Shown piece by piece: positions 1 through 64,000 of a stretch of 64,000 bases of DNA. Source of the stretch: a virus; IMG/VR virus record IMGVR_UViG_3300028008_000005, positions 1 through 64,000 of that record; one strand, 5' to 3'. The position numbers were made by a program, and so were the translations under genes. Position 1 is the stretch's first letter. Every line of letters begins with the position of its first letter. The notes beneath the pieces were generated by a model. That model did not search any database. It had not been told where the DNA came from and saw nothing but the letters and a program-made list of their open reading frames with translations.

Positions 1-93
1 TCCGTATACCCCTATTCTGAAAATAAAATTATATTTACTTTTTCTTTAAAATATGATATAATGTACTTTAGTATAAAAAAATAGGAACTACCT

Positions 94-675
94 ATGTCAG
101 AAATAAAAGTTAAGCCAAAAGATAAACCACACTATGTTAACAACAGGGAATTTTCTCTTTCTATTGTAGACTACGTTAAGAGTGTTAACGAAGCAAAAGA
201 AAAGTGCACTGAAGTACCAATTGTTCCTACATATATTGCTACTTGCTTTTTGAAAATATCTGAAGGACTCGCGCATAAGTCTAACTTTGTTCGATACACC
301 TATCGTGAAGAAATGGTTATGGATGCCGTAGAAAATTGTCTTCGTGCAATAAACAACTATAACATTGAAACAAAAACACGTACAGGTATGCCTAATGCAT
401 TTGCCTATTTTACACAAATATGTTATTATGCATTTCTTAGACGAATAGAAAAAGAAAAGAAGCAGCAGGATGTAAAACTTCGATGGATCGAGAAAGCAGG
501 ATTCGAAGACTTTATGGATGACGATGAAGGAGGTAATCACGAATTCTTTGATGAGCTACGTAATCGTATTGATAGAGTTAAGCAATCTGATAACGAGTTT
601 AAAGAATTCTCTAAGAAAGAAAAACAGAAAGCAAAAATTAAAGCCAACTCTGGCGTTGAATTGTTTATGGGTTAA
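94..675 (+). CDS. 55: Late-transcription sigma factor (T4 gp55 homolog)
   Basis: HYVNNREF, NFVRYTYREEMVMDAVENCL and NAFAYFTQICYYAFLRRI motifs; immediately upstream of 47/46 as in T4-like phages. Confidence 0.95.
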   Translation: MSEIKVKPKDKPHYVNNREFSLSIVDYVKSVNEAKEKCTEVPIVPTYIATCFLKISEGLAHKSNFVRYTYREEMVMDAVENCLRAINNYNIETKTRTGMPNAFAYFTQICYYAFLRRIEKEKKQQDVKLRWIEKAGFEDFMDDDEGGNHEFFDELRNRIDRVKQSDNEFKEFSKKEKQKAKIKANSGVELFMG

Positions 676-677
676 TA

Positions 678-1739
678 ATGAAGATTGCTATACTAAATGA
701 TACACACGCAGGTATGCGTAACTCGTCTGACATATTCATTGAATACCAAAGGAAGTTTTATGAAGAGGTCTTTTTCCCTTATCTAAAAGAAAATAACATT
801 AAAGACGTAATCCATCTGGGTGATTACTTTGACCATCGTAAGTTTATAAACTTTAAGGCTCAGAACGCTAATCGTAAGATGTTCCTGGATATATTAAAGC
901 GAGATGGTATTACTATGGATATCATCCCGGGCAATCACGACGTATTTTATAAGAATACAAACGATCTTTGCTCACTAAAAGAACTGCTTGGTTACTACAC
1001 TTCAAACGTTAATATTGTTATGAAGCCAAAGGTTATGGATTATGCCGGATGCGCAGTTGCATTAATTCCGTGGATTAATAGTGAGAACTACGTGGAATCA
1101 ATCGATTTTATTAAAAATTGTAAAGCTTCTATCGTTGGCGCACACCTAGAGCTTGTTGGGTTTGATATGATGAAAGGCGTACCAAATGCACATGGTATGA
1201 CTACAGAAATATTTGACCGCTTTGAAATGGTTCTATCTGGTCATTTTCACACTAAGTCTAGTCGTGGCAATATACATTACCTCGGTTCGCAGATGGAATT
1301 TACGTGGGCTGATTCAGAAGATCCTAAATATTTCCATATATTAGATACTGAAACAAGAGAAATTACCCCTGTTAGAAATCCTAACACGATGTTTGAAAAA
1401 GTGGTTTACAACGACGAAAAAATAGATTATAATAGTTATGATACTAATCACTTAAAAGACAAGTTTGTTAAGATTATTGTAGCTAAAAAGACTGATCCAT
1501 TTCTCTTTGATCGATTTGTGGATAAAGTCCAAAGCGAAGATATTCACGAACTTAAAATTGCAGAAACCTTTGAGGAATTCTCTGGAGATAGCGTAAATGA
1601 TGAATCAGTATCTGTGGAAGATACAACACAGCTATTAGATTCATATATTGATGCTGTAGATACAGAATTAGATAAAGATACATTAAAGGGATTAATGAGG
1701 GGTCTTTTTGTTGAAGCCCAGTCATTGGAAATTGTATGA
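678..1739 (+). CDS. 47: Recombination endonuclease, Mre11/SbcD-like (gp47)
   Basis: Metallophosphoesterase motifs DTH, GDYFD, GNHD, GHFH; synteny. Confidence 0.95.
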   Translation: MKIAILNDTHAGMRNSSDIFIEYQRKFYEEVFFPYLKENNIKDVIHLGDYFDHRKFINFKAQNANRKMFLDILKRDGITMDIIPGNHDVFYKNTNDLCSLKELLGYYTSNVNIVMKPKVMDYAGCAVALIPWINSENYVESIDFIKNCKASIVGAHLELVGFDMMKGVPNAHGMTTEIFDRFEMVLSGHFHTKSSRGNIHYLGSQMEFTWADSEDPKYFHILDTETREITPVRNPNTMFEKVVYNDEKIDYNSYDTNHLKDKFVKIIVAKKTDPFLFDRFVDKVQSEDIHELKIAETFEEFSGDSVNDESVSVEDTTQLLDSYIDAVDTELDKDTLKGLMRGLFVEAQSLEIV

Positions 1740-3463
1740 TAGCTTTTCGTAATATTAAATGGCGTAACTTTCTTTCTACCGGTAATGAAGAAACGCTTAT
1801 TCAGTTAGACCGTAGCCCGACAACTCTTATAGTTGGCCAGAATGGTGCAGGTAAGAGCACATTACTTGATGCTTTATCGTTTGCATTGTTCGGTAAGCCT
1901 CATAGAAATATAAATAAGCCCCAGTTAGTAAATTCAATTAATAATAAGAATTGTGAGGTAGAAGTAGGGTTTGATATAGGTCAGCATAAGTTTGTTGTTA
2001 AGCGTGGTATTAAGCCAGCTAAGTTCGAGATCTGGCAAAACGGTAATATGATTAATCAAAGCTCTGCAGCTAAGGATTATCAGAACTTCTTAGAGCAGAA
2101 TATACTAAAGCTTAATCATAAGTCGTTTCATCAGATTGTGGTTCTTGGGTCTTCTTCTTTTATACCTTTTATGCAGTTACCAACACCTCATCGAAGAGAC
2201 GTAATCGAGGATCTTCTTGATATACAGATATTCTCTAAGATGAGCCAGTTATTAAGAGAGAAAGATTCAAAGCTAAAAGAACAGATAAACGGACTTGCCT
2301 ATGAGCTAGATCTAACCAAAGAAAAGATTACTCTTCAGCAGAAGTATATTCGGGATATAACCGAAATTAACGATGAACAGATCAAAGGCAAGAATAAGGA
2401 AATATCTACAATTGAATCAGAGATAGAATCTCTTAAGAATGACAGCACAGAGTGGAAGGGGTTTATAGATGAAAACCTAGAGTTACTCAATACTAGGTTG
2501 ACTGAATCATCTACCAAGAGAAATCAGTTCCTTAAGTTTGAAGCACAGTTCCAGCAGCAAATCAGTGGCGTAGTAAAAGAAGCTAAGTTCTACGAAGAAA
2601 ATGATAATTGCCCAACGTGCACACAAAAGATTGAACCTGACGTAAAAGATTTAAAGCTGGCAGAGGCTAAAAAGAAAGCAAAGGAGTTAAGTGATGCACT
2701 ATCTTCTGCCAATGGCAAGACTGCAGAGTATGACGCTATTATAGAAGAAGTTAATTCTAGCCTTAGCCATATACAAGATCTGAACAATAATATTTCTGGT
2801 AACACCAAATCTATAAATAAATCCCTAATCAGAATAAAGGCTATTGAAAAAGAGATAGAATCACTTTCTACTACCCATGGAGATTTATCTGAAGCAAATA
2901 GTGAATACAGCAATTTAATAAATTCCAAGGATACATTATCCGAAAACAAGAATCGCATATCATCCGAAAGACTTTATCTATCTGTTGCAGGGGAAATGCT
3001 TAAAGATACTGGTATTAAGACTAAAGTAGTTAAACAATATCTTCCTGTTATGAACACCCTAATTAATAAATACTTACAAGTCTTGGACTTCTTTGTTTCC
3101 TTTAACCTAGATGAAAGTTTCTCAGAGACTATAAAATCCCGTCATCGTGATAACTTTAACTATGCTTCCTTTTCTGAAGGAGAAAAACAAAGGATCGATT
3201 TGGCCTTATTGTTTACCTGGCGTCAGATAGCTAGAATGAAGAACTCTACATCTACCAACTTATTGATATTGGACGAAACCTTTGACTCCTCGCTGGATCA
3301 TGATGGTGTAGAGAACCTTATGAAGATATTGAATACATTGGATAGTAATACCAACGTATTTGTTATATCACATAAAGGGGATTTACTGGATGGTAAGTTC
3401 CGCAATAAGATAACCTTTAAAAAAGAGCATAATTTCTCTAAAATGCTTCTAGCAGGGGATTAA
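1736..3463 (+). CDS. 46: Recombination ATPase, Rad50/SbcC-like (gp46)
   Basis: Walker A GQNGAGKS, coiled coil with CPTC zinc hook, signature FSEGEK, Walker B LILDE. Confidence 0.95.
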   Translation: MIAFRNIKWRNFLSTGNEETLIQLDRSPTTLIVGQNGAGKSTLLDALSFALFGKPHRNINKPQLVNSINNKNCEVEVGFDIGQHKFVVKRGIKPAKFEIWQNGNMINQSSAAKDYQNFLEQNILKLNHKSFHQIVVLGSSSFIPFMQLPTPHRRDVIEDLLDIQIFSKMSQLLREKDSKLKEQINGLAYELDLTKEKITLQQKYIRDITEINDEQIKGKNKEISTIESEIESLKNDSTEWKGFIDENLELLNTRLTESSTKRNQFLKFEAQFQQQISGVVKEAKFYEENDNCPTCTQKIEPDVKDLKLAEAKKKAKELSDALSSANGKTAEYDAIIEEVNSSLSHIQDLNNNISGNTKSINKSLIRIKAIEKEIESLSTTHGDLSEANSEYSNLINSKDTLSENKNRISSERLYLSVAGEMLKDTGIKTKVVKQYLPVMNTLINKYLQVLDFFVSFNLDESFSETIKSRHRDNFNYASFSEGEKQRIDLALLFTWRQIARMKNSTSTNLLILDETFDSSLDHDGVENLMKILNTLDSNTNVFVISHKGDLLDGKFRNKITFKKEHNFSKMLLAGD

Positions 3464-3516
3464 ATCGTCATAAATCGTAACGAGGGGTATACAATAGCCC
3501 TAGTATACGGTAAAAT
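3462..3516 (+). promoter_or_regulatory. Early sigma70-type promoter with inverted copy of the upstream direct-repeat box
   Basis: AAATCGTCATAAATCGTAACG (3462-3482, reverse complement of the box), -35 TATACA 3488-3493, -10 TAAAAT 3511-3516, 17 bp spacer. Confidence 0.65.
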
Positions 3517-3540
3517 GTCTCTATCAAATGGAGAAAACAG

Positions 3541-5745
3541 ATGGTTAAACAATCCAAGTCAATCTTAGCTCGCCTTCTTGCCAACGAGAACATTACTGTT
3601 CAACGTGGCAATTATCCTACTGCGTACTTTGATGTCGAAAAGCGTGTACTTGGTCTTCCACTTTGGGAAGACTTTGGTAAAGACGTTGAAGATCTTCTGA
3701 TAGGCCACGAAGTAGGCCACGCACTCTTTACCCCTGCAGACGGTTGGCATGATTCACCTAAAGATCTTAAGATTCCAAGGTCATTCTTAAATGTCGTAGA
3801 AGATATACGCATTGAAAGAAAAATCCAATCTATGTATCCTGGCCTTGTTAATTCTTTTAAGAAAGGCTATAAAGTATTTTCCGATCAGAACTTCTTTAAG
3901 ACAGAAGGTAGAGACTTACAAGAATATTCTTTAATCGATCGAATAAATCTGAAAGCCAAGCTTCGAGACTTAATTAATGTTGACTTCAGCCTTGAAGAAA
4001 AACCATATGTAGACAAAGCTTTTAGTACCGAAACTTGGGAAGATGTTCTAGAAGCTTCTAAGGCTTTGTATGAATTTATGAAGGATCAAGAAGAAGACGA
4101 AATACCTTCACCTGAAGATTCTAGCGATGAAGAATATCAAGATTTTTCTGATGAAGATCACGAGTCTGAATCATCTTCTACTGGGTCTGAGAGTGATGAA
4201 AAAGATACAGAATCCGGCGGTGATGCTCAGTCTTCCAGCGAAGACGATGATGATGATGATAAAGAGGGTGAAGAGGTAAATCAAGATTCTGTCTCTCAAA
4301 CAGATCAAGAGTCTAACCAAGATCCTGTAGAAGAAGAAAAGGCTGCTAGTGACTCTTCGGATGGGGATGATCAAAGCGAAGAATCTGATATTGAATCAGA
4401 AACAGATATGGCTTTTAGAGAAAACGAATCTAAGCTAGAACTTAAAAGCACAACAGGATCTAATCAGCCTAAATATCTTGCTCCTATGTCAAGATTCGTT
4501 GCTAGAAATATTATTGTACCATACCCTAAATTAAAAGAAGCACGAATTAAAGCAAAAGAATATTGGTACAGCCACACAGAAAGAGAACTATCAGAAGCAT
4601 TTAAAGACTTTGAATCCGATACTAAAAAAGTTACATCTTTGTTAGCAAAAGAGTTTGAGATGCGCAAAGCTGCTTTTAGAACTATTCGAGCTTCAGAATC
4701 TAACTCTGGCACAATTAACGTTAACAAGTTACATAGCTACAAATACGAAGAAGATATCTTTCAAAAGGTAACAAACCTTGCTGATGCCCAATCTCACGGT
4801 ATGGTTATGTTAGTAGATTTTTCTGGATCTATGCAGAGCACAATCGGCGATGTTATTAACCAAACTCTAAGCCTAATATCTTTTTGTAAAAAAGTAAACA
4901 TCCCGTTTGAAGTTTATAGTTTTACTACTCGCCAGCAATGGAATTCTGATATAGATTTGTCAGCGCTAAGCTCTGGAGAAATAGATCCTTCTTCGGTTAG
5001 TATGCTACACCTTCTTAGCTCATCATTTGGTAAAACAGATTATCAAGAAGCCTATAGAGAACTTTTCTATACTGGCTATCTGTTTCAAGAAAATAGAAAT
5101 CAGATCTCCCAGTTAGAAAGGTTGGGAGGAACACCTTTATCTGAAGCCCTTATGGTAGCAGACTTAGTTATTTCTGACTTTAAGAGAAAACACGGGATTC
5201 AAAAAACAAATTTAGTAGTTCTGTCTGATGGCGAAGGCTCACCACCAAGAACAGTTTATGAACGATTAGATCCAAATATTTCGGTATCCCATAGTGAATA
5301 TGCTATTGACTTTAATAATAAGATAGTCAACGTTTACCGTCAATTTATATCTAGTCATTTAGTTAAAGAACTTTCTAAGAAAGGGATAAATACAACTTGT
5401 TTCTATATAACCTCTAATAATAGAGATATTAATTCTTGTTCCTATCTAATCTGGACTAATAGCAATAAGAATGATCATCCGAATCGCCTTGGTATTACTG
5501 AAGTAGATGAGGAGATCAGAAAAGGTTATAAGAAAGAAAGATTAGTTTTATATAAGGATACGTGTGGGTATAACCAGTTCTTTGTTATTAAAGCTTCTGG
5601 TAAATCCCTTGAAACCTCTATAGAGACCTTAGAGATTAGCCCCGATGCTTCTAAGTCACAGATCAAAAAGGCCTTCTCTAAGTACTCTAAGTCTAAGAAG
5701 ACTAACCGTGTCCTAGCCACTAAATTTGCGGAGGCAATAGCTTAA
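3541..5745 (+). CDS. CobT-like protein: N-terminal HExxH domain, acidic linker, C-terminal VWA domain
   Basis: HEVGH, NVVEDIRIE, long D/E/S-rich linker, MIDAS DFSGSM, GGTPL, LSDGE; paired with downstream AAA+ ATPase. Confidence 0.85.
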   Translation: MVKQSKSILARLLANENITVQRGNYPTAYFDVEKRVLGLPLWEDFGKDVEDLLIGHEVGHALFTPADGWHDSPKDLKIPRSFLNVVEDIRIERKIQSMYPGLVNSFKKGYKVFSDQNFFKTEGRDLQEYSLIDRINLKAKLRDLINVDFSLEEKPYVDKAFSTETWEDVLEASKALYEFMKDQEEDEIPSPEDSSDEEYQDFSDEDHESESSSTGSESDEKDTESGGDAQSSSEDDDDDDKEGEEVNQDSVSQTDQESNQDPVEEEKAASDSSDGDDQSEESDIESETDMAFRENESKLELKSTTGSNQPKYLAPMSRFVARNIIVPYPKLKEARIKAKEYWYSHTERELSEAFKDFESDTKKVTSLLAKEFEMRKAAFRTIRASESNSGTINVNKLHSYKYEEDIFQKVTNLADAQSHGMVMLVDFSGSMQSTIGDVINQTLSLISFCKKVNIPFEVYSFTTRQQWNSDIDLSALSSGEIDPSSVSMLHLLSSSFGKTDYQEAYRELFYTGYLFQENRNQISQLERLGGTPLSEALMVADLVISDFKRKHGIQKTNLVVLSDGEGSPPRTVYERLDPNISVSHSEYAIDFNNKIVNVYRQFISSHLVKELSKKGINTTCFYITSNNRDINSCSYLIWTNSNKNDHPNRLGITEVDEEIRKGYKKERLVLYKDTCGYNQFFVIKASGKSLETSIETLEISPDASKSQIKKAFSKYSKSKKTNRVLATKFAEAIA

Positions 5746-5830
5746 CGTTACGATCTATGACGATTTAGGGGGTTACAGACACCCCCTTTTTACGGTATAA
5801 TACTCATATAAATTGATAAGGACCTATATT
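5746..5830 (+). promoter_or_regulatory. Early promoter cassette (direct-repeat box, -35/-10, conserved leader/RBS)
   Basis: CGTTACGATCTATGACGATTT 5746-5766; GTTACA 5772-5777; TATAAT 5796-5801; ACTCATATAAATTGATAAGGACC leader. Confidence 0.75.
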
Positions 5831-6964
5831 ATGTTAAATGAAAAAAACCTACTTAGTGCAATTGCTGAGACTTACCCAGACCGTAACACCGGTGAATTTA
5901 CACCTAAGGAAATACTTTCAGTAGCTAAAACCTTAGGTATTTCCGATGCTCAGGCCAAAAGGTTTACCGAGTCTAACCCTAGGGTTCGCTGGGGCGTATA
6001 CAAGCTAAATGGCTTGGTTATTCCATTCGAGAAAAAAGAAACTATTATGTCAGCAGTTACCTCAATTATGAATGATGAGGTCTTTGTACCTCAGAAAGAT
6101 CCCTCCTTTGTTTCTTGGGGGCACACAAAAGACGTTACTTCGATTGTGCAGTCTAAGATCTTTTATCCAGTATACATTACAGGCTTATCCGGTAACGGTA
6201 AGACTATGATGGTAGAACAAGCGTGCGCTAAAGCTAACCGCGAATACGTGCGTGTCCAAATTACCCCAGAGACAGATGAGGATGATCTGATCGGTGGCTT
6301 CCGCTTGGTGAATGGCGAAACTGTGTTTAATAAAGGCCCAGTCATCAAAGCAATGGAAAAAGGAGCAATCCTACTCATCGATGAAATAGATCGTGGTTCG
6401 AACAAAATCATGTGTCTTCAAGGGGTACTCGAGGGTAAGCCAGTACTCATTAAAAAAACTGGCGAAGTCATTACTCCATTAGATGGCTTTAACGTGATCG
6501 CGACTGCAAACACGAAGGGTAAAGGCTCAGATGATGGTCGCTTTATTGCTGCTACTATTATCGATGAAGCTTTCCTGGAACGTTTCACGATTACCCTCGA
6601 GCAACCATATGCTACATCATCCACGGAACGGAAGATCGTAGTTAACCATATGCACAAGTTTAACTGCTTAGATGAAAGCTTTGCTGATACGCTTACTGTA
6701 TGGTCAGAGACTATTCGAAAGACCTTTGAGGATGGTGGTGTAGACGAAGTAATATCAACACGTCGATTGTGCCATATAGTTCAAAGCTATTCTATCTTTC
6801 AGGATAAGCTTAAGGCTATTAAGCTTTGTGTATCTCGATTTGACGAAGACACCAAAGAGGCTTTCCTTGACCTTTACACGAAGGTGGATGCAAACCCTGA
6901 GACTGTTCTCGAGGACACCTATGATACCAATTCAGCTATTGACAACATTATTGATAACCTATAA
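5831..6964 (+). CDS. CobS/MoxR-like AAA+ ATPase
   Basis: Walker A GLSGNGKT, Walker B LLIDEID, ATANTKG, AFLERF, ISTRRL; start moved to ATG 5831 after AAGGA. Confidence 0.9.
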   Translation: MLNEKNLLSAIAETYPDRNTGEFTPKEILSVAKTLGISDAQAKRFTESNPRVRWGVYKLNGLVIPFEKKETIMSAVTSIMNDEVFVPQKDPSFVSWGHTKDVTSIVQSKIFYPVYITGLSGNGKTMMVEQACAKANREYVRVQITPETDEDDLIGGFRLVNGETVFNKGPVIKAMEKGAILLIDEIDRGSNKIMCLQGVLEGKPVLIKKTGEVITPLDGFNVIATANTKGKGSDDGRFIAATIIDEAFLERFTITLEQPYATSSTERKIVVNHMHKFNCLDESFADTLTVWSETIRKTFEDGGVDEVISTRRLCHIVQSYSIFQDKLKAIKLCVSRFDEDTKEAFLDLYTKVDANPETVLEDTYDTNSAIDNIIDNL

Positions 6965-6973
6965 GGATATATT

Positions 6974-7339
6974 ATGAGTGAAGGTGTTAAGTACGACCAG
7001 GAAAAGCCAGACTATTCTTTAGTCCCATTTGGGGCAATGGATCAAGTAGTTAAGGTACTAACCTATGGTGCTAAAAAGTACGACAGATTTAATTGGGAAA
7101 AGGTCGAATCTCGTCGATACCAAGCTGCAGCGTTACGCCATATCTCTGCATATATGCAAGGTGAAAAGATCGACCCAGAATCAGGGGTTAATCATCTTGC
7201 CCACGCCATTTGCTCTCTCCTCTTCTTAACAGATTTTGATCTAAAAGAATCGGCAGAGGGGGTTACGGATTCAGTAACAGTACGGTATAATGATAGTCTT
7301 AACGTAAAAATAGAAGGAATTGATGATGAAACTAAGTGA
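6974..7339 (+). CDS. dATP/dGTP diphosphohydrolase-like protein (DUF5664 family)
   Basis: GVKYDQEKPDYSLVP...VLTYGAKKY..NW...AALRH...D.ESG..HLAHA pattern. Confidence 0.8.
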   Translation: MSEGVKYDQEKPDYSLVPFGAMDQVVKVLTYGAKKYDRFNWEKVESRRYQAAALRHISAYMQGEKIDPESGVNHLAHAICSLLFLTDFDLKESAEGVTDSVTVRYNDSLNVKIEGIDDETK

Positions 7340-8006
7340 AGAAACACTCTCTACCCTAAAGAACTTTGCTAGCATAAACGCTAACATTGTAATGAACCCC
7401 GGTAATATCGTAAAGACTATGTCAGAAAGCAAAACTATTATGGGTCAGGCAACTATTCCTGAATCTATACCTAATCAGTTTGGTATATACGACCTAAACG
7501 AATTCCTCGGTGTAGTTAGTATGTTCGATGATCCTACCTTTGACTTTGACCCTAATATGAAATTTGTTAAGGTCTCAGAGGGTAATCGTTCTGTCAAGTA
7601 CTTCTTTTCAGATGCTTCTATCCTAACAACCCCGACTAAAGATATTACTATGCCACCGTGCGAAGTAACCTTTACACTTACCGCTACGGACATGGCAGAT
7701 ATTCGAAAGGCTTCATCTGCTCTTGGAGTAACGGATCTTGTTGTTCGTATTAATCCAGACGAACCACCAAAACTAGTTGTTACAGATACAGAAGATGCTA
7801 CCTCTAATACCTACGAAGTAGATGTTCCTAATTGTTCGGCCGCTGGCGTAGCGTGTAACCTCGTCTTTAACATTGGCAACTTTAAGTTTGTTAACGATGA
7901 CTACGATGTTTGTATCTCGTCTAAACTACTATCTAGCTTTACGGCTAAAAACAATAACACCCAATACTGGGTAGCTCTAGAAAAGAAATCAACCTTTGGA
8001 GGGTAA
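7323..8006 (+). CDS. 45: Sliding clamp (gp45)
   Basis: MKLSEETLSTLKNFASIN, FGIYDLNEFL, C-terminal YWVALE. Confidence 0.95.
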   Translation: MMKLSEETLSTLKNFASINANIVMNPGNIVKTMSESKTIMGQATIPESIPNQFGIYDLNEFLGVVSMFDDPTFDFDPNMKFVKVSEGNRSVKYFFSDASILTTPTKDITMPPCEVTFTLTATDMADIRKASSALGVTDLVVRINPDEPPKLVVTDTEDATSNTYEVDVPNCSAAGVACNLVFNIGNFKFVNDDYDVCISSKLLSSFTAKNNNTQYWVALEKKSTFGG

Positions 8007-8007
8007 T

Positions 8008-8235
8008 ATGTCAGAGCAAGAAGATGGTCTATCAGTCGACGACCTAATGAATGTGTTGAGAGTTATTAACACCTCAACAGAACGTGGAGCCTTTAAGGCT
8101 AATGAGTTATCCTTTGTAGGAAATGTATATGACAAGTTCGCAAGATTTATTAAACAAGCGCAGGAATCAGAGAGCGTTACAGAATCTGATGAAGTCCCAT
8201 CAATTGAAGAAGGTGATGCAAATGGTAGTGAATAA
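8008..8235 (+). CDS. Hypothetical protein
   Basis: ATG after GGAGGG; RGAFKANELSFVG motif resembles small conserved proteins of T4-like phages. Confidence 0.6.
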   Translation: MSEQEDGLSVDDLMNVLRVINTSTERGAFKANELSFVGNVYDKFARFIKQAQESESVTESDEVPSIEEGDANGSE

Positions 8236-8476
8236 TCCAGCGGATCGTACCAAGATTCTAAATGCTATTAAGGAATGGTCTAACTCAGCAACTCGTGCTG
8301 AAGCAGAAAAAGATCTACAAAAAAATATTGTGGGTGATCTTTCTGATGAGGTAGGTATTGATAAAAAGTATATTAATAAGCTTGCTGTTATGTACCATAA
8401 GCAAACCTTTGCCCAGTTCCAGAGCGAAGTAGAAGAAATGGAGGAACTCTACGAATCAGTTACTACTACCACATAG
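8222..8476 (+). CDS. dsDNA-binding protein, T4 DsbA-like
   Basis: Size ~84 aa; KKYINKLAVMYHKQTF..FQSE.EE.EELYE resembles T4 DsbA; start set at ATG 8222. Confidence 0.6.
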   Translation: MVVNNPADRTKILNAIKEWSNSATRAEAEKDLQKNIVGDLSDEVGIDKKYINKLAVMYHKQTFAQFQSEVEEMEELYESVTTTT

Positions 8477-8531
8477 TCTTTTACTTTCTTGTTAAAATGT
8501 GATATAATATACCTTTGTTATGGAGTTCGTT

Positions 8532-9470
8532 ATGAGTAAAGATTTTCTATGGTGTGAAAAGTACAGACCGTCTAAGGTGTCTGAATGTGTTCTCCCAGAT
8601 GGGCTTAAGAGCACATTCAACACCCTAGTCTCTACTGGGGAATTGCCTAATATGCTATTCACTGGTACTGCAGGCGTTGGTAAGACCACAGTTGCTAAAG
8701 CTCTGTGTAAAGAACTGGACCTAGACTATATTGTCGTTAACGGTTCAGAGGAGGGTAACATCGATACACTCCGAAACAAGATTAAGCACTTTGCTTCTAC
8801 AGTCTCTCTTCAAGGAGGCTACAAAGTTGTTATCCTCGACGAAGCAGACTACCTTAATCCGCAATCTACGCAACCCGCTCTCCGTGGGTTCATCGAAGAG
8901 TTTTCTAATAATTGTCGTTTCATTCTAACCTGCAACTTCAAGAATCGAATTATTGAGCCTCTCCACTCTCGATGCTCTGTCTACGAATTCTCTATTCCTA
9001 ACGGAGAAAAGCCTGCTATTGCTGCTGGCTTCTTTGGTCGGGTTATCGATATCCTAAAAAAAGAAAATGTTACGTTTGACCAAAAAGTTGTTGCAACACT
9101 TGTAGAGAAATACTTCCCAGACTTCCGCAGGGTCTTGAACGAACTGCAACGCTATTCTGTATCTGGTACGATCGACTCAGGCTTACTTGTTAACCTAACC
9201 GAAGACAATGTTAAAGTTCTTATATCTTACCTTAAGTCAAAAGACTTCAAGGGTATGCGTAAGTGGGTAGTGGACAATATCGATACAGAGCCTGCAGCTA
9301 TCTTTCGCCAGATATATGATAACCTTAATGCTTACGTTAGTCCCTCTTCTATACCACAAACCGTTCTTATCCTTGCTGACTACCAATATAAGAATGCTTT
9401 CGTTGCAGATCACGAGCTTAATATCGTTGCCTGCATGGTAGAACTAATGGCCAGCGTGGAGTTCTCATAA
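8532..9470 (+). CDS. 44: Clamp loader large subunit (gp44)
   Basis: LWCEKYRP, GTAGVGKT, ILDEAD, SRC motif, FPDFRR. Confidence 0.95.
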   Translation: MSKDFLWCEKYRPSKVSECVLPDGLKSTFNTLVSTGELPNMLFTGTAGVGKTTVAKALCKELDLDYIVVNGSEEGNIDTLRNKIKHFASTVSLQGGYKVVILDEADYLNPQSTQPALRGFIEEFSNNCRFILTCNFKNRIIEPLHSRCSVYEFSIPNGEKPAIAAGFFGRVIDILKKENVTFDQKVVATLVEKYFPDFRRVLNELQRYSVSGTIDSGLLVNLTEDNVKVLISYLKSKDFKGMRKWVVDNIDTEPAAIFRQIYDNLNAYVSPSSIPQTVLILADYQYKNAFVADHELNIVACMVELMASVEFS

Positions 9471-9844
9471 TGAATCCCTTTGACTACCTTAACAGCATTA
9501 ACTCTACCAAGAAAGATATAATGGTAGATGATGCATCTGAGAAAGGCTATAGCCCTTACATGATTAATCGTGGGCTATCCTACTTTAACGACACCGTTTT
9601 ATATGCTAATGAGATGAACCGCTATCACCACCTTGATAACAAGCTTCAATATCATTTTCTTATAAATAGTATCAGACCTAGAAAAAGATTTTCTAAATGG
9701 TTAAAAAAGTCTGATCCAGGTTCGGTGGAAGTAGTAAAAGAATATTATGGCTATAGTAATGAAAAGGCTCGCCAAGTTCTTTATCTATTATCTGATATGC
9801 AAATTAATGAATTGAAGCAGAGGCTATACAAAGGTGGAAAATAA
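9470..9844 (+). CDS. 62: Clamp loader small subunit (gp62)
   Basis: PYMINRGLS, ANEMN, KRFSKW, YYGYSNEKA; between 44 and regA. Confidence 0.92.
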   Translation: MNPFDYLNSINSTKKDIMVDDASEKGYSPYMINRGLSYFNDTVLYANEMNRYHHLDNKLQYHFLINSIRPRKRFSKWLKKSDPGSVEVVKEYYGYSNEKARQVLYLLSDMQINELKQRLYKGGK

Positions 9845-10253
9845 TAATATTAGTGAAGTTGTTGATGACTGGACACCAGGATCAATGCTTGAAGTAACAC
9901 TGAACGAACCAGATGATTTCCTAAAGGTACGTGAGACACTAACCCGTATTGGTGTAGCATCTCGTAAAGATCGCAAATTGTATCAATCTTGTCATATACT
10001 ACACAAGCAAGGTAGATACTTTATTACGCACTTTAAGGAACTATTTCTTCTTGACGCTAAGCCGTCTAACCTAACGGTAAACGATATCGAACGCCGTAAT
10101 ACCATTGCTACGCTTCTATCAGATTGGGGTTTAGTTAGTATGGTAAGCTCTGAGAAACTACAAGTCGCACCTCTAAGACAGATTAAAGTTATATCTCACC
10201 AAGATAAAGCGAATTGGGAACTTTGTCCCAAATATAATATCGGGAACAGTTAA
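9834..10253 (+). CDS. regA: Translational repressor RegA
   Basis: DDFLKVRETLTRIGVAS, LYQSCHILHKQGRYFI.HFKELF, W.L.PKYNIG. Confidence 0.95.
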   Translation: MENNNISEVVDDWTPGSMLEVTLNEPDDFLKVRETLTRIGVASRKDRKLYQSCHILHKQGRYFITHFKELFLLDAKPSNLTVNDIERRNTIATLLSDWGLVSMVSSEKLQVAPLRQIKVISHQDKANWELCPKYNIGNS

Positions 10254-10259
10254 TCCCGG

Positions 10260-10267
10260 TATAAATA
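10260..10267 (+). promoter_or_regulatory. T4-type late promoter TATAAATA upstream of hsp20
   Basis: Exact gp55 consensus in the intergenic region. Confidence 0.7.
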
Positions 10268-10269
10268 AG

Positions 10270-10340
10270 TAATGAGATGCGGAATGGTCCGGTCTCATTA
10301 TACTACTAACCTTGCTATAGAATAGGAGGTCATTCACATG
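10270..10340 (+). promoter_or_regulatory. ROSE-like RNA thermometer in the hsp20 5' UTR
   Basis: Hairpin 1 TAATGAGA/TCTCATTA (10270-10300); hairpin 2 CCTTGCTAT-AGA-ATAGGAGG pairs UUGCU (bulged G) with the Shine-Dalgarno. Confidence 0.65.
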
Positions 10341-10811
10341 ACACTACAGCACTTTCCCACAATGGGACCATCTTTTATCGGATTCGATCGATTAATTAAC
10401 CAACTCGAAAGATCCGGTAACTATAAAGATACATATCCACCCCACAACTTAATTCGTAAAAGCGAAGATGAATTTTCAATCGAGCTTGCAGTAGCGGGAT
10501 TTAGTTCCAGTGATATTGATATCCAAGTAGCTAATGGGGTATTAACTATATCTTCAGACTCACAAAAAACTGTGAGTAGCCTAGACAATCAGCCAGACTA
10601 TATCCACAAAGGTATATCGAATAAGCAGTTTCGTCGAAGCTTTAATTTAGCTGAATATATAGAAGTAAAGCAAGCTGGATATCAAGACGGTATTCTGACG
10701 GTAGATTTAATCAGGGTAATACCTGAAGAAAAGAAGCCTAAGAAAATCCCCATTGATACCTACGTAAGTCTTGCGAACTCTGCAGCAGCGGAGTTACTAA
10801 CTGAGAGTTAA
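10338..10811 (+). CDS. Small heat shock protein (Hsp20/IbpA family)
   Basis: FIGFD, YPPHN, IELAVAGF, YIHKGIS.KQF.RSF.L, DGILTVDL...PEEKKPKKI. Confidence 0.93.
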   Translation: MTLQHFPTMGPSFIGFDRLINQLERSGNYKDTYPPHNLIRKSEDEFSIELAVAGFSSSDIDIQVANGVLTISSDSQKTVSSLDNQPDYIHKGISNKQFRRSFNLAEYIEVKQAGYQDGILTVDLIRVIPEEKKPKKIPIDTYVSLANSAAAELLTES

Positions 10812-10817
10812 TATATT

Positions 10818-11141
10818 ATGAGCAAAAAACCCCGGTATCGCTTTCCCAATCATCCGCAAGGATCAATTGCAGAAAAGATTAAGAGAAGGCGTTTGCAGAT
10901 ACTAATTCACTCGTGTATATATTATGTGCTAGATGATAATATTATTGCTGATGATACATTTGACACATGGAGTAAAGAATTAGTAAAACTAATGAAAGAA
11001 AACCCAGACGCATACTCCGATCGGTTTGATAAGGAATTCAAGGATTGGGATGGCGCTACCGGGTACGATTTACGACTAAGAGACCCGTGGGTAATAAGTA
11101 CTGCCCAATATATACTAAACCTAGAGAGAAATAAAAAATGA
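10818..11141 (+). CDS. Stand-alone protein resembling domain Ia of NAD+-dependent DNA ligase
   Basis: HSCIYYVLDDNIIADDTFDTWSKELVKL resembles the LigA Ia pattern H..LYY..D.P.I.D.EYD.L..EL..L; no KxDG motif. Confidence 0.6.
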   Translation: MSKKPRYRFPNHPQGSIAEKIKRRRLQILIHSCIYYVLDDNIIADDTFDTWSKELVKLMKENPDAYSDRFDKEFKDWDGATGYDLRLRDPWVISTAQYILNLERNKK

Positions 11142-11422
11142 ATGATGTGAAAGTTATACGATTGTTTTCAGGCGAAGAAGTAATCTGTTTTGGAAAAGAA
11201 GTTGATGGAGGTTGGTCAATAGAAAAGCCTGGTATGCTAGTTCCAACAGAAAAGGGAGTTGGTATTATGGGTATGATGCCCTATACTACAATAGAGGAAG
11301 AAACTACTTTTATTAAAGATTCAATGATCGGCTTTGTAACAAACCCCGTATCAGGCCTTGAGGAACAGTTCCGATCGATTAATCAAACTATTATTGCCCC
11401 CGAGAAAAAGATATTATTATAG
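11138..11422 (+). CDS. Conserved hypothetical protein (Sm-like fold likely)
   Basis: VKVIRLFSGEEVI...MPY pattern of the small gene often preceding 43 in T4-like phages. Confidence 0.6.
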   Translation: MNDVKVIRLFSGEEVICFGKEVDGGWSIEKPGMLVPTEKGVGIMGMMPYTTIEEETTFIKDSMIGFVTNPVSGLEEQFRSINQTIIAPEKKILL

Positions 11423-11481
11423 TTTACATCTCCTTAGAATTGTGGTATAATAGTATATATTATTAAGAATGGAGATACACT

Positions 11482-13977
11482 TTGAGCTTTTACACCTCAG
11501 TTGCACGGTACGGGAATTCTCTCCTGTATCGTGGCTATAATGATTCTGGACGTCGTGTCCAAAAGAAAGTAAAGTTTAAGCCTACGCTTTACATCCCATC
11601 AAATAAAGAACTTGGCTGGAAGTCCATAGACGGTCGCGATGTGGCTCCTATGGTTTTCGACTCTATGCGTGACGCTAAAGAGTTTTCAGACCGATATAAA
11701 GACGTCTCTGACTTTAAGGTATATGGTACACAAAACTATATTCACCAATATATTACTGAGACCTTTCCCGATGAATTGGTATTCAATCGCGCCTTTATAA
11801 ACGTTTGCTCTATCGATATAGAGGTAGAGTCAGACGACGGCTTCCCCTATCCGGAAGATGCCTTAAAGCCAATTAATGCTATTTGCGTAAAGAATAACGT
11901 AGACAACATATACCACGTATGGGGTTTAGGTAAATATTCTGTCTCTGAATCAGAGCACGGTGATAAGATTAAGATTAGTTATACAGAATGTGCTTCAGAA
12001 CGTGAACTACTAACTAACTACCTTAATTGGTGGTCTCGCGAAGAAAACTGCCCAGACGTAGTAACAGGTTGGAATTCCAGGCTATTCGATATACCTTACA
12101 TTGTTAATCGTATCGGTCGGGTCTTTGGTGAGGATACTGCTAAGCAACTAAGCCCTTGGGGATTAGTCCAATATAAGCAGATCGCTATCAAAGGTAAGCA
12201 GATGGACACCTACGATATATCTGGCGTTCAGCAGATGGATTACCTTGATCTATTCCAAAAGTTTGGCTATTCGTACGGTGCTCAAGAATCCTATAAGCTT
12301 GATCATATTGCCCACGTAGTTCTTGGGGAACGTAAAGTCGACTACTCAGAATACGGTTCGCTATACACTTTATATAAAGAAGACCACCAAAAGTTTATTG
12401 ACTATAACATTAAAGACGTAGAGCTCATCGATCGCTTTGAAGAAAAGATGGGTCTAATTACTTTGGCTATGACCATAGCATATAAGGGTGGCGTAAACTA
12501 CTCCGACACTATGGGGACAACTGCTATATGGGATTCAATTGTATTCCGTGAGCTCAAGCGTCGTAAGGTAGTACCGCCACCTATGGAACCTAAGCAAACC
12601 AGATCCTTTGCGGGCGGTTATGTTAAAGCTCCACACATTGGACTACATGATTGGGTGGTTTCCTTTGACCTTGCATCCCTGTATCCTAACCTAATCGTAC
12701 AGTACAATATGTCTCCAGAAACTCTACAGCAAGAAACTGTAGAAGGCGGTGTAGACCACTATCTAGAAAAAACCGAAAGAGTGGAATCGCAGCATTCTGT
12801 TGCAGCTAATGGATCTACATATACTAAATCCCAGCAAGGCGTATTACCAAACATTATTGTTAATTACTACGATGAACGTAAACAAGTAAAAAACGAAATG
12901 CTTGCTGCAAAACAGGAATATGAAAAGAATCCATCGATTAAGTTAGAACGCCAGATTAATCAATTAGAAAATCGCCAGATGGCTATTAAGATTCTACTTA
13001 ACAGTCTCTATGGCGCTATCGGTAATGCTTACTTCCGATACTTCGATCTTAGAATAGCGGAAGGTATTACCCTGACCGGGCAACTGGCTATTCGGTGGGC
13101 AGAAAAAGCTGTTAACAAAGAAATGAATAAAATACTTGGAACCGAGGACGCTGATTATGTTATTGCCATCGATACTGATTCTGTTTATGTTAACTTTGGA
13201 AAGCTTGTTAACAAATTTAACCCCGTTGACCCAGTTGCATTCTTGGATAAGATCTGCTCTGATCACTTCGAACCAGTATTCGAACGATCCTATGGTAGCC
13301 TTGCTGAGATAACAAACGCCTATGATAACCGTATGGTTATGGATCGTGAAGCTATAGCCGATATCGGTATATGGCAGGCTAAGAAACGCTACATCCTTAA
13401 CGTACACAATAACGAAGGTGTACAATATGCTGAACCTAAGCTTAAGATTATGGGCATCGAAGCTATTAAGTCTTCAACCCCTGCAGAAGTTCGTAAAGCT
13501 CTAAAGGATATATTCAAAGTAATTGTAACTGGATCGGAACCTGCTACCCAAAAAGCTATAGCAGACTTTAAAGACTACTTCCTTACCCTACCTCCAGAAG
13601 AGGTATCTTTTCCTCGCGGGGTTAACGATATAACTAAGTGGAAGAGTAACACCACGGTCTATACCAAAGGATGTCCTATCCATGTTCGTGGCAGTCTCCT
13701 ATATAATAAGTGTGTTAAAGAAAAAGGTTTGGAGAAGAAATACGAACTTATCAAGAGCGGGGAAAAGATTAAGTTTTGCTATCTTAAGACCCCAAACACC
13801 CTTAGAGAAAACGTTATCTCTTTCCCCATGTACTTCCCGCCAGAACTGCAGCTCACCCAATATATAGACTACAACAAACAATTCGAAAAAACATTTCTGG
13901 ATCCAATTATACCTATTCTCGAGTCTATTGGCTGGACTCATGAAGAAGTTAACACCCTTGAATCCTTCTTTAGCTAA
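11482..13977 (+). CDS. 43: Family B DNA polymerase (gp43)
   Basis: Exo motifs DIEV, GWNSRLFDIPY, YNIKD; pol motifs SFDLASLYP, KILLNSLYG, IDTDS, KKRY; TTG start after GGAG; no intein apparent. Confidence 0.97.
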   Translation: MSFYTSVARYGNSLLYRGYNDSGRRVQKKVKFKPTLYIPSNKELGWKSIDGRDVAPMVFDSMRDAKEFSDRYKDVSDFKVYGTQNYIHQYITETFPDELVFNRAFINVCSIDIEVESDDGFPYPEDALKPINAICVKNNVDNIYHVWGLGKYSVSESEHGDKIKISYTECASERELLTNYLNWWSREENCPDVVTGWNSRLFDIPYIVNRIGRVFGEDTAKQLSPWGLVQYKQIAIKGKQMDTYDISGVQQMDYLDLFQKFGYSYGAQESYKLDHIAHVVLGERKVDYSEYGSLYTLYKEDHQKFIDYNIKDVELIDRFEEKMGLITLAMTIAYKGGVNYSDTMGTTAIWDSIVFRELKRRKVVPPPMEPKQTRSFAGGYVKAPHIGLHDWVVSFDLASLYPNLIVQYNMSPETLQQETVEGGVDHYLEKTERVESQHSVAANGSTYTKSQQGVLPNIIVNYYDERKQVKNEMLAAKQEYEKNPSIKLERQINQLENRQMAIKILLNSLYGAIGNAYFRYFDLRIAEGITLTGQLAIRWAEKAVNKEMNKILGTEDADYVIAIDTDSVYVNFGKLVNKFNPVDPVAFLDKICSDHFEPVFERSYGSLAEITNAYDNRMVMDREAIADIGIWQAKKRYILNVHNNEGVQYAEPKLKIMGIEAIKSSTPAEVRKALKDIFKVIVTGSEPATQKAIADFKDYFLTLPPEEVSFPRGVNDITKWKSNTTVYTKGCPIHVRGSLLYNKCVKEKGLEKKYELIKSGEKIKFCYLKTPNTLRENVISFPMYFPPELQLTQYIDYNKQFEKTFLDPIIPILESIGWTHEEVNTLESFFS

Positions 13978-14032
13978 GGGTTTACATTTTTATGGTATTA
14001 TGGTATAATAGATCTATTCAAAGGAGATATAA

Positions 14033-14452
14033 ATGACAACAGAATGGGTACAAGATATTAATGATATGCACCGTAAGTATGGTGTACACGGATGGGTAAG
14101 CAAGAAGCTTGTTACTAAAGACAAAGAATCCCTTCGTAAGTTTCTGGAATTTCGAATTAACTTCCTAGTAGAAGAACTACAAGAAACCCAGAAAGCTTTC
14201 TCAGAGGGTGATTCAGAAGAAGTTGTAGATGGGCTTATTGACCTATGCGTTGTAGCTATAGGCACACTTGACGCCTTCGGGATCGATGCTGATAAAGCTT
14301 GGAATAAAGTTCATTGTGCTAATATGAACAAACTCATCGGTATTAAGGAAAGCAGACCTAACCCGCTAGGACTTCCAGATCTTATTAAGCCCGATGGTTG
14401 GAAAGCACCAGACCATAAAGATAATCACGGATATTTAAAAGAAACCTTTTAA
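14033..14452 (+). CDS. MazG/HisE-like all-alpha NTP pyrophosphohydrolase
   Basis: EEL.E...EEVVDGLIDL..VA.GT, VH.ANM.K, DLIKPDGW.APDH. Confidence 0.8.
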   Translation: MTTEWVQDINDMHRKYGVHGWVSKKLVTKDKESLRKFLEFRINFLVEELQETQKAFSEGDSEEVVDGLIDLCVVAIGTLDAFGIDADKAWNKVHCANMNKLIGIKESRPNPLGLPDLIKPDGWKAPDHKDNHGYLKETF

Positions 14453-15384
14453 TGGATATTTCTCTTACACTCTTTAGCTCTGTCTGGGACAACAAGACCC
14501 ACAGGCAAATGGATCTAAGTAGCTTCGACGAATTTGAAAAGCTATTATATGATTTGTCTAAGGTAGAGCTCAAAGACAAAAAATCTGCACAGCTAATCTC
14601 TCCAGCTTCCTATACAGATGGAACAACCAGATCGAATAAAAATGTTGAGGAGTGGTCAGGTTGGGCAGCTGTAGATGTAGATGATCTAGATTGCACAATG
14701 GAAACCCTAAATGATATACTTGATGAGCGCGTTGGTCTTTGGAAATATGTTTGTTATTCTACAGCAAGCTCGAAACCTGATCACCCAAAATTTCGTCTTG
14801 TCTTCGAACTTGACCGCCATATTAAGGCAGACAAGATCGGACATTTCTGGCATGCCCTCAACGCTGAGCTTGGATCAATCGGGGATAAACAAACTAAAGA
14901 CCTATCAAGAATGTACTATATCCCTGCGAAATATGCTAATAGTAACAACTTTATCTTCACTCATCATGGGGATGTTATCAATGTATCTGATTTACTTGCT
15001 AAGCACCCCTATGTAAGTAAGAAGAGTTCTAATACCCTCTTCGACAGTCTTCCTGAAGAAATGCAAAAAAAGATTATACAGCATCGTAAGGAACAGATGG
15101 TTAACACCGATATCAAATGGAACTCGTATCACGACTGCCCGTTTGTTAACAAAAGACTTATTGCTGAATATAAAACCATATCTGAAACCGGTTGGTATCA
15201 CAAGATGTACCAGCTTATGGTATCCATATCAGCTAATGCACTTAAGAAAGAATACCCTATTACTGTACAAGAGGTTGCTACACTTTGCAAAGAGCTAGAT
15301 CTTGAGACTGGTAATTGGTATGCAAATCGACCACTTGATAAAGAGGCAGAGAGAGCTATAGAGTTCGTCTATGGGAATATGTAA
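14452..15384 (+). CDS. Archaeo-eukaryotic primase (AEP/prim-pol) family protein with helical C-terminal domain
   Basis: AVDVDD (DxD), YSTASS...PKFRLVF.L.R, D.QTKDLSRMYYIP motifs typical of phage prim-pol domains. Confidence 0.75.
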   Translation: MDISLTLFSSVWDNKTHRQMDLSSFDEFEKLLYDLSKVELKDKKSAQLISPASYTDGTTRSNKNVEEWSGWAAVDVDDLDCTMETLNDILDERVGLWKYVCYSTASSKPDHPKFRLVFELDRHIKADKIGHFWHALNAELGSIGDKQTKDLSRMYYIPAKYANSNNFIFTHHGDVINVSDLLAKHPYVSKKSSNTLFDSLPEEMQKKIIQHRKEQMVNTDIKWNSYHDCPFVNKRLIAEYKTISETGWYHKMYQLMVSISANALKKEYPITVQEVATLCKELDLETGNWYANRPLDKEAERAIEFVYGNM

Positions 15385-15848
15385 TGAAAGACTTTAATAT
15401 AAGAGATATTGATCCCGAATTATTAAGAAGTAGAGCAATTGCAGAAGGTAATAAGATCTACCAAGGAAGTACTCGCGGTAATAGAGATTTGCAAGAGGTT
15501 CTTACCACCTGCATGCACGGCCAAGCTGCAGAGATTTTCTTAATGAACCAGGGGTTTATTGACGACGATCGGGAATATAAAGATCTATTTGAACCTATCC
15601 GCCTAGGTGGGAATTCTATAGAGGTAAAGGTAACCTCTTTTGAAAACTATATTCCCTTTGTATTAAAGCGATGTGCATATAAGATACAATACAAAAACAT
15701 AAACCACCCTAAAAGAGTTTATCTTTTTATAAACGATAAAAAAAGTCCAACCTATTTCTTTAACGGAATATACGATTGGAACGATAGGGATTTACAATTC
15801 TTTAAAAATATGGTACAATATAACATTGTTACAGAGGAATCCTCATGA
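15384..15848 (+). CDS. Hypothetical protein, possible PD-(D/E)XK nuclease
   Basis: GQAAE...YKDL...IEVKVT spacing. Confidence 0.45.
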   Translation: MKDFNIRDIDPELLRSRAIAEGNKIYQGSTRGNRDLQEVLTTCMHGQAAEIFLMNQGFIDDDREYKDLFEPIRLGGNSIEVKVTSFENYIPFVLKRCAYKIQYKNINHPKRVYLFINDKKSPTYFFNGIYDWNDRDLQFFKNMVQYNIVTEESS

Positions 15849-16201
15849 AAGAATCGCTTAAGGTACTACAAGAATGTGCCGAAATCCAAGCTAAGAAGTC
15901 TAACGACTACCAGAACCCAAACTCACGTATAGTTCAAGCCGACTACTATCCCCGTGGTGTATCGACTATTCTCGATATTATTCACGGCAAGGTGCTTCGG
16001 CTACGATCTGTTACTGAAGCCATGGAATTGGATCCTTCATATACTCCCAATTACGAATCCGTAGAAGATTCGGCTAAAGACCTAATTAACTATGCATCCT
16101 TTCTAGTTGCTTATTCTAGGGGTCAAATCCCTGGTCAAGACCCCTCCAATGACTTCCTAAATCGTCCGCTACAGCAAGTTAACACATCTCCTGAAGATTA
16201 G
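15845..16201 (+). CDS. Nucleotide modification-associated domain protein (DUF1599/Nmad1-like)
   Basis: KKSNDY...K.LRL.S...ESVEDS..DLINYA pattern. Confidence 0.7.
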   Translation: MKESLKVLQECAEIQAKKSNDYQNPNSRIVQADYYPRGVSTILDIIHGKVLRLRSVTEAMELDPSYTPNYESVEDSAKDLINYASFLVAYSRGQIPGQDPSNDFLNRPLQQVNTSPED

Positions 16202-16214
16202 TCAGAGCCCTAAG

Positions 16215-16300
16215 CGTTACGATTTATGACGATTTAGGGGTATACATCAGGTCTATTATAGGGTATAATACTCATATAAATTAAACAAAGGACCAAATTT
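16215..16300 (+). promoter_or_regulatory. Early promoter cassette
   Basis: CGTTACGATTTATGACGATTT 16215-16235; TATACA 16241-16246; TATAAT 16264-16269; leader ACTCATATAAATTAAACAAAGGACCAA. Confidence 0.8.
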
Positions 16301-16831
16301 ATGGCTATAGATCGAATAGAGTATGACAAAGCTTCTAGACTCCGTAACTTTTACTACGGTGATGAAGACTATAAGCTTATCGGGTCTATTAACAAGATCC
16401 AGTGCTTTGTCTCTGTTCAGGACGAGGTCATGATGGACGTGACCTTTGTCTCTCCCAAAAATTCTAAGTGTGGTTACACCGTTTGTGAAATCGGTCTAAC
16501 TCGGGGAAACGACGAAAACCCAGTTTGGGGAATAGATATTACCCGTGTGGATTCACGTTTTCAGGGACACGGTCTTGCTCCTAAGTTCTATAAGTTCTTA
16601 ATCTCTAAGCTTGGTATTACACTTAAAGCTGGATCTATGCAGTCACCCGGTGGACGAATTATTTGGACTCAGCTATCTAACCTAAACAATGTAACAGTCT
16701 ATGCTAAGACTAAAAATGGCAAACCCTATCATGTAGATTCAAACGACGAAGGAACAGAATTAGTCTCTTCCGGTCGTTACCAGATCTATGATGGGAAATC
16801 TGAAACTGAGCTATTCGCCTTCGCGGCTTAA
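16301..16831 (+). CDS. GNAT-family acetyltransferase-like protein
   Basis: Acetyl-CoA motif A VDSRFQGHGLA..FY; QSPGG..IW. Confidence 0.7.
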   Translation: MAIDRIEYDKASRLRNFYYGDEDYKLIGSINKIQCFVSVQDEVMMDVTFVSPKNSKCGYTVCEIGLTRGNDENPVWGIDITRVDSRFQGHGLAPKFYKFLISKLGITLKAGSMQSPGGRIIWTQLSNLNNVTVYAKTKNGKPYHVDSNDEGTELVSSGRYQIYDGKSETELFAFAA

Positions 16832-16844
16832 AGGAAATTATATT

Positions 16845-17030
16845 ATGAATGATTATTTTGAAAAATGTATGCAAGCAGATCGACACGTTGTTAGCGGTAA
16901 GCAAATTATGGAATGGGTTACAGAGTCTCTTAAGAGCAAGCCTATGCTAAGCAGCTTAGATGAGGTTAACCTAAAAATGGCTATTGATTGGATTGAAGGA
17001 GCGCAGGAATACCTTGACTCTACCAGTTAA
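16845..17030 (+). CDS. Hypothetical protein
   Basis: ATG after AAGGA, in early operon. Confidence 0.6.
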   Translation: MNDYFEKCMQADRHVVSGKQIMEWVTESLKSKPMLSSLDEVNLKMAIDWIEGAQEYLDSTS

Positions 17031-17063
17031 GTTGTTTTTAAAAGTATTACGGTGGATAGAATA

Positions 17064-17222
17064 ATGGAAAGAGAATTGATGGAAGTCTTAGCAGGAGGAC
17101 TCTTTATATTGTCTTGCTGCTACATGGGGTTTGCTCTTACGATGTACTATAAAGCCTCTAAAAATAATAGGAAGCTTTATGATAAAAGCAATGTTAAATA
17201 TCGTGATGGAGACAACACATGA
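17064..17222 (+). CDS. Small membrane protein (52 aa)
   Basis: Read manually: MERELMEVLAGGLFILSCCYMGFALTMYYK...; one hydrophobic helix; ATGA overlap with next gene. Confidence 0.55.
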   Translation: MERELMEVLAGGLFILSCCYMGFALTMYYKASKNNRKLYDKSNVKYRDGDNT

Positions 17223-17500
17223 AGCATAAAGTAAAAGGTAACAGAGACTACGCTGCTCAAGCTAACAAGCTAATAAGAAACCTTAATTTTAATAAAAAAT
17301 ACGAACTCTATGAAATCGTAACTTCTAAGCTTAAGTATCCTATGCATCTTGATGATGTGCGTCTATGTGAGCTTGAAGCAGTTAAGATAGCAATAGAGGA
17401 ATCAAAGAATATTGATTCAGATCGATTAGCTGGTATTGTTCGCGGTTACGGCACTATGGCTACAGAGGGTAAGCCGGGGAAAGCTCGGTACGGTGAATGA
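17219..17500 (+). CDS. Hypothetical protein
   Basis: GGAGA RBS; tight operon packing. Confidence 0.6.
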   Translation: MKHKVKGNRDYAAQANKLIRNLNFNKKYELYEIVTSKLKYPMHLDDVRLCELEAVKIAIEESKNIDSDRLAGIVRGYGTMATEGKPGKARYGE

Positions 17501-17595
17501 AAATAAAAATAGAAGTTGAAATAGATACCACAGAGGATCGTGACGAGATATTATATTTAATTGAACTGCTTAAAGATATTAAAGAGGCACAATAA
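17497..17595 (+). CDS. Small hypothetical protein (32 aa)
   Basis: Read manually: MKIKIEVEIDTTEDRDEILYLIELLKDIKEAQ; overlaps neighbours by ATGA/TAATG. Confidence 0.55.
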   Translation: MKIKIEVEIDTTEDRDEILYLIELLKDIKEAQ

Positions 17596-17777
17596 TGAAT
17601 TATCCAACATTCCAAAAGGTTATTGACGACCTAGACAAGTCTTATAAGGCGAATCAAGGATTTGCTAATAGATGGAATCCTTACGATCTTGGTAAGTTTA
17701 CTGTAACTTGGGAAGATGCTGGTTTATCCTATGAAGGTACTATACAGATATGCACGAAGCTTTCGTTAAAAGATTAA
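17595..17777 (+). CDS. Hypothetical protein
   Basis: GAGG RBS; operon packing. Confidence 0.5.
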   Translation: MNYPTFQKVIDDLDKSYKANQGFANRWNPYDLGKFTVTWEDAGLSYEGTIQICTKLSLKD

Positions 17778-17959
17778 TTAATAATTTCGATGGTAAGCGT
17801 TATATTGCTTTAACGATTGCCTATCAAGAATTCGATCTACCAGATACTTTCTGGAAGTCGATAATTCAGGATGACTTTGGAATGGCTGCAACAATCCTTC
17901 TAAATAAGTATCCTGGATATAAAGCAAACTTTATAGCTGAAACATTATGGGAAGGCTAA
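17750..17959 (+). CDS. Hypothetical protein
   Basis: ORF fills the gap before the next promoter; weak RBS. Confidence 0.45.
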   Translation: MHEAFVKRLINNFDGKRYIALTIAYQEFDLPDTFWKSIIQDDFGMAATILLNKYPGYKANFIAETLWEG

Positions 17960-18054
17960 AAAGTTGTTTACATTATACCAAAAGTATGGTATAATAAACT
18001 TATCTTACAAAATAAAGTAAGATTTTTAATATTAATATATAAGGTAAAAATGAT

Positions 18055-18333
18055 ATGAGTAAAGTAACAAAAGAGTCAAAAGTACTAGCAGCACTTCAAG
18101 CGAATACAGCTAAGGGCATAACAGCCGCTCAGATGACTTCACGCTTCGGTGTAGCAAATCCTACTGCAACAGTCACTGCCCTTCGACAGAAAGGCTTTGC
18201 AATCTACGCTAATAGCCGTACTAACAAAGGTGGAGAGACACGTACTTTCTATCGATTAGGTACACCATCAAAAGCAGTGGTAGCTGCTGGCTATAAAGCT
18301 CGCGCAGCAGGCGCTTTTTTCTCTGTTAGTTAA
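18055..18333 (+). CDS. Small basic winged-helix/HTH DNA-binding protein
   Basis: KVLAALQ...ITAAQMTSRFGVANPTATVTALRQKGFAIY...TFYRLG; own promoter and terminator. Confidence 0.7.
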   Translation: MSKVTKESKVLAALQANTAKGITAAQMTSRFGVANPTATVTALRQKGFAIYANSRTNKGGETRTFYRLGTPSKAVVAAGYKARAAGAFFSVS

Positions 18334-18346
18334 AAGCTAAACTCGG

Positions 18347-18380
18347 AGGGGGTTGGGGCTTATGCTCCAATCCCTTTTTT
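18347..18380 (+). terminator. Rho-independent terminator
   Basis: GGGGGTTGGGGC-TTAT-GCTCCAATCCC stem followed by T6. Confidence 0.75.
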
Positions 18381-18397
18381 GGTGTAAGGAGATTATT

Positions 18398-19132
18398 ATG
18401 AATAGAGTATCCGGGCGTACATTAAACGAAGGCTTAAGATCATTAAGATTACTCCTTCTTAACCAAGGATATGAAATAGCTACAGAAAGATGGCAAGGTA
18501 AAGAACAACCTCCTACCTTCTTAGAAATACTACACGCTGATCTTGTTGCTCCTATGTATATTTCACAGGGCCAAGCATCTGAAGGATGTCGTGCTACACA
18601 GCCTTGGGCAGATATACATTTCGAAGAACGCGTATCTGGTATACCCCACAATCCCCCACCGTCACATAAAATGTGGCTTAAAGATACAGAAGATTACCTA
18701 CAAGATAAAGCCTTCTCGCATTCCTATCCTGAGCGTATGTGGTGTAATACAGATACGAATGGTATTCGATTTAAGTACGGTAATCTTAACACAGCAGTAG
18801 AGCTACTCAAGAAAGAACCTAACACTCGACAGTGTTATATCCCTATGTGGTTTCCCGAAGATATTACAGCAGCAGCTCAAGGTGAACGAGTACCTTGTAC
18901 CCTTGGATGGCACTTCATGCTTCGTGGAGAAGAATTACATTGCTCTTATCATATGCGCTCTTGCGATGTAGCACGCCATTTACACAATGACTTATTCTTT
19001 GCAAACGCTTTATGTTTATGGCTTATAGATAAGTCTGGTATCCAAGCAAAGCCAGGCTATCTTCACTTCTCAGCCACTTCATTACATTGCTTTGCCAACG
19101 ATCGTTACGCATTGGAGAAACTAACTAAATAA
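18398..19132 (+). CDS. Thymidylate-synthase-fold pyrimidine-modifying enzyme (dCMP hydroxymethylase-like)
   Basis: TRQ, catalytic PC (RVPCT), MRSCDVARHLHNDL with Asp at the TS Asn177-equivalent position, SLH.F; ATG 18398 after AAGGAG. Confidence 0.8.
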   Translation: MNRVSGRTLNEGLRSLRLLLLNQGYEIATERWQGKEQPPTFLEILHADLVAPMYISQGQASEGCRATQPWADIHFEERVSGIPHNPPPSHKMWLKDTEDYLQDKAFSHSYPERMWCNTDTNGIRFKYGNLNTAVELLKKEPNTRQCYIPMWFPEDITAAAQGERVPCTLGWHFMLRGEELHCSYHMRSCDVARHLHNDLFFANALCLWLIDKSGIQAKPGYLHFSATSLHCFANDRYALEKLTK

Positions 19133-20448
19133 TGTGCGGATTTATTGCTTCCCAAAATTCAGACGTAGACCTAAAAAAACTTATAAACAATATGGCTTAT
19201 CGAGGCATCCTTGGTTATAAGGGTTATCACGAAGAACCATTCTATAAGATAAAACTTTGTCATTATAGCTTACCCTTTGTTAATTTAGATCCAGATGTTG
19301 CTATTCAACCTGTTACGGTTAGCAATCGTAAATCATTATTTGTAGGGGAAATCTTTAACTACAAAGAGCTAGGTGCTGAAACAGACGGTATATGCATATC
19401 AGATGCATTCCACAACACTCTTAATTGGGTAGAAGAATTCCATAAGTTCGATGGCTTTTGGTCATTCGTTACAGAATATGAAGGTAGTCTAATTGCTATT
19501 ACTGATTACCTAGCTCAAAAGCCAATATATTATCGTACAGATATCGAAGCCTTTGCTTCTGAAATCGATGTACTAAAAGAATTTGGCCCTGTAACAAGAG
19601 ACGAGCTATTTCACTCTAACACTATGAAATGGGGATATGATCCTACAGGGTTAACACCTTGGAATGAGATTAAGCAGATCCCACCAGGATGCTACTACCA
19701 CAAAGGTAACATCCATTCGTATTGGGATTGGTCAAAGGTTACCCGATCTGATTCTCTAGTAGATGATCTTCGTAAAGCTACTGAACTCCGGTTAGGTGGT
19801 GAACGCGAGGTGTCTATACTACTATCTGGTGGATTAGATTCGTCTATAGTCTACGGTCTAATCAAAGAACTTGGCCGTGATGTTAAAGCTATTCATGTAG
19901 AGAATCACGAAAAAGACTTTGCATCCCTTATGACCAAGGACCTTATTGAGGTAACACTCGATTCTGTATCAGATGAAGATTCAGTTAGAATACACCAAAG
20001 CCCAGTAGATCTTGGTTCGGTTAAGCCTCAGTTAGCTATGGGTAAGAAGCTTAAACAATTAGGCTTTAACGCTGTTATGACAGGCGATGGTGCAGACGAA
20101 CTTTTTGGTGGTTACAGACGAGCAGAACAATATGATTCGCAGTATTCAGACGTATTCTGCGAACTTCCCTACTATCACCTTCCTAAGCTAGATCGAACAA
20201 TGATGTATTATACAATCGAGCTTAGAACTCCCTTCCTCGCTCCTAGCGTTATTAAGCATGCTCTTGAATTACCATATGAAATGCGTATGGGTAAAAAGCA
20301 AAAGCTTATCGACGAATTCGCTTACTTACTCCCAAAAGAAATTTTAGAAAGACAGAAACATCCGCTTAAAACAGATTCAATTCGTAATGACCCTATGAAG
20401 CAAAGGACGATTAACAACGAAATATGGAGTAAATTATATGGAAGATAA
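19132..20448 (+). CDS. Asparagine synthetase B-like glutamine amidotransferase
   Basis: N-terminal MCG (Ntn Cys), GEIFNY, PP-loop LLSGGLDSS, TGDGADELFGGY, KLDR..M...ELRTPFL. Confidence 0.9.
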   Translation: MCGFIASQNSDVDLKKLINNMAYRGILGYKGYHEEPFYKIKLCHYSLPFVNLDPDVAIQPVTVSNRKSLFVGEIFNYKELGAETDGICISDAFHNTLNWVEEFHKFDGFWSFVTEYEGSLIAITDYLAQKPIYYRTDIEAFASEIDVLKEFGPVTRDELFHSNTMKWGYDPTGLTPWNEIKQIPPGCYYHKGNIHSYWDWSKVTRSDSLVDDLRKATELRLGGEREVSILLSGGLDSSIVYGLIKELGRDVKAIHVENHEKDFASLMTKDLIEVTLDSVSDEDSVRIHQSPVDLGSVKPQLAMGKKLKQLGFNAVMTGDGADELFGGYRRAEQYDSQYSDVFCELPYYHLPKLDRTMMYYTIELRTPFLAPSVIKHALELPYEMRMGKKQKLIDEFAYLLPKEILERQKHPLKTDSIRNDPMKQRTINNEIWSKLYGR

Positions 20449-20878
20449 ACTATGGGATAAGCGCTATCTTAATTTAGCTAAAGAGGTAGCACTGTGGTCA
20501 AAAGATCCTTCTTCAAAGATTGGATCTGTTGCTATTGGCGGTCAAGGCCAAGTCCTTGCTCAGGGTTACAACGGCTTTCCTCGTGGTGTAGACGATAGCG
20601 TAGAAAGATATAGCGATAGAGAAACAAAGTACAAGTATGTAGTTCATTCTGAAATGAATGTTATATACAATGCTTCATATAATGGGGTATCACTCAAAGG
20701 ATCAACCTTATATGTTTATGGCCTACCAGTATGCTCAGAATGTGCTAAAGGTATAATACAAACTGGAATTTCTCGTATTGTAATGGGTAGTGAATCGTTA
20801 CCTGAGAGATGGATGGAATCGTTTGAAACAACTAAGATCCTATTTGATGAAGCTGGCGTCAAATGGGAATTCATATAA
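20438..20878 (+). CDS. cd: dCMP deaminase
   Basis: SKDP..KIG, GYNGFPRG, HSEMN, PVCSEC zinc motifs. Confidence 0.92.
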   Translation: MEDKLWDKRYLNLAKEVALWSKDPSSKIGSVAIGGQGQVLAQGYNGFPRGVDDSVERYSDRETKYKYVVHSEMNVIYNASYNGVSLKGSTLYVYGLPVCSECAKGIIQTGISRIVMGSESLPERWMESFETTKILFDEAGVKWEFI

Positions 20879-20939
20879 AAGAGTATACAAAATTGCAATA
20901 CTATGGTATAATAGTAGACTATATTAAAGAGGTAACACT

Positions 20940-22010
20940 ATGTCGATAATGGATAAACTAAAAAAGAACTCTAAGCTTAAGCATACCCAAATCTTAAGCA
21001 AATCAAAGTTCTTTACTGATAAGGATATGGTACCAACAGACGTACCAATGATTAACGTAGCACTTTCTGGGTCTATAGATGGTGGGCTTAGTCCTGGACT
21101 AACAGTTCTTGCTGGTCCATCTAAGCACTTTAAGACCTCATTTGCCCTAGTTATGGCTTCTGCTTATATGCGAAAATATCCAGAAGCTGTTATGCTGTTT
21201 TACGATTCAGAGTTTGGATCACCACAATCTTACTTTGAGTCTTTCGATGTTGATCCCGGCCGTGTACTCCACACTCCCGTTACTAACGTTGAAGAGCTTA
21301 AGTTCGATCTAATCAATCAACTAGAGTCTATTGAGCGTGGTGATAAGGTCATTATCGTTATTGACTCAATCGGTAACCTAGCATCAAAGAAAGAATTAGA
21401 CGATGCTATAAACGAAAAATCAGTTGCTGATATGTCTCGTGCTAAAGCTCTGAAGGGTCTATTCCGTATGTCAACACCTTACTTGACTATGAAAGATATC
21501 CCAATGCTTGCTGTTAATCATACCTATCAAGAAATGGGTCTATTCCCTAAAGCTATCGTCTCTGGCGGTACTGGCATCTATTACTCTGCAGACAATATCT
21601 GGATTATTGGTCGTCGTCAGAATAAGAAAGGTACAGACGTTGTTGGATATGACTTTGTGGTTAACGTAGATAAGTCTCGTTATGTTAAAGAGAAATCTAA
21701 GGTACCAATTACAGTTTCTTGGGATGGTGGTATTGAAAAGTATTCTGGCCTACTTGAAGTTGCTCTTGCTGGCGGCTTTGTTGCTAAGCCAAGTAATGGA
21801 TGGTATTGCCGTGTAGATAAGTCCACTGGGGAAATGGTAGAACCAAAGGTACGAGAAGCCCAAACTCTTCAAGCTGAGTTCTGGGAGCCTATCCTAGAAG
21901 AAAAAGATGGATTCAAAGAGTTTGTTAAGGAGCACTATACAATTGGATATCGCTCTCAAATACCAGACACAGTATTAGAGGATTTACTTTTGGAGGAAAA
22001 TGGTGTATAA
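20940..22010 (+). CDS. uvsX: RecA-like recombinase UvsX
   Basis: AGPSKHFKT, FYDSEFG, IDSIGNLASKKE, SGGTGIYYSAD. Confidence 0.96.
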   Translation: MSIMDKLKKNSKLKHTQILSKSKFFTDKDMVPTDVPMINVALSGSIDGGLSPGLTVLAGPSKHFKTSFALVMASAYMRKYPEAVMLFYDSEFGSPQSYFESFDVDPGRVLHTPVTNVEELKFDLINQLESIERGDKVIIVIDSIGNLASKKELDDAINEKSVADMSRAKALKGLFRMSTPYLTMKDIPMLAVNHTYQEMGLFPKAIVSGGTGIYYSADNIWIIGRRQNKKGTDVVGYDFVVNVDKSRYVKEKSKVPITVSWDGGIEKYSGLLEVALAGGFVAKPSNGWYCRVDKSTGEMVEPKVREAQTLQAEFWEPILEEKDGFKEFVKEHYTIGYRSQIPDTVLEDLLLEENGV

Positions 22011-22350
22011 TAGTATAACGAAATATGATTACGAGCGTATATCATATATTGAAAATTCTGACCACGATTCGTTTAAGATACTAAATGGGAAATATTCTGG
22101 TACAATTTTAACATACGGTAAAATTGCTTTAACAGAACCAACTACCAAAGATTCAGATGAGGCAACACTTTCATATGAATTCAATATTAATGAAACACCG
22201 TTAGACGGTGATCTTTCAGAATCGGTAGAGTTTCAGAACTATGCCGGTGACATGCTTCAAGTAATAATAGAAGAAGCCTTAGAAGAAAAACACCACATTG
22301 GAGAAAAGCCCGTTGATACAAACAGTCATTTTGAGAAATCTTATAACTAA
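22000..22350 (+). CDS. Hypothetical protein (position of T4 gene 40)
   Basis: Lies between uvsX and 41. Confidence 0.55.
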   Translation: MVYNSITKYDYERISYIENSDHDSFKILNGKYSGTILTYGKIALTEPTTKDSDEATLSYEFNINETPLDGDLSESVEFQNYAGDMLQVIIEEALEEKHHIGEKPVDTNSHFEKSYN

Positions 22351-23674
22351 TGATGACTTTACTCGTAAGGTTATCCCCTTCTTACGAAAAGAATACTTCG
22401 AAGGTTCACACCGAGTAGTATTTGATAAGATTCTTGAGTTTGTTGGTAAGTATAACAAGCTGCCAACTCAAGAATCCCTAAATGTTGATTTAGATGAATC
22501 CTTCCTTAACGATCAGCAGTTCTCTGATGCTGCTGACGTTATTCGGGAAATCTCTTCCCCTGCTGAAAACCCAGACGCTGATTGGCTACTAGAACATACA
22601 GAAAAGTGGTGTCAGGATCGTGCAATACATCTTGCTATTATGAAGTCTATCTCTATCATCGACGGCAAAGACCCAGATATGACTAAGAATGCTTTGCCAG
22701 AGTTACTCTCAGAAGCTTTATCTGTAGGCTTTGATACAAACGTTGGTCACGACTATCTTGCCAATGGCGAAGAAAGATATGAATTCTATCATCAGGTAGA
22801 AGATAAGATCCCATTTGACCTTGATCGATTCAACGAAATAACCAAAGGTGGCTTACCTAAGAAAACTCTTAATATTGCTCTTGCCGGTACTGGCGTTGGT
22901 AAGTCTTTGTTCATGTGTCACGTTGCTGGTTCAGTCTTGGCACAGGGTAAAAACGCTCTTTATATTACTATGGAAATGGCAGAAGAAAAGATTGCAGAAC
23001 GTATCGATGCTAATCTAATGAATGTAGCTATTGACCAGCTTGGTAATCTTTCCAAAGATATGTTTACATCCAAGGTAAAAAATATAGGGGATAGGTATCA
23101 GGGTCAACTACTGATCAAGGAATACCCAACTGGCAATGCTCATGTTGGTCACTTTCGTGCACTGCTTAAAGAGCTCAAGCTTAAGAAAAACTTTATGCCA
23201 GATATAATCTTTATTGACTATTTGAATATCTGCGCATCATCTCGTATGAAAGGTATGGGCGGTGCAATTAACTCTTATTCCTATATCAAAGCAATTGCAG
23301 AAGAGATTCGTGGTCTTGCCGTAGAGTTTAACGTTCCCATTATGTCAGCTACACAAACTACACGATCCGGTTTTGCCAACTCCGACGTGGGGCTTGAAGA
23401 TACCTCGGAATCATTTGGTCTACCTGCAACAGCAGACTTAATGTTTGCACTTATCTCAAACGAAGAGCTAGACAATCTTGGTCAGATAATGGTCAAGCAA
23501 TTAAAAAATCGATATAACGATCCTGGTACAAATAAGCGATTTGTTATCGGTGTAGATAGAAGTAAGATGAAGCTATTTGACGTAGAGCAGTCAGCACAAC
23601 TTGGATTAACAGATACTGGCGTAACTACAAATACTAATTATGGTGCTAAAAAATACGAAGGATTTAAGGTATGA
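22298..23674 (+). CDS. 41: Replicative DNA helicase (gp41, DnaB-like)
   Basis: AGTGVGKSL, YITMEMAEE, IKEYPT, IDYLNIC, SESFGLPATAD, KQLKNRY. Confidence 0.96.
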   Translation: MEKSPLIQTVILRNLITNDDFTRKVIPFLRKEYFEGSHRVVFDKILEFVGKYNKLPTQESLNVDLDESFLNDQQFSDAADVIREISSPAENPDADWLLEHTEKWCQDRAIHLAIMKSISIIDGKDPDMTKNALPELLSEALSVGFDTNVGHDYLANGEERYEFYHQVEDKIPFDLDRFNEITKGGLPKKTLNIALAGTGVGKSLFMCHVAGSVLAQGKNALYITMEMAEEKIAERIDANLMNVAIDQLGNLSKDMFTSKVKNIGDRYQGQLLIKEYPTGNAHVGHFRALLKELKLKKNFMPDIIFIDYLNICASSRMKGMGGAINSYSYIKAIAEEIRGLAVEFNVPIMSATQTTRSGFANSDVGLEDTSESFGLPATADLMFALISNEELDNLGQIMVKQLKNRYNDPGTNKRFVIGVDRSKMKLFDVEQSAQLGLTDTGVTTNTNYGAKKYEGFKV

Positions 23675-24354
23675 TGGTAAAGCTATTAAGCTACTCTAAA
23701 GCTACTGGAGAATACGAGTTCGGGGACAAGACCGAATTACAAGATATTATAGCATACTGTGCTAGAGTATCTAACCCTGCTAATCAGAGCAATACAAAGA
23801 CAAATGAAAAGCTTCTTAGTTATCTTGCTAAGCACAAGCATTGGTCACCCTTTGAAATGGTATCAGTGTGTATGGAAATTGAAACAACTCGAGATATAGC
23901 TCGGCAAATACTTCGTCATAGATCGTTTAGCTTTCAGGAGTTTAGCCAGAGATATGCAGATCCAACAGAAGATCTAGACTTTGTATTGCGAGAAGCTCGA
24001 TTACAGGATACTAAGAATCGACAAAACTCTATAGAGATCGATGAACTCTCAGGTCCTGAGGGACAGCAACTACAAAAAGATTGGGCAGCAATTCAGTATC
24101 AGGTTATTCACGAAGCAAAGATGGCTTATCGATGGGCTATTCAGAATGGTATTGCTAAAGAGCAAGCCCGTGCAGTACTGCCTGAAGGTAATACAGTCTC
24201 TCGACTATACATGAATGGTACTCTTCGTTCTTGGCTTCATTATATAGAGTTAAGGTCGGAAAACGGGACACAGAAAGAGCATATTGAAGTAGCTAAAGAA
24301 TGTGGTAATCAAATAGCAAAGGTATTCCCTTCAATTTTAGAGATGGTAAACTAA
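23671..24354 (+). CDS. thyX: FAD-dependent thymidylate synthase ThyX
   Basis: HWSPFE, RQILRHRSFSFQEFSQRY, KEQARAVLP, TQKEH. Confidence 0.95.
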   Translation: MMVKLLSYSKATGEYEFGDKTELQDIIAYCARVSNPANQSNTKTNEKLLSYLAKHKHWSPFEMVSVCMEIETTRDIARQILRHRSFSFQEFSQRYADPTEDLDFVLREARLQDTKNRQNSIEIDELSGPEGQQLQKDWAAIQYQVIHEAKMAYRWAIQNGIAKEQARAVLPEGNTVSRLYMNGTLRSWLHYIELRSENGTQKEHIEVAKECGNQIAKVFPSILEMVN

Positions 24355-24554
24355 TGGAACTTATATCAACATATTGGCGTGACTCAGATAATTCTACTGC
24401 AAAGGTATATAAGAAGGTAGATGAAAAATGTACTATTCAATATTATAGCAATCTTGGAGTTCTATTGGGCAGTGAATCCTTCCCTGATAAGACATTGCGC
24501 TATCATGAGGATGCAGCAGAGAATTGGGCATTAGGTATTAAACTGACACCTTAG
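24354..24554 (+). CDS. Hypothetical protein
   Basis: Translationally coupled; EDAAENWALG C-terminus. Confidence 0.6.
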   Translation: MELISTYWRDSDNSTAKVYKKVDEKCTIQYYSNLGVLLGSESFPDKTLRYHEDAAENWALGIKLTP

Positions 24555-24565
24555 GAGGAATTATT

Positions 24566-25051
24566 ATGCTAAACCTTCATAGAATAACTTGGCCAGATGG
24601 ACATACTTACGATGGTCAAGCGATGGGTCTTTTAGAAGAAGATCCGGTCAGACCTCATATTCCTAAATTAGATAGAGTTATAAAGAATCGCGAGGTCCTT
24701 TATCTTTTGTCTAATAGCGGTAAAATTAATGCTATAGTGTGTATATCAATTAATGATAAGCAGGCTATATCAGAAGAAGACCTATCCTCCTGGAGATATG
24801 GGGAAAAGAAAGATGTAGAAAATATGTTTGCTCATCTCTATACCGTATGGAGTTATAGCAAAGGTGCTGGAAGAGATATTGCCTTTGCAGCAATTGAATA
24901 TATAAAGTATACGTATCCGAATGTAAAAAGAATTCTTACTCTATCCCCTAAAACGGAAATGGCTAAAAAATTCCATCTTAAAAATGGAGCAATTGAATTA
25001 CAGGTTAATGAAGATACAGTTAACTTTGAATATAAAATTAAGGAAATATAA
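24566..25051 (+). CDS. Conserved hypothetical protein, GNAT-like
   Basis: DPVRPHI, YTVWSYSKGAGR, TLSPKTEMAKKFHLKNGA; AGGAGG RBS. Confidence 0.6.
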   Translation: MLNLHRITWPDGHTYDGQAMGLLEEDPVRPHIPKLDRVIKNREVLYLLSNSGKINAIVCISINDKQAISEEDLSSWRYGEKKDVENMFAHLYTVWSYSKGAGRDIAFAAIEYIKYTYPNVKRILTLSPKTEMAKKFHLKNGAIELQVNEDTVNFEYKIKEI

Positions 25052-25281
25052 TGTATTTAGAACCGTGGATGCTTGGTGGCTTATTCGTTTGGTGGCTCGC
25101 TTCTGTTTATGCGATATCAAAAAAAGAGAGGGAAAAATCATTTGCCGTAGGATTAAGTCTTGGTGTTAAATACACCATAACAGGATATGTGAAAGACAGG
25201 ACTATTAGCTATAAGAGAGTTTGTGCGTCTCTTATAGATGACTTAAATTCAGGAGCTGTACAAATAGAGGACTATGAATAG
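25051..25281 (+). CDS. Small membrane protein
   Basis: N-terminal hydrophobic segment. Confidence 0.55.
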   Translation: MYLEPWMLGGLFVWWLASVYAISKKEREKSFAVGLSLGVKYTITGYVKDRTISYKRVCASLIDDLNSGAVQIEDYE

Positions 25282-25751
25282 TGTATGAATATAAAGCAAA
25301 AGTAATAAAGGTAATAGATGGAGACACCGCAGATGTAGACATTGATCTTGGCTTTGATATAATACTGTCTAACCAAAGAATTCGTTTTATGGGTGTTGAT
25401 ACACCAGAATCCAGGACTTCCGATAAAGAAGAAAAGGTATATGGCCTATTAGCGAAGGACTTCGTTCAATCCCATCTTGTAAAGGGTGATTATGTTACTC
25501 TGCAGACATTTAAGGACGATCGGGGTAAATTCGGTAGGGTTCTAGGCGATTTTAAAGTATACGACACCAATAATGATCGATGGACTACTCTTTGTAGGCT
25601 GCTAATTGAAAATAACTTAGGTGTAGCATATCACGGTCAAAGCAAAGACGATATTAAAGAAGAGCACCTTAGAAACAGACAGATTCTTTCTGAAAAAGTA
25701 AATCTTAGGGTTAAAATTGAAAAAGTAAATCTTAGGGTTAAAATTCCGTAA
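25281..25751 (+). CDS. Thermonuclease (SNase-like) protein
   Basis: KVIDGDT, RIRFMGVDTPE, GKFGRVLG. Confidence 0.85.
   Translation: MYEYKAKVIKVIDGDTADVDIDLGFDIILSNQRIRFMGVDTPESRTSDKEEKVYGLLAKDFVQSHLVKGDYVTLQTFKDDRGKFGRVLGDFKVYDTNNDRWTTLCRLLIENNLGVAYHGQSKDDIKEEHLRNRQILSEKVNLRVKIEKVNLRVKIP
25691..25744. repeat. Perfect 27 bp tandem duplication
   Basis: TGAAAAAGTAAATCTTAGGGTTAAAAT x2, encoding EKVNLRVKI twice. Confidence 0.9.
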
Positions 25752-25752
25752 A

Positions 25753-25916
25753 GTTACGATCTGTGACGATCTTTTTTCTTTAATAAAATCAATGGCTTAT
25801 GAGATTGTTTTTCATAAGCCATTGTTTTATATAGAGTTTTTATTTTGGTCATATTATTTACAAAGGGCCCGTACTACGGTATAATACTCTCGTAAATTAA
25901 ACAAAGGACCAAGATT
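25753..25916 (+). promoter_or_regulatory. Early promoter cassette with ~80 bp inverted-repeat insert
   Basis: Box GTTACGATCTGTGACGATCT 25753-25772; IR AAATCAATGGCTTATGA/TCATAAGCCATTGTTT; TTTACA 25857-25862; TATAAT 25880-25885; conserved leader. Confidence 0.75.
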
Positions 25917-26225
25917 ATGCTAGTTACTGTCTTCCATAAAGAATACGATCAAAACGATAACAAAGTGTTTAATAAGATGTGTGTTGTTAAAGCTCCATTT
26001 GAATCAGTTGACGAAAACCTTGAGTATGCTTGGCGTTACACTAATAACATCAACGGCTCATGGTCACGTAACGACATTGGAGACAACGCTGATTGGAACG
26101 AAGACGTTATAGAAATTGCTCCTCTAGAGAATGGATATGGCCATCGTTCATCAATGGTTCGTGATCGTTTCGAAGTTAACAATGAAACATATGAAGTTGA
26201 TGTGTTCGGTTTCTCTAAGATCTAA
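25917..26225 (+). CDS. Hypothetical early protein
   Basis: Follows promoter cassette and AAGGA RBS. Confidence 0.7.
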   Translation: MLVTVFHKEYDQNDNKVFNKMCVVKAPFESVDENLEYAWRYTNNINGSWSRNDIGDNADWNEDVIEIAPLENGYGHRSSMVRDRFEVNNETYEVDVFGFSKI

Positions 26226-26334
26226 AAGGAAAAATAATGAACGACGATGAACATGATGAGGGTAAAGCTATTATGGGATTACTGCTTATACCCTCCCTTA
26301 TCTTATTTTATATAATAAGCCAATCAGGAATTCT

Positions 26335-26820
26335 ATGATTATTACCCAATATGAAGGACGCACTAATAAAGAAGAGCGCGAGATGATTGACGAGCTAAGT
26401 CTCTTTATTTCTGAAAAATACTTTCCTAAGCATAAGGTACAGGTTACTTATAAGATAATGCGTTGCCTTGAAAAGAATGAAGGTATCCAAGGTGATACAA
26501 TTTGGGAAGATAATACAAAGGATGAAAACGACGTATTCCCAATATCATCTTGTGCTAGACCTCGCTGCTTTACTATTCGAATGCAGAAAGGGTACGATAC
26601 TAAAACTTTTCTAACTCTTATCGCTCACGAGATGGTTCATGTAAAACAATATGTTCTCGGGGAGATGACCAACAGATACGATGCTAAGAATACTGTTTAT
26701 CGTACTAAGTGGAAAGGTAAAGATGTAACTAATTGGTCTTACATGCGTCAGCCATTTGAAAAAGAAGCCTATAGATTACAGGAAAAACTCTTACTTCAGT
26801 TTATGAAATCATATAAATAG
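26335..26820 (+). CDS. Zinc metallopeptidase-like protein (HExxH)
   Basis: LIAHEMVHVKQY...PFEKEAY. Confidence 0.75.
   Translation: MIITQYEGRTNKEEREMIDELSLFISEKYFPKHKVQVTYKIMRCLEKNEGIQGDTIWEDNTKDENDVFPISSCARPRCFTIRMQKGYDTKTFLTLIAHEMVHVKQYVLGEMTNRYDAKNTVYRTKWKGKDVTNWSYMRQPFEKEAYRLQEKLLLQFMKSYK
26812..26819 (+). promoter_or_regulatory. T4-type late promoter TATAAATA
   Basis: Exact consensus 27 nt upstream of ORF 26847. Confidence 0.75.
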
Positions 26821-26846
26821 TACTATCTAAAGAGAAGAGGTACAGC

Positions 26847-28217
26847 GTGAAAAAATTTAAAAGCTTTGTCGTTGAAGACATGAGACCGCTTACCCCTGCT
26901 GAATTTCAAAAGCCGAATTCCCAAACTGGTGAGCCAAGACTAGAGCTACTTGTTAAAGCAATTATATCAGGTACTCCTCTCCCAACGGTTGATAAAAAAA
27001 CCGTATTTCTAGCTAATGATCCTGAAAACCTTAAAGCTGTAGATCAGTTTAAAAAAGAAACAAAGCCCAAACCGATGTCTCTCAAAACAAAAGAAGGGGA
27101 TAGCATATCTTCTTCTAAACTCGGTAAGTCTGCTTATTTCGGTGGTGGCAAGGGTGCTGGCGGTGGAACCGATAATACTGCAGTAGTTGAGTCTGCTCAA
27201 TGCCTGTGGCTTGCTGCTATGCTTAAGCACGGGGCTAATCAGCCAATCGAATATTACACCCCTGAGGTTCTTAAGTCTTTTATGGGCAAGGTTTCAGTGG
27301 GTAAGACATCATTTGATGATATGATCTCGATTGATCCAACGTGGGCTTACTCGTCATACTACTCTGCTAAAAAATTAATAGCAGAAAGATATGTTAATAG
27401 TAATCACATCTTTCATCGCGATTCAAAGGAAATGAAATTTATATACGATGCAAAGAAGACAGCATTAAAAAATAGTGGACTCGGCTCTATGTCAGACGAC
27501 AAGTGGAATCCAGGAGATATCTGGGCCATAGAGTCTGGTGTAAACCTATCAAAGGAATTAGATATTAGTTCTATCTCTTCTTTAAATAGTTCATTGCTCA
27601 AACTCTTTACGTCTCGTAAGGTTATTGGTATCTCTCTTAAGCAAGTTAAAAAAGATCCTGCAAAGATCAAAGAGTACAACTTCGAATCTGCCCCTTCATC
27701 TCACAAATTTATTTCTGCTAAGACTAAATCTAACCGTGGAGACTTCTTTTCCAACAAAGGCGGATTCATAGAATTTAGCTCTGGCCTAATGGACATACGA
27801 CCTAATAGCTATATGGGTACAAATAAGATTGAGATCCGCGGAACTAATTCTCGTGGCGGTGGAGCTGGATGGCAAACTGTAGTATATTCTGCTAAAAAAT
27901 ATATGAATGTAAAGGTTCGTACCCACGCAGAGACCAAAAAACTGGCTAATAAGATATTAAAGGGTGATAAAAGAGCAATACAAATATTCTTTCTTAGATC
28001 CAAGATCTGCGATTCGTCCTTGACCTATGACTATTTTGCTGAGCAAATAAAAGAAAAAGATGGTGGCTGGATTACAGCTAAGATTGGTGCAGTAGATGTA
28101 TGTAGTGTTCTTATTCAAAAGAAAGGCACAAAGTCTGACGCCTTTATTAATTCTATTGTAAACTATGCTGCATCAACTTCCGAAGAATCGTCAGTATTCA
28201 TAAAGGTATCCCAATAA
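26847..28217 (+). CDS. Late protein, putative PD-(D/E)XK nuclease with capsid-targeting-like N-terminus
   Basis: N-terminus MKKFKSFVVE; ESAQC, KWNPGDIW...IGISLKQ nuclease-like motifs. Confidence 0.6.
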   Translation: MKKFKSFVVEDMRPLTPAEFQKPNSQTGEPRLELLVKAIISGTPLPTVDKKTVFLANDPENLKAVDQFKKETKPKPMSLKTKEGDSISSSKLGKSAYFGGGKGAGGGTDNTAVVESAQCLWLAAMLKHGANQPIEYYTPEVLKSFMGKVSVGKTSFDDMISIDPTWAYSSYYSAKKLIAERYVNSNHIFHRDSKEMKFIYDAKKTALKNSGLGSMSDDKWNPGDIWAIESGVNLSKELDISSISSLNSSLLKLFTSRKVIGISLKQVKKDPAKIKEYNFESAPSSHKFISAKTKSNRGDFFSNKGGFIEFSSGLMDIRPNSYMGTNKIEIRGTNSRGGGAGWQTVVYSAKKYMNVKVRTHAETKKLANKILKGDKRAIQIFFLRSKICDSSLTYDYFAEQIKEKDGGWITAKIGAVDVCSVLIQKKGTKSDAFINSIVNYAASTSEESSVFIKVSQ

Positions 28218-29455
28218 TGATTTCGTTTGGAACGTATATTACCGAACAAAAAAACACTCACATGACCCACCTTGAAGATCAGGTGATATATGGTGGAGTT
28301 AAAGGAGCGCGTGATGCTATCCTTGCTCTTCGTGCACTGAGAGATATGCTAGCTGGTAATGCTAGCAGTGGTGTAGATGTTACTGTTAAATGGGATGGTG
28401 CTCCAGCTGTGTTTGCTGGTATTGATCCCTCTGATGGTCAATTCTTTGTTGCCAAAAAGGGTATCTTTAATAAGAATCCTATGGTCTATAAAAGCCACGA
28501 GGATATCGACGCTGATACTTCTGGTGACCTAAATGCTAAGCTTAAGATTGCTTTTACTGAAATGAGCAAGCTAGGTATTACAGACGTTGTACAGGGAGAC
28601 ATTATGTTCTCTGGTAACGACGTTAAAAATGAAACAATCGACGGTAAGAAGTATATTACCTTCCACCCAAATACTATACTATATGCTATTAACGCTGATT
28701 CGGAAGAAGCGAAAGTAATTAAGAAAGCTAAGATTGGTATTGTATTCCATACTTCTTACTCCGGTGGATCCTTTGAAACAATGACAGCATCATATGGTGT
28801 TGATGTATCTAAGTTTAATAAAGTTTCTACAATCTGGGCACAAGACGCTGAGCTTCGTGACCTTTCTGGCAATGCTACTCTTACAAAGAAAGATACAGCA
28901 GAAGTTACAGCAGCATTATCTAATTCTGGTAAGATATTTCAAAAGATTGCTGGGTCTACACTCAAAGAGATAGAGACTAATCAGGAATTTGCTAGGATAA
29001 TTGAGACGTATAATAATAGCTTCCTACGAAGTAAAAAGCCTATAGGTAATACTGCTAAGCACGTAGAGGGGCTTATCCAGTATGTTAGGGATAAGTTTCA
29101 GAAAGAAGCTGATAAGCGTAGTTCAGACAAGGGTAAGAAAGCCCAATATGCCAAAAGAGACGATATTCTTAAGTTTTTTGATCCCAAGAATAAAAAGAAT
29201 CTAAAATTAATCTTCGATTTGCAACAATCTATCGCACAAGCTAAGCTAATCATTATAAATAAGCTTGATAAGTTAAATAATATAAATACATTTGTTAAAA
29301 CAAAAAATGGGTTTAAAGTAACCGGCCACGAAGGCTTTGTTGCTATAGACCGCATTGGCGGTGGAGCTGTTAAGCTAGTAGATCGTTTAGAATTCTCTAC
29401 TAACAACTTCGATCCAAATATTATAAAAGGCTGGGACTCACCGTCTCGAGGCTAA
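28217..29455 (+). CDS. Conserved T4-like protein with ligase/covalent nucleotidyltransferase-like motifs
   Basis: N-terminus MISFGTYITE; TVKWDGAP (motif I KxDG), QGDIMF, HEGFV (motif IV), VKLV (motif V). Confidence 0.6.
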   Translation: MISFGTYITEQKNTHMTHLEDQVIYGGVKGARDAILALRALRDMLAGNASSGVDVTVKWDGAPAVFAGIDPSDGQFFVAKKGIFNKNPMVYKSHEDIDADTSGDLNAKLKIAFTEMSKLGITDVVQGDIMFSGNDVKNETIDGKKYITFHPNTILYAINADSEEAKVIKKAKIGIVFHTSYSGGSFETMTASYGVDVSKFNKVSTIWAQDAELRDLSGNATLTKKDTAEVTAALSNSGKIFQKIAGSTLKEIETNQEFARIIETYNNSFLRSKKPIGNTAKHVEGLIQYVRDKFQKEADKRSSDKGKKAQYAKRDDILKFFDPKNKKNLKLIFDLQQSIAQAKLIIINKLDKLNNINTFVKTKNGFKVTGHEGFVAIDRIGGGAVKLVDRLEFSTNNFDPNIIKGWDSPSRG

Positions 29456-29847
29456 TGGGAAAATATATGTACTCCTTTAAAGACTACCTGACAGTAGACG
29501 AGGACGTTGATGTTGGCGAAGCGCTAACGAATATGCAACGCCAAAAAGCAAAGCAAACCTTCCGTAAGAATAAAGCTAAAATTGCCTTAGGAAAAAAGAA
29601 AGCAGCTAAAAAAGTAGCTTCTCCTGAGCAACTAAAGAAAAGAGCAGAAAAAGCAGCTCGCAATATACTCATTAAGAAAATAACAAAAGACAAAGATAAA
29701 TCTGATCTTTCTTTTGCTCAAAGAACTAATATAGAAAAACAGCTAGAAAAAAAGAAAGGGGCTATTAAAAAAATAGCTAAAAAACTTCTCCCGCAGCTAA
29801 GAAAAGATGACAGAGAAAAGAAAGCTGCAGCAAGAGGGAAGAGCTAA
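29455..29847 (+). CDS. Highly basic late protein
   Basis: (M)YSFKDYL N-terminus; Lys-rich body. Confidence 0.65.
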   Translation: MGKYMYSFKDYLTVDEDVDVGEALTNMQRQKAKQTFRKNKAKIALGKKKAAKKVASPEQLKKRAEKAARNILIKKITKDKDKSDLSFAQRTNIEKQLEKKKGAIKKIAKKLLPQLRKDDREKKAAARGKS

Positions 29848-31373
29848 TGTTTAAGTCTTTTTCAGACTACATTGTAGAAGAAACAAAAGAAGTAGTTTTT
29901 ACATTCGGTCGGTTTAATCCTCCAACAACAGGCCACGAAAAGTTACTAGCTAAAGTAGCTTCTATTGCGTCAGGCAATAACTACCGAGTCTATGCTTCCC
30001 AATCCTCCGATCCCAAAAAGAATCCCCTCGATTATACAACTAAAATTAAGACCATGCGCAAAATGTTTCCAAAGCATGGCCGAAATATTATTCTAGATAA
30101 GAATGTTAAGAATGCCCTAGAGGTATTAACCCAGCTATACGATCAAGGGTTTACTAAGGTAACAATGGTTGTTGGGTCTGATCGAGTAAACGAGTTCTCG
30201 GCATTAGCCAATAAGTATAATGGTGCAAAGCTTCGTCATGGATTTTATAACTTTGAAGGTGGGGTAAACGTTGTATCTGCAGGCGAAAGAGATCCTGATG
30301 CAGAAGGTGTCGAAGGTATGTCAGCCTCTAAGATGCGTCAAGCAGCAGTAGATAATGACTTTACTTCTTTCTCTAAAGGCTTACCTACCTCTTTTAAAGG
30401 CGGTAAAGATCTATTTAATACCATTCGTAAAGGAATGGGTATTAAAGAAGCAGCAGATTATCAAAGGCATATTCAACTAGAAACCGTTTCAGAAGAGCGC
30501 GAAGCATACGTTAAAGGCGATCTTTTTGCAGTTGGTGATTCAGTTATTATTACTGAATCAGATGAGGTTGGCGAAATAACAGTCCTTGGCGCTAACTACG
30601 TTATTGTAGAAATGGCAAATGGCAAAAAACTACGCAAATGGTTATCTTCTGTAGACCTTATTGAATCAGCCCAGACGGATATAGATGAAGACTGGTTTAC
30701 TACCTTAATCGGCAAATACACAAATGCTAAAGGTTATAAGATAGCATCAGAGATCCTCCAAAAAATTGTCGACCGCAAGAAAAAAGAAGGGCCACTTCGA
30801 CACGATATTAACTGGTACGCTGCTAAGGTAGCTGATCAGGTTAGCGGTGTAGATGCTCGTACTCTTGGTAAGATGGTTACTGAAAAGACTCGTAAGGTTA
30901 TCCAAGATCCTGATATCGAAGATCGGGAGGGGTCACAGACTAAGAGATTCTTTACAGGACTAAAAAAATCTACAAAGGTTGATCGTGACAGGGAATTCCA
31001 AAAAAGAAAAGATCTAGATGACGATGATCCAGCTGGATATAAACCAATTCCTGGAGATGCCAAATCCAAGACTAAACCTTCTCAGCATACCAAAAAGTTT
31101 AAAGATATGTTTGGAGAAGATAGCATTGAAGAAAAAAGCTCTGTAGAAACTACCCTACGTAAAAAAGCAGACCAGTCTGGTATGCCATATGGTATTCTTA
31201 AGCAAGTATACAATCGTGGCTTAGCAGCATGGAAGGTAGGACATAGACCAGGAGCAACCCCAGCACAATGGGGAATGGCTCGAGTAAACGCATTTGCAAC
31301 CAAAGGGGAAAAGACTTGGGGCAAGTATGATTCAGATCTAGCAGATAAAGTGAGGCAAGGAAAAAGCAAATGA
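29847..31373 (+). CDS. Cytidylyltransferase/NMNAT-like (HxGH) nucleotidyltransferase with C-terminal accessory domains
   Basis: FTFGRFNPPTTGHEKL, VVGSDR, VSAGERDPD, MSASKMR; N-terminus MFKSFSDYIVEE. Confidence 0.8.
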   Translation: MFKSFSDYIVEETKEVVFTFGRFNPPTTGHEKLLAKVASIASGNNYRVYASQSSDPKKNPLDYTTKIKTMRKMFPKHGRNIILDKNVKNALEVLTQLYDQGFTKVTMVVGSDRVNEFSALANKYNGAKLRHGFYNFEGGVNVVSAGERDPDAEGVEGMSASKMRQAAVDNDFTSFSKGLPTSFKGGKDLFNTIRKGMGIKEAADYQRHIQLETVSEEREAYVKGDLFAVGDSVIITESDEVGEITVLGANYVIVEMANGKKLRKWLSSVDLIESAQTDIDEDWFTTLIGKYTNAKGYKIASEILQKIVDRKKKEGPLRHDINWYAAKVADQVSGVDARTLGKMVTEKTRKVIQDPDIEDREGSQTKRFFTGLKKSTKVDRDREFQKRKDLDDDDPAGYKPIPGDAKSKTKPSQHTKKFKDMFGEDSIEEKSSVETTLRKKADQSGMPYGILKQVYNRGLAAWKVGHRPGATPAQWGMARVNAFATKGEKTWGKYDSDLADKVRQGKSK

Positions 31374-32680
31374 AGCACCTTAACGATTTAAGAGAAGCAG
31401 TTAAGCCTGAAGATCAAGGCGAATACGACAACGAAGGTGGTATGGCTAAGACACAGCTTCGTGGTATTCTTCGAGATGCTGGTCATATGGTTGAAATGTT
31501 CTCAGACGAACAGAATCTACCAGAATGGGTTCAGAATAAGATTACTAAGTCTGCAGATTATCTTCAATCGGCACATGCCTATATGATGAATAAGGATGAT
31601 GAATCTGTTGCTGAATCGTTTAAGCCTCACATGATGTATGATCCAGAAACTGGTAAAGCATATAAGGCTGAAAAAGAAGAAGATCATCTTCGAATGAAAA
31701 AGATGGGTTATACCCATGAAAAGCCCGAAGTTAAAGAAGCTGCTCCCAAAGTAAAGGCAAGAAGCTTTACTCCTGGCATGTACAAAGTAAAATTTAACGG
31801 TGACGTTACTACTGTTAAAGCTAAAGATTCAGATGATGCTCTTAAGAAGGCCATGAAAGATCTTGGTATTTCTTCTTTTAACAAGAGCAAGTACATGAAG
31901 ACCGCTTCTGCTATTGAGGAGTCTCTTGACGAAGCAAGTCTCAGAACAAAGATTGCTAAGAGCGGTGGTGTTGCTGATAAGATCCGTGACTATGGTCGCA
32001 AGAGTGGTGGAATAGATAAAGCAGCATTTCTTAAGATTGCTGCTATGATCGATGGTTCTGAATCAAATGCAAAGATTCAATCTGCTCTACAGAAGATGGA
32101 TACAGATCCAAGAGATTGGGTTATTAAAACTCTAGACGACAGCGGATTCATTAAAGGCGGTAAAGTTCGAGTAACAGAGTCAGCAGACCTAGACGAAGAT
32201 GTGGATTTCCATGTTCGTATGGATTACCTAAAAGATGCAGATGCAAAGAAAGTTGCTGCTGTCTTACAAAAAGCAGTAAAAGGTAAAACTATCCAGTTTA
32301 AAAACGAAACAGATAAAGGAGCAACGTTTTCTGCTAAATCAAGCTCTGACGTTACAAGAATTACTAAAGATATAGCTAAGATATCAAGAGCAGCTAATAT
32401 AGAGATCATGGAGAAATTAGAAGTTTCAGATGGTCTCGATGCATGGGTCAAAGAATTCCAGGCGTCAGATGCACCACAGTTTCAAGATCAAGACAAAGAA
32501 GAAATTCGCAATATGGCAATTGCAGCTTACCTAGCAGCTAAGCGTAGAGCAAAGGGTAGCACTGATACTAAGGAGTCTACTAAAGCTTACGGTAAGTCTA
32601 TGGATGATATTAAAAAGAAAAACATCTCAAAAAAAGATAAAGACAAGCTGAAGAAATTAGCGGACCTAATGAAAAAATAA
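31370..32680 (+). CDS. Multi-module late protein (putative internal head polyprotein)
   Basis: Short modules separated by LRE/VAE/IEE/LDE/VTE-type sites. Confidence 0.6.
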   Translation: MKHLNDLREAVKPEDQGEYDNEGGMAKTQLRGILRDAGHMVEMFSDEQNLPEWVQNKITKSADYLQSAHAYMMNKDDESVAESFKPHMMYDPETGKAYKAEKEEDHLRMKKMGYTHEKPEVKEAAPKVKARSFTPGMYKVKFNGDVTTVKAKDSDDALKKAMKDLGISSFNKSKYMKTASAIEESLDEASLRTKIAKSGGVADKIRDYGRKSGGIDKAAFLKIAAMIDGSESNAKIQSALQKMDTDPRDWVIKTLDDSGFIKGGKVRVTESADLDEDVDFHVRMDYLKDADAKKVAAVLQKAVKGKTIQFKNETDKGATFSAKSSSDVTRITKDIAKISRAANIEIMEKLEVSDGLDAWVKEFQASDAPQFQDQDKEEIRNMAIAAYLAAKRRAKGSTDTKESTKAYGKSMDDIKKKNISKKDKDKLKKLADLMKK

Positions 32681-33213
32681 TGATATCATTTAATCAGTAC
32701 CAAAAAGACCCTGTTGTTAATTTAGACTACCATCTAGACAACAATATACCTTTGCATGAAAACGTATTTCGTGTAGGATCCGAATCATACTATGACCTTT
32801 TTAATGAAGCTCGTCGACGAGCGGCAACAGGCACATATTTGCCTGAGGGTATCGATAAGGTATTGTTAGAGACAGATATTGGGCAGTATGACATGTATGA
32901 GGGTAATCATATACCCCTAGACTGCCCAATGATAGAAGAAGAAAAAGATGTAGAGCTTAACCAGCCTAAAAGAGGCGGTAGTAAAAAGTTCTATGTCTAT
33001 GTAAAGAATGATAAAGGCAATGTTATTAAGGTTTCTTTTGGTCAACCTGGTATGTCTGTTAATATAGATGATCCTGATGCTAGGAAATCTTTTGCAGCTA
33101 GACATCAGTGTGACCAGAAAAAAGATAAGACCAAGGCCGGTTATTGGTCTTGTAGATTACCATATTATGCTAAGCAACTCGGTTTATCAGGAGGTGGAAA
33201 TTTCTTTTGGTAA
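32680..33213 (+). CDS. Conserved hypothetical protein
   Basis: KKFYVYVKN...VSFGQPGM...RKSFAARHQC...AGYWSC basic domain. Confidence 0.7.
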   Translation: MISFNQYQKDPVVNLDYHLDNNIPLHENVFRVGSESYYDLFNEARRRAATGTYLPEGIDKVLLETDIGQYDMYEGNHIPLDCPMIEEEKDVELNQPKRGGSKKFYVYVKNDKGNVIKVSFGQPGMSVNIDDPDARKSFAARHQCDQKKDKTKAGYWSCRLPYYAKQLGLSGGGNFFW

Positions 33214-33458
33214 AACCATATAAGCAGAATGGTGACATTAGAACTTTTTCCTCTAAAATATCTGAATCTGAGCTAGTTTGGCACAGGGACAAAGAAGATA
33301 GATTAGTGGAGGTACTAGAAGGGTTCGGATGGAAATTCCAATATGATGACTGTTTACCATTTGAGTTAGTTTTAAATGATAAAGTACTCATTGAAAAAAT
33401 GAGATATCACAGAATACTGAAAGGTATTACTGACTTAAAAATTAAAATAGTAAGGTAG
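33207..33458 (+). CDS. Small cupin-fold protein
   Basis: WHRD.E.R.VEV..G.GW...YHR..KG cupin-like motifs. Confidence 0.6.
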   Translation: MVKPYKQNGDIRTFSSKISESELVWHRDKEDRLVEVLEGFGWKFQYDDCLPFELVLNDKVLIEKMRYHRILKGITDLKIKIVR

Positions 33459-33467
33459 GGTATTGGA

Positions 33468-33794
33468 ATGGCAGCAAGAAAACCCACAGCTGATTTACAG
33501 TTGAAAGAACATATTGCTAACGAAAGTAGTAGACTAGATCGTATAGAAAGCAAGATTGATAAGCTTGCCGAAACAATGATTTCTTTGGCAAGAGCAGAGG
33601 AAAAACTCATTAGCTTAGATTCAGATCGCTTTCAGATGAACGAAAGACTCAATAGGCATTCAGAAAAGCTTGATACAGTCGAAGTAAAAGTAGAAAAAAA
33701 TACTATTACCTTATCTGTTATAACTAAGATATTCTGGATAAGTCTTACAGCAATTGCCGGCGCTGCAGCTGTGCAATATTTAATGGTAGGTTAA
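33468..33794 (+). CDS. Coiled-coil protein with C-terminal transmembrane helix
   Basis: RLDRIESKIDKL coiled coil; IFWISLTAIAGAAAV. Confidence 0.65.
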   Translation: MAARKPTADLQLKEHIANESSRLDRIESKIDKLAETMISLARAEEKLISLDSDRFQMNERLNRHSEKLDTVEVKVEKNTITLSVITKIFWISLTAIAGAAAVQYLMVG

Positions 33795-33803
33795 GGAGAT
33801 AAA

Positions 33804-34424
33804 ATGAACAATTATAAAGATAATCCAATAGCTGCAGCATACGTAGCTATGAATGAAAAGAAAGTAGTAGAGCGCGCATCTTGGGTACCTGAAGAGATTA
33901 CTGATGAGGGTGCTGCTGAGTTTATGGGTGCTGCTGCAAACGCTGCTAAAAAAGGCGACAAGACCTTTAAGTTTGGCGATAAAGAATATAAGGTCACTAT
34001 GAAGAAAGACACCGTTGATGCTATTACTAAGAAAGAATCAGTAGAAGAAGTAGAAGAAGTAGCTGAGCCAGAAGCAAAGGGTGAAAAAGACTTTAAAGAT
34101 ATGCATACAAAGAACACCAAGAAGTCTGGCGAAAAAGACGACGGTACAGTTGTTAAAGAAGATGGAGAAGTTAGCGAAGTCTCCAGTAAAACCCTAGCAA
34201 ATTATATTAAAAAATCAAGTAAAGACGCTGACGTACAAGATAGAAGATCCCGCGGATCGCATAGCATGCCTGATGTCAATAAAGACGCTAAGCGGCGGGG
34301 CTCTTCGCGAAGAGCGGGTATGAATGTGGCAATTAAAAAGCTTGTCAATAAAGAAGCAGACAAGAATATTGAAAAAAAGAGAGTTAAAAGACCTTCTAGC
34401 TATCCTAAAGAAGAAACTAAGTAG
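33804..34424 (+). CDS. Hypothetical charged late protein
   Basis: AAGGAG RBS; E/K-rich modular sequence. Confidence 0.65.
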   Translation: MNNYKDNPIAAAYVAMNEKKVVERASWVPEEITDEGAAEFMGAAANAAKKGDKTFKFGDKEYKVTMKKDTVDAITKKESVEEVEEVAEPEAKGEKDFKDMHTKNTKKSGEKDDGTVVKEDGEVSEVSSKTLANYIKKSSKDADVQDRRSRGSHSMPDVNKDAKRRGSSRRAGMNVAIKKLVNKEADKNIEKKRVKRPSSYPKEETK

Positions 34425-34441
34425 GTAATAAGGAGTAACAA

Positions 34442-34660
34442 ATGAAAAAGACAGGTTATTTAAAAGATTCAATTGCAAAGGCAGATGGTTATTTCTCTGC
34501 TAAAGGCGAAAAGCTAAAGGGTGGAACACTTACTCAAGCTCAGCAAGATGCCTGGAACGGTGTTGTTAAGAAAAAAGAAGTAAAGGTCGAAGTCGAAGAA
34601 GTTGTTGAAACGGTCGCCGAAGAGCCTGAAGTTTCTTTTTTTAAGAAAAAGAAGAAGTAA
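34442..34660 (+). CDS. Hypothetical protein
   Basis: AAGGAG RBS. Confidence 0.65.
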   Translation: MKKTGYLKDSIAKADGYFSAKGEKLKGGTLTQAQQDAWNGVVKKKEVKVEVEEVVETVAEEPEVSFFKKKKK

Positions 34661-34709
34661 TATCTTTAATAAATAAAGTTAATAATACTTTATTTTATTA
34701 AGGATAACC

Positions 34710-35078
34710 ATGAAGCTTTTTGAAACTTTGAATGATGATAATTTTCTTCTGTATGCTGCACACAATTATACCAATAACCAATGTGTAGATGCAGAAGAAT
34801 TTTATGATGACCTAAATAGGTTTAAGTATATTAAAAGGCTTATAAGCCGATATGAGCAAACAGGTGATATTCAGGAAAGATTACTTATTAATCACATTGT
34901 AATTATCTTTAACCTGTTTGGTATTGAAGCAGCTAAAAGAATGATGTGGTATAAGATTAAAGAAGATCATTGGGATATTATTAAGCCAGTACTTCTTTAT
35001 CTAAATTATATAACAGAATCAGAAAAAATAGAAATAGGACTAGATCCTTTAATTGTTGAGAGACTGAGAAACGTATGA
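34710..35078 (+). CDS. Conserved T4-like hypothetical protein
   Basis: NFLLYAA..Y.N..C...EEFYDDL.RFKYIKRL...ERLLINHI. Confidence 0.75.
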   Translation: MKLFETLNDDNFLLYAAHNYTNNQCVDAEEFYDDLNRFKYIKRLISRYEQTGDIQERLLINHIVIIFNLFGIEAAKRMMWYKIKEDHWDIIKPVLLYLNYITESEKIEIGLDPLIVERLRNV

Positions 35079-35659
35079 GCATTATATCAAGAACAGGTGA
35101 TTTGTTTTATGCTTATAGATTCATTAAGCTTCTTGTTACCTCGTGGGAAAAGACCGACGCATTTAAGCTTGGTATTGTTGACGAAGACGGTAAAATACTT
35201 AAAAAATCGTCCCAGCTTAAAACCTCTGACGAAAAGTCTGCATATACTGTATTCCATCGTCTCGTGTTTAATATTAAACGTCTGCTTAATAAACTTCCAT
35301 TCGGAAAAAGCAAATTAGCATCTTGGGCAACTGCTCTTTTCTTAATTAAAGAAGAGACTGGTATGTCAGAAGAAGCTATGAAAAAAGTACTAAAGAAGAT
35401 GGATGTTGATTTTGACGATACACTGTTTGAATCAACTTGGTACATGGAAAACACTGTATTACACCCTGGCGTATACACTCTTCAATACGAAGCTATATCT
35501 CCTAAGACCGGAGAGATAATCGGCTCAAAGAATAGCAAGATTTTAGTTCACGAGAACTGCACCCCTGTTGGGGAAGTCATAGGCTCACCTATATACGAAG
35601 TAACACATGTAAAGACAAAGCAAAAGATATTCGTAAATCCCGGAGAAATAAAAAGATGA
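35075..35659 (+). CDS. Conserved T4-like hypothetical protein
   Basis: YRFIKLLVT.W...DAFKLGIVD..G...YTVFHRLVFNIKRLL. Confidence 0.75.
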   Translation: MSIISRTGDLFYAYRFIKLLVTSWEKTDAFKLGIVDEDGKILKKSSQLKTSDEKSAYTVFHRLVFNIKRLLNKLPFGKSKLASWATALFLIKEETGMSEEAMKKVLKKMDVDFDDTLFESTWYMENTVLHPGVYTLQYEAISPKTGEIIGSKNSKILVHENCTPVGEVIGSPIYEVTHVKTKQKIFVNPGEIKR

Positions 35660-35853
35660 TCCCCTTTAAGGATTACGTAGAAGAAGAGGTTGCTGCTAAC
35701 TCTGTTGCTGGAGGTGGTGTAGATCTTAGCCCGAACGGCATGCCTAAAAACGATAAAAGAAAAAAGAATAGCATTACGGCAATGTACCGTAGATCCTTAG
35801 GTCTTGGCCATATTAATGGCATTATAGAAAGGAGAAAAAAAGCTAGTGCTTAA
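35656..35853 (+). CDS. Small protein with capsid-targeting-like N-terminus
   Basis: MIPFKDYVEEE.AANSV. Confidence 0.55.
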   Translation: MIPFKDYVEEEVAANSVAGGGVDLSPNGMPKNDKRKKNSITAMYRRSLGLGHINGIIERRKKASA

Positions 35854-36262
35854 ACTTTACGCATTTCTTTTTATCTTTGGTATTATAGGTGGTGCTATCT
35901 TTGGGGCTAAGTACTATTATGATTCCACCCAAGCTACCATCCAAAGGTTATCAGCAGAAAAAGCAATACTGGATACTGCATTAGAGCAACAGACAGCTTC
36001 TATAAACGCAATGCAGGAACAGATGGAGAGACAGAACGAATTGAACACTGAGCTTCAGGCAAATCTTCAAGAAGCGAATTCAGGATTAAATGAGATGAGA
36101 AGCAAGTTTGCTCGTCATGATTTAACAAGATTAGCTATAGCAAAGCCTGGATTAATACAGACAAGAATAAACAATGGTACTGATGAGGTATTTAGAGAAA
36201 TTGAAGAAAATACAAACAATAAGCCTGTTAATACTATCGAGCCTGTTGCTGAGCAGCTGTAG
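35846..36262 (+). CDS. Inner-membrane spanin (Rz-like)
   Basis: N-terminal TM helix, periplasmic coiled coil, AKPGLI..RIN; overlaps a lipoprotein gene. Confidence 0.75.
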   Translation: MLKLYAFLFIFGIIGGAIFGAKYYYDSTQATIQRLSAEKAILDTALEQQTASINAMQEQMERQNELNTELQANLQEANSGLNEMRSKFARHDLTRLAIAKPGLIQTRINNGTDEVFREIEENTNNKPVNTIEPVAEQL

Positions 36263-36599
36263 TCTACTTGGATTTAACAAACCTGATCCAGAACCACGTA
36301 TAGTAACAGTTACAAAGATTGAATATCCAATCATTAATACCCCAGCTCGTCCTGAGCCAGTAGGACTAGACGACGTTAAGTTCTATGTTGTTACCCCAGA
36401 TACTTTAGACGAATTTCTAGAAGAATTCGAAAAAGACAATGGTCAAATTGTCTTTGTTGCTACAAGTGTACCAAGCTACGAAAATCTATCTATAAACCTA
36501 CAAGAGTTACGTAGGTATATATTACAGCAAAAGGAAATTATTCTATATTATGAAAAAGCTGTAGACTTTGAAAAAAAAGATGAATTACCTGCAGAATAG
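36174..36599 (+). CDS. Outer-membrane lipoprotein spanin (Rz1-like)
   Basis: Lipobox LLSSC followed by Pro-rich segment; overlaps the i-spanin 3' end; true start may be 36183 or 36201. Confidence 0.75.
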   Translation: MVLMRYLEKLKKIQTISLLILSSLLLSSCSLLGFNKPDPEPRIVTVTKIEYPIINTPARPEPVGLDDVKFYVVTPDTLDEFLEEFEKDNGQIVFVATSVPSYENLSINLQELRRYILQQKEIILYYEKAVDFEKKDELPAE

Positions 36600-36668
36600 G
36601 GGTTTACGAAACCCCCGATTATAATATATAATAGTACTCTATTAAAAAAACATGAGCGGGATATACGA

Positions 36669-38471
36669 ATGGCAAAAACAGAATACATGGGTATTCAGAT
36701 AGATTACTCGCGCGACGAACTATTTGATAAGTTAGGTAAGCAAAGACTACAAGAAAGTTACATGAAGGAGGATGAAGAATCACCGCAAGAACGCTTTGCA
36801 TTTGTTAGCTCTGCATTCGCATCTAATCCAGAACACGCTCAAAGATTATACGATTATTCAAGCAAGCATTGGCTATCATATTCTACGCCAATACTATCTT
36901 TTGGTCGCTCATCTAAAGGTATGCCTATATCCTGTTTTCTTAACTATATTAACGATACAGCAGAGGGATTAGTTGAAAACTTATCTGAAACAAATTGGCT
37001 TTCTATGCTTGGCGGTGGCGTTGGGATTGGTTTTGGTATCCGTTCCTCTGATGATAAGTCTGTGGGTGTTATGCCTCATCTCAAGACTTACGATTCATCG
37101 TGCCTCGCATATCGCCAAGGTCGCACTCGACGGGGCTCTTACGCTACTTATCTTGACATATCTCACCCAGACGTGGTAATGTTCCTTGAGATGCGAAAGC
37201 CTACTGGTGATCCAAACGTTCGTTGTTTGAATCTGCATCACGGCATTAACATCTCTGACAGGTTTATGGAAATTGTTGAGCGAGCCATGACAGATCCGGA
37301 GGCTGACGATGGTTGGAATCTGGTTGATCCGCACTCTGGCCAGATTAAAGATACCGTATCAGCTAAAGCTTTGTGGCAAAAGATTATTGAATTGCGTATG
37401 GAAACTGGCGAACCATATATTCATTATATCGATACTTCTAATCGCCATCTTCCGCAATTCCAAAAGGATATGGGACTTAAGGTTCATCAGTCTAATCTTT
37501 GTTCAGAAATCATACTTGCCACAAACGAAGAAAGAACCGCTGTTTGTTGTCTGTCTTCCGTAAACCTAGAGCATTATGATTCCTGGAGTAAGAATGGATT
37601 ATTCCTTAAAGATATGGCAGAAATGCTTGATAATGTTCTTCAGTACTTTATAGATAATGCACCTGATCAGGTATCCCGCGCTAAGTTCTCTGCTTCGAGA
37701 GAAAGAAGTATTGGTGTTGGAGCCTTAGGCTTCCATGCATACCTACAAAGTAAAAACATGCCATGGGAAAGTGCCATGGCAACCGGTGCTAACATAAGAA
37801 TGTTTAAGCACATTAGGAGTAAATTAGATGAAGCAAATCTCGAAATTGGTAAAGCCCGTGGAGAAGCACCAGACGCAGCCGGAACAGGACAGAGATTTAG
37901 CCACGTTATGGCTGTTGCTCCTAATGCCTCTAGCTCTATTATCATGGGGAACACTAGTCCTTCTATTGAGCCTTTTCGAGCTAACGCGTATCGGCAAGAT
38001 ACGCTATCTGGATCCCATCTTAACAAAAATAAACACCTGGTTAGAGTCTTAGAGGGTAAGATCGAAGATAAGAAAACAAAGTTAAGTATGGATGAGATCT
38101 GGTCTTCGATCATTTCAAGTGATGGATCAGTTCAGCATCTAACTTTTTTAGACCAATGGGAAAAGGACGTATTTAAGACTGCTATGGAAATTGATCAAAG
38201 ATGGATAATCGATCATGCTTCTAAGCGCCAGGAATATATTGATCAGGCACAATCCTTAAATTTATTCTTTCGACCTGATTCTAACATTAAGTATATCCAT
38301 GCAGCTCATTATCTTGCATGGAAGCAGGGGCTTAAATCGTTATACTATTGCAGATCTGAAAAGCTAGGTAAAGCGGATAGAGTATCAAACAAAATAGAAA
38401 GACAGATTATTAAGGAACTAGATATGACAGCATTAGTAAACGACGAGCCTTGTCTCGCTTGTGAGGGTTAA
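36669..38471 (+). CDS. nrdA: Class Ia ribonucleotide reductase alpha subunit
   Basis: PISCF, SNLCSEI, VCCLSS, APNASSS, KSLYYCR, C-terminal CLACEG. Confidence 0.96.
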   Translation: MAKTEYMGIQIDYSRDELFDKLGKQRLQESYMKEDEESPQERFAFVSSAFASNPEHAQRLYDYSSKHWLSYSTPILSFGRSSKGMPISCFLNYINDTAEGLVENLSETNWLSMLGGGVGIGFGIRSSDDKSVGVMPHLKTYDSSCLAYRQGRTRRGSYATYLDISHPDVVMFLEMRKPTGDPNVRCLNLHHGINISDRFMEIVERAMTDPEADDGWNLVDPHSGQIKDTVSAKALWQKIIELRMETGEPYIHYIDTSNRHLPQFQKDMGLKVHQSNLCSEIILATNEERTAVCCLSSVNLEHYDSWSKNGLFLKDMAEMLDNVLQYFIDNAPDQVSRAKFSASRERSIGVGALGFHAYLQSKNMPWESAMATGANIRMFKHIRSKLDEANLEIGKARGEAPDAAGTGQRFSHVMAVAPNASSSIIMGNTSPSIEPFRANAYRQDTLSGSHLNKNKHLVRVLEGKIEDKKTKLSMDEIWSSIISSDGSVQHLTFLDQWEKDVFKTAMEIDQRWIIDHASKRQEYIDQAQSLNLFFRPDSNIKYIHAAHYLAWKQGLKSLYYCRSEKLGKADRVSNKIERQIIKELDMTALVNDEPCLACEG

Positions 38472-38474
38472 TAG

Positions 38475-39458
38475 ATGTCACCCAAAACAAAGATAACCGA
38501 CGAGCGCGCTTACTTTAAACCATTTAACTATGCTTGGGCATATGACGCATGGCTTAAGCATGAGCAAAGCCATTGGTTACATACAGAAGTACCTATGTCA
38601 GAAGACGTTAAAGACTGGCAGACAAAGGTGAGTGATGGAGAGAAAGGATTCTTAACAAACATCTTTCGTTTCTTTACACAGGGTGATATTGATGTAGCTG
38701 GTGGCTATGTTAACAACTACCTCCCGCACTTTCCCCAGCCAGAAGTACGCATGATGCTAATGGGGTTTGCAGCCCGTGAGGCGCTCCATGTGGCCGCCTA
38801 CAGCCATTTAATTGAAACTTTGGGTATGCCTGAGTCTACATACAACGAGTTCCTAGAATACGAAGCTATGGCCAATAAGCATGAGTACTTCTTGAACCTA
38901 TCTAACGATACACAAGACAAGGGTACAATTGCTACTAACATTGCAGCCTTCTCAGCATTTACCGAAGGCATGCAACTGTTCTCTTCTTTTATTATGCTGC
39001 TTAACTTCCCCCGACATGGCAAGATGAAGGGTATGGGCCAGATCGTTACTTGGTCGATTGTTGATGAGACTATGCATGCCGAGAACATGATTAAGCTATT
39101 CCGAACCTATGTTGAGGAGAATCTGGAATTGTGGAATGACGATCTTAAAGGCAAGATCTATACCATTGCAGAAAGAATGGTAGAGCTTGAAGACAAGTTT
39201 ATTGACCTTTCTTTTGCTATGGGAGATATGGAAAATCTAACACCTGAAGACGTTAAAAAGTATATTCGATACATCTGTGATCGACGTCTAATTAGCTTAG
39301 GTCTAAAAGGCATATTCAAGATTAAAAAGAACCCATTACTTTGGGTAGAAGAAATGATTAACGCTCCTACACATACTAACTTCTTTGAGAACAGAGCAAC
39401 TGATTATGCCCGCGGGGCTACAACTGGAGATTGGAAAGATATTTGGGGGAGTGCATAG
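38475..39458 (+). CDS. nrdB: Class Ia ribonucleotide reductase beta subunit
   Basis: FFTQGD, REALH..AY, TEGMQLFSSF, DETMH, NFFE.R.TDY. Confidence 0.96.
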   Translation: MSPKTKITDERAYFKPFNYAWAYDAWLKHEQSHWLHTEVPMSEDVKDWQTKVSDGEKGFLTNIFRFFTQGDIDVAGGYVNNYLPHFPQPEVRMMLMGFAAREALHVAAYSHLIETLGMPESTYNEFLEYEAMANKHEYFLNLSNDTQDKGTIATNIAAFSAFTEGMQLFSSFIMLLNFPRHGKMKGMGQIVTWSIVDETMHAENMIKLFRTYVEENLELWNDDLKGKIYTIAERMVELEDKFIDLSFAMGDMENLTPEDVKKYIRYICDRRLISLGLKGIFKIKKNPLLWVEEMINAPTHTNFFENRATDYARGATTGDWKDIWGSA

Positions 39459-39595
39459 TGAAGATTACCTGTAGTTCGTGTAATTTAACATATAGAGTGA
39501 TATCAGACGAGGCGGAATATGATGGTATTGATCCTGAATTCTGCCCATTTTGTTCAGAAGAAGTTTCAGAAGATCTAGATTTTAACGAGGAATAA
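39458..39595 (+). CDS. Small zinc-ribbon protein (45 aa)
   Basis: Read manually from GTG: KITCSSC...EFCPFC; GGGAG RBS. Confidence 0.65.
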   Translation: MKITCSSCNLTYRVISDEAEYDGIDPEFCPFCSEEVSEDLDFNEE

Positions 39596-39636
39596 TGTTC
39601 TATAAATAGTTCATATAACACCTATATGAGCTAATT

Positions 39637-40080
39637 ATGAACCAGTGGTTAATAGAAGAAAAGATATCAGGCTTACCGCCTAGGACAATATCATACGAAC
39701 CGGAAGATTTAGATCCAAAGGTAATTTACGGTTTTGTATATTTAATTGAGAATCTAGAGACCGGAAGGAAGTACGTTGGTAAAAAGTTCTTCTGGTCAAT
39801 GAAGTCCAAACAGGTAAAAGGAAAAAGGAAAAAATATAAAGCTGAATCAGATTGGAAAAAATATCACGGATCTTCTGGAGAGCTAACAGAAGACTTGGAA
39901 AAATACGGTAAAGATAAATTTAAAAGAACTATTCTACACCTCTGTAAAACAAAAGCTGAATGCGCATATATGGAGTTAAAAGAACAGATTGAAAGAGATG
40001 CTCTTCTTCGCGAAGACTATTATAATGGATGGATCCAAGTCCGTGTTCGTAAAGCCCACTTAAAGCATATACACAAATGA
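39637..40080 (+). CDS. GIY-YIG endonuclease
   Basis: GFVYLIEN..TGRKYVGKK, W.KY.GSS, YYNGWI; TATAAATA at 39601. Confidence 0.85.
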   Translation: MNQWLIEEKISGLPPRTISYEPEDLDPKVIYGFVYLIENLETGRKYVGKKFFWSMKSKQVKGKRKKYKAESDWKKYHGSSGELTEDLEKYGKDKFKRTILHLCKTKAECAYMELKEQIERDALLREDYYNGWIQVRVRKAHLKHIHK

Positions 40081-40427
40081 CCGATAATGTTATACAGTTT
40101 CCGAAGCCTAAGCCTAAAAAAGAAACAAGAAGAGGCATAGCAACTGATATAGATGAAAATCTTTCAGGCCTTATGTCTGTTTCGGCAGATGCTCTTGATA
40201 TGCTTGTTGCTTCTCTAGTAGAAGAAGGCTACGATCCTCTTAAAAGCCCTGAAATGATTATGGACCTAGGTATAATACTTAATGCCACTTATGCTATGCT
40301 TTTAAGGGATCAGGGAATATATCATGTTCTTCATGATCATATGGAAGAGATGCAAGGTACCCTAGAGGAACTAACCCGGATGATGAAAGCAAACAAAGAT
40401 ATATTCGATCCTGATGGGGAAAGATAA
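40077..40427 (+). CDS. Hypothetical protein
   Basis: NVIQFP N-terminus; operon packing. Confidence 0.6.
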   Translation: MTDNVIQFPKPKPKKETRRGIATDIDENLSGLMSVSADALDMLVASLVEEGYDPLKSPEMIMDLGIILNATYAMLLRDQGIYHVLHDHMEEMQGTLEELTRMMKANKDIFDPDGER

Positions 40428-40675
40428 TGGGCATAAGAAATTGGTGGTATACCCTAATAAAAGAAGAATGGGAGCTTAAGATATCCGTTCCTGCCGCAGA
40501 GATAGAAATACTTGTAGACGGTACTCGTATTCAGCACACCATAGAAAAAACTTTTATGGTTAAAAAGATTATAAAAATAAAGCCTACCCAATTCATCTTT
40601 GTAGATACCGAAGACCACCGACAAGAAATTAACCTAATATCTCCCGTTTCATATAGCATAAAGAAAATCTATTAG
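40427..40675 (+). CDS. Hypothetical protein
   Basis: Translationally coupled ORF. Confidence 0.55.
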   Translation: MGIRNWWYTLIKEEWELKISVPAAEIEILVDGTRIQHTIEKTFMVKKIIKIKPTQFIFVDTEDHRQEINLISPVSYSIKKIY

Positions 40676-40738
40676 GGGTTTACAACTCGTAATAAGTGTG
40701 ATATAATGTATTATTAAATCGTTAAAAGTGAGTGACAG

Positions 40739-41587
40739 ATGATTATCCTAGATTATAATGCTATTGCCATAGCTAACATTGTTGTACAAAGAATAGAGAT
40801 TACAGAAGATATGATTCGTCATATGATACTTAATTCTATTCGGATGTATAATAAAAAGTTCCGTGACGAATACGGTCAAATGGTTATAGCAAATGACTCC
40901 TCTAATTGGCGCAAAGAAGCCTTTCCCCAATATAAAGCAGCCCGTAAAAGTAACAGAGAAGATTCTCCCCTCGATTGGCAAGAAATATTTAGAATCATTA
41001 ATTTAGTCTTTGAAGAGATCGGGGATAACCTACCATACAAAACAGTTCGTGTAGAAGGCTGTGAAGCAGATGACGTCATAGGCCAATTAGTAGAAATGAC
41101 CCAGGAATTTGGTCAGCATGACGAAGTTATGATTGTATCTGCAGATAAAGACTTTATCCAATTACAAAAGTATAACAACGTTAAGCAATTCTCCCCTATG
41201 ACTAAGAAGTTTATTACCGATCCCAATCCTACCAATTATCTCTTTGAGCATATTCTCAAAGGTGATTCCGGAGATGGAGTACCTAATGTTCTTAGCCCTG
41301 ATAATACTTTTACTGATAGTATTAGGCAATCGCCAATGACCAAGAAAAAGATTGCTGAATTCTCTGTGCCAGAAGAACAGCTTCCAGAGGTTATGGGAGA
41401 GGAGATATATAGAAACTACTGCCGTAATAAAACAATGATTGACCTAAACAATACTCCTACGGGATTAAAAGAAACAATCATTGATACTTACAATAAGCAA
41501 AAAACGGCACATCCATCTAAGGTACTAAACTACCTAATTAAAAAGCGTTGTAAGATGCTAATTGAATCAGCAGGGGAATTCCTATAA
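40739..41587 (+). CDS. rnh: T4-type RNase H / 5'-3' exonuclease
   Basis: WRK..FP.YKA.R, EADDVI, SADKDFIQLQ, GDSGDGVPN. Confidence 0.93.
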   Translation: MIILDYNAIAIANIVVQRIEITEDMIRHMILNSIRMYNKKFRDEYGQMVIANDSSNWRKEAFPQYKAARKSNREDSPLDWQEIFRIINLVFEEIGDNLPYKTVRVEGCEADDVIGQLVEMTQEFGQHDEVMIVSADKDFIQLQKYNNVKQFSPMTKKFITDPNPTNYLFEHILKGDSGDGVPNVLSPDNTFTDSIRQSPMTKKKIAEFSVPEEQLPEVMGEEIYRNYCRNKTMIDLNNTPTGLKETIIDTYNKQKTAHPSKVLNYLIKKRCKMLIESAGEFL

Positions 41588-42036
41588 TGGCTGCATATGT
41601 TTACGAAATATTAGAGAAAGCCTCAACGGCTAAAACAAAAGAGGAAAAGGTCCAGATCCTTAAGGATGGAAACTCTTTTGCTTTGCGAACAGTATTACAA
41701 GGTGGCATGGATTCTTCAATTGAATTCATTCTTCCTGAAGGTGCACCACCATATAGTTCAGAGGATGCTGGTAAGTGGGGATATACCCCTTCTTCTATAC
41801 AAAGAGCAGCTAAGAAATTTAGATTCTTTGTTAAAGGAGGCCCTGGTGAAAAAATGAAAGCCGTTAAGCGGGAAAAGATGTTTATTGATCTGCTAGAGAC
41901 CATGCATCCAAAAGAAGCTGAGCTACTGGTTCTAATGAAAGATAAAGGACTTATTAAAAAGACTGGAACAGCCCACTATAAGGGTGTTACTAAACAACTA
42001 GTCCTTGTGGCATTTCCGGACCTAATTAAAGAGTAA
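41587..42036 (+). CDS. Conserved T4-like hypothetical protein
   Basis: LPEGAPPY, KREKMFI.LLE..HP.EAE. Confidence 0.75.
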   Translation: MAAYVYEILEKASTAKTKEEKVQILKDGNSFALRTVLQGGMDSSIEFILPEGAPPYSSEDAGKWGYTPSSIQRAAKKFRFFVKGGPGEKMKAVKREKMFIDLLETMHPKEAELLVLMKDKGLIKKTGTAHYKGVTKQLVLVAFPDLIKE

Positions 42037-42083
42037 ATTTTCATAAATATTATTATGAGTACAACATTTATCTCATAAACCGA

Positions 42084-42118
42084 AGGATCTAGTTTCTCTG
42101 AAGCTATGATCCTTTTTT
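42084..42118 (+). terminator. Probable terminator hairpin
   Basis: AAGGATC.TAG...CTA.GATCCTT stem followed by T-run. Confidence 0.5.
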
Positions 42119-42194
42119 ACTTTTAAAACTACCAAAAGGAGAAATCTGAAAAAAACTTTCATCCAATTATAAACAAGCAATTAGAGGTACATCT

Positions 42195-42371
42195 ATGTCT
42201 TATGGCCCACAAGTTGAGCGTTTGAAAAAAGATTCGAGAGAATTGGGATATTTTATGAGAAAGTTACAGAAATCCGGAAATACACAAAAGGCATATATTA
42301 TACAAAAAAAGATGGAGTATTTAGACAGTAAAATCCAAGAGATGAAAGAGGATCTTCTTACCTTACACTAA
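42195..42371 (+). CDS. Small hypothetical protein (58 aa)
   Basis: Read manually: MSYGPQVERLKKDSRELGYF...; GAGG RBS; followed by a GC hairpin. Confidence 0.6.
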   Translation: MSYGPQVERLKKDSRELGYFMRKLQKSGNTQKAYIIQKKMEYLDSKIQEMKEDLLTLH

Positions 42372-42417
42372 GATAAGACGCTTTCCGAGGGGGATGGTGA
42401 TCCCACCCCCTCATTTA

Positions 42418-42581
42418 TTACGATTTGTTACGATTTAGTTTTCCTATATAAATCAATCACTTATAACCCCCGAAGCTATAACCCCTTGTTTTTATTAGAG
42501 TTTTTATTTGTGCCTAAGGGGTTTACAAGACCCTGATATAGCGGTATAATACTCGCATAAATTAAACAAAGGGCTAAGATT
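42418..42581 (+). promoter_or_regulatory. Early promoter cassette with ~80 bp insert
   Basis: Box TTACGATTTGTTACGATTT 42418-42436; AAATCAATCACTTATA element; TTTACA 42522-42527; TATAAT 42545-42550; conserved leader. Confidence 0.75.
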
Positions 42582-42905
42582 ATGAACTACCAAGAAGCTA
42601 TGACAGACCTTATATCTCATATTAAAGAAGATTTTGAATCAAATGGTTACACCCACCTTTTAGTAGAAGATATTGATATTGAGGTATTATCTGGCTCTAA
42701 GTACGACAAGATTATCGAGAACGGTAGACACGGTGGACGCGTTATTGGGTTTGTGTGCAAAAAGGACAATCCTAAAAAAGGGTTCAATATTGGTGATATC
42801 TTAATGGCAGCAAGCTACAATGCTCCCTCTACTAATTTTGCTCGAGGCTCAATCTTTGACCCACAAACATACCGTGCACGAGTTCGCTTCCACGGTATAG
42901 TTTAA
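42582..42905 (+). CDS. Hypothetical early protein
   Basis: KYDKI...GFV...GDILMAASYNAP..NFARGSIF, a pattern seen in phage early genes. Confidence 0.7.
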   Translation: MNYQEAMTDLISHIKEDFESNGYTHLLVEDIDIEVLSGSKYDKIIENGRHGGRVIGFVCKKDNPKKGFNIGDILMAASYNAPSTNFARGSIFDPQTYRARVRFHGIV

Positions 42906-42919
42906 TAAAGGAAAAAAAT

Positions 42920-43111
42920 ATGAAGATTACACGTACTAATATTCTCAACGGCGAGGTTAACACCCTGGATCTGGATATTACTCCAGACCAGGTTTCTACG
43001 TATGAAGCTGGTGCTTTGCTTCAAGACGCATTTCCCCAGCTAAGCGTAGACGATCGCGAGTTTTTCAAGACTGGCATTACCGCTAAAAGCTGGGAAATGC
43101 TCGTAACGTAA
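42920..43111 (+). CDS. Hypothetical protein
   Basis: LLQDAFP.LS.DDREF..TG; AAGGA RBS. Confidence 0.7.
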   Translation: MKITRTNILNGEVNTLDLDITPDQVSTYEAGALLQDAFPQLSVDDREFFKTGITAKSWEMLVT

Positions 43112-43168
43112 TATTACGAATTAGGGGTTTACATACCCCCAGCCTATATGGTATAATGATTAAACAAA

Positions 43169-43759
43169 TTGGAGATTAAATTGAAAGAAAAAGTTATATT
43201 AGTTGACTGCGATGGCGTCCTACTCGACTGGGAGTACCACTTCCACCGTTGGATGGCAAACAAAGGATTTATTAGAAGTAGCGTAATTAGCTACAATGTT
43301 GCAGAGGTATACAACCTAGAAAAAACAGAAGCTAAGCACATTATTAAGCATTTTAACGAAAGCGCACAAATCGCTTTTCTATCACCTCTTCGTGATGCTG
43401 TTAAGTACGTTCGTAAGCTTCAAGAAGAACACGGTTACGTGTTCCATTGCATTACTTCGCTTAGTAATGATCCTGCTGCTCAAGAGCTTCGAAAGAAGAA
43501 CCTAGAAACTGTGTTTGGTAAAACCATCTTTGAAGATTTTATTATTCTTGGATGTGGATATGATAAAGACGAAGCTCTTGAGCCTTACCGTGATACTGGC
43601 TGCTTTTGGGTAGAGGATAAAATCGAAAATGCTGAGCTCGGTCTAGAACTTGGACTAAGCTCTATTCTTATTGCTCATAACCATAACAGTCATTATGATG
43701 GTAAAGTAAAAAGAATTAGCAACTGGAAAGAAATCTACAATGAAATTACTGGAGTATAA
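43169..43759 (+). CDS. HAD-superfamily phosphatase (5'-nucleotidase-like)
   Basis: LVDCDGVLLDW (DxD), ITS, K, WVEDK; preceded by early promoter 43128-43157. Confidence 0.85.
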   Translation: MEIKLKEKVILVDCDGVLLDWEYHFHRWMANKGFIRSSVISYNVAEVYNLEKTEAKHIIKHFNESAQIAFLSPLRDAVKYVRKLQEEHGYVFHCITSLSNDPAAQELRKKNLETVFGKTIFEDFIILGCGYDKDEALEPYRDTGCFWVEDKIENAELGLELGLSSILIAHNHNSHYDGKVKRISNWKEIYNEITGV

Positions 43760-43761
43760 TT

Positions 43762-43965
43762 ATGCTTATTGAAAATGGTAAAATCGATCCACGCGTTCAC
43801 AATTTACTTAGGAGCATGCTTAATCCTGAAAAATATGGCAACTCAGTAAGCCCTGAGATTCGCGATGAAGTACGGGCATTGCTTGGTATGAATCGAGTAG
43901 AGCAAAGACTATATGCTCCTAATATTAAAAACGTAAAGATAGATCAATTTGGTAATTATTGCTAA
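43762..43965 (+). CDS. Hypothetical protein
   Basis: GGAG RBS; operon packing. Confidence 0.55.
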   Translation: MLIENGKIDPRVHNLLRSMLNPEKYGNSVSPEIRDEVRALLGMNRVEQRLYAPNIKNVKIDQFGNYC

Positions 43966-44032
43966 CATATTACCAAATATCATAATGTTACATAAGGTAA
44001 CACGTATATATAGTATCGTTAAAGGAAAAAAT

Positions 44033-44416
44033 ATGAAAAAGCTTCTTTTTATAGCTTCATTGTTACCGGGTATTGCTTTAGCTGATGTGGTTGTTGTTGG
44101 TACTACACCGCGTTATGTTACGATATACCAAAAACAATGTGAGGTAAAAGATATCTTTATTCAGAAATCTTCTTCCTCCACCTTAGTTGGCGGGGTGATT
44201 GGTGGTTTGTTAGGACATCAAGTTGGTAACGGATCTGGTAAAACTGCAGCTACAATTGCTGGAGCTATTATAGGTTCTGATATAGCAAATAAGAATTCTG
44301 AACCAAAGCTAATTCAAAGAGAATATTGTACTGAAGTACCTATTCAAGTACAAAAAGGTGAAACAGTTACCTTTGAGTATAAGGGTAGAATATTTAGACA
44401 AACCTTTGACAACTAA
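44033..44416 (+). CDS. Secreted glycine-zipper 2TM protein
   Basis: Signal peptide MKKLLFIASLLPGIALA; GGVIGGLLGHQVGNGSGKTAATIAGAIIG. Confidence 0.85.
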   Translation: MKKLLFIASLLPGIALADVVVVGTTPRYVTIYQKQCEVKDIFIQKSSSSTLVGGVIGGLLGHQVGNGSGKTAATIAGAIIGSDIANKNSEPKLIQREYCTEVPIQVQKGETVTFEYKGRIFRQTFDN

Positions 44417-44419
44417 GAA

Positions 44420-44720
44420 TTCGTTGAAGCATGTAATAGGAAGTTTGGACTCGGGTGCAAATCCCGATAGCTCCACCAAAAGAACACTGTCGGTGCTGTT
44501 GGGAAGCGCAGATGGACAACACTAGGACGCCGTTCGAATCGGAGCAGTGTTCTTCTGATGGGGCTATTCATAGATTCGACAGACAACTGAAAGCATGTGG
44601 AGAATAGGTGCGGGAGCTACCTTAAATGCAACAAACTCTATAAATGCAAACGATGAAGCATTTGCTCTAGCCGCATAGGTTAGATGAGGTATGGGCACCG
44701 CCTTATAATCAAACGGGCCT
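44420..44720 (+). ncRNA. ssrA: Circularly permuted (two-piece) tmRNA, tag (A)ANDEAFALAA
   Basis: Acceptor piece ...GGACTCGGGTGCAAATCCCGATAGCTCCACCA (ends 44478) precedes the coding piece GGGGCTATTCATAGATTCGAC (starts 44560); acceptor stem has G3-U70; tag codons 44646-44678 after TAAAT; outer ends approximate. Confidence 0.9.
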
Positions 44721-44791
44721 AAAATTCTCACATCAGAGAAACCAAAACTAAATATCCTCACAAGGGATTAATCGGAGATATAAGAAAGCTA

Positions 44792-44899
44792 ATGAACAAA
44801 AGAGAACTTACCTTTGAGGTAATATGTAATTTATTATTACCTGTAACAACCATGGCATTGATCGTTGTTTTGCCATTTATTACTAGTGGATTAATCTAG
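44792..44899 (+). CDS. Small membrane peptide (35 aa)
   Basis: Read manually: MNKRELTFEVICNLLLPVTTMALIVVLPFITSGLI. Confidence 0.4.
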   Translation: MNKRELTFEVICNLLLPVTTMALIVVLPFITSGLI

Positions 44900-44935
44900 T
44901 ATACAATCTAACTGAAATGCGGTATAATATATATT

Positions 44936-45502
44936 ATGAATTTATTTGTATTAGACGAAAGCCCAGTCGTGTCAGCTCAACAACAGTGCGATAAGCACGT
45001 AGTAAAAATGATCGTTGAGTCTGCACAGATGCTCTCAACTGCCCATCGATACCTAGACGGGCAGTTAACCTCTATCCCCTCAAAGTCAGGCAAGACCAAT
45101 GTTAAGTATTGGAAGCTTGATGATTATAGAGAACCGTACTTATATAAGCCGGTTCATGTAAACCATCCTTGTACAATATGGACAAGAGAAAGTGTTGCTA
45201 ATTATATGTGGCACTATCGACACTTCTTAGCCCTATGCTACGAATATCGATATCGATATGGCAGAATGCATAAGACTGAAGAGGTACTATCAGACGTCTT
45301 GTCCTTTCTCCCATATAACATTCCCGCCGGTAAACTAACACCATTTCGATTAGCTATGGGTTCTAATCCAGAATGTATAGATAATAATGACGTAGTAGGA
45401 TCATATAGAAAATACTACAAAAGCAAGCAGTCCCAGTTTAATATGAGATGGACTAAAAGACAAACACCATCTTGGTTTAGCGAGGTAATAGGCAATGCAT
45501 GA
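44936..45502 (+). CDS. Pyrimidine dimer DNA glycosylase (DenV-like) family protein
   Basis: MNLF.LD......A...CDKHVVKM..ESAQMLSTAH, HVNHPCTIW, EY.YRYG..H. Confidence 0.75.
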   Translation: MNLFVLDESPVVSAQQQCDKHVVKMIVESAQMLSTAHRYLDGQLTSIPSKSGKTNVKYWKLDDYREPYLYKPVHVNHPCTIWTRESVANYMWHYRHFLALCYEYRYRYGRMHKTEEVLSDVLSFLPYNIPAGKLTPFRLAMGSNPECIDNNDVVGSYRKYYKSKQSQFNMRWTKRQTPSWFSEVIGNA

Positions 45503-45592
45503 GGGTCAATTCTGGTGTCCATTCCGTCAAGCTTTCTTTCAGTGGGATGAATTTATTTCCTATTATAGAGAGAAAGATAAAGAGAATGCAAT

Positions 45593-45796
45593 GTGAGTAT
45601 ACCAGCAAAGATAAAAGAACGTATGGATAACCTCCAGAATATGATGGAAAGCAACAATCATATAGATAATAAGAATAACGCTTTAGATGCGGTATCTCTT
45701 ATTACTAAATTCTGGCAAGCACTAAGCGAAGAAGATAAGGATTACGTTCAGGTAGCTCAGCATGCTATTGAAGAACAAACCCCCTGGAATATATAA
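45593..45796 (+). CDS. Hypothetical protein
   Basis: Operon packing; KFW..LSEED.DY. Confidence 0.6.
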   Translation: MSIPAKIKERMDNLQNMMESNNHIDNKNNALDAVSLITKFWQALSEEDKDYVQVAQHAIEEQTPWNI

Positions 45797-46050
45797 TGCC
45801 TACATATGACTACCACTGTAAATCCTGTGGGAATACGTTTACAAAATTATTAAAAATAGCTGATAGGAATTCCCCATCAGAAGTACCGTGTGAAGAGTGT
45901 GGTAATCTTGAAGTAGCTCAGAAGATTAGCGCACCTTTAATATCATATCAAGTTGGCGGGATATTGTCTAAGACTGATGGTGGTTGGAATGATACCCTTA
46001 AGAAAATAAAAGACGGAGCGGGACGGAATAATACAATTAATGTCAAATAG
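45796..46050 (+). CDS. FmdB-family zinc-ribbon protein
   Basis: MPTYDYHCKSC...PCEEC. Confidence 0.8.
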   Translation: MPTYDYHCKSCGNTFTKLLKIADRNSPSEVPCEECGNLEVAQKISAPLISYQVGGILSKTDGGWNDTLKKIKDGAGRNNTINVK

Positions 46051-46759
46051 CAACCAGCGCAATATGAAGACACTTAAGTTAAAGCTAGAAAATCTCCGAG
46101 AGCTGGAGCCAATAACAAAAAATCAAGAGAGGGTTTTTAAATCATATGAGGAAGGATTTAATCTTTGTTTATCTGGTTCAGCTGGATCTGGAAAGACTTT
46201 CTTGGCATTGTATCTTGCTCTAGAGGATGTGCTATCAAAGGAAACACCATATGAAAGGGTTGTTATTATTCGATCTGTAGTACCTACTCGCGACATCGGC
46301 TTTCTTCCTGGCAATGAAGATGAAAAGCTAGATGCCTATGCAGGACCTTATAAAGGTATTACCTCTGAGCTATTTGCGGACTCACAAGCCTGGGAAAAGC
46401 TGGGTAATCAAAGCCTAATTGAATTTACGTCTACCTCCTTTATTCGTGGTATAACTATTTCAAATGCTATTGTAGTGGTTGACGAAATGCAGAATCTTAA
46501 TTTCCACGAACTTGATTCTGTTATAACACGACTTGGCGAAGGCACAAAACTATTATTATGCGGAGACTATTACCAATCTGATTTTGATAAAGAAAGGGAT
46601 AGATCAGGCATTCTTAATTTCCTAAATATTGTTCAGAATATGAAGTACTTTGATCATATCGAATTTTCTTGGGAAGATATTGTTCGTAGCGGACTTGTTC
46701 GTGAGTATATTATGACTAAGGAGCAGATGGTAGAAGATGGCCAAGTTCAAAAGATTTGA
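46040..46759 (+). CDS. phoH: PhoH-like ATPase
   Basis: GSAGSGKTFLA, IGFLPG, FIRG.T, VDEMQN, TRLG, GD..QSD, DIVRSGLV. Confidence 0.93.
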   Translation: MSNSNQRNMKTLKLKLENLRELEPITKNQERVFKSYEEGFNLCLSGSAGSGKTFLALYLALEDVLSKETPYERVVIIRSVVPTRDIGFLPGNEDEKLDAYAGPYKGITSELFADSQAWEKLGNQSLIEFTSTSFIRGITISNAIVVVDEMQNLNFHELDSVITRLGEGTKLLLCGDYYQSDFDKERDRSGILNFLNIVQNMKYFDHIEFSWEDIVRSGLVREYIMTKEQMVEDGQVQKI

Positions 46760-46862
46760 TCCTAGAAATAAAAAGGCAAATAAAAGCAAATCTTCTACAA
46801 AGCAAGATACCGACAAGCGTAAGCAACGTATTGTCAAACAGGGGTATACAAACGATCCCTAA
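46737..46862 (+). CDS. Small basic protein (41 aa)
   Basis: Read manually: MAKFKRFDPRNKKANK... Confidence 0.5.
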   Translation: MAKFKRFDPRNKKANKSKSSTKQDTDKRKQRIVKQGYTNDP

Positions 46863-46899
46863 TGTGGTATAATATTTAATTATAATTGAAAAAGAGCTT

Positions 46900-47577
46900 A
46901 TGATGTTTCAACACGCTGACTTTAAACTAGACTATGATGACCTTACAGCTAAATCTGTTAAGAACGAACGTCGTTATGAAACCCCTGATGGTAAGTCCTA
47001 TCCTTCCGTTACTACAGTACTATCCATTCTTTCAGAAGACTTTATTCGAAAGTGGCGAAAAAGGGTAGGAGAAGATGAAGCAAATAAGGTTTCACATCGT
47101 GCATCTACACGCGGCACTGCAGTACATTCTATTATAGAAAAATACATCGACAACGATGAAAACTTCACAGAAGGTTTTATGCCTAATATTGTGGACAACT
47201 TTCTTGCTGTTCAAAAGGTACTAGATAATGGTATTGGCAAGGTATACTCTCAAGAAGCAGCTTTATATTCTCACCATCTAGGATTAGCAGGTCGTGTTGA
47301 CTGCGTTGCAGAATGGAATGGTAAGCTATCAATCATTGACTTTAAAACATCTAAAAAACTTAAAAAGAAGGAGTGGGTAGAGAACTACTTTATACAGGAA
47401 TCAGCATATGCTATTATGTGGGAAGAAAGAACTGGCATGCCTATTACCCAGCTAGTTACTATTATTGCAGTAGATAACGAAGAACCACAGGTGTTTATAG
47501 AACATCGTGACAATCACACAGAAAAGCTTTTAGCTACAATTAAAGAATATAATCGCCGTAAGATGTTCGGCAGATAA
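46900..47577 (+). CDS. PD-(D/E)XK exonuclease (RecB/Cas4-like)
   Basis: YPSVTTVL, RGTAVH, AGRVDC, IIDFKTS, YFIQ..AY. Confidence 0.88.
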   Translation: MMFQHADFKLDYDDLTAKSVKNERRYETPDGKSYPSVTTVLSILSEDFIRKWRKRVGEDEANKVSHRASTRGTAVHSIIEKYIDNDENFTEGFMPNIVDNFLAVQKVLDNGIGKVYSQEAALYSHHLGLAGRVDCVAEWNGKLSIIDFKTSKKLKKKEWVENYFIQESAYAIMWEERTGMPITQLVTIIAVDNEEPQVFIEHRDNHTEKLLATIKEYNRRKMFGR

Positions 47578-47586
47578 GGATTTAAC

Positions 47587-48171
47587 ATGGCAGAATTAAC
47601 AGATCTATTTAGGAATAAAGAGAGTTTTACTGATAAGCCATTAAGTAGAATGTCAGACTATTATCTGTCTGGCCATTTAGATCGTCCAGAGGAATACATT
47701 GAATGGTTTGATCAAATTCGAAATGCGGGTGCTAACGATGTTATTGTTTTGCACATTAATTGCTTCGGTGGAGATCTTTATACGGCAATCCAATTTATTC
47801 GTGTATTGCAAGAATGCCAAGGTATTGTTGTAGCATCTGTAGAAGGTGCTTGCATGTCAGCTGCGACAATGATCTTTCTACAAGCTGATGAGGTAGAGAT
47901 ATCAAATCACTCTGCGTTTATGTTCCACAACTACTCTGGCGGAACAATCGGCAAGGGCGGGGAAATGATCGATCAGTTAACCTACGAGAGATCATGGTCA
48001 GAGAAACTTCTTAAAGAGGTTTATGCTGACTTTCTAAATGAAAAAGAAATAGAATCAATTCTTAATGGTAAAGATCTTTGGATGTCATCAGATGAGGTTA
48101 CAAAGAGAATGGACAGTAAAGCTAAAAAGATTAATAAGGAAATTTCTAAGAAAAGTAAGGCTATAAAATAG
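47587..48171 (+). CDS. ClpP-like serine protease
   Basis: HINCFGGD, CMSAA (catalytic Ser), FMFH (catalytic His), DLWM. Confidence 0.8.
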   Translation: MAELTDLFRNKESFTDKPLSRMSDYYLSGHLDRPEEYIEWFDQIRNAGANDVIVLHINCFGGDLYTAIQFIRVLQECQGIVVASVEGACMSAATMIFLQADEVEISNHSAFMFHNYSGGTIGKGGEMIDQLTYERSWSEKLLKEVYADFLNEKEIESILNGKDLWMSSDEVTKRMDSKAKKINKEISKKSKAIK

Positions 48172-48179
48172 TATAAATA
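48172..48179 (+). promoter_or_regulatory. T4-type late promoter TATAAATA
   Basis: Exact consensus upstream of the kinase/lysozyme operon. Confidence 0.75.
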
Positions 48180-48207
48180 GTATTATATCAACTTGGTAGA
48201 GAATACT

Positions 48208-48876
48208 ATGCTATCTTTCAGCGATTATATTACCGAGGGTGTTAATGATCCTTCTATCTTTAAAGCTGTTTTCCTAGCCGGCGGACCAGGTTCTGGTAAG
48301 TCCTTTATGGTTGGGAAAACAGCTTTAACTGCTTTAGGCTTTAAGCTGATCAACTCTGATCCAGCATTTGAAGCTGCTCTTAAAAAAGCTGGCTTAACTA
48401 CTTCTGCAGACGATATTGCTTCTCCAAAAGGACAAGAACTCCGCGGCAAATCAAAGGTTTTGGTTGGTAAGCAATTAGATCTAGCCATTGATGGCAGGCT
48501 TGGATTAGTAATAGACGGTACAGGCAAAGACTTCGGTAAGATTAAACAGCAGGGAGATGCTCTAAGAGCTATCGGTTATTCTGTTGCTATGATCTTTGTT
48601 AATACTGATCTGGAAACTGCTCTTGCAAGAAACTCTAATCGAGATCGATCATTACCAGACGACATGGTAAGTAAGATGTGGAAAGATGTTCAGAATAACA
48701 TCGGCAAATTTTCTAATTACTTTGGTACTACCTTTATAGTTCTAGATAACTCTGATGGTTCTAATGCAGAAGGTGCAGCAATGGGAGCATATAAGAAGAT
48801 TAAAGCTTGGGCTAAGAAGACGCCTACAGAGAATCCGCGAGTTAAAAAATGGATTGATCGACAAAGAGGTTTATAA
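48208..48876 (+). CDS. P-loop kinase (zeta toxin/polynucleotide kinase-like) with capsid-targeting-like N-terminus
   Basis: MLSFSDYITEG; FLAGGPGSGKS, INSD, VIDGTG, ALARN..R.R. Confidence 0.8.
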   Translation: MLSFSDYITEGVNDPSIFKAVFLAGGPGSGKSFMVGKTALTALGFKLINSDPAFEAALKKAGLTTSADDIASPKGQELRGKSKVLVGKQLDLAIDGRLGLVIDGTGKDFGKIKQQGDALRAIGYSVAMIFVNTDLETALARNSNRDRSLPDDMVSKMWKDVQNNIGKFSNYFGTTFIVLDNSDGSNAEGAAMGAYKKIKAWAKKTPTENPRVKKWIDRQRGL

Positions 48877-49136
48877 TGGACGATATATTTGATTTTGGTT
48901 TTACCGCCGTAGACGAAGCAGAACTTGAAGCAGTACAACAAGCATCCTCACAGCTGCAACAAACTTCCTCAGATGTGCAAGTCCTACAGGCTAAGATAGA
49001 TAAGCTATATAATTCTATTACGCCGCTTTTAACAAACCTAAAGAATAACCCAGAAAAAGAGTACATCCTCTGGCCGAAAAGACTAGAAAAAGTTGAGCAG
49101 TTTGAAACACATTTGCAAAAAATATATATGGAATGA
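48876..49136 (+). CDS. Conserved hypothetical protein
   Basis: FDFGFTAVDE...PLL.NL..NPEKEYI.WP.R. Confidence 0.7.
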   Translation: MDDIFDFGFTAVDEAELEAVQQASSQLQQTSSDVQVLQAKIDKLYNSITPLLTNLKNNPEKEYILWPKRLEKVEQFETHLQKIYME

Positions 49137-49402
49137 TTATGACTAATCAGTGGCATGGTGGTAAAGGCGATAAAGTACGTAAGGTAAATCAAGCTAAATT
49201 TGATTCTAACTGGGATGCTATTTTTGGAAAGAAAGAAGATAAAAACTTTAAAAGAACCCAGCAAGACCTAACAGAATTAAATGGAGATGGTAATCGTCAA
49301 CGAGGTCATTACGGTGAAGACGAAAGCAACCCCGATGAAGATAAAGATCTTAAGTTTATGACAGCTAAAGACTATGTTAGTGGAACAGATAAAGATGAAT
49401 AG
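49133..49402 (+). CDS. Hypothetical protein
   Basis: WHGGKG...NWDAIF. Confidence 0.6.
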   Translation: MIMTNQWHGGKGDKVRKVNQAKFDSNWDAIFGKKEDKNFKRTQQDLTELNGDGNRQRGHYGEDESNPDEDKDLKFMTAKDYVSGTDKDE

Positions 49403-49856
49403 AGAAGCTGTCTACGAACAACTAAAAATTGATGAGGGAGTAGTATATGACATCTATCTCGACCATCTCGGCTATCCAACCTTCGGAGTTGGTCATCTTA
49501 TCCGAGAAAGTGATGAGGAATTCGGCAGGGGAGTTGGTACTGGAGTCAGTGAAGAACGAGTCAGGGCGTGTTTCGAACGTGACCTTGACATTGCAATCAG
49601 CGAATGCTGCACTCTATACGGCGAAGGGAGCTTTGGAGCATATCGAGATGAGGTCCAGCAGGTTCTGGTCAACATGATGTTTAACATGGGCCGACCGAGA
49701 CTCAGTAAATTTAAGAAATTCAATGCTGCTATTGCTAAAGGTGATTGGTTAGAAGCAGCAAAGGAAGGTAGAGACTCACGGTGGTATAATCAAGTTACTA
49801 ATCGTGCAGAAAGATTAATGATAAAACTTGAAATTTTAGAGAGTTTAGATAGATAA
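49395..49856 (+). CDS. T4-type lysozyme (GH24 endolysin)
   Basis: Catalytic E-x8-D-x5-T (DEGVVYDIYLDHLGYPTFGVGH), NMMFNMG, DSRWY.Q...RA.RL. Confidence 0.9.
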   Translation: MNREAVYEQLKIDEGVVYDIYLDHLGYPTFGVGHLIRESDEEFGRGVGTGVSEERVRACFERDLDIAISECCTLYGEGSFGAYRDEVQQVLVNMMFNMGRPRLSKFKKFNAAIAKGDWLEAAKEGRDSRWYNQVTNRAERLMIKLEILESLDR

Positions 49857-49872
49857 TAATTGGAGAATAATA

Positions 49873-50352
49873 ATGGCTAAATTTAATAGATTGCTTGACG
49901 CAGACTTTCAACCACCAAGGACTTGGATTCTTGATCTATCTCTATCTTATGATTCAGATTGTCTAAGCGAAAACGAAGCGAGTTCGCTTAAAGCAGTTGG
50001 TGTAAAAATTAACAAGAATATGAAGATTACCGTACCAAAGAAGTTTAAGACTGATTTGGCCTCTGTTCCCCGTTTCGGATGGATTTTTGTTGCCCCTTTT
50101 GATATTGCCAGAGCAGGTGTAGTACATGATTATATGTATTATTGCATTCGACAATATCGATCTAGTATGGATGAAGCTGGCATTCCAGAAGATCCTTATT
50201 TAATCTCAGAAGCCAAAACTGTTGCTGATAAGGTATTTAAAGAAGCAATGGACGTTTCAGCAGATCATGTTTCTGGCTGGAAAAAATGGGTAGCTTGGAA
50301 AACAGTATCATTGTTTGGATGGAGCTCAATTGTTCCAAGAGACGAACTATAG
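49873..50352 (+). CDS. DUF1353-family protein
   Basis: ITVP..F.TDLASVP, A.VVHDY.Y, AD.VF.EAM. Confidence 0.8.
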   Translation: MAKFNRLLDADFQPPRTWILDLSLSYDSDCLSENEASSLKAVGVKINKNMKITVPKKFKTDLASVPRFGWIFVAPFDIARAGVVHDYMYYCIRQYRSSMDEAGIPEDPYLISEAKTVADKVFKEAMDVSADHVSGWKKWVAWKTVSLFGWSSIVPRDEL

Positions 50353-50669
50353 TGTGGATACTGCTAATTAGAGCAGCCATTACCGGCATATTTGGTTCTG
50401 CATTTGGTAAATGGTTTCTTTCTACCCGCATGGGAATGTGGTTTCAAAAGAAACTAAATGCCTTTATGGAATATCTTGCAGTCAAGTATGATATACAGAT
50501 TGCTAAGAAAGAAGCTAAATGGCGTTCTGATTACCCTCTTTTAGCAGAAAGAATTGATAAGCTTGAAGCTTGGACGCATCCTCCAGTAGCACCCGGTGGA
50601 GCAACAGAATTAGTTAAAGAGATAGAAACTCTAAAAAAAGAAATAGATTTATTAAAACGAAAGAAATAA
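50352..50669 (+). CDS. Hypothetical membrane-associated protein
   Basis: Hydrophobic N-terminus from GTG 50352. Confidence 0.55.
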   Translation: MWILLIRAAITGIFGSAFGKWFLSTRMGMWFQKKLNAFMEYLAVKYDIQIAKKEAKWRSDYPLLAERIDKLEAWTHPPVAPGGATELVKEIETLKKEIDLLKRKK

Positions 50670-50680
50670 AGGAGGATGTT

Positions 50681-51976
50681 ATGAGAAAGTTACTTACAAT
50701 GATTACATTTTTTCTTGTTGGCTTTGTTGCTGGCGGAGTTAATGGTCAAACATATACAGAAGAAGTAGCAAGCATTATTAACGAAAACTGCGTGGTCTGT
50801 CACAGAGCAGGCGGCATTGGACCTATGAGCTTTGAAACATATGAGCAAGTAAGACCATGGGCACCACTTATCCAAATGAGAGTGGCTAACCGTGAAATGC
50901 CTCCCTATGCATACGATCATGGAATTGGTATTCAAGACTTGCAAGGTGACTGGCGACTATCACAGGATGACATAGACACTGTTGTTGCGTGGGTCAATGA
51001 AGGATCTCAATACGGCAATCCAGACACAGTATTACAGTCAGTTGACCTAGGCGATCCAGAAGCATGGAGCTTCGAAGGAGACTTTGGAGTACCAGATGCA
51101 ATCATACCAAGTGTAGCAATCGATATTCCGGCAAACGGTAACGACCTATGGCATAAGCATTTAGTACCTACAGGCCTTACTGAAGATCGCTGCATTAAAG
51201 CAGTACAGGTAAAGCCTCGTGGTGATGCAAAAGCAGTAGTGCATCACGCTAACTCCAATGTTGTTATTGACGGAGGTCGTGAAGGTATGCTCACGGAGTA
51301 TGCTATGGGAAAGTGGGGAGAGATCGTCCCAGAGGGAGTATGCAGGCTACTTCCAGGAAACGCAGAAATCAGATGGGATATTCACATGTTCCCGGGTGGA
51401 CTTGGAGCAATGGCACCCGGATCAGTTATCAAAGACAACGTGGTAGAGATTGGTCTTTGGTTATATACCGAAGAGGAAAGCCAAGGATTGAAATACAAAC
51501 AAGATTTGAGTCTGTATCGCCTAGGCAACCAGGACGATATTACGATACCCCCAAATGGTTACTACATGACTCAAGGTTTACACAGTTTTGATCATCCAGT
51601 TAGACTAGATAGTTTTCAACCACATGGACACTTGCGTATGAACGCAGCAAGTTTGGAAATATTCTATCCAGAGACAGGACGCACAGAACAGATTAGCCAA
51701 GTAAGTAATTGGAGTGCAACATGGCATCACAGTCATTTATATGACCCAGATGTAGCACCACTCTTACCAGCAGGCGCAGTGATTGTTCTGAAGCAATGGT
51801 ACGATAACACATCAGACAATCCAAATAACCCAGATCCAGATATGTGGGTAATGGGTGGCTCAAGAACAGGCGATGAGATGACGCACGCGTGGCTTGCTAT
51901 TACGCATCTAGATGACGAAGGATATAATAGGCTAAAAGATGAAAGAAATGAAAGAGTTGAGCTTGCTAATAGATAA
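50681..51976 (+). CDS. Secreted cytochrome c / copper type II (PHM/DBM-like) monooxygenase, paralog 1
   Basis: Signal peptide; heme motif CVVCH with MPP; CuH ligands VVHH and DIH; CuM ligands PHGH and DEM. Confidence 0.8.
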   Translation: MRKLLTMITFFLVGFVAGGVNGQTYTEEVASIINENCVVCHRAGGIGPMSFETYEQVRPWAPLIQMRVANREMPPYAYDHGIGIQDLQGDWRLSQDDIDTVVAWVNEGSQYGNPDTVLQSVDLGDPEAWSFEGDFGVPDAIIPSVAIDIPANGNDLWHKHLVPTGLTEDRCIKAVQVKPRGDAKAVVHHANSNVVIDGGREGMLTEYAMGKWGEIVPEGVCRLLPGNAEIRWDIHMFPGGLGAMAPGSVIKDNVVEIGLWLYTEEESQGLKYKQDLSLYRLGNQDDITIPPNGYYMTQGLHSFDHPVRLDSFQPHGHLRMNAASLEIFYPETGRTEQISQVSNWSATWHHSHLYDPDVAPLLPAGAVIVLKQWYDNTSDNPNNPDPDMWVMGGSRTGDEMTHAWLAITHLDDEGYNRLKDERNERVELANR

Positions 51977-52089
51977 TCGCAATAGGTTAGATATAGATAG
52001 GGATTGGGAAGAATACCAAGAACTAACTGAAGAGATCCAACTTTTACAAAATGATTTAGTAACACTATCAATTATGGGAGAAGATTTAA

Positions 52090-53334
52090 ATGAATAAAAT
52101 AAACGCTGCGGCAGGAACATTAGGTGTTCTATTGCTAATGCTTGGACTTAGAGCAGAAGCGCATGACGATGTAAAGATCGACTACGCAGAGAACGTAGCC
52201 CCTATCTTTGTAGAACAATGTCAAAGCTGCCACCGTGAAGGTGGTATTGCACCGTGGGCAATGAGTGACTTTAGAATGTTGCAAGCATTCGCCCCTGCAA
52301 TCCGTGAAGCAGTTACAACATTAGAAATGCCACCCGGGCAGATTGATCGCAAATATGCAAAGGATATTATCAATCATCGCACACTCAGTCATACAGAAAT
52401 GGAGACTATTGTACAGTGGATTGATGCAGGCGCTCCTGTCGAAGGTGACAGAGATCCGCTAACAGAAACTGTATACTCAACATCAGAGTGGGTACACGGT
52501 GAGCCTGATATGATTGTCTATGTACCAGCACAAGAAATTCCTGCTGGTCCTTCTGCGATTCCATATCGTTATGTTGGTGTAGACTTAGGACTAACTGAAG
52601 ACAAATGGCTTCGTGGTTCAGAGTTTTTGCCTTCAGAGCCTACAGTAATGCATCACATGCTAAACTCAGTAAGTGTACCGGGAGAGCGTAATGGCAACAT
52701 CTTAGGCACACAAGGTGGCGGACAAGAAGAAATGAACTACGCTAGTGTGAGTGCATATGTACCAGGAGGCGATCCAGAATTTTATGACGAGAACACTGGT
52801 GGTTTGTTAAGAGCAGGTTCAACAGTAAACTTACAGTTACACTACACACCAGACGGCAGAGCAAGAACTGACGAAGCAAGAATTGGTTTGTACTTTCACG
52901 ATGAAGGTGTAGTACCAGAAGAGAGAATGGCAGGCGACTGTGCTTGTATCTTCCCTAACAACTGGACAACTATCCCTGCATTTGATCCTAACTTTGTACA
53001 AACAGCAGAAGTAGTTCTAAAGCAAGATGTAATGCTGCACACATTCTTACCACACATGCACTTCCGTGGCAAGAGTATGAAAGCAACTGCATTCTATCCA
53101 GACGGCACTGTAGAAGAACTAATTGATGTACCAAGATATGAATATGCTTGGCAACTATCATACACGTGGAGAGAGCCTAAGTTCTTACCTGTAGGTACAA
53201 GACTGTTTGTAGAGGGAGCATTTGACAACTCAGCAGAGAATAAAATGAATCCCGATCCTAGCAGAGACGTACCGTGGGGTCAGATGAGCGAAGATGAAAT
53301 GTTCTTTGGAGCATTTACTTGGAAAAACCTATAA
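52090..53334 (+). CDS. Secreted cytochrome c / copper type II monooxygenase, paralog 2
   Basis: Signal peptide; CQSCH with MPP; VMHH, QLHY, PHMH, DEM. Confidence 0.82.
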
Positions 53335-53344
53335 GGGGACTAAT

Positions 53345-53416
53345 ATGTGGACTAAACCAGCTTATGAAAATATAAGACTTGGATTTGAAATCACTATGTA
53401 TTTTAGTGTTAGATAA
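53345..53416 (+). CDS. pqqA: Pyrroloquinoline quinone precursor peptide PqqA
   Basis: Read manually: [23 protein letters not shown] (23 aa) with Glu15-x3-Tyr19; AAGGGGA RBS; matches the gammaproteobacterial PqqA pattern MW.KP.Y...R.GFE.TMYF..R. Confidence 0.92.
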
Positions 53417-53445
53417 TCTATAACTTGTCAAACTAGGAAAAATAA

Positions 53446-53775
53446 ATGTCAGAAGCAGAAATAAAAAAATCTGGTCATCATCCTGCCGATACAAATGGTG
53501 ATGGTAAAGTAAGCCCTAAAGAACAAGATATGTACATGGAATTTAGGCGTAAAGAGCTTGAAGACCAAGATGCAATGCGGGATGCACAAAGGAAGATGGC
53601 ATGGTTTGCTTTAGGTGGTATGCTTCTTTATCCTTTTGCAGTTGTAGTCGCATCCATTGCAGGATTAGACCAAGCTCAGGCAACTCTCGGTGATATGGCA
53701 CCTACATATTTTGTTGCTGTTGCTGGTATTGTTGCTGCCTTTTTTGGGGCTCAGGCATTTGCTAAGAAACCATAA
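53446..53775 (+). CDS. Two-TM membrane protein with EF-hand-like loop (holin-like)
   Basis: DTNGDGKVSPKE EF-hand loop; two hydrophobic helices; AAFFGAQA. Confidence 0.65.
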   Translation: MSEAEIKKSGHHPADTNGDGKVSPKEQDMYMEFRRKELEDQDAMRDAQRKMAWFALGGMLLYPFAVVVASIAGLDQAQATLGDMAPTYFVAVAGIVAAFFGAQAFAKKP

Positions 53776-53779
53776 TAAG

Positions 53780-53820
53780 ATTAATACGGGTAGATTTGCC
53801 TTGAATCTACCCGTATTAAT
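53780..53820. terminator. Perfect 17 bp inverted repeat between convergent operons (bidirectional terminator)
   Basis: ATTAATACGGGTAGATT-TGCCTTG-AATCTACCCGTATTAAT. Confidence 0.75.
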
Positions 53821-53850
53821 AATTAACGGGTGATTTTCTTATGTTTTTCC

Positions 53851-54327
53851 CTAAGGGGTGTTAGACACTAGTAAGCCAATCATAACCGCGATTATCATAG
53901 TTCCTATTATACAAACTGCCCCTATAGTAATTACATCGGACCAGAACTTTTTATTTTCTGCTTCCGCCTTTGCTTTCGCTGCTCGTGCATTCATAATTCT
54001 TCTACGCTCCGCCATCATATCTTCATAAAATGCACCCTGTCCTGACCATATCAAATATTCTCGCAATTCTTTTTCAAGTTGCATGATTTTATGTTTTGCG
54101 GCTGTTGCTTCAAGTGCTTGTGCTTCGACACTAGTACCAGAAAGAAGTTTAGATGCAATTGGCGCATTTTGACTCAGATGGTTGGCTTTAATAATATTAT
54201 CTTTGGCATCAAAAAACTTGCCAAACATCTGCGCCATGTCTTGCGCTTCTTTTCCGGCATCCATTGCCTTTCTAATGGTTTTATAGGCACCGTTTGCTAT
54301 AGAGACTGCTGCTGCGATTTCTATCAT
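53851..54327 (-). CDS. Hypothetical protein with C-terminal TM helix
   Basis: Helical body and hydrophobic C-terminus; late promoter on the minus strand at 54412-54419. Confidence 0.7.
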   Translation of the reverse strand: MIEIAAAVSIANGAYKTIRKAMDAGKEAQDMAQMFGKFFDAKDNIIKANHLSQNAPIASKLLSGTSVEAQALEATAAKHKIMQLEKELREYLIWSGQGAFYEDMMAERRRIMNARAAKAKAEAENKKFWSDVITIGAVCIIGTMIIAVMIGLLVSNTP

Positions 54328-54422
54328 AAACGATCCATTTGAACTGATAGCATAACAAAGAGATATAGGCGTTTCATTTGCTACTCCCTTATAAGGTAAG
54401 AACTATATCTTTATTTATATAA

Positions 54423-54926
54423 TTACTCTGAGTCGTTCAGGGGGTTATCGAGTATACGCTCGATTTTATCTTCTAGTTCATCACGCATTTCTCGCAACTC
54501 TTCATCTAGATCTCTCAGACGATCATTTAACTCTGTCTCCATACCATAAACATCGTTGCGTAAGTCTCTTTGTGTCTCATTTGTAGACTCGTCAATTGTT
54601 CTTACGAATGTATCCATCTCGTCTACGTCTTCACGAACACGGTCTATGTCTTCTGCTATACTTTCAAATAAGGTTGTTACAGTATTAAACTGCTGAGATA
54701 TATCTTCTTGCAGCGAACCGACTGTCTCTGCCTGTACTGCTAACTGCTGATTAATACCAGACATATCAGGAGCAACATATTCTGTTACCGCTTGTTCTGC
54801 ATCGAGCAATCTCTGATACAGTTCAAAGCCTCCCCACATGCCACCAAGTATAGTGCCTAGTAATGGGATAAGAATTAGTGCCTTTCCGCCTGATACTTTC
54901 ATTTGTCCTATTTCTACTTCAGCCAT
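54423..54926 (-). CDS. Membrane-anchored coiled-coil protein
   Basis: N-terminal TM helix, acidic heptad repeats, C-terminal LDNPL. Confidence 0.7.
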   Translation of the reverse strand: MAEVEIGQMKVSGGKALILIPLLGTILGGMWGGFELYQRLLDAEQAVTEYVAPDMSGINQQLAVQAETVGSLQEDISQQFNTVTTLFESIAEDIDRVREDVDEMDTFVRTIDESTNETQRDLRNDVYGMETELNDRLRDLDEELREMRDELEDKIERILDNPLNDSE

Positions 54927-55191
54927 TTGAAAATTTCCTTTGAATCCATTTAAATGTGTAGTAAATTGTAAGACCGTAACAAGCCAATACGCTCATAGGC
55001 ATCGCTATGTATATTAGCTCCCACGGGGATAAGAATAATATTTCCCATGTAAAGTTTGCTACTGCTTCAGCATCGCCTATAGGATGTTTAGGTATAAAGG
55101 CTTCTGCATCGTCAAATTCAACGTAGTTATGGAACTCTATCCATTCGTTATTTGTAAAACATATTTCAAATTCTTCTGGACACTCTGTCAT
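54919..55191 (-). CDS. Small membrane protein
   Basis: Hydrophobic C-terminal half; overlaps neighbour. Confidence 0.55.
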   Translation of the reverse strand: MTECPEEFEICFTNNEWIEFHNYVEFDDAEAFIPKHPIGDAEAVANFTWEILFLSPWELIYIAMPMSVLACYGLTIYYTFKWIQRKFSNG

Positions 55192-55193
55192 AA

Positions 55194-57290
55194 TTATCTC
55201 CCGTATTGTAAGGATATTAATTCTTTGTATTTCTTATCTGTGCCAATCATTCGCAGCATAGAGTTTCTATCATTCTGTACACTGCTCGTCGGCATACCTC
55301 TGTCAGTGTAAAAGCTAACATCTTGTAGTTGTCCGCTGTATTGTGAAAACGCACTGTTACGACCCATTAAGAATACAGTCAAGCTTTGATCTGTGAATCC
55401 GCCAGAGTCTTGCATGTTACTAGCAAACTCGTCCAAGTTTTGTTCTAGTTGTTCGTCAGACATATTTTCAGCTTGTGCGTTTGCTTTGTCTGTAGTCTCC
55501 TGTTCTTCTTGACTTGGTGGCGCAACATTAAAACGTGAGAAATCAGGTGGTGCTGTTGAAGTTAGAGCATCGCTTATCGATCCACCACTAGAGAAGGCTT
55601 GATTAGTTTGACTACCAAAGTTCTGGTCTGAAGTTGTTACACCAGATGACGATAAAGTGTCTGTGAAATCTTGGGTATCAGACTGTTGATTAGTTGCCTC
55701 AATTGATAGTGCTGAAAATATTATAGAAGGCCCTCCAAAGCTAAAATCAAGGTTAGTCTCTTCGCCGAAAGATTGTTTCCCGCCGTTAAAAGTTTGACCG
55801 CTATCTCCCATGCCCATACTACCTGAGTTTTGTTCTATTAAGTCTTCAACAATGCTTTCTTCGGTTATTTCACTAAAGCTTTGAATTTGGGATTGTTGCT
55901 GTGCCTGTGTTATGCTGTTTAAAGCGAACTTGTTGCTTGATGTTATCGATGACTGAACTAAGTTTGCACTAGATTGTATCTGGTTCATAGCAATGGCCAC
56001 AGCGTCTACTCTTCTAGCTGCGTTTTGCCTTGTTGCTACTGGACCAGATCGACTATTAACAGGTGCTGCTTTGACTACAGCGACTTCAATCATGTCTTCT
56101 CTTATGAGTAAATTGTCATCAGAATTACTCATAACTTCGGGTTGCGTGTAATTTTCTTCTTTTTTTACATCTACAATTTGCTTTTCTATTTCAGGTGTAA
56201 ATTCTTCATATGTTTCCTCTATCTCTGGTACAACTACCTCATCGAACTCTTGCTCCATCATGTCTAGTTCTGGTCCACCACCAAAGTCATCCAGAGAAGA
56301 ACCACCATTAAAAAGATCAGGTGTTGATCCATCAAATGTATCAGCTACCATTCCGTTAAAGTCATCCAGAGAAGAACCACCAAAAAACTCCTCTTGAGTT
56401 TGACCAGCTGTCAATGTATCTTGATATGTATCAAAAGGATCCGGGCCGAAATTAAGTGAAGGATCATCAACAAAATCAAATACATTATCACCAAAGACTT
56501 CAGTACCATCAAAGGATCCTACAGGATCAAAAATGCCACACGACTGTGGATTGTCGTCACATTCATCTACAGCTACGTAATTAGATAGAGTGGAGTTTAC
56601 AGTATCTAATACTGAATCAACACCGCTCGCATTCTCATACGCACCTGTTACTGTATTAAACTGCATTGTAAATGGAATATTAGAAACCCATTTATTCTTT
56701 TTATATTCAAGAACATTATATTGACCAATACTCAAATCACCTGCTGTACCTACCGTAGTGTTGTGCGACTTTATCTTTATTTTATCGTATCTAAATTTAA
56801 TATCACCTGTGTCAAAAATCTTTACTTCAAAGCTATTTAATCTATTAACATTATAATATTCTGGTATATCGTACCAGCCAAACGTGGCAGTATTGCTTGT
56901 TGTTTTATACCAAGGGTTAGGATTATATTCTACTGCTAAGTCTGTCCAAAGACCGAAAATAGAATAACTCAATGCATCCGCTTTGCTACCGTTTCTCCAT
57001 TGCTCGGTATTGTACATTTCAGCTTCTAAGTCGTATCCACTACAACAAAAAGTATGTCCCTTAACACCATTATCTTGGAAGTTCACTACACCGTTGTAAG
57101 TGACCCATGCTTTGTCGTATGTGTTATCATAGAAAGGAAAGTCAAACCCTAGATCAACTTGAGCTTGTTGGAGGTCATCGATATCAAGCTTTACTGCTGA
57201 GTTATCATTTCTTAAGTCTACAAGCACAGACGGATATTGCCCATAAGCAATTCCGCTCAATAGCATTAAGGCTATAAATAACTTTTTCAT
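55194..57290 (-). CDS. Large secreted protein with nidogen (NIDO)-like N-terminal domain and acidic region
   Basis: Signal peptide; DLGFDFPFYD..Y......NG.V.F, IFGLWTDL, NSFEV.I...G.I.FRY; D/E/F-rich repeats. Confidence 0.7.
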   Translation of the reverse strand: MKKLFIALMLLSGIAYGQYPSVLVDLRNDNSAVKLDIDDLQQAQVDLGFDFPFYDNTYDKAWVTYNGVVNFQDNGVKGHTFCCSGYDLEAEMYNTEQWRNGSKADALSYSIFGLWTDLAVEYNPNPWYKTTSNTATFGWYDIPEYYNVNRLNSFEVKIFDTGDIKFRYDKIKIKSHNTTVGTAGDLSIGQYNVLEYKKNKWVSNIPFTMQFNTVTGAYENASGVDSVLDTVNSTLSNYVAVDECDDNPQSCGIFDPVGSFDGTEVFGDNVFDFVDDPSLNFGPDPFDTYQDTLTAGQTQEEFFGGSSLDDFNGMVADTFDGSTPDLFNGGSSLDDFGGGPELDMMEQEFDEVVVPEIEETYEEFTPEIEKQIVDVKKEENYTQPEVMSNSDDNLLIREDMIEVAVVKAAPVNSRSGPVATRQNAARRVDAVAIAMNQIQSSANLVQSSITSSNKFALNSITQAQQQSQIQSFSEITEESIVEDLIEQNSGSMGMGDSGQTFNGGKQSFGEETNLDFSFGGPSIIFSALSIEATNQQSDTQDFTDTLSSSGVTTSDQNFGSQTNQAFSSGGSISDALTSTAPPDFSRFNVAPPSQEEQETTDKANAQAENMSDEQLEQNLDEFASNMQDSGGFTDQSLTVFLMGRNSAFSQYSGQLQDVSFYTDRGMPTSSVQNDRNSMLRMIGTDKKYKELISLQYGR

Positions 57291-58324
57291 TAATTAGGCA
57301 TGTTAGGTGAGGAGGTCATTTTCCTAACACTGCGTTTGGTTACACCAGGCACATCTATAAGATTCTCTTCCCATGCAACGCCCGCCTCTTCGCCAATCAA
57401 ACCTTGGTAAGGGCATGGAGTTCCTGCCATCTTCATAGCAGTCCATACACGCTCATCTTGACACATTAAAGATACAGCAGCAACTCTCATACCCATATCG
57501 TATATTGTCTTAGCAAGTTTAATTCGTTCACAGTTTGTATCTGTAACCGACTTGCCTGCCGACAAACCAAATATTTGAGTTTGAACAGCACCTGCTACAC
57601 CTGTAGTACACAAGTCTTGTGAGAATGAAGCACCTATAGAAGGAGCAATAGCAGATGGCGGAGGTGACTCTATTTTCTGAGTCACGGTTTGAGTTGATTG
57701 TGATTGATTAATGTTCTGGTTTACATTATTGTTTGTGTTATCAGTTGTTACCTCACTAACGCTGTTGTTATTATTAGATGACGAAGATGTAGAAACGTTG
57801 ACGTTTGTATTGTCACTAGTTGATGATGACACATTGGTGTTATTACTAGTACTAGAATTGTTACTGGTAGAAGTATTAACATTGGTGTTGCTATTTGTAT
57901 TGGTGTTTGTGTTGGTATTCACATTGGTATTACTGTTTGTATTGTTACTTGTATTGTTGCTTGTATTATTTGAGGTATTGATATTAGTATTCACATTAGT
58001 ATTACTAGTGCCACCACTCATCACGTTATTGTTAGTATTAACATTAGTGTTGCTACTTGTGCTAGTACTGGTATTTGTATTGTTGTTAGTATTTGTGTTT
58101 GTATTATTATTGGTAGCAGTACTAGTGTTGGTATTTGTATTGTTGTTAGTATTTGTGGTAGTTGCAGTCGAGGTCGATGTTGAAGTCGACGTGATATCAG
58201 TTTCCGCAGTGGATCCTTCGCAGTATTGGGTTCCAGCAGTACAAGTGCCAGTTGCTTGTGCCAATACAGGGTTAGACAATATAGGAGTCATCAAAAGCAT
58301 AGCAAAGAGATATAAACGTTTCAT
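57290..58324 (-). CDS. Secreted Asn/Thr-rich low-complexity protein with Cys-rich C-terminal domain
   Basis: Signal peptide; ~170 aa NTNT/NTNV repeats; PPPSAIAP...DLC...CERIKLAK...MCQD.RV..AM..AGTPCP. Confidence 0.8.
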   Translation of the reverse strand: MKRLYLFAMLLMTPILSNPVLAQATGTCTAGTQYCEGSTAETDITSTSTSTSTATTTNTNNNTNTNTSTATNNNTNTNTNNNTNTSTSTSSNTNVNTNNNVMSGGTSNTNVNTNINTSNNTSNNTSNNTNSNTNVNTNTNTNTNSNTNVNTSTSNNSSTSNNTNVSSSTSDNTNVNVSTSSSSNNNNSVSEVTTDNTNNNVNQNINQSQSTQTVTQKIESPPPSAIAPSIGASFSQDLCTTGVAGAVQTQIFGLSAGKSVTDTNCERIKLAKTIYDMGMRVAAVSLMCQDERVWTAMKMAGTPCPYQGLIGEEAGVAWEENLIDVPGVTKRSVRKMTSSPNMPN

Positions 58325-58360
58325 AGTTAATTCTCTTTAGGGGGATAGTTATTGCCTATC

Positions 58361-58368
58361 TATTTATA
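58361..58368 (-). promoter_or_regulatory. T4-type late promoter TATAAATA (minus strand)
   Basis: TATTTATA on + strand, 36 nt upstream of the ORF starting at 58324. Confidence 0.75.
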
Positions 58369-58376
58369 ATAATTTA

Positions 58377-58462
58377 CGTTACGAACTATGACGATTTGGG
58401 GGTTCACAAAAGGTATTTTTTAGGGTATAATACTCACATAAATTAAATAAAGGACCAAACCT
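58377..58462 (+). promoter_or_regulatory. Early promoter cassette
   Basis: CGTTACGAACTATGACGATTT 58377-58397; TTCACA 58403-58408; TATAAT 58426-58431; conserved leader. Confidence 0.75.
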
Positions 58463-58648
58463 ATGTCAAAGATGGGCCAGTACATCCAAGAGTTTAATGA
58501 CGACCTAATTAATATGTCGTTCCACGATTTTTGTTTAAAGCATGCCAACGACTATCCAAATAAGGCTAAGGACGAGAACAAGCTAAAGGAGCTCAAGGAT
58601 GAGTACAACTCTATGAAAGATGATTTGCTAACAAGTTACGAACTGTGA
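58463..58648 (+). CDS. Hypothetical early protein
   Basis: Follows promoter cassette; MSKMGQY N-terminus. Confidence 0.65.
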   Translation: MSKMGQYIQEFNDDLINMSFHDFCLKHANDYPNKAKDENKLKELKDEYNSMKDDLLTSYEL

Positions 58649-58720
58649 CGAATTAATTGTTTACAAGACCCCCTGTTCTAGTGTATAATACTCACGTAAA
58701 TTAGGAAAAGGACAAAGATT
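58635..58720 (+). promoter_or_regulatory. Early promoter cassette
   Basis: GTTACGAACTGTGACGAATT 58635-58654; TTTACA 58660-58665; TATAAT 58684-58689. Confidence 0.75.
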
Positions 58721-58812
58721 ATGGAAAAGGTTAAATACGTACTTACTGAAATAGCTATTGCAGGTTCGGTTGGTTTGGTTATGGGAATTATTTTTGGATT
58801 AGGGGTTTAATT

Positions 58813-59001
58813 ATGAATATTGATAAGAAAATGGTTACAGATATAAACGTTGCTTATAAGCAGTTCTTAAATCTTGTCGAAGAAGGTGCGGGTGATTTCA
58901 CAACCCATAAAGCACTGTGCAATATGATAGATTACGCACACTCTCTTCAAATGGAAATAGATCCAGACCCTCGAGCCATTTGCCGGAGGGAGGGGCGATA
59001 A
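58813..59001 (+). CDS. Hypothetical protein
   Basis: Early operon packing. Confidence 0.55.
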   Translation: MNIDKKMVTDINVAYKQFLNLVEEGAGDFTTHKALCNMIDYAHSLQMEIDPDPRAICRREGR

Positions 59002-59279
59002 TGAATAGGATCGAAATGATTAAGAATGCGGTTCATAAGATTCAGGGCAATCCAGAATTTAAGTCTACTATGCAAAAGGCTAACGCTAGGTTTATTAAAG
59101 ATTGCCAAAAGAAGATCGATCGCATTCGAGCTAAGCAAGAGCGTCAGGCAGAGAAAGAGATACAGGAGCTTGACGAAAACTATAACCATCTTGAACCAAA
59201 GGTTGCTCGCCAAATCGCAGATTCTGTTGTTGGTGAGATATATCGCGAAACTACTAGATTTGATAATGAGTGGAATTAA
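59001..59279 (+). CDS. Hypothetical protein
   Basis: ATG 59001 after GGAGG. Confidence 0.6.
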   Translation: MNRIEMIKNAVHKIQGNPEFKSTMQKANARFIKDCQKKIDRIRAKQERQAEKEIQELDENYNHLEPKVARQIADSVVGEIYRETTRFDNEWN

Positions 59280-59280
59280 T

Positions 59281-59643
59281 ATGGAAACATTTGTTGTAAC
59301 AACACAGATCCTTGAAAACTACGGATCGCATACCACCGACGGGGAATTCTCTTCGGGCAATGCCTACTGGAAGTTTAAGGGTGGATCAACGTATATCGTT
59401 AAAGGATTATCCCGTAGCCAGGACGCTATGGCTTATGTTGCTGGACCTAATATCGAGAATACCGTTAACTGGAAAGAGTTTCCTATTGAGGTTATGACCA
59501 TGGATGAATTTGAATCTAGGTTTCCAGAAGCTTCTGATCTCCTAGATTTTGAATTGAGAGAAGCTATTACTTTAGATGCTAGCGTTGAGATACCTACTAA
59601 GCCCAAAGGCAGATTTCATCTGCGTGGGTCCTTGGGACTATAA
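59281..59643 (+). CDS. Hypothetical protein
   Basis: TQ..ENYG.H...YWKFKGG.TY motif; start set at ATG 59281. Confidence 0.65.
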   Translation: METFVVTTQILENYGSHTTDGEFSSGNAYWKFKGGSTYIVKGLSRSQDAMAYVAGPNIENTVNWKEFPIEVMTMDEFESRFPEASDLLDFELREAITLDASVEIPTKPKGRFHLRGSLGL

Positions 59644-59975
59644 TGTCTACACCTCGTCGCTTAAAAGAAGCAAGAATGGAAGCTCACCGCCAAGAAAAGA
59701 TTGAGAAGGAACGTAAGAAGTTGTTTACGGTTAATTCAAATAAGAAGGAGTTTATACCCTATGTCCCGAAACCGATTTATCGCAAGGAGGAACAGAAGTA
59801 TGAAAGTGCAGTCAGCAGCAAACTCGAACATTCGGCGGCAGCAACAGCAAAGCCAAGAAGAACAGAGTACTCCGGTGACTACGTCACAGGAATCGCAACA
59901 ATGCACAAATCAAATCTCGTCCCTGTCGGAAGGGGAGATAATCCGCAAGATTATGCAACAATGAGGAGAAGTTAA
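59643..59975 (+). CDS. Conserved hypothetical protein
   Basis: Y.G....GIATMHKSN.VPV...MRR. Confidence 0.7.
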   Translation: MSTPRRLKEARMEAHRQEKIEKERKKLFTVNSNKKEFIPYVPKPIYRKEEQKYESAVSSKLEHSAAATAKPRRTEYSGDYVTGIATMHKSNLVPVGRGDNPQDYATMRRS

Positions 59976-60223
59976 TGAACCGCAATAAAATGATTGAAAT
60001 GCTACGTGATCAGGTGTGCGTAGTTAAGTTTACTAAGGTAAACGGGGAATCTCGCGAAATGGCATGCACTTTAAATGAGAATGCTATTCCAGATACAATG
60101 AAGCCTAAGGATTCATCTACAGCTTGGCCGGAAGAAGTTATTCGGGTCTTTGATGTAAACAAATCCGGTTGGCGTTCTTTTAAGGTTGATTCAGTTCAGA
60201 CGTTTGATTTTCTACTTCCATAA
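59975..60223 (+). CDS. WYL_2/SH3-fold-like small protein
   Basis: VKFTKVNGE.R.M.CTL...VFDV...GWRSFK. Confidence 0.7.
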   Translation: MNRNKMIEMLRDQVCVVKFTKVNGESREMACTLNENAIPDTMKPKDSSTAWPEEVIRVFDVNKSGWRSFKVDSVQTFDFLLP

Positions 60224-60286
60224 ATATGTTTACTTTTTTAGAAAAGTGTGATATAATGATTTTATTATTAACAAAAGGAGGTTATT

Positions 60287-61420
60287 ATGGCAATAGGTAG
60301 AAAGCAATTAAAGAAGACAGTCAGGGTAAGACCTAAGACTGGAATCCATGCTGCTGAGACCATTGTTGATTTCTATAAGCTTAAGTGGTACTTCCACTAT
60401 GAAATAGAAGTAAAAGAAATATCTTCTGTTGTTAAGCCCTGGATCAAAGAAACCTTTTCTAAAGAAGAAGCAAAGGCTATTCTAGCTAATCCCGAATATC
60501 ACTTTACGATGTATCCACACTTTGCATCGTGTATATTTTGGGCTAAGAAGAATATGCCTTATCCTGAACCATATGCTAATTGGTTTAATATTGTTAAGGA
60601 TTACTATACCAGCATTATTGAAATCGGTCAATCTATTGTTAAGGAAAAAGCTGAGAACAAAGATAATGCTGGAACAAACGTAGTAACACTCAGTCCTCAG
60701 CAAAGACTAATCAATAAGATTAACGATACAGTTATGCAGGATATTCTTGATCTTGAAGATAAGTGGATAGATGGTGACAATAAAGCTACTATCGATCTCT
60801 ATACCCAGTTTAAGGTACACGGCCTATCTGGCTCTGCTGCTGATCACGTTCGTAAGGTCCTTAGTGTATGGTTGGATGAGTACACAGAAGCTTATAGCGG
60901 AACGTGTGAGCAGCTTAGCGAGGCGTATTCACATGTCTCTAAGCCTAATCTTAAGCAAAGGATTAAGACCTGCGAAGCTATGCTATCTGATCTTGATAAG
61001 ATTAAGAGTGCAGCTAAGGCAGTTCGTAAGACTCGTATTAAGAAACCTAGAGCTGCTGATAAGCAAGTAAGTAAGTTAAACTACTGCAAAGAGAATAATG
61101 AATTTAAAATTGTTTCAATATTCCCTATACAGATTGTTGGCTCTATGAGGTTATATGTATTTAATGTTAAAACCAGAGAGTTAACTGAATTCATAAGTGA
61201 ATCGGTTAATGGCTTTGAAGTGAAAGGGACTTCATTGCAAAACTTCGCGGGAGGATCACGTAAGGTTAGATTACGTAAACCAGACGAGTTCCTATCAATT
61301 GTACAGTCTAAAACACCGAGGCAAATTGATAACGAATGGCAAAAATTAACTACAAAGACAAGCGAACCCAACGGGCGAATCAACAAGGACTGTGTCTTGT
61401 TACGTGTATCGGACTCTTAG
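60287..61420 (+). CDS. Conserved T4-like hypothetical protein
   Basis: VFN.K.R.L..., VKGTSL.NF, LRKP.E.L, NGRIN.D..LLR; own early promoter. Confidence 0.75.
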   Translation: MAIGRKQLKKTVRVRPKTGIHAAETIVDFYKLKWYFHYEIEVKEISSVVKPWIKETFSKEEAKAILANPEYHFTMYPHFASCIFWAKKNMPYPEPYANWFNIVKDYYTSIIEIGQSIVKEKAENKDNAGTNVVTLSPQQRLINKINDTVMQDILDLEDKWIDGDNKATIDLYTQFKVHGLSGSAADHVRKVLSVWLDEYTEAYSGTCEQLSEAYSHVSKPNLKQRIKTCEAMLSDLDKIKSAAKAVRKTRIKKPRAADKQVSKLNYCKENNEFKIVSIFPIQIVGSMRLYVFNVKTRELTEFISESVNGFEVKGTSLQNFAGGSRKVRLRKPDEFLSIVQSKTPRQIDNEWQKLTTKTSEPNGRINKDCVLLRVSDS

Positions 61421-61950
61421 CAGTTGTAGCTCGATGGGATTATTCAACCCCTGTAAAAGCTGAGCCAATTGTAATTCCTGAGGTAGTAGAAAAACACACA
61501 CCTTATGAAACTGTCTATGCTACTGATATATTCGTAGAGAAAGACTTTGAATGCTTAGTTTTAAATAGCTATTATGAAGCTAGGAATCAGAACGAAGATG
61601 CTATTATGGCAGTTGCCATGGTTACTTTAAATAGAACCCAAGATAGTCGTTATCCTTCTACAATATGCGAGGTTATTAAGCAAACTAAGTATGATAGACT
61701 GGGTAGGATACTGCTTAACCAATGCCAGTTCTCTTGGTATTGCGACGGTAAGTCCGATAGACCCAAAGATAGAAAGGCATATAAGTATGTACAGTATATA
61801 ACAGAGAAAGCTATTGTTCTCTGGTATACTAATCAGGACATTACAAAAGGTGCAACACACTATCATGCACGCTATGTAAAACCTGATTGGGCATCATCAC
61901 TCGCTTACATTGATGATATAGGCGATCATAGATTTTATAAATGGAACTAA
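61336..61950 (+). CDS. SleB/Hydrolase_2 cell wall hydrolase
   Basis: CL..N.YYEARNQ, VTLNR, P.TICEVI.Q, CQFSWYCDG, GATHYHA.YV.P.W, IG.H.FY. Confidence 0.9.
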   Translation: MAKINYKDKRTQRANQQGLCLVTCIGLLAVVARWDYSTPVKAEPIVIPEVVEKHTPYETVYATDIFVEKDFECLVLNSYYEARNQNEDAIMAVAMVTLNRTQDSRYPSTICEVIKQTKYDRLGRILLNQCQFSWYCDGKSDRPKDRKAYKYVQYITEKAIVLWYTNQDITKGATHYHARYVKPDWASSLAYIDDIGDHRFYKWN

Positions 61951-61968
61951 TGACTGAGGAGTATAGCT

Positions 61969-62148
61969 ATGCCAACGAAGTTTAAACCGTCTACATATAA
62001 GAGGGTTGGGGGTGTTAAAGTAGGATCTCATACCTACATGTCCGGGGTATCTGTTAAAGCCCTGCAAGACGTATTAGAGTCTAATTCAGCAAAGCCTAAG
62101 ATGAAGAATAAGGTTCGAAAAGAGCTTGTCCGACGAGGCGTTGTATGA
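61969..62148 (+). CDS. Small basic protein (59 aa)
   Basis: Read manually: MPTKFKPS...KVRKELVRRGVV; GAGGAG RBS. Confidence 0.65.
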   Translation: MPTKFKPSTYKRVGGVKVGSHTYMSGVSVKALQDVLESNSAKPKMKNKVRKELVRRGVV

Positions 62149-62387
62149 TAGAACCTAAAATCTTAACTAAGAAAAGGTTTTCAGAGGAAGTAGAAAACAG
62201 GATGGCAAAAGGCTTAGAGAGTAGCTACATTGACGCCTGTGTTCAAGTCTGTGAGAACCACCAATTCCCTCCAGAAGAAGCTGGTCGGCTTATCTCTCCC
62301 TCTTTATACTCTAAGATTGAGGCAGAAGCTGCTAGGGTAAATTTAGTAAAGGTTCCCTCTCATAATACAACCATGCTTCCTATATGA
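62145..62387 (+). CDS. 33: Late transcription coactivator (gp33)
   Basis: FS.EVE...SYIDA....CE...LIS..L..KIE.EA...NL; precedes 59 and 32. Confidence 0.85.
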   Translation: MIEPKILTKKRFSEEVENRMAKGLESSYIDACVQVCENHQFPPEEAGRLISPSLYSKIEAEAARVNLVKVPSHNTTMLPI

Positions 62388-62974
62388 GACAAATGGAACC
62401 TTTCCAAGCCTTCAGTCTATATCAAGCTATTAAGCTACACTTCGAAAGTGATAGCTACGATGCAGTAAAGTATAACTACAAAACGTCTGCTAAGCCACAG
62501 TCTTTCTGGAAAAGAAAGGATAAGTATTTCTTTGCTAAAGTTGGTAAAAGGTTTGAAACAGCAGAGCAGTTAAAGTTCTATTACATCTCCCACTTCATTA
62601 AAGACAATAAGTGGATAGGTGATATGATCTCAAACGAAGGTCCTTATGATGACTGGATTAGGATAAACGAAAGTCTTGGCTATATCTTTGAGCAAGACCT
62701 ATATAAACTATCAGAGGAGATAAGCTCGTTTGACGACTTGTTTAAGATTGATGTACATCCTAAGATTGTAGAAAAATACATGCAGGATGAGATATCATTA
62801 GAAACAGTTGTTATAATAAATAAATTAGTCGGCTTTATGAATAAGGCTGATAAAGAAATTACGGAAACTATCGTGTGGCCTGACATCTCACGAAAGATTC
62901 GTAAGTATACCCCTTTTGTTATGGCGAACCCTGAAAGAATGAAAAAAATTATTCTTAAGGTGTTTACATCATAG
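62384..62974 (+). CDS. 59: Helicase loader (gp59)
   Basis: Y.AIKLHF...YD..KY..K, F.KRKDKYFF, ISLET. Confidence 0.88.
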   Translation: MRQMEPFQAFSLYQAIKLHFESDSYDAVKYNYKTSAKPQSFWKRKDKYFFAKVGKRFETAEQLKFYYISHFIKDNKWIGDMISNEGPYDDWIRINESLGYIFEQDLYKLSEEISSFDDLFKIDVHPKIVEKYMQDEISLETVVIINKLVGFMNKADKEITETIVWPDISRKIRKYTPFVMANPERMKKIILKVFTS

Positions 62975-63056
62975 CAAAAGTATGGTATAATGTAGTCTAT
63001 ATTATGGGAAAGTGGATAATTCAGTAATACTAATACAAACTATATGGAGTAATAAT

Positions 63057-63968
63057 ATGTCATTCGCAGACCTCAAGCGTAACCGTTCATCAGCAATCTC
63101 AGCTCTTACTGCAGCAGCAGAATCAGCTGGATCTGGTCAACAACAAACTAAAAGCTATGTAGACGATCGATTCTGGAAGCCAACATCTGATAAAGCAGGT
63201 AATGGTTATGCAGTAATTCGATTCTTACCTGCCCCATCCGGTGAAGAACTCCCTTGGGTTCGTTACTGGGATCACGGCTTCCAAGGTCCTGGTGGTCTTT
63301 GGTACATCGAAAGCTCACTCACCTCGATCGGACAACAAGATCCAGTATCTGAAATGAATACTGTACTTTGGAATACCGGCAGGGATGAGGATAAGCAGAT
63401 CGCTCGCGATCGTAAGCGTCGTCTACATTATGTAGCGAATATTCAAGTTATCTCAGATCCTTCTAAGCCAGAAAACGAAGGTAAAGTATTCCTTTACAAG
63501 TTTGGCAAAAAGATCTTTGATAAAGTTATGGATGTTATGCAACCTCAGTTTGCAGACGAGCAACCAGTTAATCCTTTTGATTTCTGGGAAGGTGCAAACT
63601 TTAAGATTAAGATTCGTAAGGTAGATGGTTGGGTTAACTATGACAAGTCAGAATTTGATGGCATGTCAGCAATCTCTCAAGATGAAACTGAAATCGAAGC
63701 AATCTATAATAAGCTATATAGTCTACAGGATTTTATGGATCCTAAGAACTATAAGACCTATGAAGAACTTAAGCAACGCCTAAACAAAGTATTGGGTGAA
63801 GCACAAGTTATGACTACTGCAGAATCTATCTCATTGGACGAATCTTCTGATTCAATCCCATGGTCAGCAGAACCGGCTCCAGTTCCAGCTCCGGTTCAGG
63901 CTTCTGTTGATAATGATGACACAGAGGATACATTAAGTTACTTTCAGAAGTTAGCAACGCAAGGGTAA
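63057..63968 (+). CDS. 32: Single-stranded DNA-binding protein (gp32)
   Basis: DDRFWKP..DKAGNGYAVIRFLP, HGFQGPGG.WYIE, FGKKIFDK, NPFDFWEGANF, NYDKSEF, acidic tail; start ATG 63057. Confidence 0.96.
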   Translation: MSFADLKRNRSSAISALTAAAESAGSGQQQTKSYVDDRFWKPTSDKAGNGYAVIRFLPAPSGEELPWVRYWDHGFQGPGGLWYIESSLTSIGQQDPVSEMNTVLWNTGRDEDKQIARDRKRRLHYVANIQVISDPSKPENEGKVFLYKFGKKIFDKVMDVMQPQFADEQPVNPFDFWEGANFKIKIRKVDGWVNYDKSEFDGMSAISQDETEIEAIYNKLYSLQDFMDPKNYKTYEELKQRLNKVLGEAQVMTTAESISLDESSDSIPWSAEPAPVPAPVQASVDNDDTEDTLSYFQKLATQG

Positions 63969-63984
63969 GAACTTAGCGTTTTTT

Positions 63985-64000
63985 GGGAGACTTCGGTCTC
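63985..64000 (+). terminator. Terminator hairpin with UUCG tetraloop (cut off by window end)
   Basis: GAGAC-TTCG-GTCTC downstream of gene 32. Confidence 0.7.

Follow-up and report, generated by a model that had tools for sequence, protein, structure and literature searches.

An uncultured marine T4-like phage, from a lineage without any isolate, carries a cassette of genes for a thymidylate synthase (TS)-fold protein, a two-domain protein resembling asparagine synthetase B (AsnB) and a dCMP deaminase, and we lean slightly toward the view that this cassette replaces cytosine in the phage DNA with a hypermodified cytosine. The predicted product of the gene set is probably a nitrogen-bearing cytosine of a kind not yet described. 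We hold more tentatively, at somewhat less than an even chance, the fuller claim that a TS-fold dCMP enzyme and an AsnB-like amidotransferase, the latter adenylating a C5 side chain and installing nitrogen, make a base undescribed in nature that takes the place of cytosine in abundant marine T4-like phages and in several unrelated phage groups. The combination of a TS homolog with Asp at position 177 (E. coli ThyA numbering), a deaminase and a MazG-type enzyme is a published signature of phage DNA with modified cytosine of the 5-methylcytosine (5mC) or 5-hydroxymethylcytosine (5hmC) type; the new part is the amidotransferase linked to the TS homolog. The novelty that a preliminary description of this DNA had seen in the operon thus holds for the amidotransferase, but not for the core.

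The coupled genes and their genomic setting

The window, a stretch of 64,000 nt (positions 1 to 64,000 of IMG/VR record IMGVR_UViG_3300028008_000005), contains three plus-strand open reading frames at 18398-20878. The first (18398..19132, +) encodes the TS-fold protein, a predicted dCMP C5-transferase of 244 aa (Pfam Thymidylat_synt, 35.7 bits; PHROG thymidylate synthase), the second (19132..20448, +) the short AsnB-like two-domain enzyme of 438 aa (Pfam Asn_synthase, 94.7 bits, and GATase_7), and the third (20438..20878, +) a zinc deaminase of the dCMP deaminase family with 146 aa (Pfam dCMP_cyt_deam_1, 64.3 bits; phrog_174). An identical 244-aa database protein (P0121) favors the ATG at 18398 as the TS start over the upstream TTG at 18353. 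The coupling of the three genes through a TAATG and an overlapping junction, reported in the preliminary description, was borne out by the reading frames and by direct reading of the junctions: the first is aaaTAATGtgc, with the A of the ATG being the last A of the TAA stop, and at the second the 3' end of the AsnB-like gene overlaps the deaminase start by 11 nt. The deaminase translation contains HSEMN and CSECA, corresponding to the zinc-binding H-x-E and P-C-x-x-C motifs of the family, and its candidate substrates are dCMP or a 5-substituted dCMP or dCTP (as in bioRxiv 10.1101/2024.12.05.627091).

Upstream lies a gene for a MazG-type (PRA-PH) NTP pyrophosphatase (14033..14452, +; Pfam PRA-PH, 42.4 bits), a candidate dCTPase that may convert dCTP to dCMP and so exclude canonical cytosine from DNA. 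T4-like relatives conserve the PRA-PH gene a few kb ahead of the TS gene, and contigs with modified cytosine are known to carry PRA-PH together with TS(Asp177) and dCMP deaminase (PMC8670742). A small conserved protein (15845..16201, +), possibly an accessory gene product, matches nucleotide modification associated domain 1 (Nmad1/DUF1599) weakly (E=0.009, 16.8 bits against a cut-off of 25), and in many relatives such a small gene immediately precedes the TS gene. The separate thyX described earlier at 23671 was confirmed (23671..24354, +): this flavin-dependent thymidylate synthase has a full-length Thy1 domain (Pfam, 148 bits, profile positions 8-191 of 191; phrog_85, 239 bits), occurs also in relatives, and makes dTMP supply independent of the TS homolog. 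Three RNA libraries contain contigs that cover the operon, one of which (2,749 nt) corresponds to 17507-20255. Since these libraries may hold DNA and the contigs are strandless, this hints at expression only weakly at best, and contigs do not show base modification. DNA of the phage also turns up in seawater runs from many studies.

The gene order in the window is pol-...-TS-AsnB-dCD-uvsX-x-gp41, where dCD is the deaminase, with the TS homolog in the slot of T4 gene 42 and the AsnB-like gene in that of T4 beta-gt. A survey of this neighborhood, proposed in the preliminary description, recovered the AsnB-like gene in 553 stretches from hundreds of IMG/VR contigs. Of the related viral loci, 37 extend far enough to include the flanking genes, and all 37 keep the TS-like, AsnB-like and deaminase genes together, much of this synteny coming from one viral lineage. 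On 36-kb contigs, on other backbones and in 40-kb phages whose gene order differs, the AsnB-like gene likewise has a gene of the same TS family within 7 kb. The AsnB-like gene accompanies this TS family in no fewer than five distinct genome contexts. The 36-kb and other contigs pair the AsnB-like gene with the TS homolog alone, and in some 40-kb phages the cassette also carries C5-methyltransferase (C5-MTase) homologs. In jumbo-type genomes the two genes are about 100 kb apart rather than adjacent; ten neighbors of the AsnB-like gene searched in one such contig (L061) gave no Pfam match. Recurrence in 37/37 loci and on unrelated phage backbones shows that the arrangement is not due to chance.

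This linkage bears on a reading without any hypermodification, in which the TS homolog and deaminase provide an alternative dTMP route (dCMP to 5-methyl-dCMP or 5-methyl-dCTP and on to dTMP or dTTP) and the AsnB-like gene is a passenger in a variable slot. A deaminase converting 5mdCTP to dTTP is documented (bioRxiv 10.1101/2024.12.05.627091), and the interval between pol and uvsX is indeed variable; the relative Phage C48C1 has a DNA methyltransferase and sugar-nucleotide genes there. However, the presence of ThyX makes a second dTMP route unnecessary, the genes are translationally coupled, and the AsnB-like clade follows the TS family through unrelated backbones with differing gene orders, which a passenger would not do. 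We regard this explanation as distinctly improbable.

Active-site residues of the TS homolog and the AsnB-like enzyme

Membership of the TS homolog in the ThyA fold is indicated by its Pfam score, above the cut-off of 24.3 bits, and by Foldseek matches to TS-fold structures (E 1e-14), of which the CMP hydroxymethylase MilA ranked first (TM 0.75; AF2 model with pLDDT 87.9). Its motif RSCDVARHLHND aligned gap-free with RS(A/C)DVFLG(L/V)PFN of solved thymidylate synthases (HMMER). Both this alignment and the comparison with E. coli ThyA and T4 gp42 suggested earlier, carried out with MAFFT, place Asp at the position of ThyA Asn177, in agreement with the preliminary description. The MAFFT alignment showed retention of the catalytic Cys146 and of Arg126, Arg166, Ser167 and Asp169, which bind phosphate and base; substitutions relative to ThyA are Asn177 to Asp, Leu143 to Arg and His147 to Thr, and the protein ends about 14 residues past the conserved His207 position. 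Among 68 TS genes adjoining AsnB-like genes, Asp occupies position 177 in 66, as in every aligned isolated-phage relative, Arg occupies position 143 in 62, and Asp169 (RSCD motif) is retained in all. The changes at Asn177, Leu143 and His147 and the short C-terminus set the protein apart from dTMP-forming ThyA proper, in which Asn177 selects dUMP, residue 143 is hydrophobic and a C-terminal segment closes over the folate.

An Asp in place of Asn177 is published as diagnostic of dCMP use (PMC8670742, PMC13326640), and its conservation across the family supports the earlier proposal that it selects dCMP; judged by this residue, the TS homolog should act on dCMP. A polar or acidic residue at position 143 correlates with hydroxymethyl products (PMC13326640, PMC8670742), and proven hydroxymethylases have Asp or Glu there (PMC13326640). 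The Arg found instead is polar, making water access plausible, but as it is neither Asp nor Glu the predicted TS product is itself uncertain. The change of Asp169 to Asn that is diagnostic of 5-hydroxy-dCMP synthases such as RB69 gp48 and DLP3 gp80 (PMC13326640, PMC8670742) is absent, Asp being kept. We predict a dCMP hydroxymethylase-like enzyme.

The AsnB-like protein consists of an N-terminal Ntn-type amidotransferase domain and a PP-loop adenylating domain, and its AF2 model (pLDDT 94.6) has E. coli AsnB (1ct9) as top structural match (TM 0.79). Retained relative to AsnB are Cys1, Gly75, Glu76, Asp98, SGGLDSS, Asp351, Glu352, Tyr357, Lys429 and Lys449, and of these there is no variation at Cys1 or at the PP-loop and AMP/PPi-binding residues (SGGLDSS, Asp351, Glu352, Lys429 and Lys449). 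Thr322 is changed to Asp, Arg324 to Gly, Glu348 to Asp, Lys376 to Val or Ile, and Asp384 to His in all 64 clade members. In longer viral AsnB-like proteins Thr/Ser322, Arg324 and Asp384 are retained, whereas Lys376 is not and Glu348 persists in half of cases only. We take these five positions to be the aspartate-binding and catalytic residues of the AsnB synthetase site, and their replacement makes asparagine synthesis unlikely. A KWGY...T insert in the inter-domain region is specific to the clade. Prediction of a complex between the AsnB-like and TS-like proteins scored 0.00, which is uninformative either way.

Annotation pipelines label the AsnB-like protein as asparagine synthase, and asparagine synthase is often listed among viral auxiliary metabolic genes. 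With an AsnB fold, Cys1 and a PP-loop, the gene could on this account make asparagine for the infected cell. We consider that very unlikely, in line with the preliminary description, which proposed an aminated or amidated pyrimidine rather than asparagine. Beyond the replaced synthetase-site residues, members of the clade occur in strict linkage with TS(Asp177) genes, and the clade is confined to viruses: no close cellular relative was found among 185,579 cellular genomes (species), the best match having at most 29% identity. In isolated phages, tblastn searches of 50,697 phage records with the whole protein and its C-terminal half returned no meaningful relative. Two residues of the glutamine site are also lost in the phage's own subclade, Arg49, the glutamine carboxylate contact in AsnB, and Asn74, part of its oxyanion hole. 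In the window they are Ser and Val, and in 18/18 subclade members Arg49 is replaced by Ser, Ala or Ile and Asn74 by Val or Ser; among the clade members outside the subclade, Arg49 is retained in most and Asn74 in 30 of 46. Hydrolysis of glutamine may therefore be weak or altered. With Cys1, Gly75, Glu76 and Asp98 of the glutamine site retained but Arg49 and Asn74 lost, glutamine as the source of the ammonia is a less secure assumption than in the preliminary description.

The same pocket could be read in terms of the nucleotide pool. Here the TS homolog, deaminase and MazG would produce a known genome type, 5mC as in XP12/PaMx74 or 5hmC, and the AsnB-like enzyme would re-aminate the C4 carbonyl of a 5-substituted dUMP to the dCMP form, by the logic of GMP synthetase or CTP synthase, and so boost the modified dC pool. 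The acceptor pocket, without amino-acid contacts and with a gained His and Asp, would suit such a substrate, and PP-loop enzymes outside the AsnB family (GuaA, TilS) aminate adenylated ring carbonyls; amination of a ring carbonyl is, however, known for no AsnB-family member. TS(Asp177), a dCMP-family deaminase and PRA-PH in cis are the signature of 5mC/5hmC phages (PMC8670742), and several such TS homologs make 5mdCMP (bioRxiv 10.1101/2024.12.05.627091), but the XP12-type TS has Asn143 and shares only about 30% identity over half the length with the TS family here. The proposed amination would moreover oppose the adjacent deaminase and be redundant beside a dCMP-specific TS homolog. On these grounds we think this account improbable.

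A predicted route to a nitrogen-bearing cytosine

The identities of the genes, the residues of their active sites, their coupling and their joint occurrence in unrelated phages are observed; from these we infer the following chemistry for the hypermodification pathway. The MazG-type pyrophosphatase would first convert dCTP to dCMP. The conserved cysteine of the TS homolog would then attack C6 of dCMP, and a one-carbon unit from methylene-tetrahydrofolate would be placed on C5, the resulting handle most likely being 5-hydroxymethyl-dCMP. Acting either at the nucleotide level or after incorporation of the base into DNA, the AsnB-like enzyme would use its PP-loop and ATP to adenylate an oxygen on the C5 substituent, and ammonia, from the Cys1 amidotransferase domain or free, would displace AMP to give an amine- or amide-bearing cytosine, which could be, for example, 5-aminomethylcytosine or a C5 carboxamide. 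Meanwhile the deaminase and ThyX would sustain the dTTP supply and deplete canonical dC nucleotides. Direct attack of ammonia on the exocyclic methylene of the TS intermediate was set aside, because the intact PP-loop site would then serve no purpose. AsnB-family enzymes are known to adenylate carboxylates, and a TS-type enzyme with methylene-folate yields methyl or hydroxymethyl, not carboxylate; to our knowledge there is no AsnB-family precedent for adenylating the oxygen of a hydroxymethyl group. Literature searches found neither a natural aminomethyl-, carbamoylmethyl- or carboxamido-cytosine nor any report linking asparagine synthetase or synthase to phage DNA modification, a hydroxymethylase or a thymidylate synthase. 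In the portion of the MetaGPA supplementary files examined, Asn_synthase was not found and GATase_7 is listed as 'depleted'.

Neither PF00145 (C5-MTase) nor CmoA was matched in the phage's own record (64% complete), and two complete relatives (157 and 146.5 kb, with terminal repeats) likewise gave no match to PF00145/CmoX or CmoA. In the complete relatives this leaves the TS homolog as the only C5-modifying enzyme, which must then supply the handle. In line with the preliminary description, which saw no glycosyltransferase in the window, neither GT1 nor GT2 was matched in the 114.7-kb record; a search with T4 beta-gt in that record also matched nothing, as did its controls, and is uninformative.

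A different source for the handle is suggested by the CmoA/CmoX/CmoY system for 5-carboxymethylcytosine (5cxmC) in Synechococcus phage S-B43 (Yang et al. 2025, PMC12783734). CmoY is an AsnB homolog shown experimentally to be an ATP-dependent amide ligase acting on modified cytosine in DNA (5cxmC), and a CmoY-like cluster with a glutaminase domain (A0A7T0Q3R0) is predicted to use glutamine-derived ammonia (PMC12783734). An AsnB-family role in phage cytosine hypermodification therefore has a precedent, which the preliminary description did not mention. The AsnB-like enzyme could be a ligase of this type, amidating a carboxyl-bearing cytosine such as 5-carboxymethylcytosine already in DNA to give, for example, 5-carbamoylmethylcytosine, with the carboxyl coming from an unrecognized enzyme or an unexpected TS activity. 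This would be consistent with the known carboxylate chemistry of the AsnB family, and the Arg at TS position 143 might, speculatively, bind a carboxylate. As the distance is too great for BLAST, the S-B43 CmoY and the AsnB-like family were compared by profile (hhalign probability 91.5%, E 9e-7). In a tree of viral relatives the TS-linked AsnB clade (64 members, SH-aLRT 100) has as its sister, among the viral sequences sampled, glutaminase-bearing AsnB-like genes whose neighbors are bona fide CmoX (SPPC motif, Gly-Arg) and CmoA. In three loci (L040, L041 and L057) the AsnB-like gene adjoins C5-MTase homologs with Lys at the position of the carboxyl-binding Arg350 of CmoX, paralleling the engineered Cx-SAM user M.MpeI N374K. 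The homologs in L087, L089 and L110 were rejected as CmoX-like, since their match to the L057 fusion protein is confined to its C-terminal domain, which is N-MTase-like.

Against such a ligase stand the missing PF00145 and CmoA matches and the contigs in which the gene is paired with the TS homolog alone, and installation of a carboxyl by TS-fold enzymes is not known. All seven comparable signature positions on the acceptor side differ between the TS-linked clade and its CmoX-linked sister, so that the analogy with CmoY does not fix the substrate. We consider a CmoY-type ligase unlikely, and continue to favor amination or amidation of a TS-made handle. Several observations weigh against that pathway as well: Arg143, the loss of Arg49 and Asn74, the non-adjacent genes of jumbo-type genomes and the acceptor-side mismatch with the sister clade. 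The C5-MTase homologs in some 40-kb cassettes also count against it, as they would be redundant if every cytosine were already substituted at C5.

Modified bases decide the survival of phage DNA against restriction and CRISPR systems and serve as tools for sequencing and DNA labeling. Amination or amidation of a TS-made handle, if true, would be a third handle-decorating chemistry beside glycosylation or carbamoylation of 5hmC and amide ligation by CmoY. It would extend the asparagine synthetase family to a nucleobase substrate, representing a new reaction type and a new route to aminated DNA, and would explain a virus-only protein now named asparagine synthase and perhaps counted as an auxiliary gene of nitrogen metabolism.

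Comparison with known modification systems

The nearest isolated-phage TS homologs (35-42% identity, Arg143/Asp177, deaminase adjacent) belong to a siphovirus module, tmpK - dUTPase_2 - hypothetical - TS(Asp177, Arg143) - dCMP deaminase - PolA, in Mycobacterium phages FF47/Muddy, Streptomyces phage Zuko and Serratia phage Opt-155. This module lacks the AsnB-like gene and has a 269-353-aa protein without Pfam match encoded 5' of the TS gene; no report of DNA modification in these phages was found in the literature. The 5mC phages XP12/PaMx74 and the MetaGPA contigs share TS Asp177, the dCMP-family deaminase and MazG/PRA-PH in cis, but lack the AsnB-like gene, and ThyX is present in addition here; the XP12-type TS (Xoo-sp2) differs further in its Asn143 and long C-terminal extension. 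MilA of mildiomycin biosynthesis, the best structural match, is cytosine-specific and has Asp at 177 (PMC13326640), whereas it is only 18% identical, acts on a ribonucleotide, has Asp at 143 and serves bacterial secondary metabolism. The AsnB-like protein, in turn, shares the two-domain fold of E. coli AsnB but is 116 residues shorter and 19% identical.

With the CmoA/CmoX/CmoY system the cassette shares an AsnB-family adenylating enzyme, predicted here to decorate a C5-modified cytosine in phage DNA as CmoY does, and the AsnB-like family is remotely homologous to CmoY. Of that system's components, the ligase with a CmoX (SPPC/Arg350) and usually a CmoA, only the ligase homolog was found in the phage; the place of the DNA C5-methyltransferase homolog as its partner is taken here by a TS-fold nucleotide enzyme, identity is 25-27% and the acceptor-side positions differ. 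CmoY itself has no amidotransferase domain and uses glycine.

The T4 pathway from dC to glucosyl-hmC, comprising gp56 dCTPase, gp42 dCMP hydroxymethylase, gp1 kinase, Cd deaminase and alpha/beta-glucosyltransferases, offers the parallel in layout. Slot and order are the same (T4 43-imm-42-bgt-segA-uvsX-40-41), both TS-fold enzymes have Asp at 177, and both sets combine a dCTP-clearing pyrophosphatase, a deaminase and a handle maker followed by a handle decorator. The TS homolog is nonetheless only about 17% identical to gp42 (structure-based alignment, rank 47), with Arg in place of Asp at 143, the pyrophosphatase is of MazG type, ThyX replaces Td, and where T4 decorates its handle with a glycosyltransferase the phage described here is predicted to use an ATP-dependent amidotransferase.

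Gene order in the polymerase-uvsX interval

The window belongs to a 114.7-kb IMG/VR record of a marine T4-like myovirus (CheckV completeness 64%), in which replication genes in T4 order (gp47/46-like, gp45, gp44 and DNA polymerase) are followed by a MazG-type pyrophosphatase (14033-14452). Three plus-strand genes at 18398-20878, assigned with Pfam and PHROGs, encode a thymidylate synthase (TS)-fold protein of 244 aa (18398-19132), an AsnB-like protein of 438 aa with Asn_synthase and GATase_7 domains (19132-20448) and a dCMP-family deaminase of 146 aa (20438-20878); UvsX and then gp41 lie downstream, and ThyX is encoded at 23671-24354. The TS gene ends and the AsnB-like gene begins in a TAATG junction, with one base shared by stop and start codon, and the AsnB-like and deaminase genes overlap by 11 nt. 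The preliminary description had reported the three coupled genes, their junctions, the TS motif and the ThyX gene, and every checkable detail was borne out by the ORFs, Pfam, PHROGs and our reading of the junctions. Near-identical DNA occurs in seawater runs of many studies (18 studies across all runs listed), and contigs of three RNA libraries cover the operon, which is weak evidence of its expression at best.

The order in T4 is 43 - imm - 42 - beta-gt - segA - uvsX - 40 - 41, compared with polymerase - ... - TS homologue - AsnB-like - deaminase - uvsX - small ORF - gp41 in the window, which places the TS homologue where T4 has gene 42 and the AsnB-like gene where T4 has its glucosyltransferase. 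The polymerase-uvsX interval behaves as a swappable, variable DNA-modification slot.

Several other genes of the region were recorded. A 118-aa protein (15845-16201) matches Nmad1/DUF1599 (nucleotide modification associated domain 1) below threshold, and such a gene lies directly upstream of the TS homologue in many relatives. The window also encodes a DUF6267 protein (28217-29455, 333 bits), a 508-aa protein with a weakly cytidylyltransferase-like N-terminus and DUF5824 (29847-31373), and a staphylococcal-nuclease-like protein (25281-25751) whose C-terminal end is a nine-residue direct repeat (KVNLRVKIE / KVNLRVKIP). In Phage C48C1 (OQ984149, 30186-45229, locus L215), the closest sequenced relative with 75% UvsX identity, a DNA methyltransferase, a nucleotide-sugar epimerase and a UDP-glucose dehydrogenase replace the TS/AsnB/deaminase set between polymerase and uvsX.

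Active-site residues of the TS homologue and the AsnB-like protein

In HMMER alignments, RSCDVARHLHND of the TS homologue falls without gaps on RS(A/C)DVFLG(L/V)PFN of solved thymidylate synthases. Comparison by MAFFT with E. coli ThyA, T4 gp42 and one XP12-type enzyme showed that Arg126, Cys146, Arg166, Ser167, Asp169 and His207 (ThyA numbering) are kept, and that Asn177 is replaced by Asp, Leu143 by Arg and His147 by Thr. Among TS genes adjoining AsnB-like genes in the fetched viral loci (n=68), Asp is found at 177 in 66, Asp at 169 in all 68 and Arg at 143 in 62. Asn177Asp is the substrate switch to dCMP, hydroxymethylation goes with Asp or Glu at 143, and 5-hydroxy-dCMP synthases are marked by Asp169Asn (PMC13326640; PMC8670742). 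Because of these published residue criteria and the Asp at the Asn177 position, the TS homologue is a predicted dCMP-type enzyme; with Asp169 kept, it is predicted not to be a 5-hydroxy-dCMP synthase. By the residue at 143, an Arg, it is not a canonical hydroxymethylase either. The AF2 model (pLDDT 87.9) best matched the CMP hydroxymethylase MilA (TM 0.75), with T4 gp42 at rank 47 among the structural matches.

The closest TS homologues in isolated phages (35-42% identity) come from Mycobacterium phages FF47/Muddy, Streptomyces phage Zuko, Gordonia phages and Serratia phage Opt-155, all with the Arg143/Asp177 signature and an adjoining deaminase. Isolated siphoviruses including the Muddy/FF47 group (FF47, L043; Zuko, L044; Opt-155, L045; MW202777, L001) carry the module tmpK - dUTPase_2/MazG - a protein of 269-353 aa with no Pfam match - TS(Asp177, Arg143) - dCMP deaminase - PolA, in which the unannotated protein occupies the place expected for a handle-decorating enzyme. 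By the published criteria, the module leads one to expect modified cytosine in the DNA of these phages.

The AF2 model of the AsnB-like protein (pLDDT 94.6) matched E. coli AsnB best (TM 0.79), along with human ASNS, beta-lactam synthetase, TsnB9 and carbapenam synthetase. We compared the 64 members of its clade with E. coli AsnB and longer viral AsnB-like proteins. Throughout the clade Cys1, Gly75, Glu76, Asp98, the SGGLDSS PP-loop, Asp351, Glu352, Tyr357, Lys429 and Lys449 are kept; Thr322 is invariably replaced by Asp, Arg324 by Gly, Ala325 by Ser, Glu348 by Asp and Asp384 by His, and the Lys376 position holds Val or Ile. In the longer viral proteins, in contrast, Thr/Ser322, Arg324 and Asp384 are kept, Lys376 is lost and Glu348 is present in only half. 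Positions 322, 324, 325, 348, 376 and 384 are, we presume, contacts of aspartate and beta-aspartyl-AMP in AsnB. That the AsnB-like protein is a true asparagine synthetase, as its best structural match might suggest, appears very improbable.

The T4-like subclade that includes the window's protein (18 sequences) has lost two glutamine-site residues, Arg49 and Asn74, and has kept Cys1, Gly75, Glu76 and Asp98; in the rest of the clade Arg49 is mostly kept and Asn74 is kept in about two thirds. Because of this loss, it is uncertain whether the window's protein would draw its nitrogen from glutamine or from free ammonia, and the loss may reflect a change of nitrogen donor.

Linkage and distribution of the gene pair

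All 37 close loci (57-83% identity) that reach far enough on both sides contain the TS-like, AsnB-like and deaminase genes, with inserts separating TS-like from AsnB-like in some; this linkage alone could be conserved synteny of one lineage. Among 80 loci recovered with a family profile, the AsnB-like gene has a member of the same TS family no more than 7 kb away in backgrounds that differ widely: dUTPase_2 - TS - AsnB in 36-kb contigs, AsnB - dUTPase_2 - C5-MTase homologue(s) - TS - deaminase in 40-kb phages, and several other backbones. Immediate neighbours of the AsnB-like gene are uninformative in a jumbo-type group, where a complete 348.6-kb genome (G007) and a second record encode a 262-aa homologue of the window's TS family (RVPC, RSCDYIRHFRDD) about 100 kb from the AsnB-like gene. 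A plain dTMP bypass, in which the AsnB-like gene would be a passenger, is improbable in our assessment.

The genome G007 (L054, L128 and L130) carries a canonical ThyA (273 bits), a separate TS(Asp177/Arg143) and the AsnB-like gene at three distant loci. In several lineages an N-methyltransferase-like protein of 290-394 aa (motifs DPTAGTGT ... GTPYP) is encoded alongside the TS-like and AsnB-like genes (L087:4164-5348; L089:5528-6655; L110:8307-9185), and in one it is fused to a C5-MTase homologue (residues 488-765 of the L057 protein, 8344-10650). For this protein, N-methylation of the modified base is a possible role.

Metagenomic relatives of the AsnB-like protein number in the thousands (430-470 aa), and 553 stretches in IMG/VR encode relatives. 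No relative was found in isolated phages (tblastn, 50,697 phage records), and none above 29% identity in bacteria or archaea (185,579 species, one genome each).

A candidate pathway and its relation to the Cmo system

For the TS/AsnB-like cassette, the data establish the identity of the genes, their residues and their co-occurrence. The best-supported reading, to which we give slightly better than even chances and whose chemistry we infer, is a pathway of cytosine replacement and hypermodification. The MazG-type enzyme would convert dCTP to dCMP, and the TS homologue would place a one-carbon handle, most likely hydroxymethyl, on C5; the AsnB-like enzyme would adenylate an oxygen of the handle and put ammonia in its place, and the deaminase and ThyX would supply dTTP. 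Alternatively, the AsnB-like enzyme might aminate 5-substituted dUMP at the level of the nucleotide pool, which we consider rather unlikely.

The weak point of the hypermodification pathway lies in its acceptor. Substrates adenylated by AsnB-family enzymes are carboxylates, whereas we know of no folate-dependent TS enzyme that makes one. Either the acceptor of the AsnB-like family has changed, or the handle differs from that expected of a TS fold. An acid handle that has escaped recognition, amidated in the manner of CmoY, is an unlikely alternative.

The core of TS(Asp177), deaminase and PRA-PH has been published (PMC8670742; bioRxiv 10.1101/2024.12.05.627091), as has the involvement of an AsnB homologue in the hypermodification of cytosine by phages (PMC12783734). 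In the literature we searched, neither the pairing of an AsnB-like amidotransferase with a TS homologue nor the likely products of such a pair are described. Synechococcus phage S-B43 uses CmoA to make carboxy-SAM and CmoX, a homologue of C5-MTases, to put 5-carboxymethylcytosine in DNA, and its CmoY, an AsnB homologue consisting of the synthetase domain only, ligates glycine to this base at the expense of ATP; a large cluster of CmoX-associated ligases has a glutaminase domain and was predicted by the authors to use glutamine-derived ammonia (PMC12783734).

C5-MTase homologues adjoining the AsnB-like gene in the ~40-kb phages (L040:7314-8507; L041:8806-10149 and 10182-11468; L057:8344-10650) have an unusual motif IV, GHPECG, and Lys (TGKxMP) at the position of the carboxyl-binding Arg350 of CmoX, where ordinary enzymes have Asn. 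This Lys resembles N374K of M.MpeI, an engineered user of Cx-SAM (PMC12783734), and by that analogy these proteins may represent a second, natural type of carboxymethyltransferase.

Two viral loci (L124 and L126) combine CmoX (SPPC, Gly-Arg), an AsnB-like gene and CmoA, like the CmoX-associated glutaminase-bearing cluster. An IQ-TREE phylogeny rooted on E. coli AsnB places this pair (SH-aLRT 100) and the 64-member TS-linked clade (SH-aLRT 100) as sister groups, with a support of 98 for the joint clade, and profile comparison of the AsnB-like family with S-B43 CmoY gave a probability of 91.5%. The TS-linked clade nevertheless shares only 25-27% identity with its CmoX-linked relatives and differs at 7 of 7 comparable signature positions. 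C5-MTase and CmoA are absent from the 64% complete record of the window's phage and from two complete relatives with terminal repeats. The window's set is not a member of the Cmo system, which it resembles in the proposed use of an AsnB-type ligase on a modified cytosine.

Follow-up and report, generated by a model that had tools for sequence, protein, structure and literature searches.

A lone pqqA gene in a marine T4-like phage and its probable role as an auxiliary source of the PQQ precursor peptide

A 23-codon gene that lies among phage genes in a marine T4-like virus encodes what is, as judged from its sequence, a genuine full-length PqqA, which retains the glutamate and the tyrosine that become the cofactor PQQ. 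Comparison of its alleles shows that purifying selection maintains the gene within a sub-lineage of marine relatives of the phage, and it is likely to be a functional, orphan pqqA which serves as an auxiliary metabolic gene by supplying the host pathway with the precursor that is consumed. Viral pqqA has itself been published previously; the DNA described here adds a marine T4-like member. This DNA, referred to below as the window, is the first 64 kb (64,000 nucleotides) of a linear IMG/VR virus record of 114,689 bases, whose completeness is estimated by CheckV at 64%.

Introduction

In the synthesis of PQQ, the peptide PqqA is bound through its N-terminal leader by the chaperone PqqD, and the radical-SAM enzyme PqqE then joins its glutamate to its tyrosine by a cross-link; trimming and oxidation of the product are carried out by a peptidase together with PqqB and PqqC. 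PqqA is a stoichiometric substrate of this pathway, one peptide being used for each PQQ, and some methylotrophs have several copies of pqqA. The supply of a consumable component of host metabolism by an auxiliary phage gene is familiar from the psbA gene of cyanophages.

Viral PqqA was proposed as an auxiliary metabolic gene in viruses of methylotrophs in Lake Baikal, in a paper that cites the same conversion of PqqA to PQQ (Coutinho et al. 2020, PMC7678222), and PqqA is listed among the viral genes of reservoir sediments in a 2026 study (PMC13188868). An earlier, sequence-only reading of the window had known of no well-characterised phage pqqA; as a claim of novelty this was overstated in view of these publications, but it stands in the sense that no phage pqqA is known to have been studied experimentally. 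In the literature on OM43 phages no paper noting pqqA was found, and the paper describing the Methylophilales phage Melnitz mentions PQQ solely as a medium supplement, added at 1 nM.

Results

The pqqA gene and its product

The gene runs on the + strand from an ATG at 53345 to a TAA at 53414-53416, and its start codon is separated by a gap of 10 nt from the TAA (53332-53334) of the monooxygenase gene that precedes it (Table 1). The sequence-only reading had described a 23-codon peptide with a ribosome binding site, and the sequence reads as it stated; the start that it gave, 53335, is the first base past the upstream stop codon, and the ATG lies 10 nt further on. The place of the Shine-Dalgarno-like element is occupied by AAGGAGA or GAGGAGA in all of the distinct related loci (8/8).

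Table 1. Positions in the window of pqqA and of the features considered with it
Feature	Position	Strand	Description and basis
Candidate T4-type late promoter, TATAAATA	48172..48179	+	pattern search; at the start of the + strand block whose last two genes are pqqA and the 109-aa gene
Monooxygenase A, haem-c/copper, 431 aa	50681..51976	+	paralogue of B; sequence motifs; putatively exported
Monooxygenase B, haem-c/PHM-fold copper, 414 aa	52090..53334	+	CxxCH, ligand positions, Foldseek; directly upstream of pqqA
Shine-Dalgarno-like AAGGGGA	53333..53339	+	overlaps the stop codon of monooxygenase B; 5 nt before the pqqA ATG
pqqA	53345..53416	+	23 codons and stop; E15 and Y19 in E-I-T-M-Y; HMM scores; same place in 17 viral loci
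109-aa protein gene	53446..53775	+	3' of pqqA; about 72% nucleotide identity to genes of Melnitz and HTVC008M
Hairpin, 17-bp stem	53780..53820	.	terminator scan; between convergent gene blocks; likely end of a transcription unit

The peptide is matched by the NCBIfam equivalog model TIGR02107 at 49.1 bits (E 3.4e-13; cut-off 20) and by the Pfam model PqqA, PF08042, at 41.2 bits (cut-off 21.1). With the curated cut-offs of both family models exceeded, and with a glutamate and a tyrosine placed as E-x-x-x-Y within a short peptide, the earlier identification of the product as a PqqA with E15 and Y19 as its reactive pair is borne out. The W-T-K-P leader is invariant in the phage alleles and identical to that of PqqAs from bacterial operons. 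A search of PDB sequences with the peptide gave no match, and PHROGs contains no family for the peptide or for the neighbouring proteins.

Linkage to pqqBCDE, which is usual for bacterial pqqA but not strictly defining, orphan copies being known, is not found here. The whole 114,689-base record has a single PqqA match, namely the gene at 53345, and in this record, which is about 64% complete, pqqB, pqqC, pqqD, pqqE and PQQ alcohol dehydrogenase have no match, so that the earlier statement that pqqB-E are missing holds for the window and for the record as a whole.

The gene had also been described as missed by the open reading frame track. At this place the mechanical list does report a single frame only, of 40 codons, which begins at an ATG at 53294 inside the upstream gene, and because this in-gene frame is all that is listed, pqqA would go unreported by a normal gene caller.

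Phage genes around pqqA

The window encodes a T4-type DNA polymerase, a gp46-like nuclease subunit, a DnaB/gp41-like helicase and a ribonucleotide reductase. The DNA polymerase has at most 54.6% identity to that of any GenBank phage, its best matches being members of the Kyanoviridae. On the 5' side of pqqA, the same strand carries genes for a phage lysozyme and a DUF1353 protein and two large genes. The 109-aa gene on the 3' side is common, at about 72% DNA identity, to Methylophilales phage Melnitz, Pelagibacter phage HTVC008M and Roseobacter phage CRP-207; its product has an EF-hand-like DxNGDG motif (DTNGDGKVS), with a weak match to EF-hand_5, and a hydrophobic C-terminal half. The setting of pqqA is thus that expected of an auxiliary gene, a metabolic gene between phage genes within a bona fide phage genome. 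In one of the related viral loci, T4 gp15 lies nearby.

Conservation among related phages

A scan of IMG/VR with monooxygenase B yielded 113 viral relatives, from which 80 loci were kept. The tandem monooxygenase pair is present in nearly all of them, and pqqA follows the pair directly in 17 of the 80, the other 63 having no pqqA. When all six-frame open reading frames of the 80 loci were searched with an HMM, scores of at least 60 bits were obtained for these 17 loci, and every other score was below 12 bits. The lack of intermediate scores indicates that there are no decayed copies of pqqA among the 80 loci, and it also argues against a selection bias in the 17 loci, which were recognised by a pattern requiring both E and Y.

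The 17 loci represent seven peptide alleles, in which an alignment shows 15 invariant residues: M1, W2, T3, K4, P5, Y7, R11, L12, G13, F14, E15, T17, M18, Y19 and R23. Conservation of the ExxxY motif, which had been proposed as a check, is therefore seen in seven of seven alleles, with the qualification that the pattern demanded E15 and Y19; in larger sets of alleles the invariance of these two residues is circular, because the search pattern fixes the key residues. The related alleles score 39-48 bits on TIGR02107. For the seven DNA alleles, which are few and short, pS is 0.49 and pN is 0.10, giving a pN/pS of 0.21, and third codon positions vary far more often (16/23) than second codon positions (3/23).

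Comparison of otherwise syntenic phages that have or do not have pqqA shows that the gene is a gain/loss cassette of about 100 bases. In two loci (L018 and L084) the sequence after the monooxygenase is the one that follows pqqA in three others (L016, L017 and L040), yet pqqA is absent, and in a further two (L039 and L048) the monooxygenase gene is followed directly by the 109-codon gene, again with no pqqA. Because 63 of the 80 related loci do without the gene, any benefit from it must be conditional. As a separate observation, the contigs of RNA run X5 part from the window at 53324, at the monooxygenase stop, and again at 53478, a short way into the 109-aa gene, as though variants with no pqqA were present in one and the same sample.

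pqqA in other viruses and in cultured phages

A degenerate DNA pattern for W-T-K-P-x-Y...R-[LF]-G-F-E-[VI]-T-M-Y matched at least 120 viral contigs. Among the matches listed, no pqqB-E homologue was present in 80 viral pqqA loci, and the monooxygenase was present in eight of these 80 and absent from 72. Two peptide types are prominent among the viral PqqAs, the R-L-G-F-E type of the window and the E-M-R-F-G-F-E-V type of cultured Methylophilales phages.

A tblastn search of GenBank phages found pqqA in Melnitz (four isolates), Venkman, P19250A, MEP301, MEP401, MEP402 and one spring-water podovirus. The copies extracted from Melnitz, Venkman, P19250A, MEP301, MEP402 and the podovirus each have a ribosome binding site and score 34-41 bits on TIGR02107, while that of MEP401 is represented by its tblastn match alone. 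The records of the Acinetobacter phage MD-2021a (CAKLQF020000010.1 and CAKLQH020000055.1) were rejected as a source of phage pqqA: they are pieces of bacterial chromosome with fur, ppk and pqqABCDE.

Every cultured Methylophilales phage in the tblastn results has a pqqA that is either unannotated or hidden under a call on the opposite strand. In Melnitz the gene lies just before tRNA-Leu (MZ577097.1, approximately 76134-76205, + strand; 3995-4066 of the extracted locus, L002; 34 bits), and the record has a 31-codon "hypothetical protein" annotated over it on the opposite strand. Gene callers skip reading frames of 23 codons, which is why the annotated genomes of the cultured OM43 and LD28 phages do not show pqqA, and the earlier expectation that standard gene callers would miss pqqA is matched by its unannotated state in Melnitz, Venkman, P19250A and MEP301/402.

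The host

Among 401 genomes from the phylum of one of the monooxygenase-bearing MAGs, the best PqqA is identical to the phage peptide at 17 of 23 residues. Among 401 genomes from the order of a monooxygenase-bearing Pseudohongiella MAG (Pseudomonadales in the NCBI taxonomy), three have PqqAs identical to phage alleles at 19-21 of 23. In these three genomes pqqA is followed by pqqB, pqqD, pqqE and pqqC, with pqqE and pqqC above their cut-offs, and all three have matches to PQQ dehydrogenases, two of them above a strict cut-off. The operon PqqA of this marine order agrees with the phage PqqA in length, in core and at 20-21 of 23 residues. The bacterial gene is the first of a pqqA-B-D-E-C operon, whereas the phage copy stands alone, and at the DNA level the two are identical at 50 of 69 positions, the phage copy being richer in AT.

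These similarities point to a marine gammaproteobacterium of the Pseudomonadales order, with a complete pqq operon, as the probable host. The sequence-only reading had asked that the predicted host be examined for pqqBCDE and PQQ dehydrogenases, and both are present in the genomes with the closest PqqAs, through which the host itself is reached indirectly. Two other routes to the host were tried and rejected: the tmRNA of the phage is of a permuted form common to its phage group, a form that by the account in the Melnitz paper does not follow the host, and the best match of the DNA polymerase, at 54.6%, is to Phage C48C1, for which no host is recorded.

One of the three, a 3.4-Mb genome of the Pseudohongiella order (G630; loci L271-L276), has nine monooxygenase paralogues, three of them consecutive on one contig and the best at 48% identity, and more than 10 PQQ-dehydrogenase loci. 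A distance of 2.5 kb separates one of its monooxygenase genes from the gene for a membrane-type PQQ dehydrogenase, and a gene on the opposite strand lies in between.

The neighbouring monooxygenases

The two proteins encoded upstream of pqqA have 28% identity to each other in an alignment, and each has a start resembling a signal peptide and one CxxCH motif. Across 15 aligned homologues, viral and bacterial, CxxCH and six copper-ligand positions (HH..H and HxH..M) are invariant. An AlphaFold model of B (pLDDT 67) was compared by Foldseek with the PDB, and its top 30 matches are all peptidylglycine alpha-hydroxylating monooxygenase (PHM) or dopamine beta-hydroxylase (DBH), the best having an E value of 6e-9 and a TM score of about 0.52. 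The proteins accordingly have, as far as the fold can be judged from this model, the two domains of PHM, with the ligand sets of CuH (H,H,H) and of CuM (H,H,M). A protein atlas places the monooxygenase in clusters named "cytochrome c domain" and Cu2_monoox_C. No Pfam model reaches its threshold against A or B, and a search of PDB sequences with B gave nothing useful. The description of the two upstream genes as monooxygenases, which the sequence-only reading had used, is justified by the motifs, the invariant ligands, the Foldseek matches and the atlas clusters taken together.

The nearest named bacterial homologues are from Gammaproteobacteria, Pseudohongiella and Pseudomonadales MAGs. In bacterial homologues (for example 7458-9155 of locus L092) an additional N-terminal AhpC/TSA (redoxin) domain, absent from the phage versions, precedes the haem-c and copper domains. 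The GC content is 0.44 in the monooxygenase genes (51000-52999) and 0.37-0.40 around them, an excess which fits acquisition from a GC-richer host. The monooxygenases are best regarded as separate cargo that would have come from the same kind of host as pqqA.

Transcription signals and RNA libraries

The candidate late promoter and the hairpin listed in Table 1 enclose a block of genes, of which pqqA and the 109-aa gene are the last two. Across the window as a whole there is no enrichment of TATAAATA, and scans for sigma-70 promoters and for terminators gave counts no higher than those of shuffled controls.

All or part of the stretch is present in 20 public runs, 15 of which are recorded as RNA, from 12 studies in all; the RNA evidence consists of assembled contigs, which show neither strand nor level nor a single transcript. 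Over 47-59 kb, the contigs of RNA run X1 cover 48329-53776, with none in 47802-48202 and none just after 53776, and in the contigs of run X5 a depth of 25-40 drops to about 1 past 53877. Single contigs of X1 and X5, which come from two studies, bridge the end of the monooxygenase gene, pqqA and the 109-aa gene. In two other RNA runs, X2 and X3, the whole 12-kb stretch is covered by contigs of 7-10 kb, which suggests carry-over of DNA and makes these runs uninformative about transcription. The coincidence of the X1 and X5 boundaries with TATAAATA and the hairpin hints weakly at a late transcription unit to which pqqA would belong.

Discussion

The reading of phage pqqA as an auxiliary gene is the best available because the gene is under purifying selection, because its ribosome binding site is kept, because it is found on many viral contigs and because it is present independently in phages of PQQ-dependent hosts. 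The retention of the conserved residues, together with the near-identity to operon PqqAs, has as its simplest reading that the phage peptide could be converted to PQQ by the enzymes of the host. The gene would probably be transcribed as part of the block that extends from the late-type promoter at about 48172 to the hairpin at 53780-53820. Its product would be bound by host PqqD and cross-linked by host PqqE, and PqqB, PqqC and the peptidase would complete maturation. Host transcription shut-off of the T4-like kind would otherwise cut the supply of a short-lived substrate peptide. Since one peptide is used per PQQ, phage PqqA would keep PQQ coming after shut-off for the periplasmic quinoprotein dehydrogenases of the host.

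An assembly chimera or host contamination at the pqqA spot is so improbable that it carries practically no weight. The monooxygenase genes do stand out from their surroundings in GC content (0.44 vs 0.38), but pqqA has phage genes on either side, the same junctions are found in 17 independent viral contigs from different samples, and contigs from four public runs span the junctions at a likeness of at least 99%; the host chimera that the sequence-only reading had named as a possible refutation is thereby countered. The patchy occurrence of pqqA in close relatives and the ease with which it is gained and lost are what would be seen if it were a neutral passenger, a scrap of host DNA taken up with other cargo and retained although useless to the phage. 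This is nevertheless unlikely, given a pN/pS of 0.21 at a pS of 0.49, a preserved ribosome binding site, the lack of decayed copies among the 80 loci and the intact copies in several unrelated phage types. A decoy function, in which the phage peptide would bind host PqqD or PqqE and thus lower PQQ or divert the radical-SAM machinery, is very improbable: E15, Y19 and the whole core are invariant, 20-21 of 23 residues are identical to those of bacterial operon PqqAs, and a peptide with a normal equivalog score (49 bits vs 20) should simply be converted by the host enzymes, although the invariant N-terminal W-T-K-P would also suit binding to PqqD and the phage record has no processing genes. A decoy would in addition be free to lose E or Y, which no allele has done, in a set of alleles found by a regular expression that demanded both.

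The remaining alternative concerns the relation of pqqA to its neighbours. A single redox chain, in which more PQQ would raise quinoprotein dehydrogenase activity and electrons would pass by way of periplasmic cytochromes into the haem-c domains that the phage monooxygenases carry, is suggested by the 10 nt gap between genes of the same orientation with no terminator between them, by the RNA-library contigs that bridge monooxygenase B and pqqA, and by G630, which combines the same PqqA type with nine monooxygenase paralogues and more than 10 PQQ-dehydrogenase loci, one pair being 2.5 kb apart. The two kinds of gene are, however, largely found apart. The monooxygenase pair occurs with no pqqA in 63 of the 80 related viral loci, there is no monooxygenase in 72 of the 80 viral pqqA loci among the matches listed, five bacterial genomes with monooxygenase homologues have no pqqA match, and the nearby PQQ dehydrogenase of G630 lies beyond an opposite-strand gene and hence not in an operon. 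A bacterial link between the monooxygenases and PQQ was accordingly rejected as evidence for such a chain (pqqA in 0/5 genomes, one homologue neighbourhood with no PQQ genes, and the non-operonic pair of G630), and the chain has a low probability. It is quite unlikely that the two monooxygenase genes and pqqA together make up a periplasmic redox module carried by the phage, in which extra PQQ would drive the quinoprotein dehydrogenases of the host and their electrons would reach the phage oxygenases at the cytochrome c domains; such a module, if true, would resemble the coupling that has been proposed between methanol dehydrogenase and particulate methane monooxygenase.

The supply of precursor by the phage, which is the preferred reading, has its closest published counterparts in the Baikal and sediment viruses, where an orphan pqqA on a viral contig was likewise read as auxiliary to the PQQ-dependent dehydrogenases of the host. 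Those viruses are from freshwater and sediment, with Methylophilaceae as the predicted hosts in the Baikal case, whereas the present phage is marine and T4-like. In contrast to the Baikal case, the PqqA of the window is of the R-L-G-F-E type, its nearest bacterial relatives are in the Pseudomonadales order rather than the Methylophilaceae, and the record has no methanol dehydrogenase gene. The copies in cultured Methylophilales phages resemble that of the window in their length of 23-24 codons, their own ribosome binding site, their intact ExxxY, their scores above the TIGR02107 cut-off, the absence of pqqB-E and the failure of annotation to report them. They differ in being of the E-M-R-F-G-F-E-V-T-M-Y-V type, with 12-14 of 23 residues identical to the window PqqA, and in lying at other genomic places; their hosts, moreover, are known methylotrophs, while that of the window phage is a putative one. 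As with cyanophage psbA, what the phage would provide is no whole pathway, only the component of a host energy system that turns over rapidly, but psbA encodes a protein subunit, while the product here is a 23-residue substrate peptide for the synthesis of a cofactor, known so far from sequence.

Because PqqA is the sole part of PQQ synthesis that is consumed, a phage copy of 72 bases would be a minimal way to sustain the cofactor pathway of the host and the periplasmic dehydrogenases that depend on it. With the present results, viral pqqA reaches beyond methylotroph phages into a marine T4-like lineage with a PqqA type suggestive of hosts of the Pseudomonadales order, and the gene is seen to behave as a small cassette that is gained and lost. 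The cultured OM43 and LD28 phages that carry pqqA are ready laboratory systems in which the idea of precursor supply can be tested.

Additional features of the phage record and of a related locus

A circularly permuted, two-piece tmRNA was found by ARAGORN on the + strand at 44386-44769, with the tag ANDEAFALAA, and is matched there by the Rfam model tmRNA_permuted at 97.3 bits (gathering score 47). A permuted tmRNA of this kind is described in the Melnitz paper for Melnitz and for pelagimyophages. In one large related viral record (IMGVR_UViG_3300024228_000554, 339,794 bases; 255-4112 and 7898-9970 of locus L012), the corresponding island is preceded by genes for CsgG, a FecR-domain protein and a curlin-repeat protein and followed by a gene for a CHASE2-adenylate/guanylate cyclase, with T4 gp15 further along.
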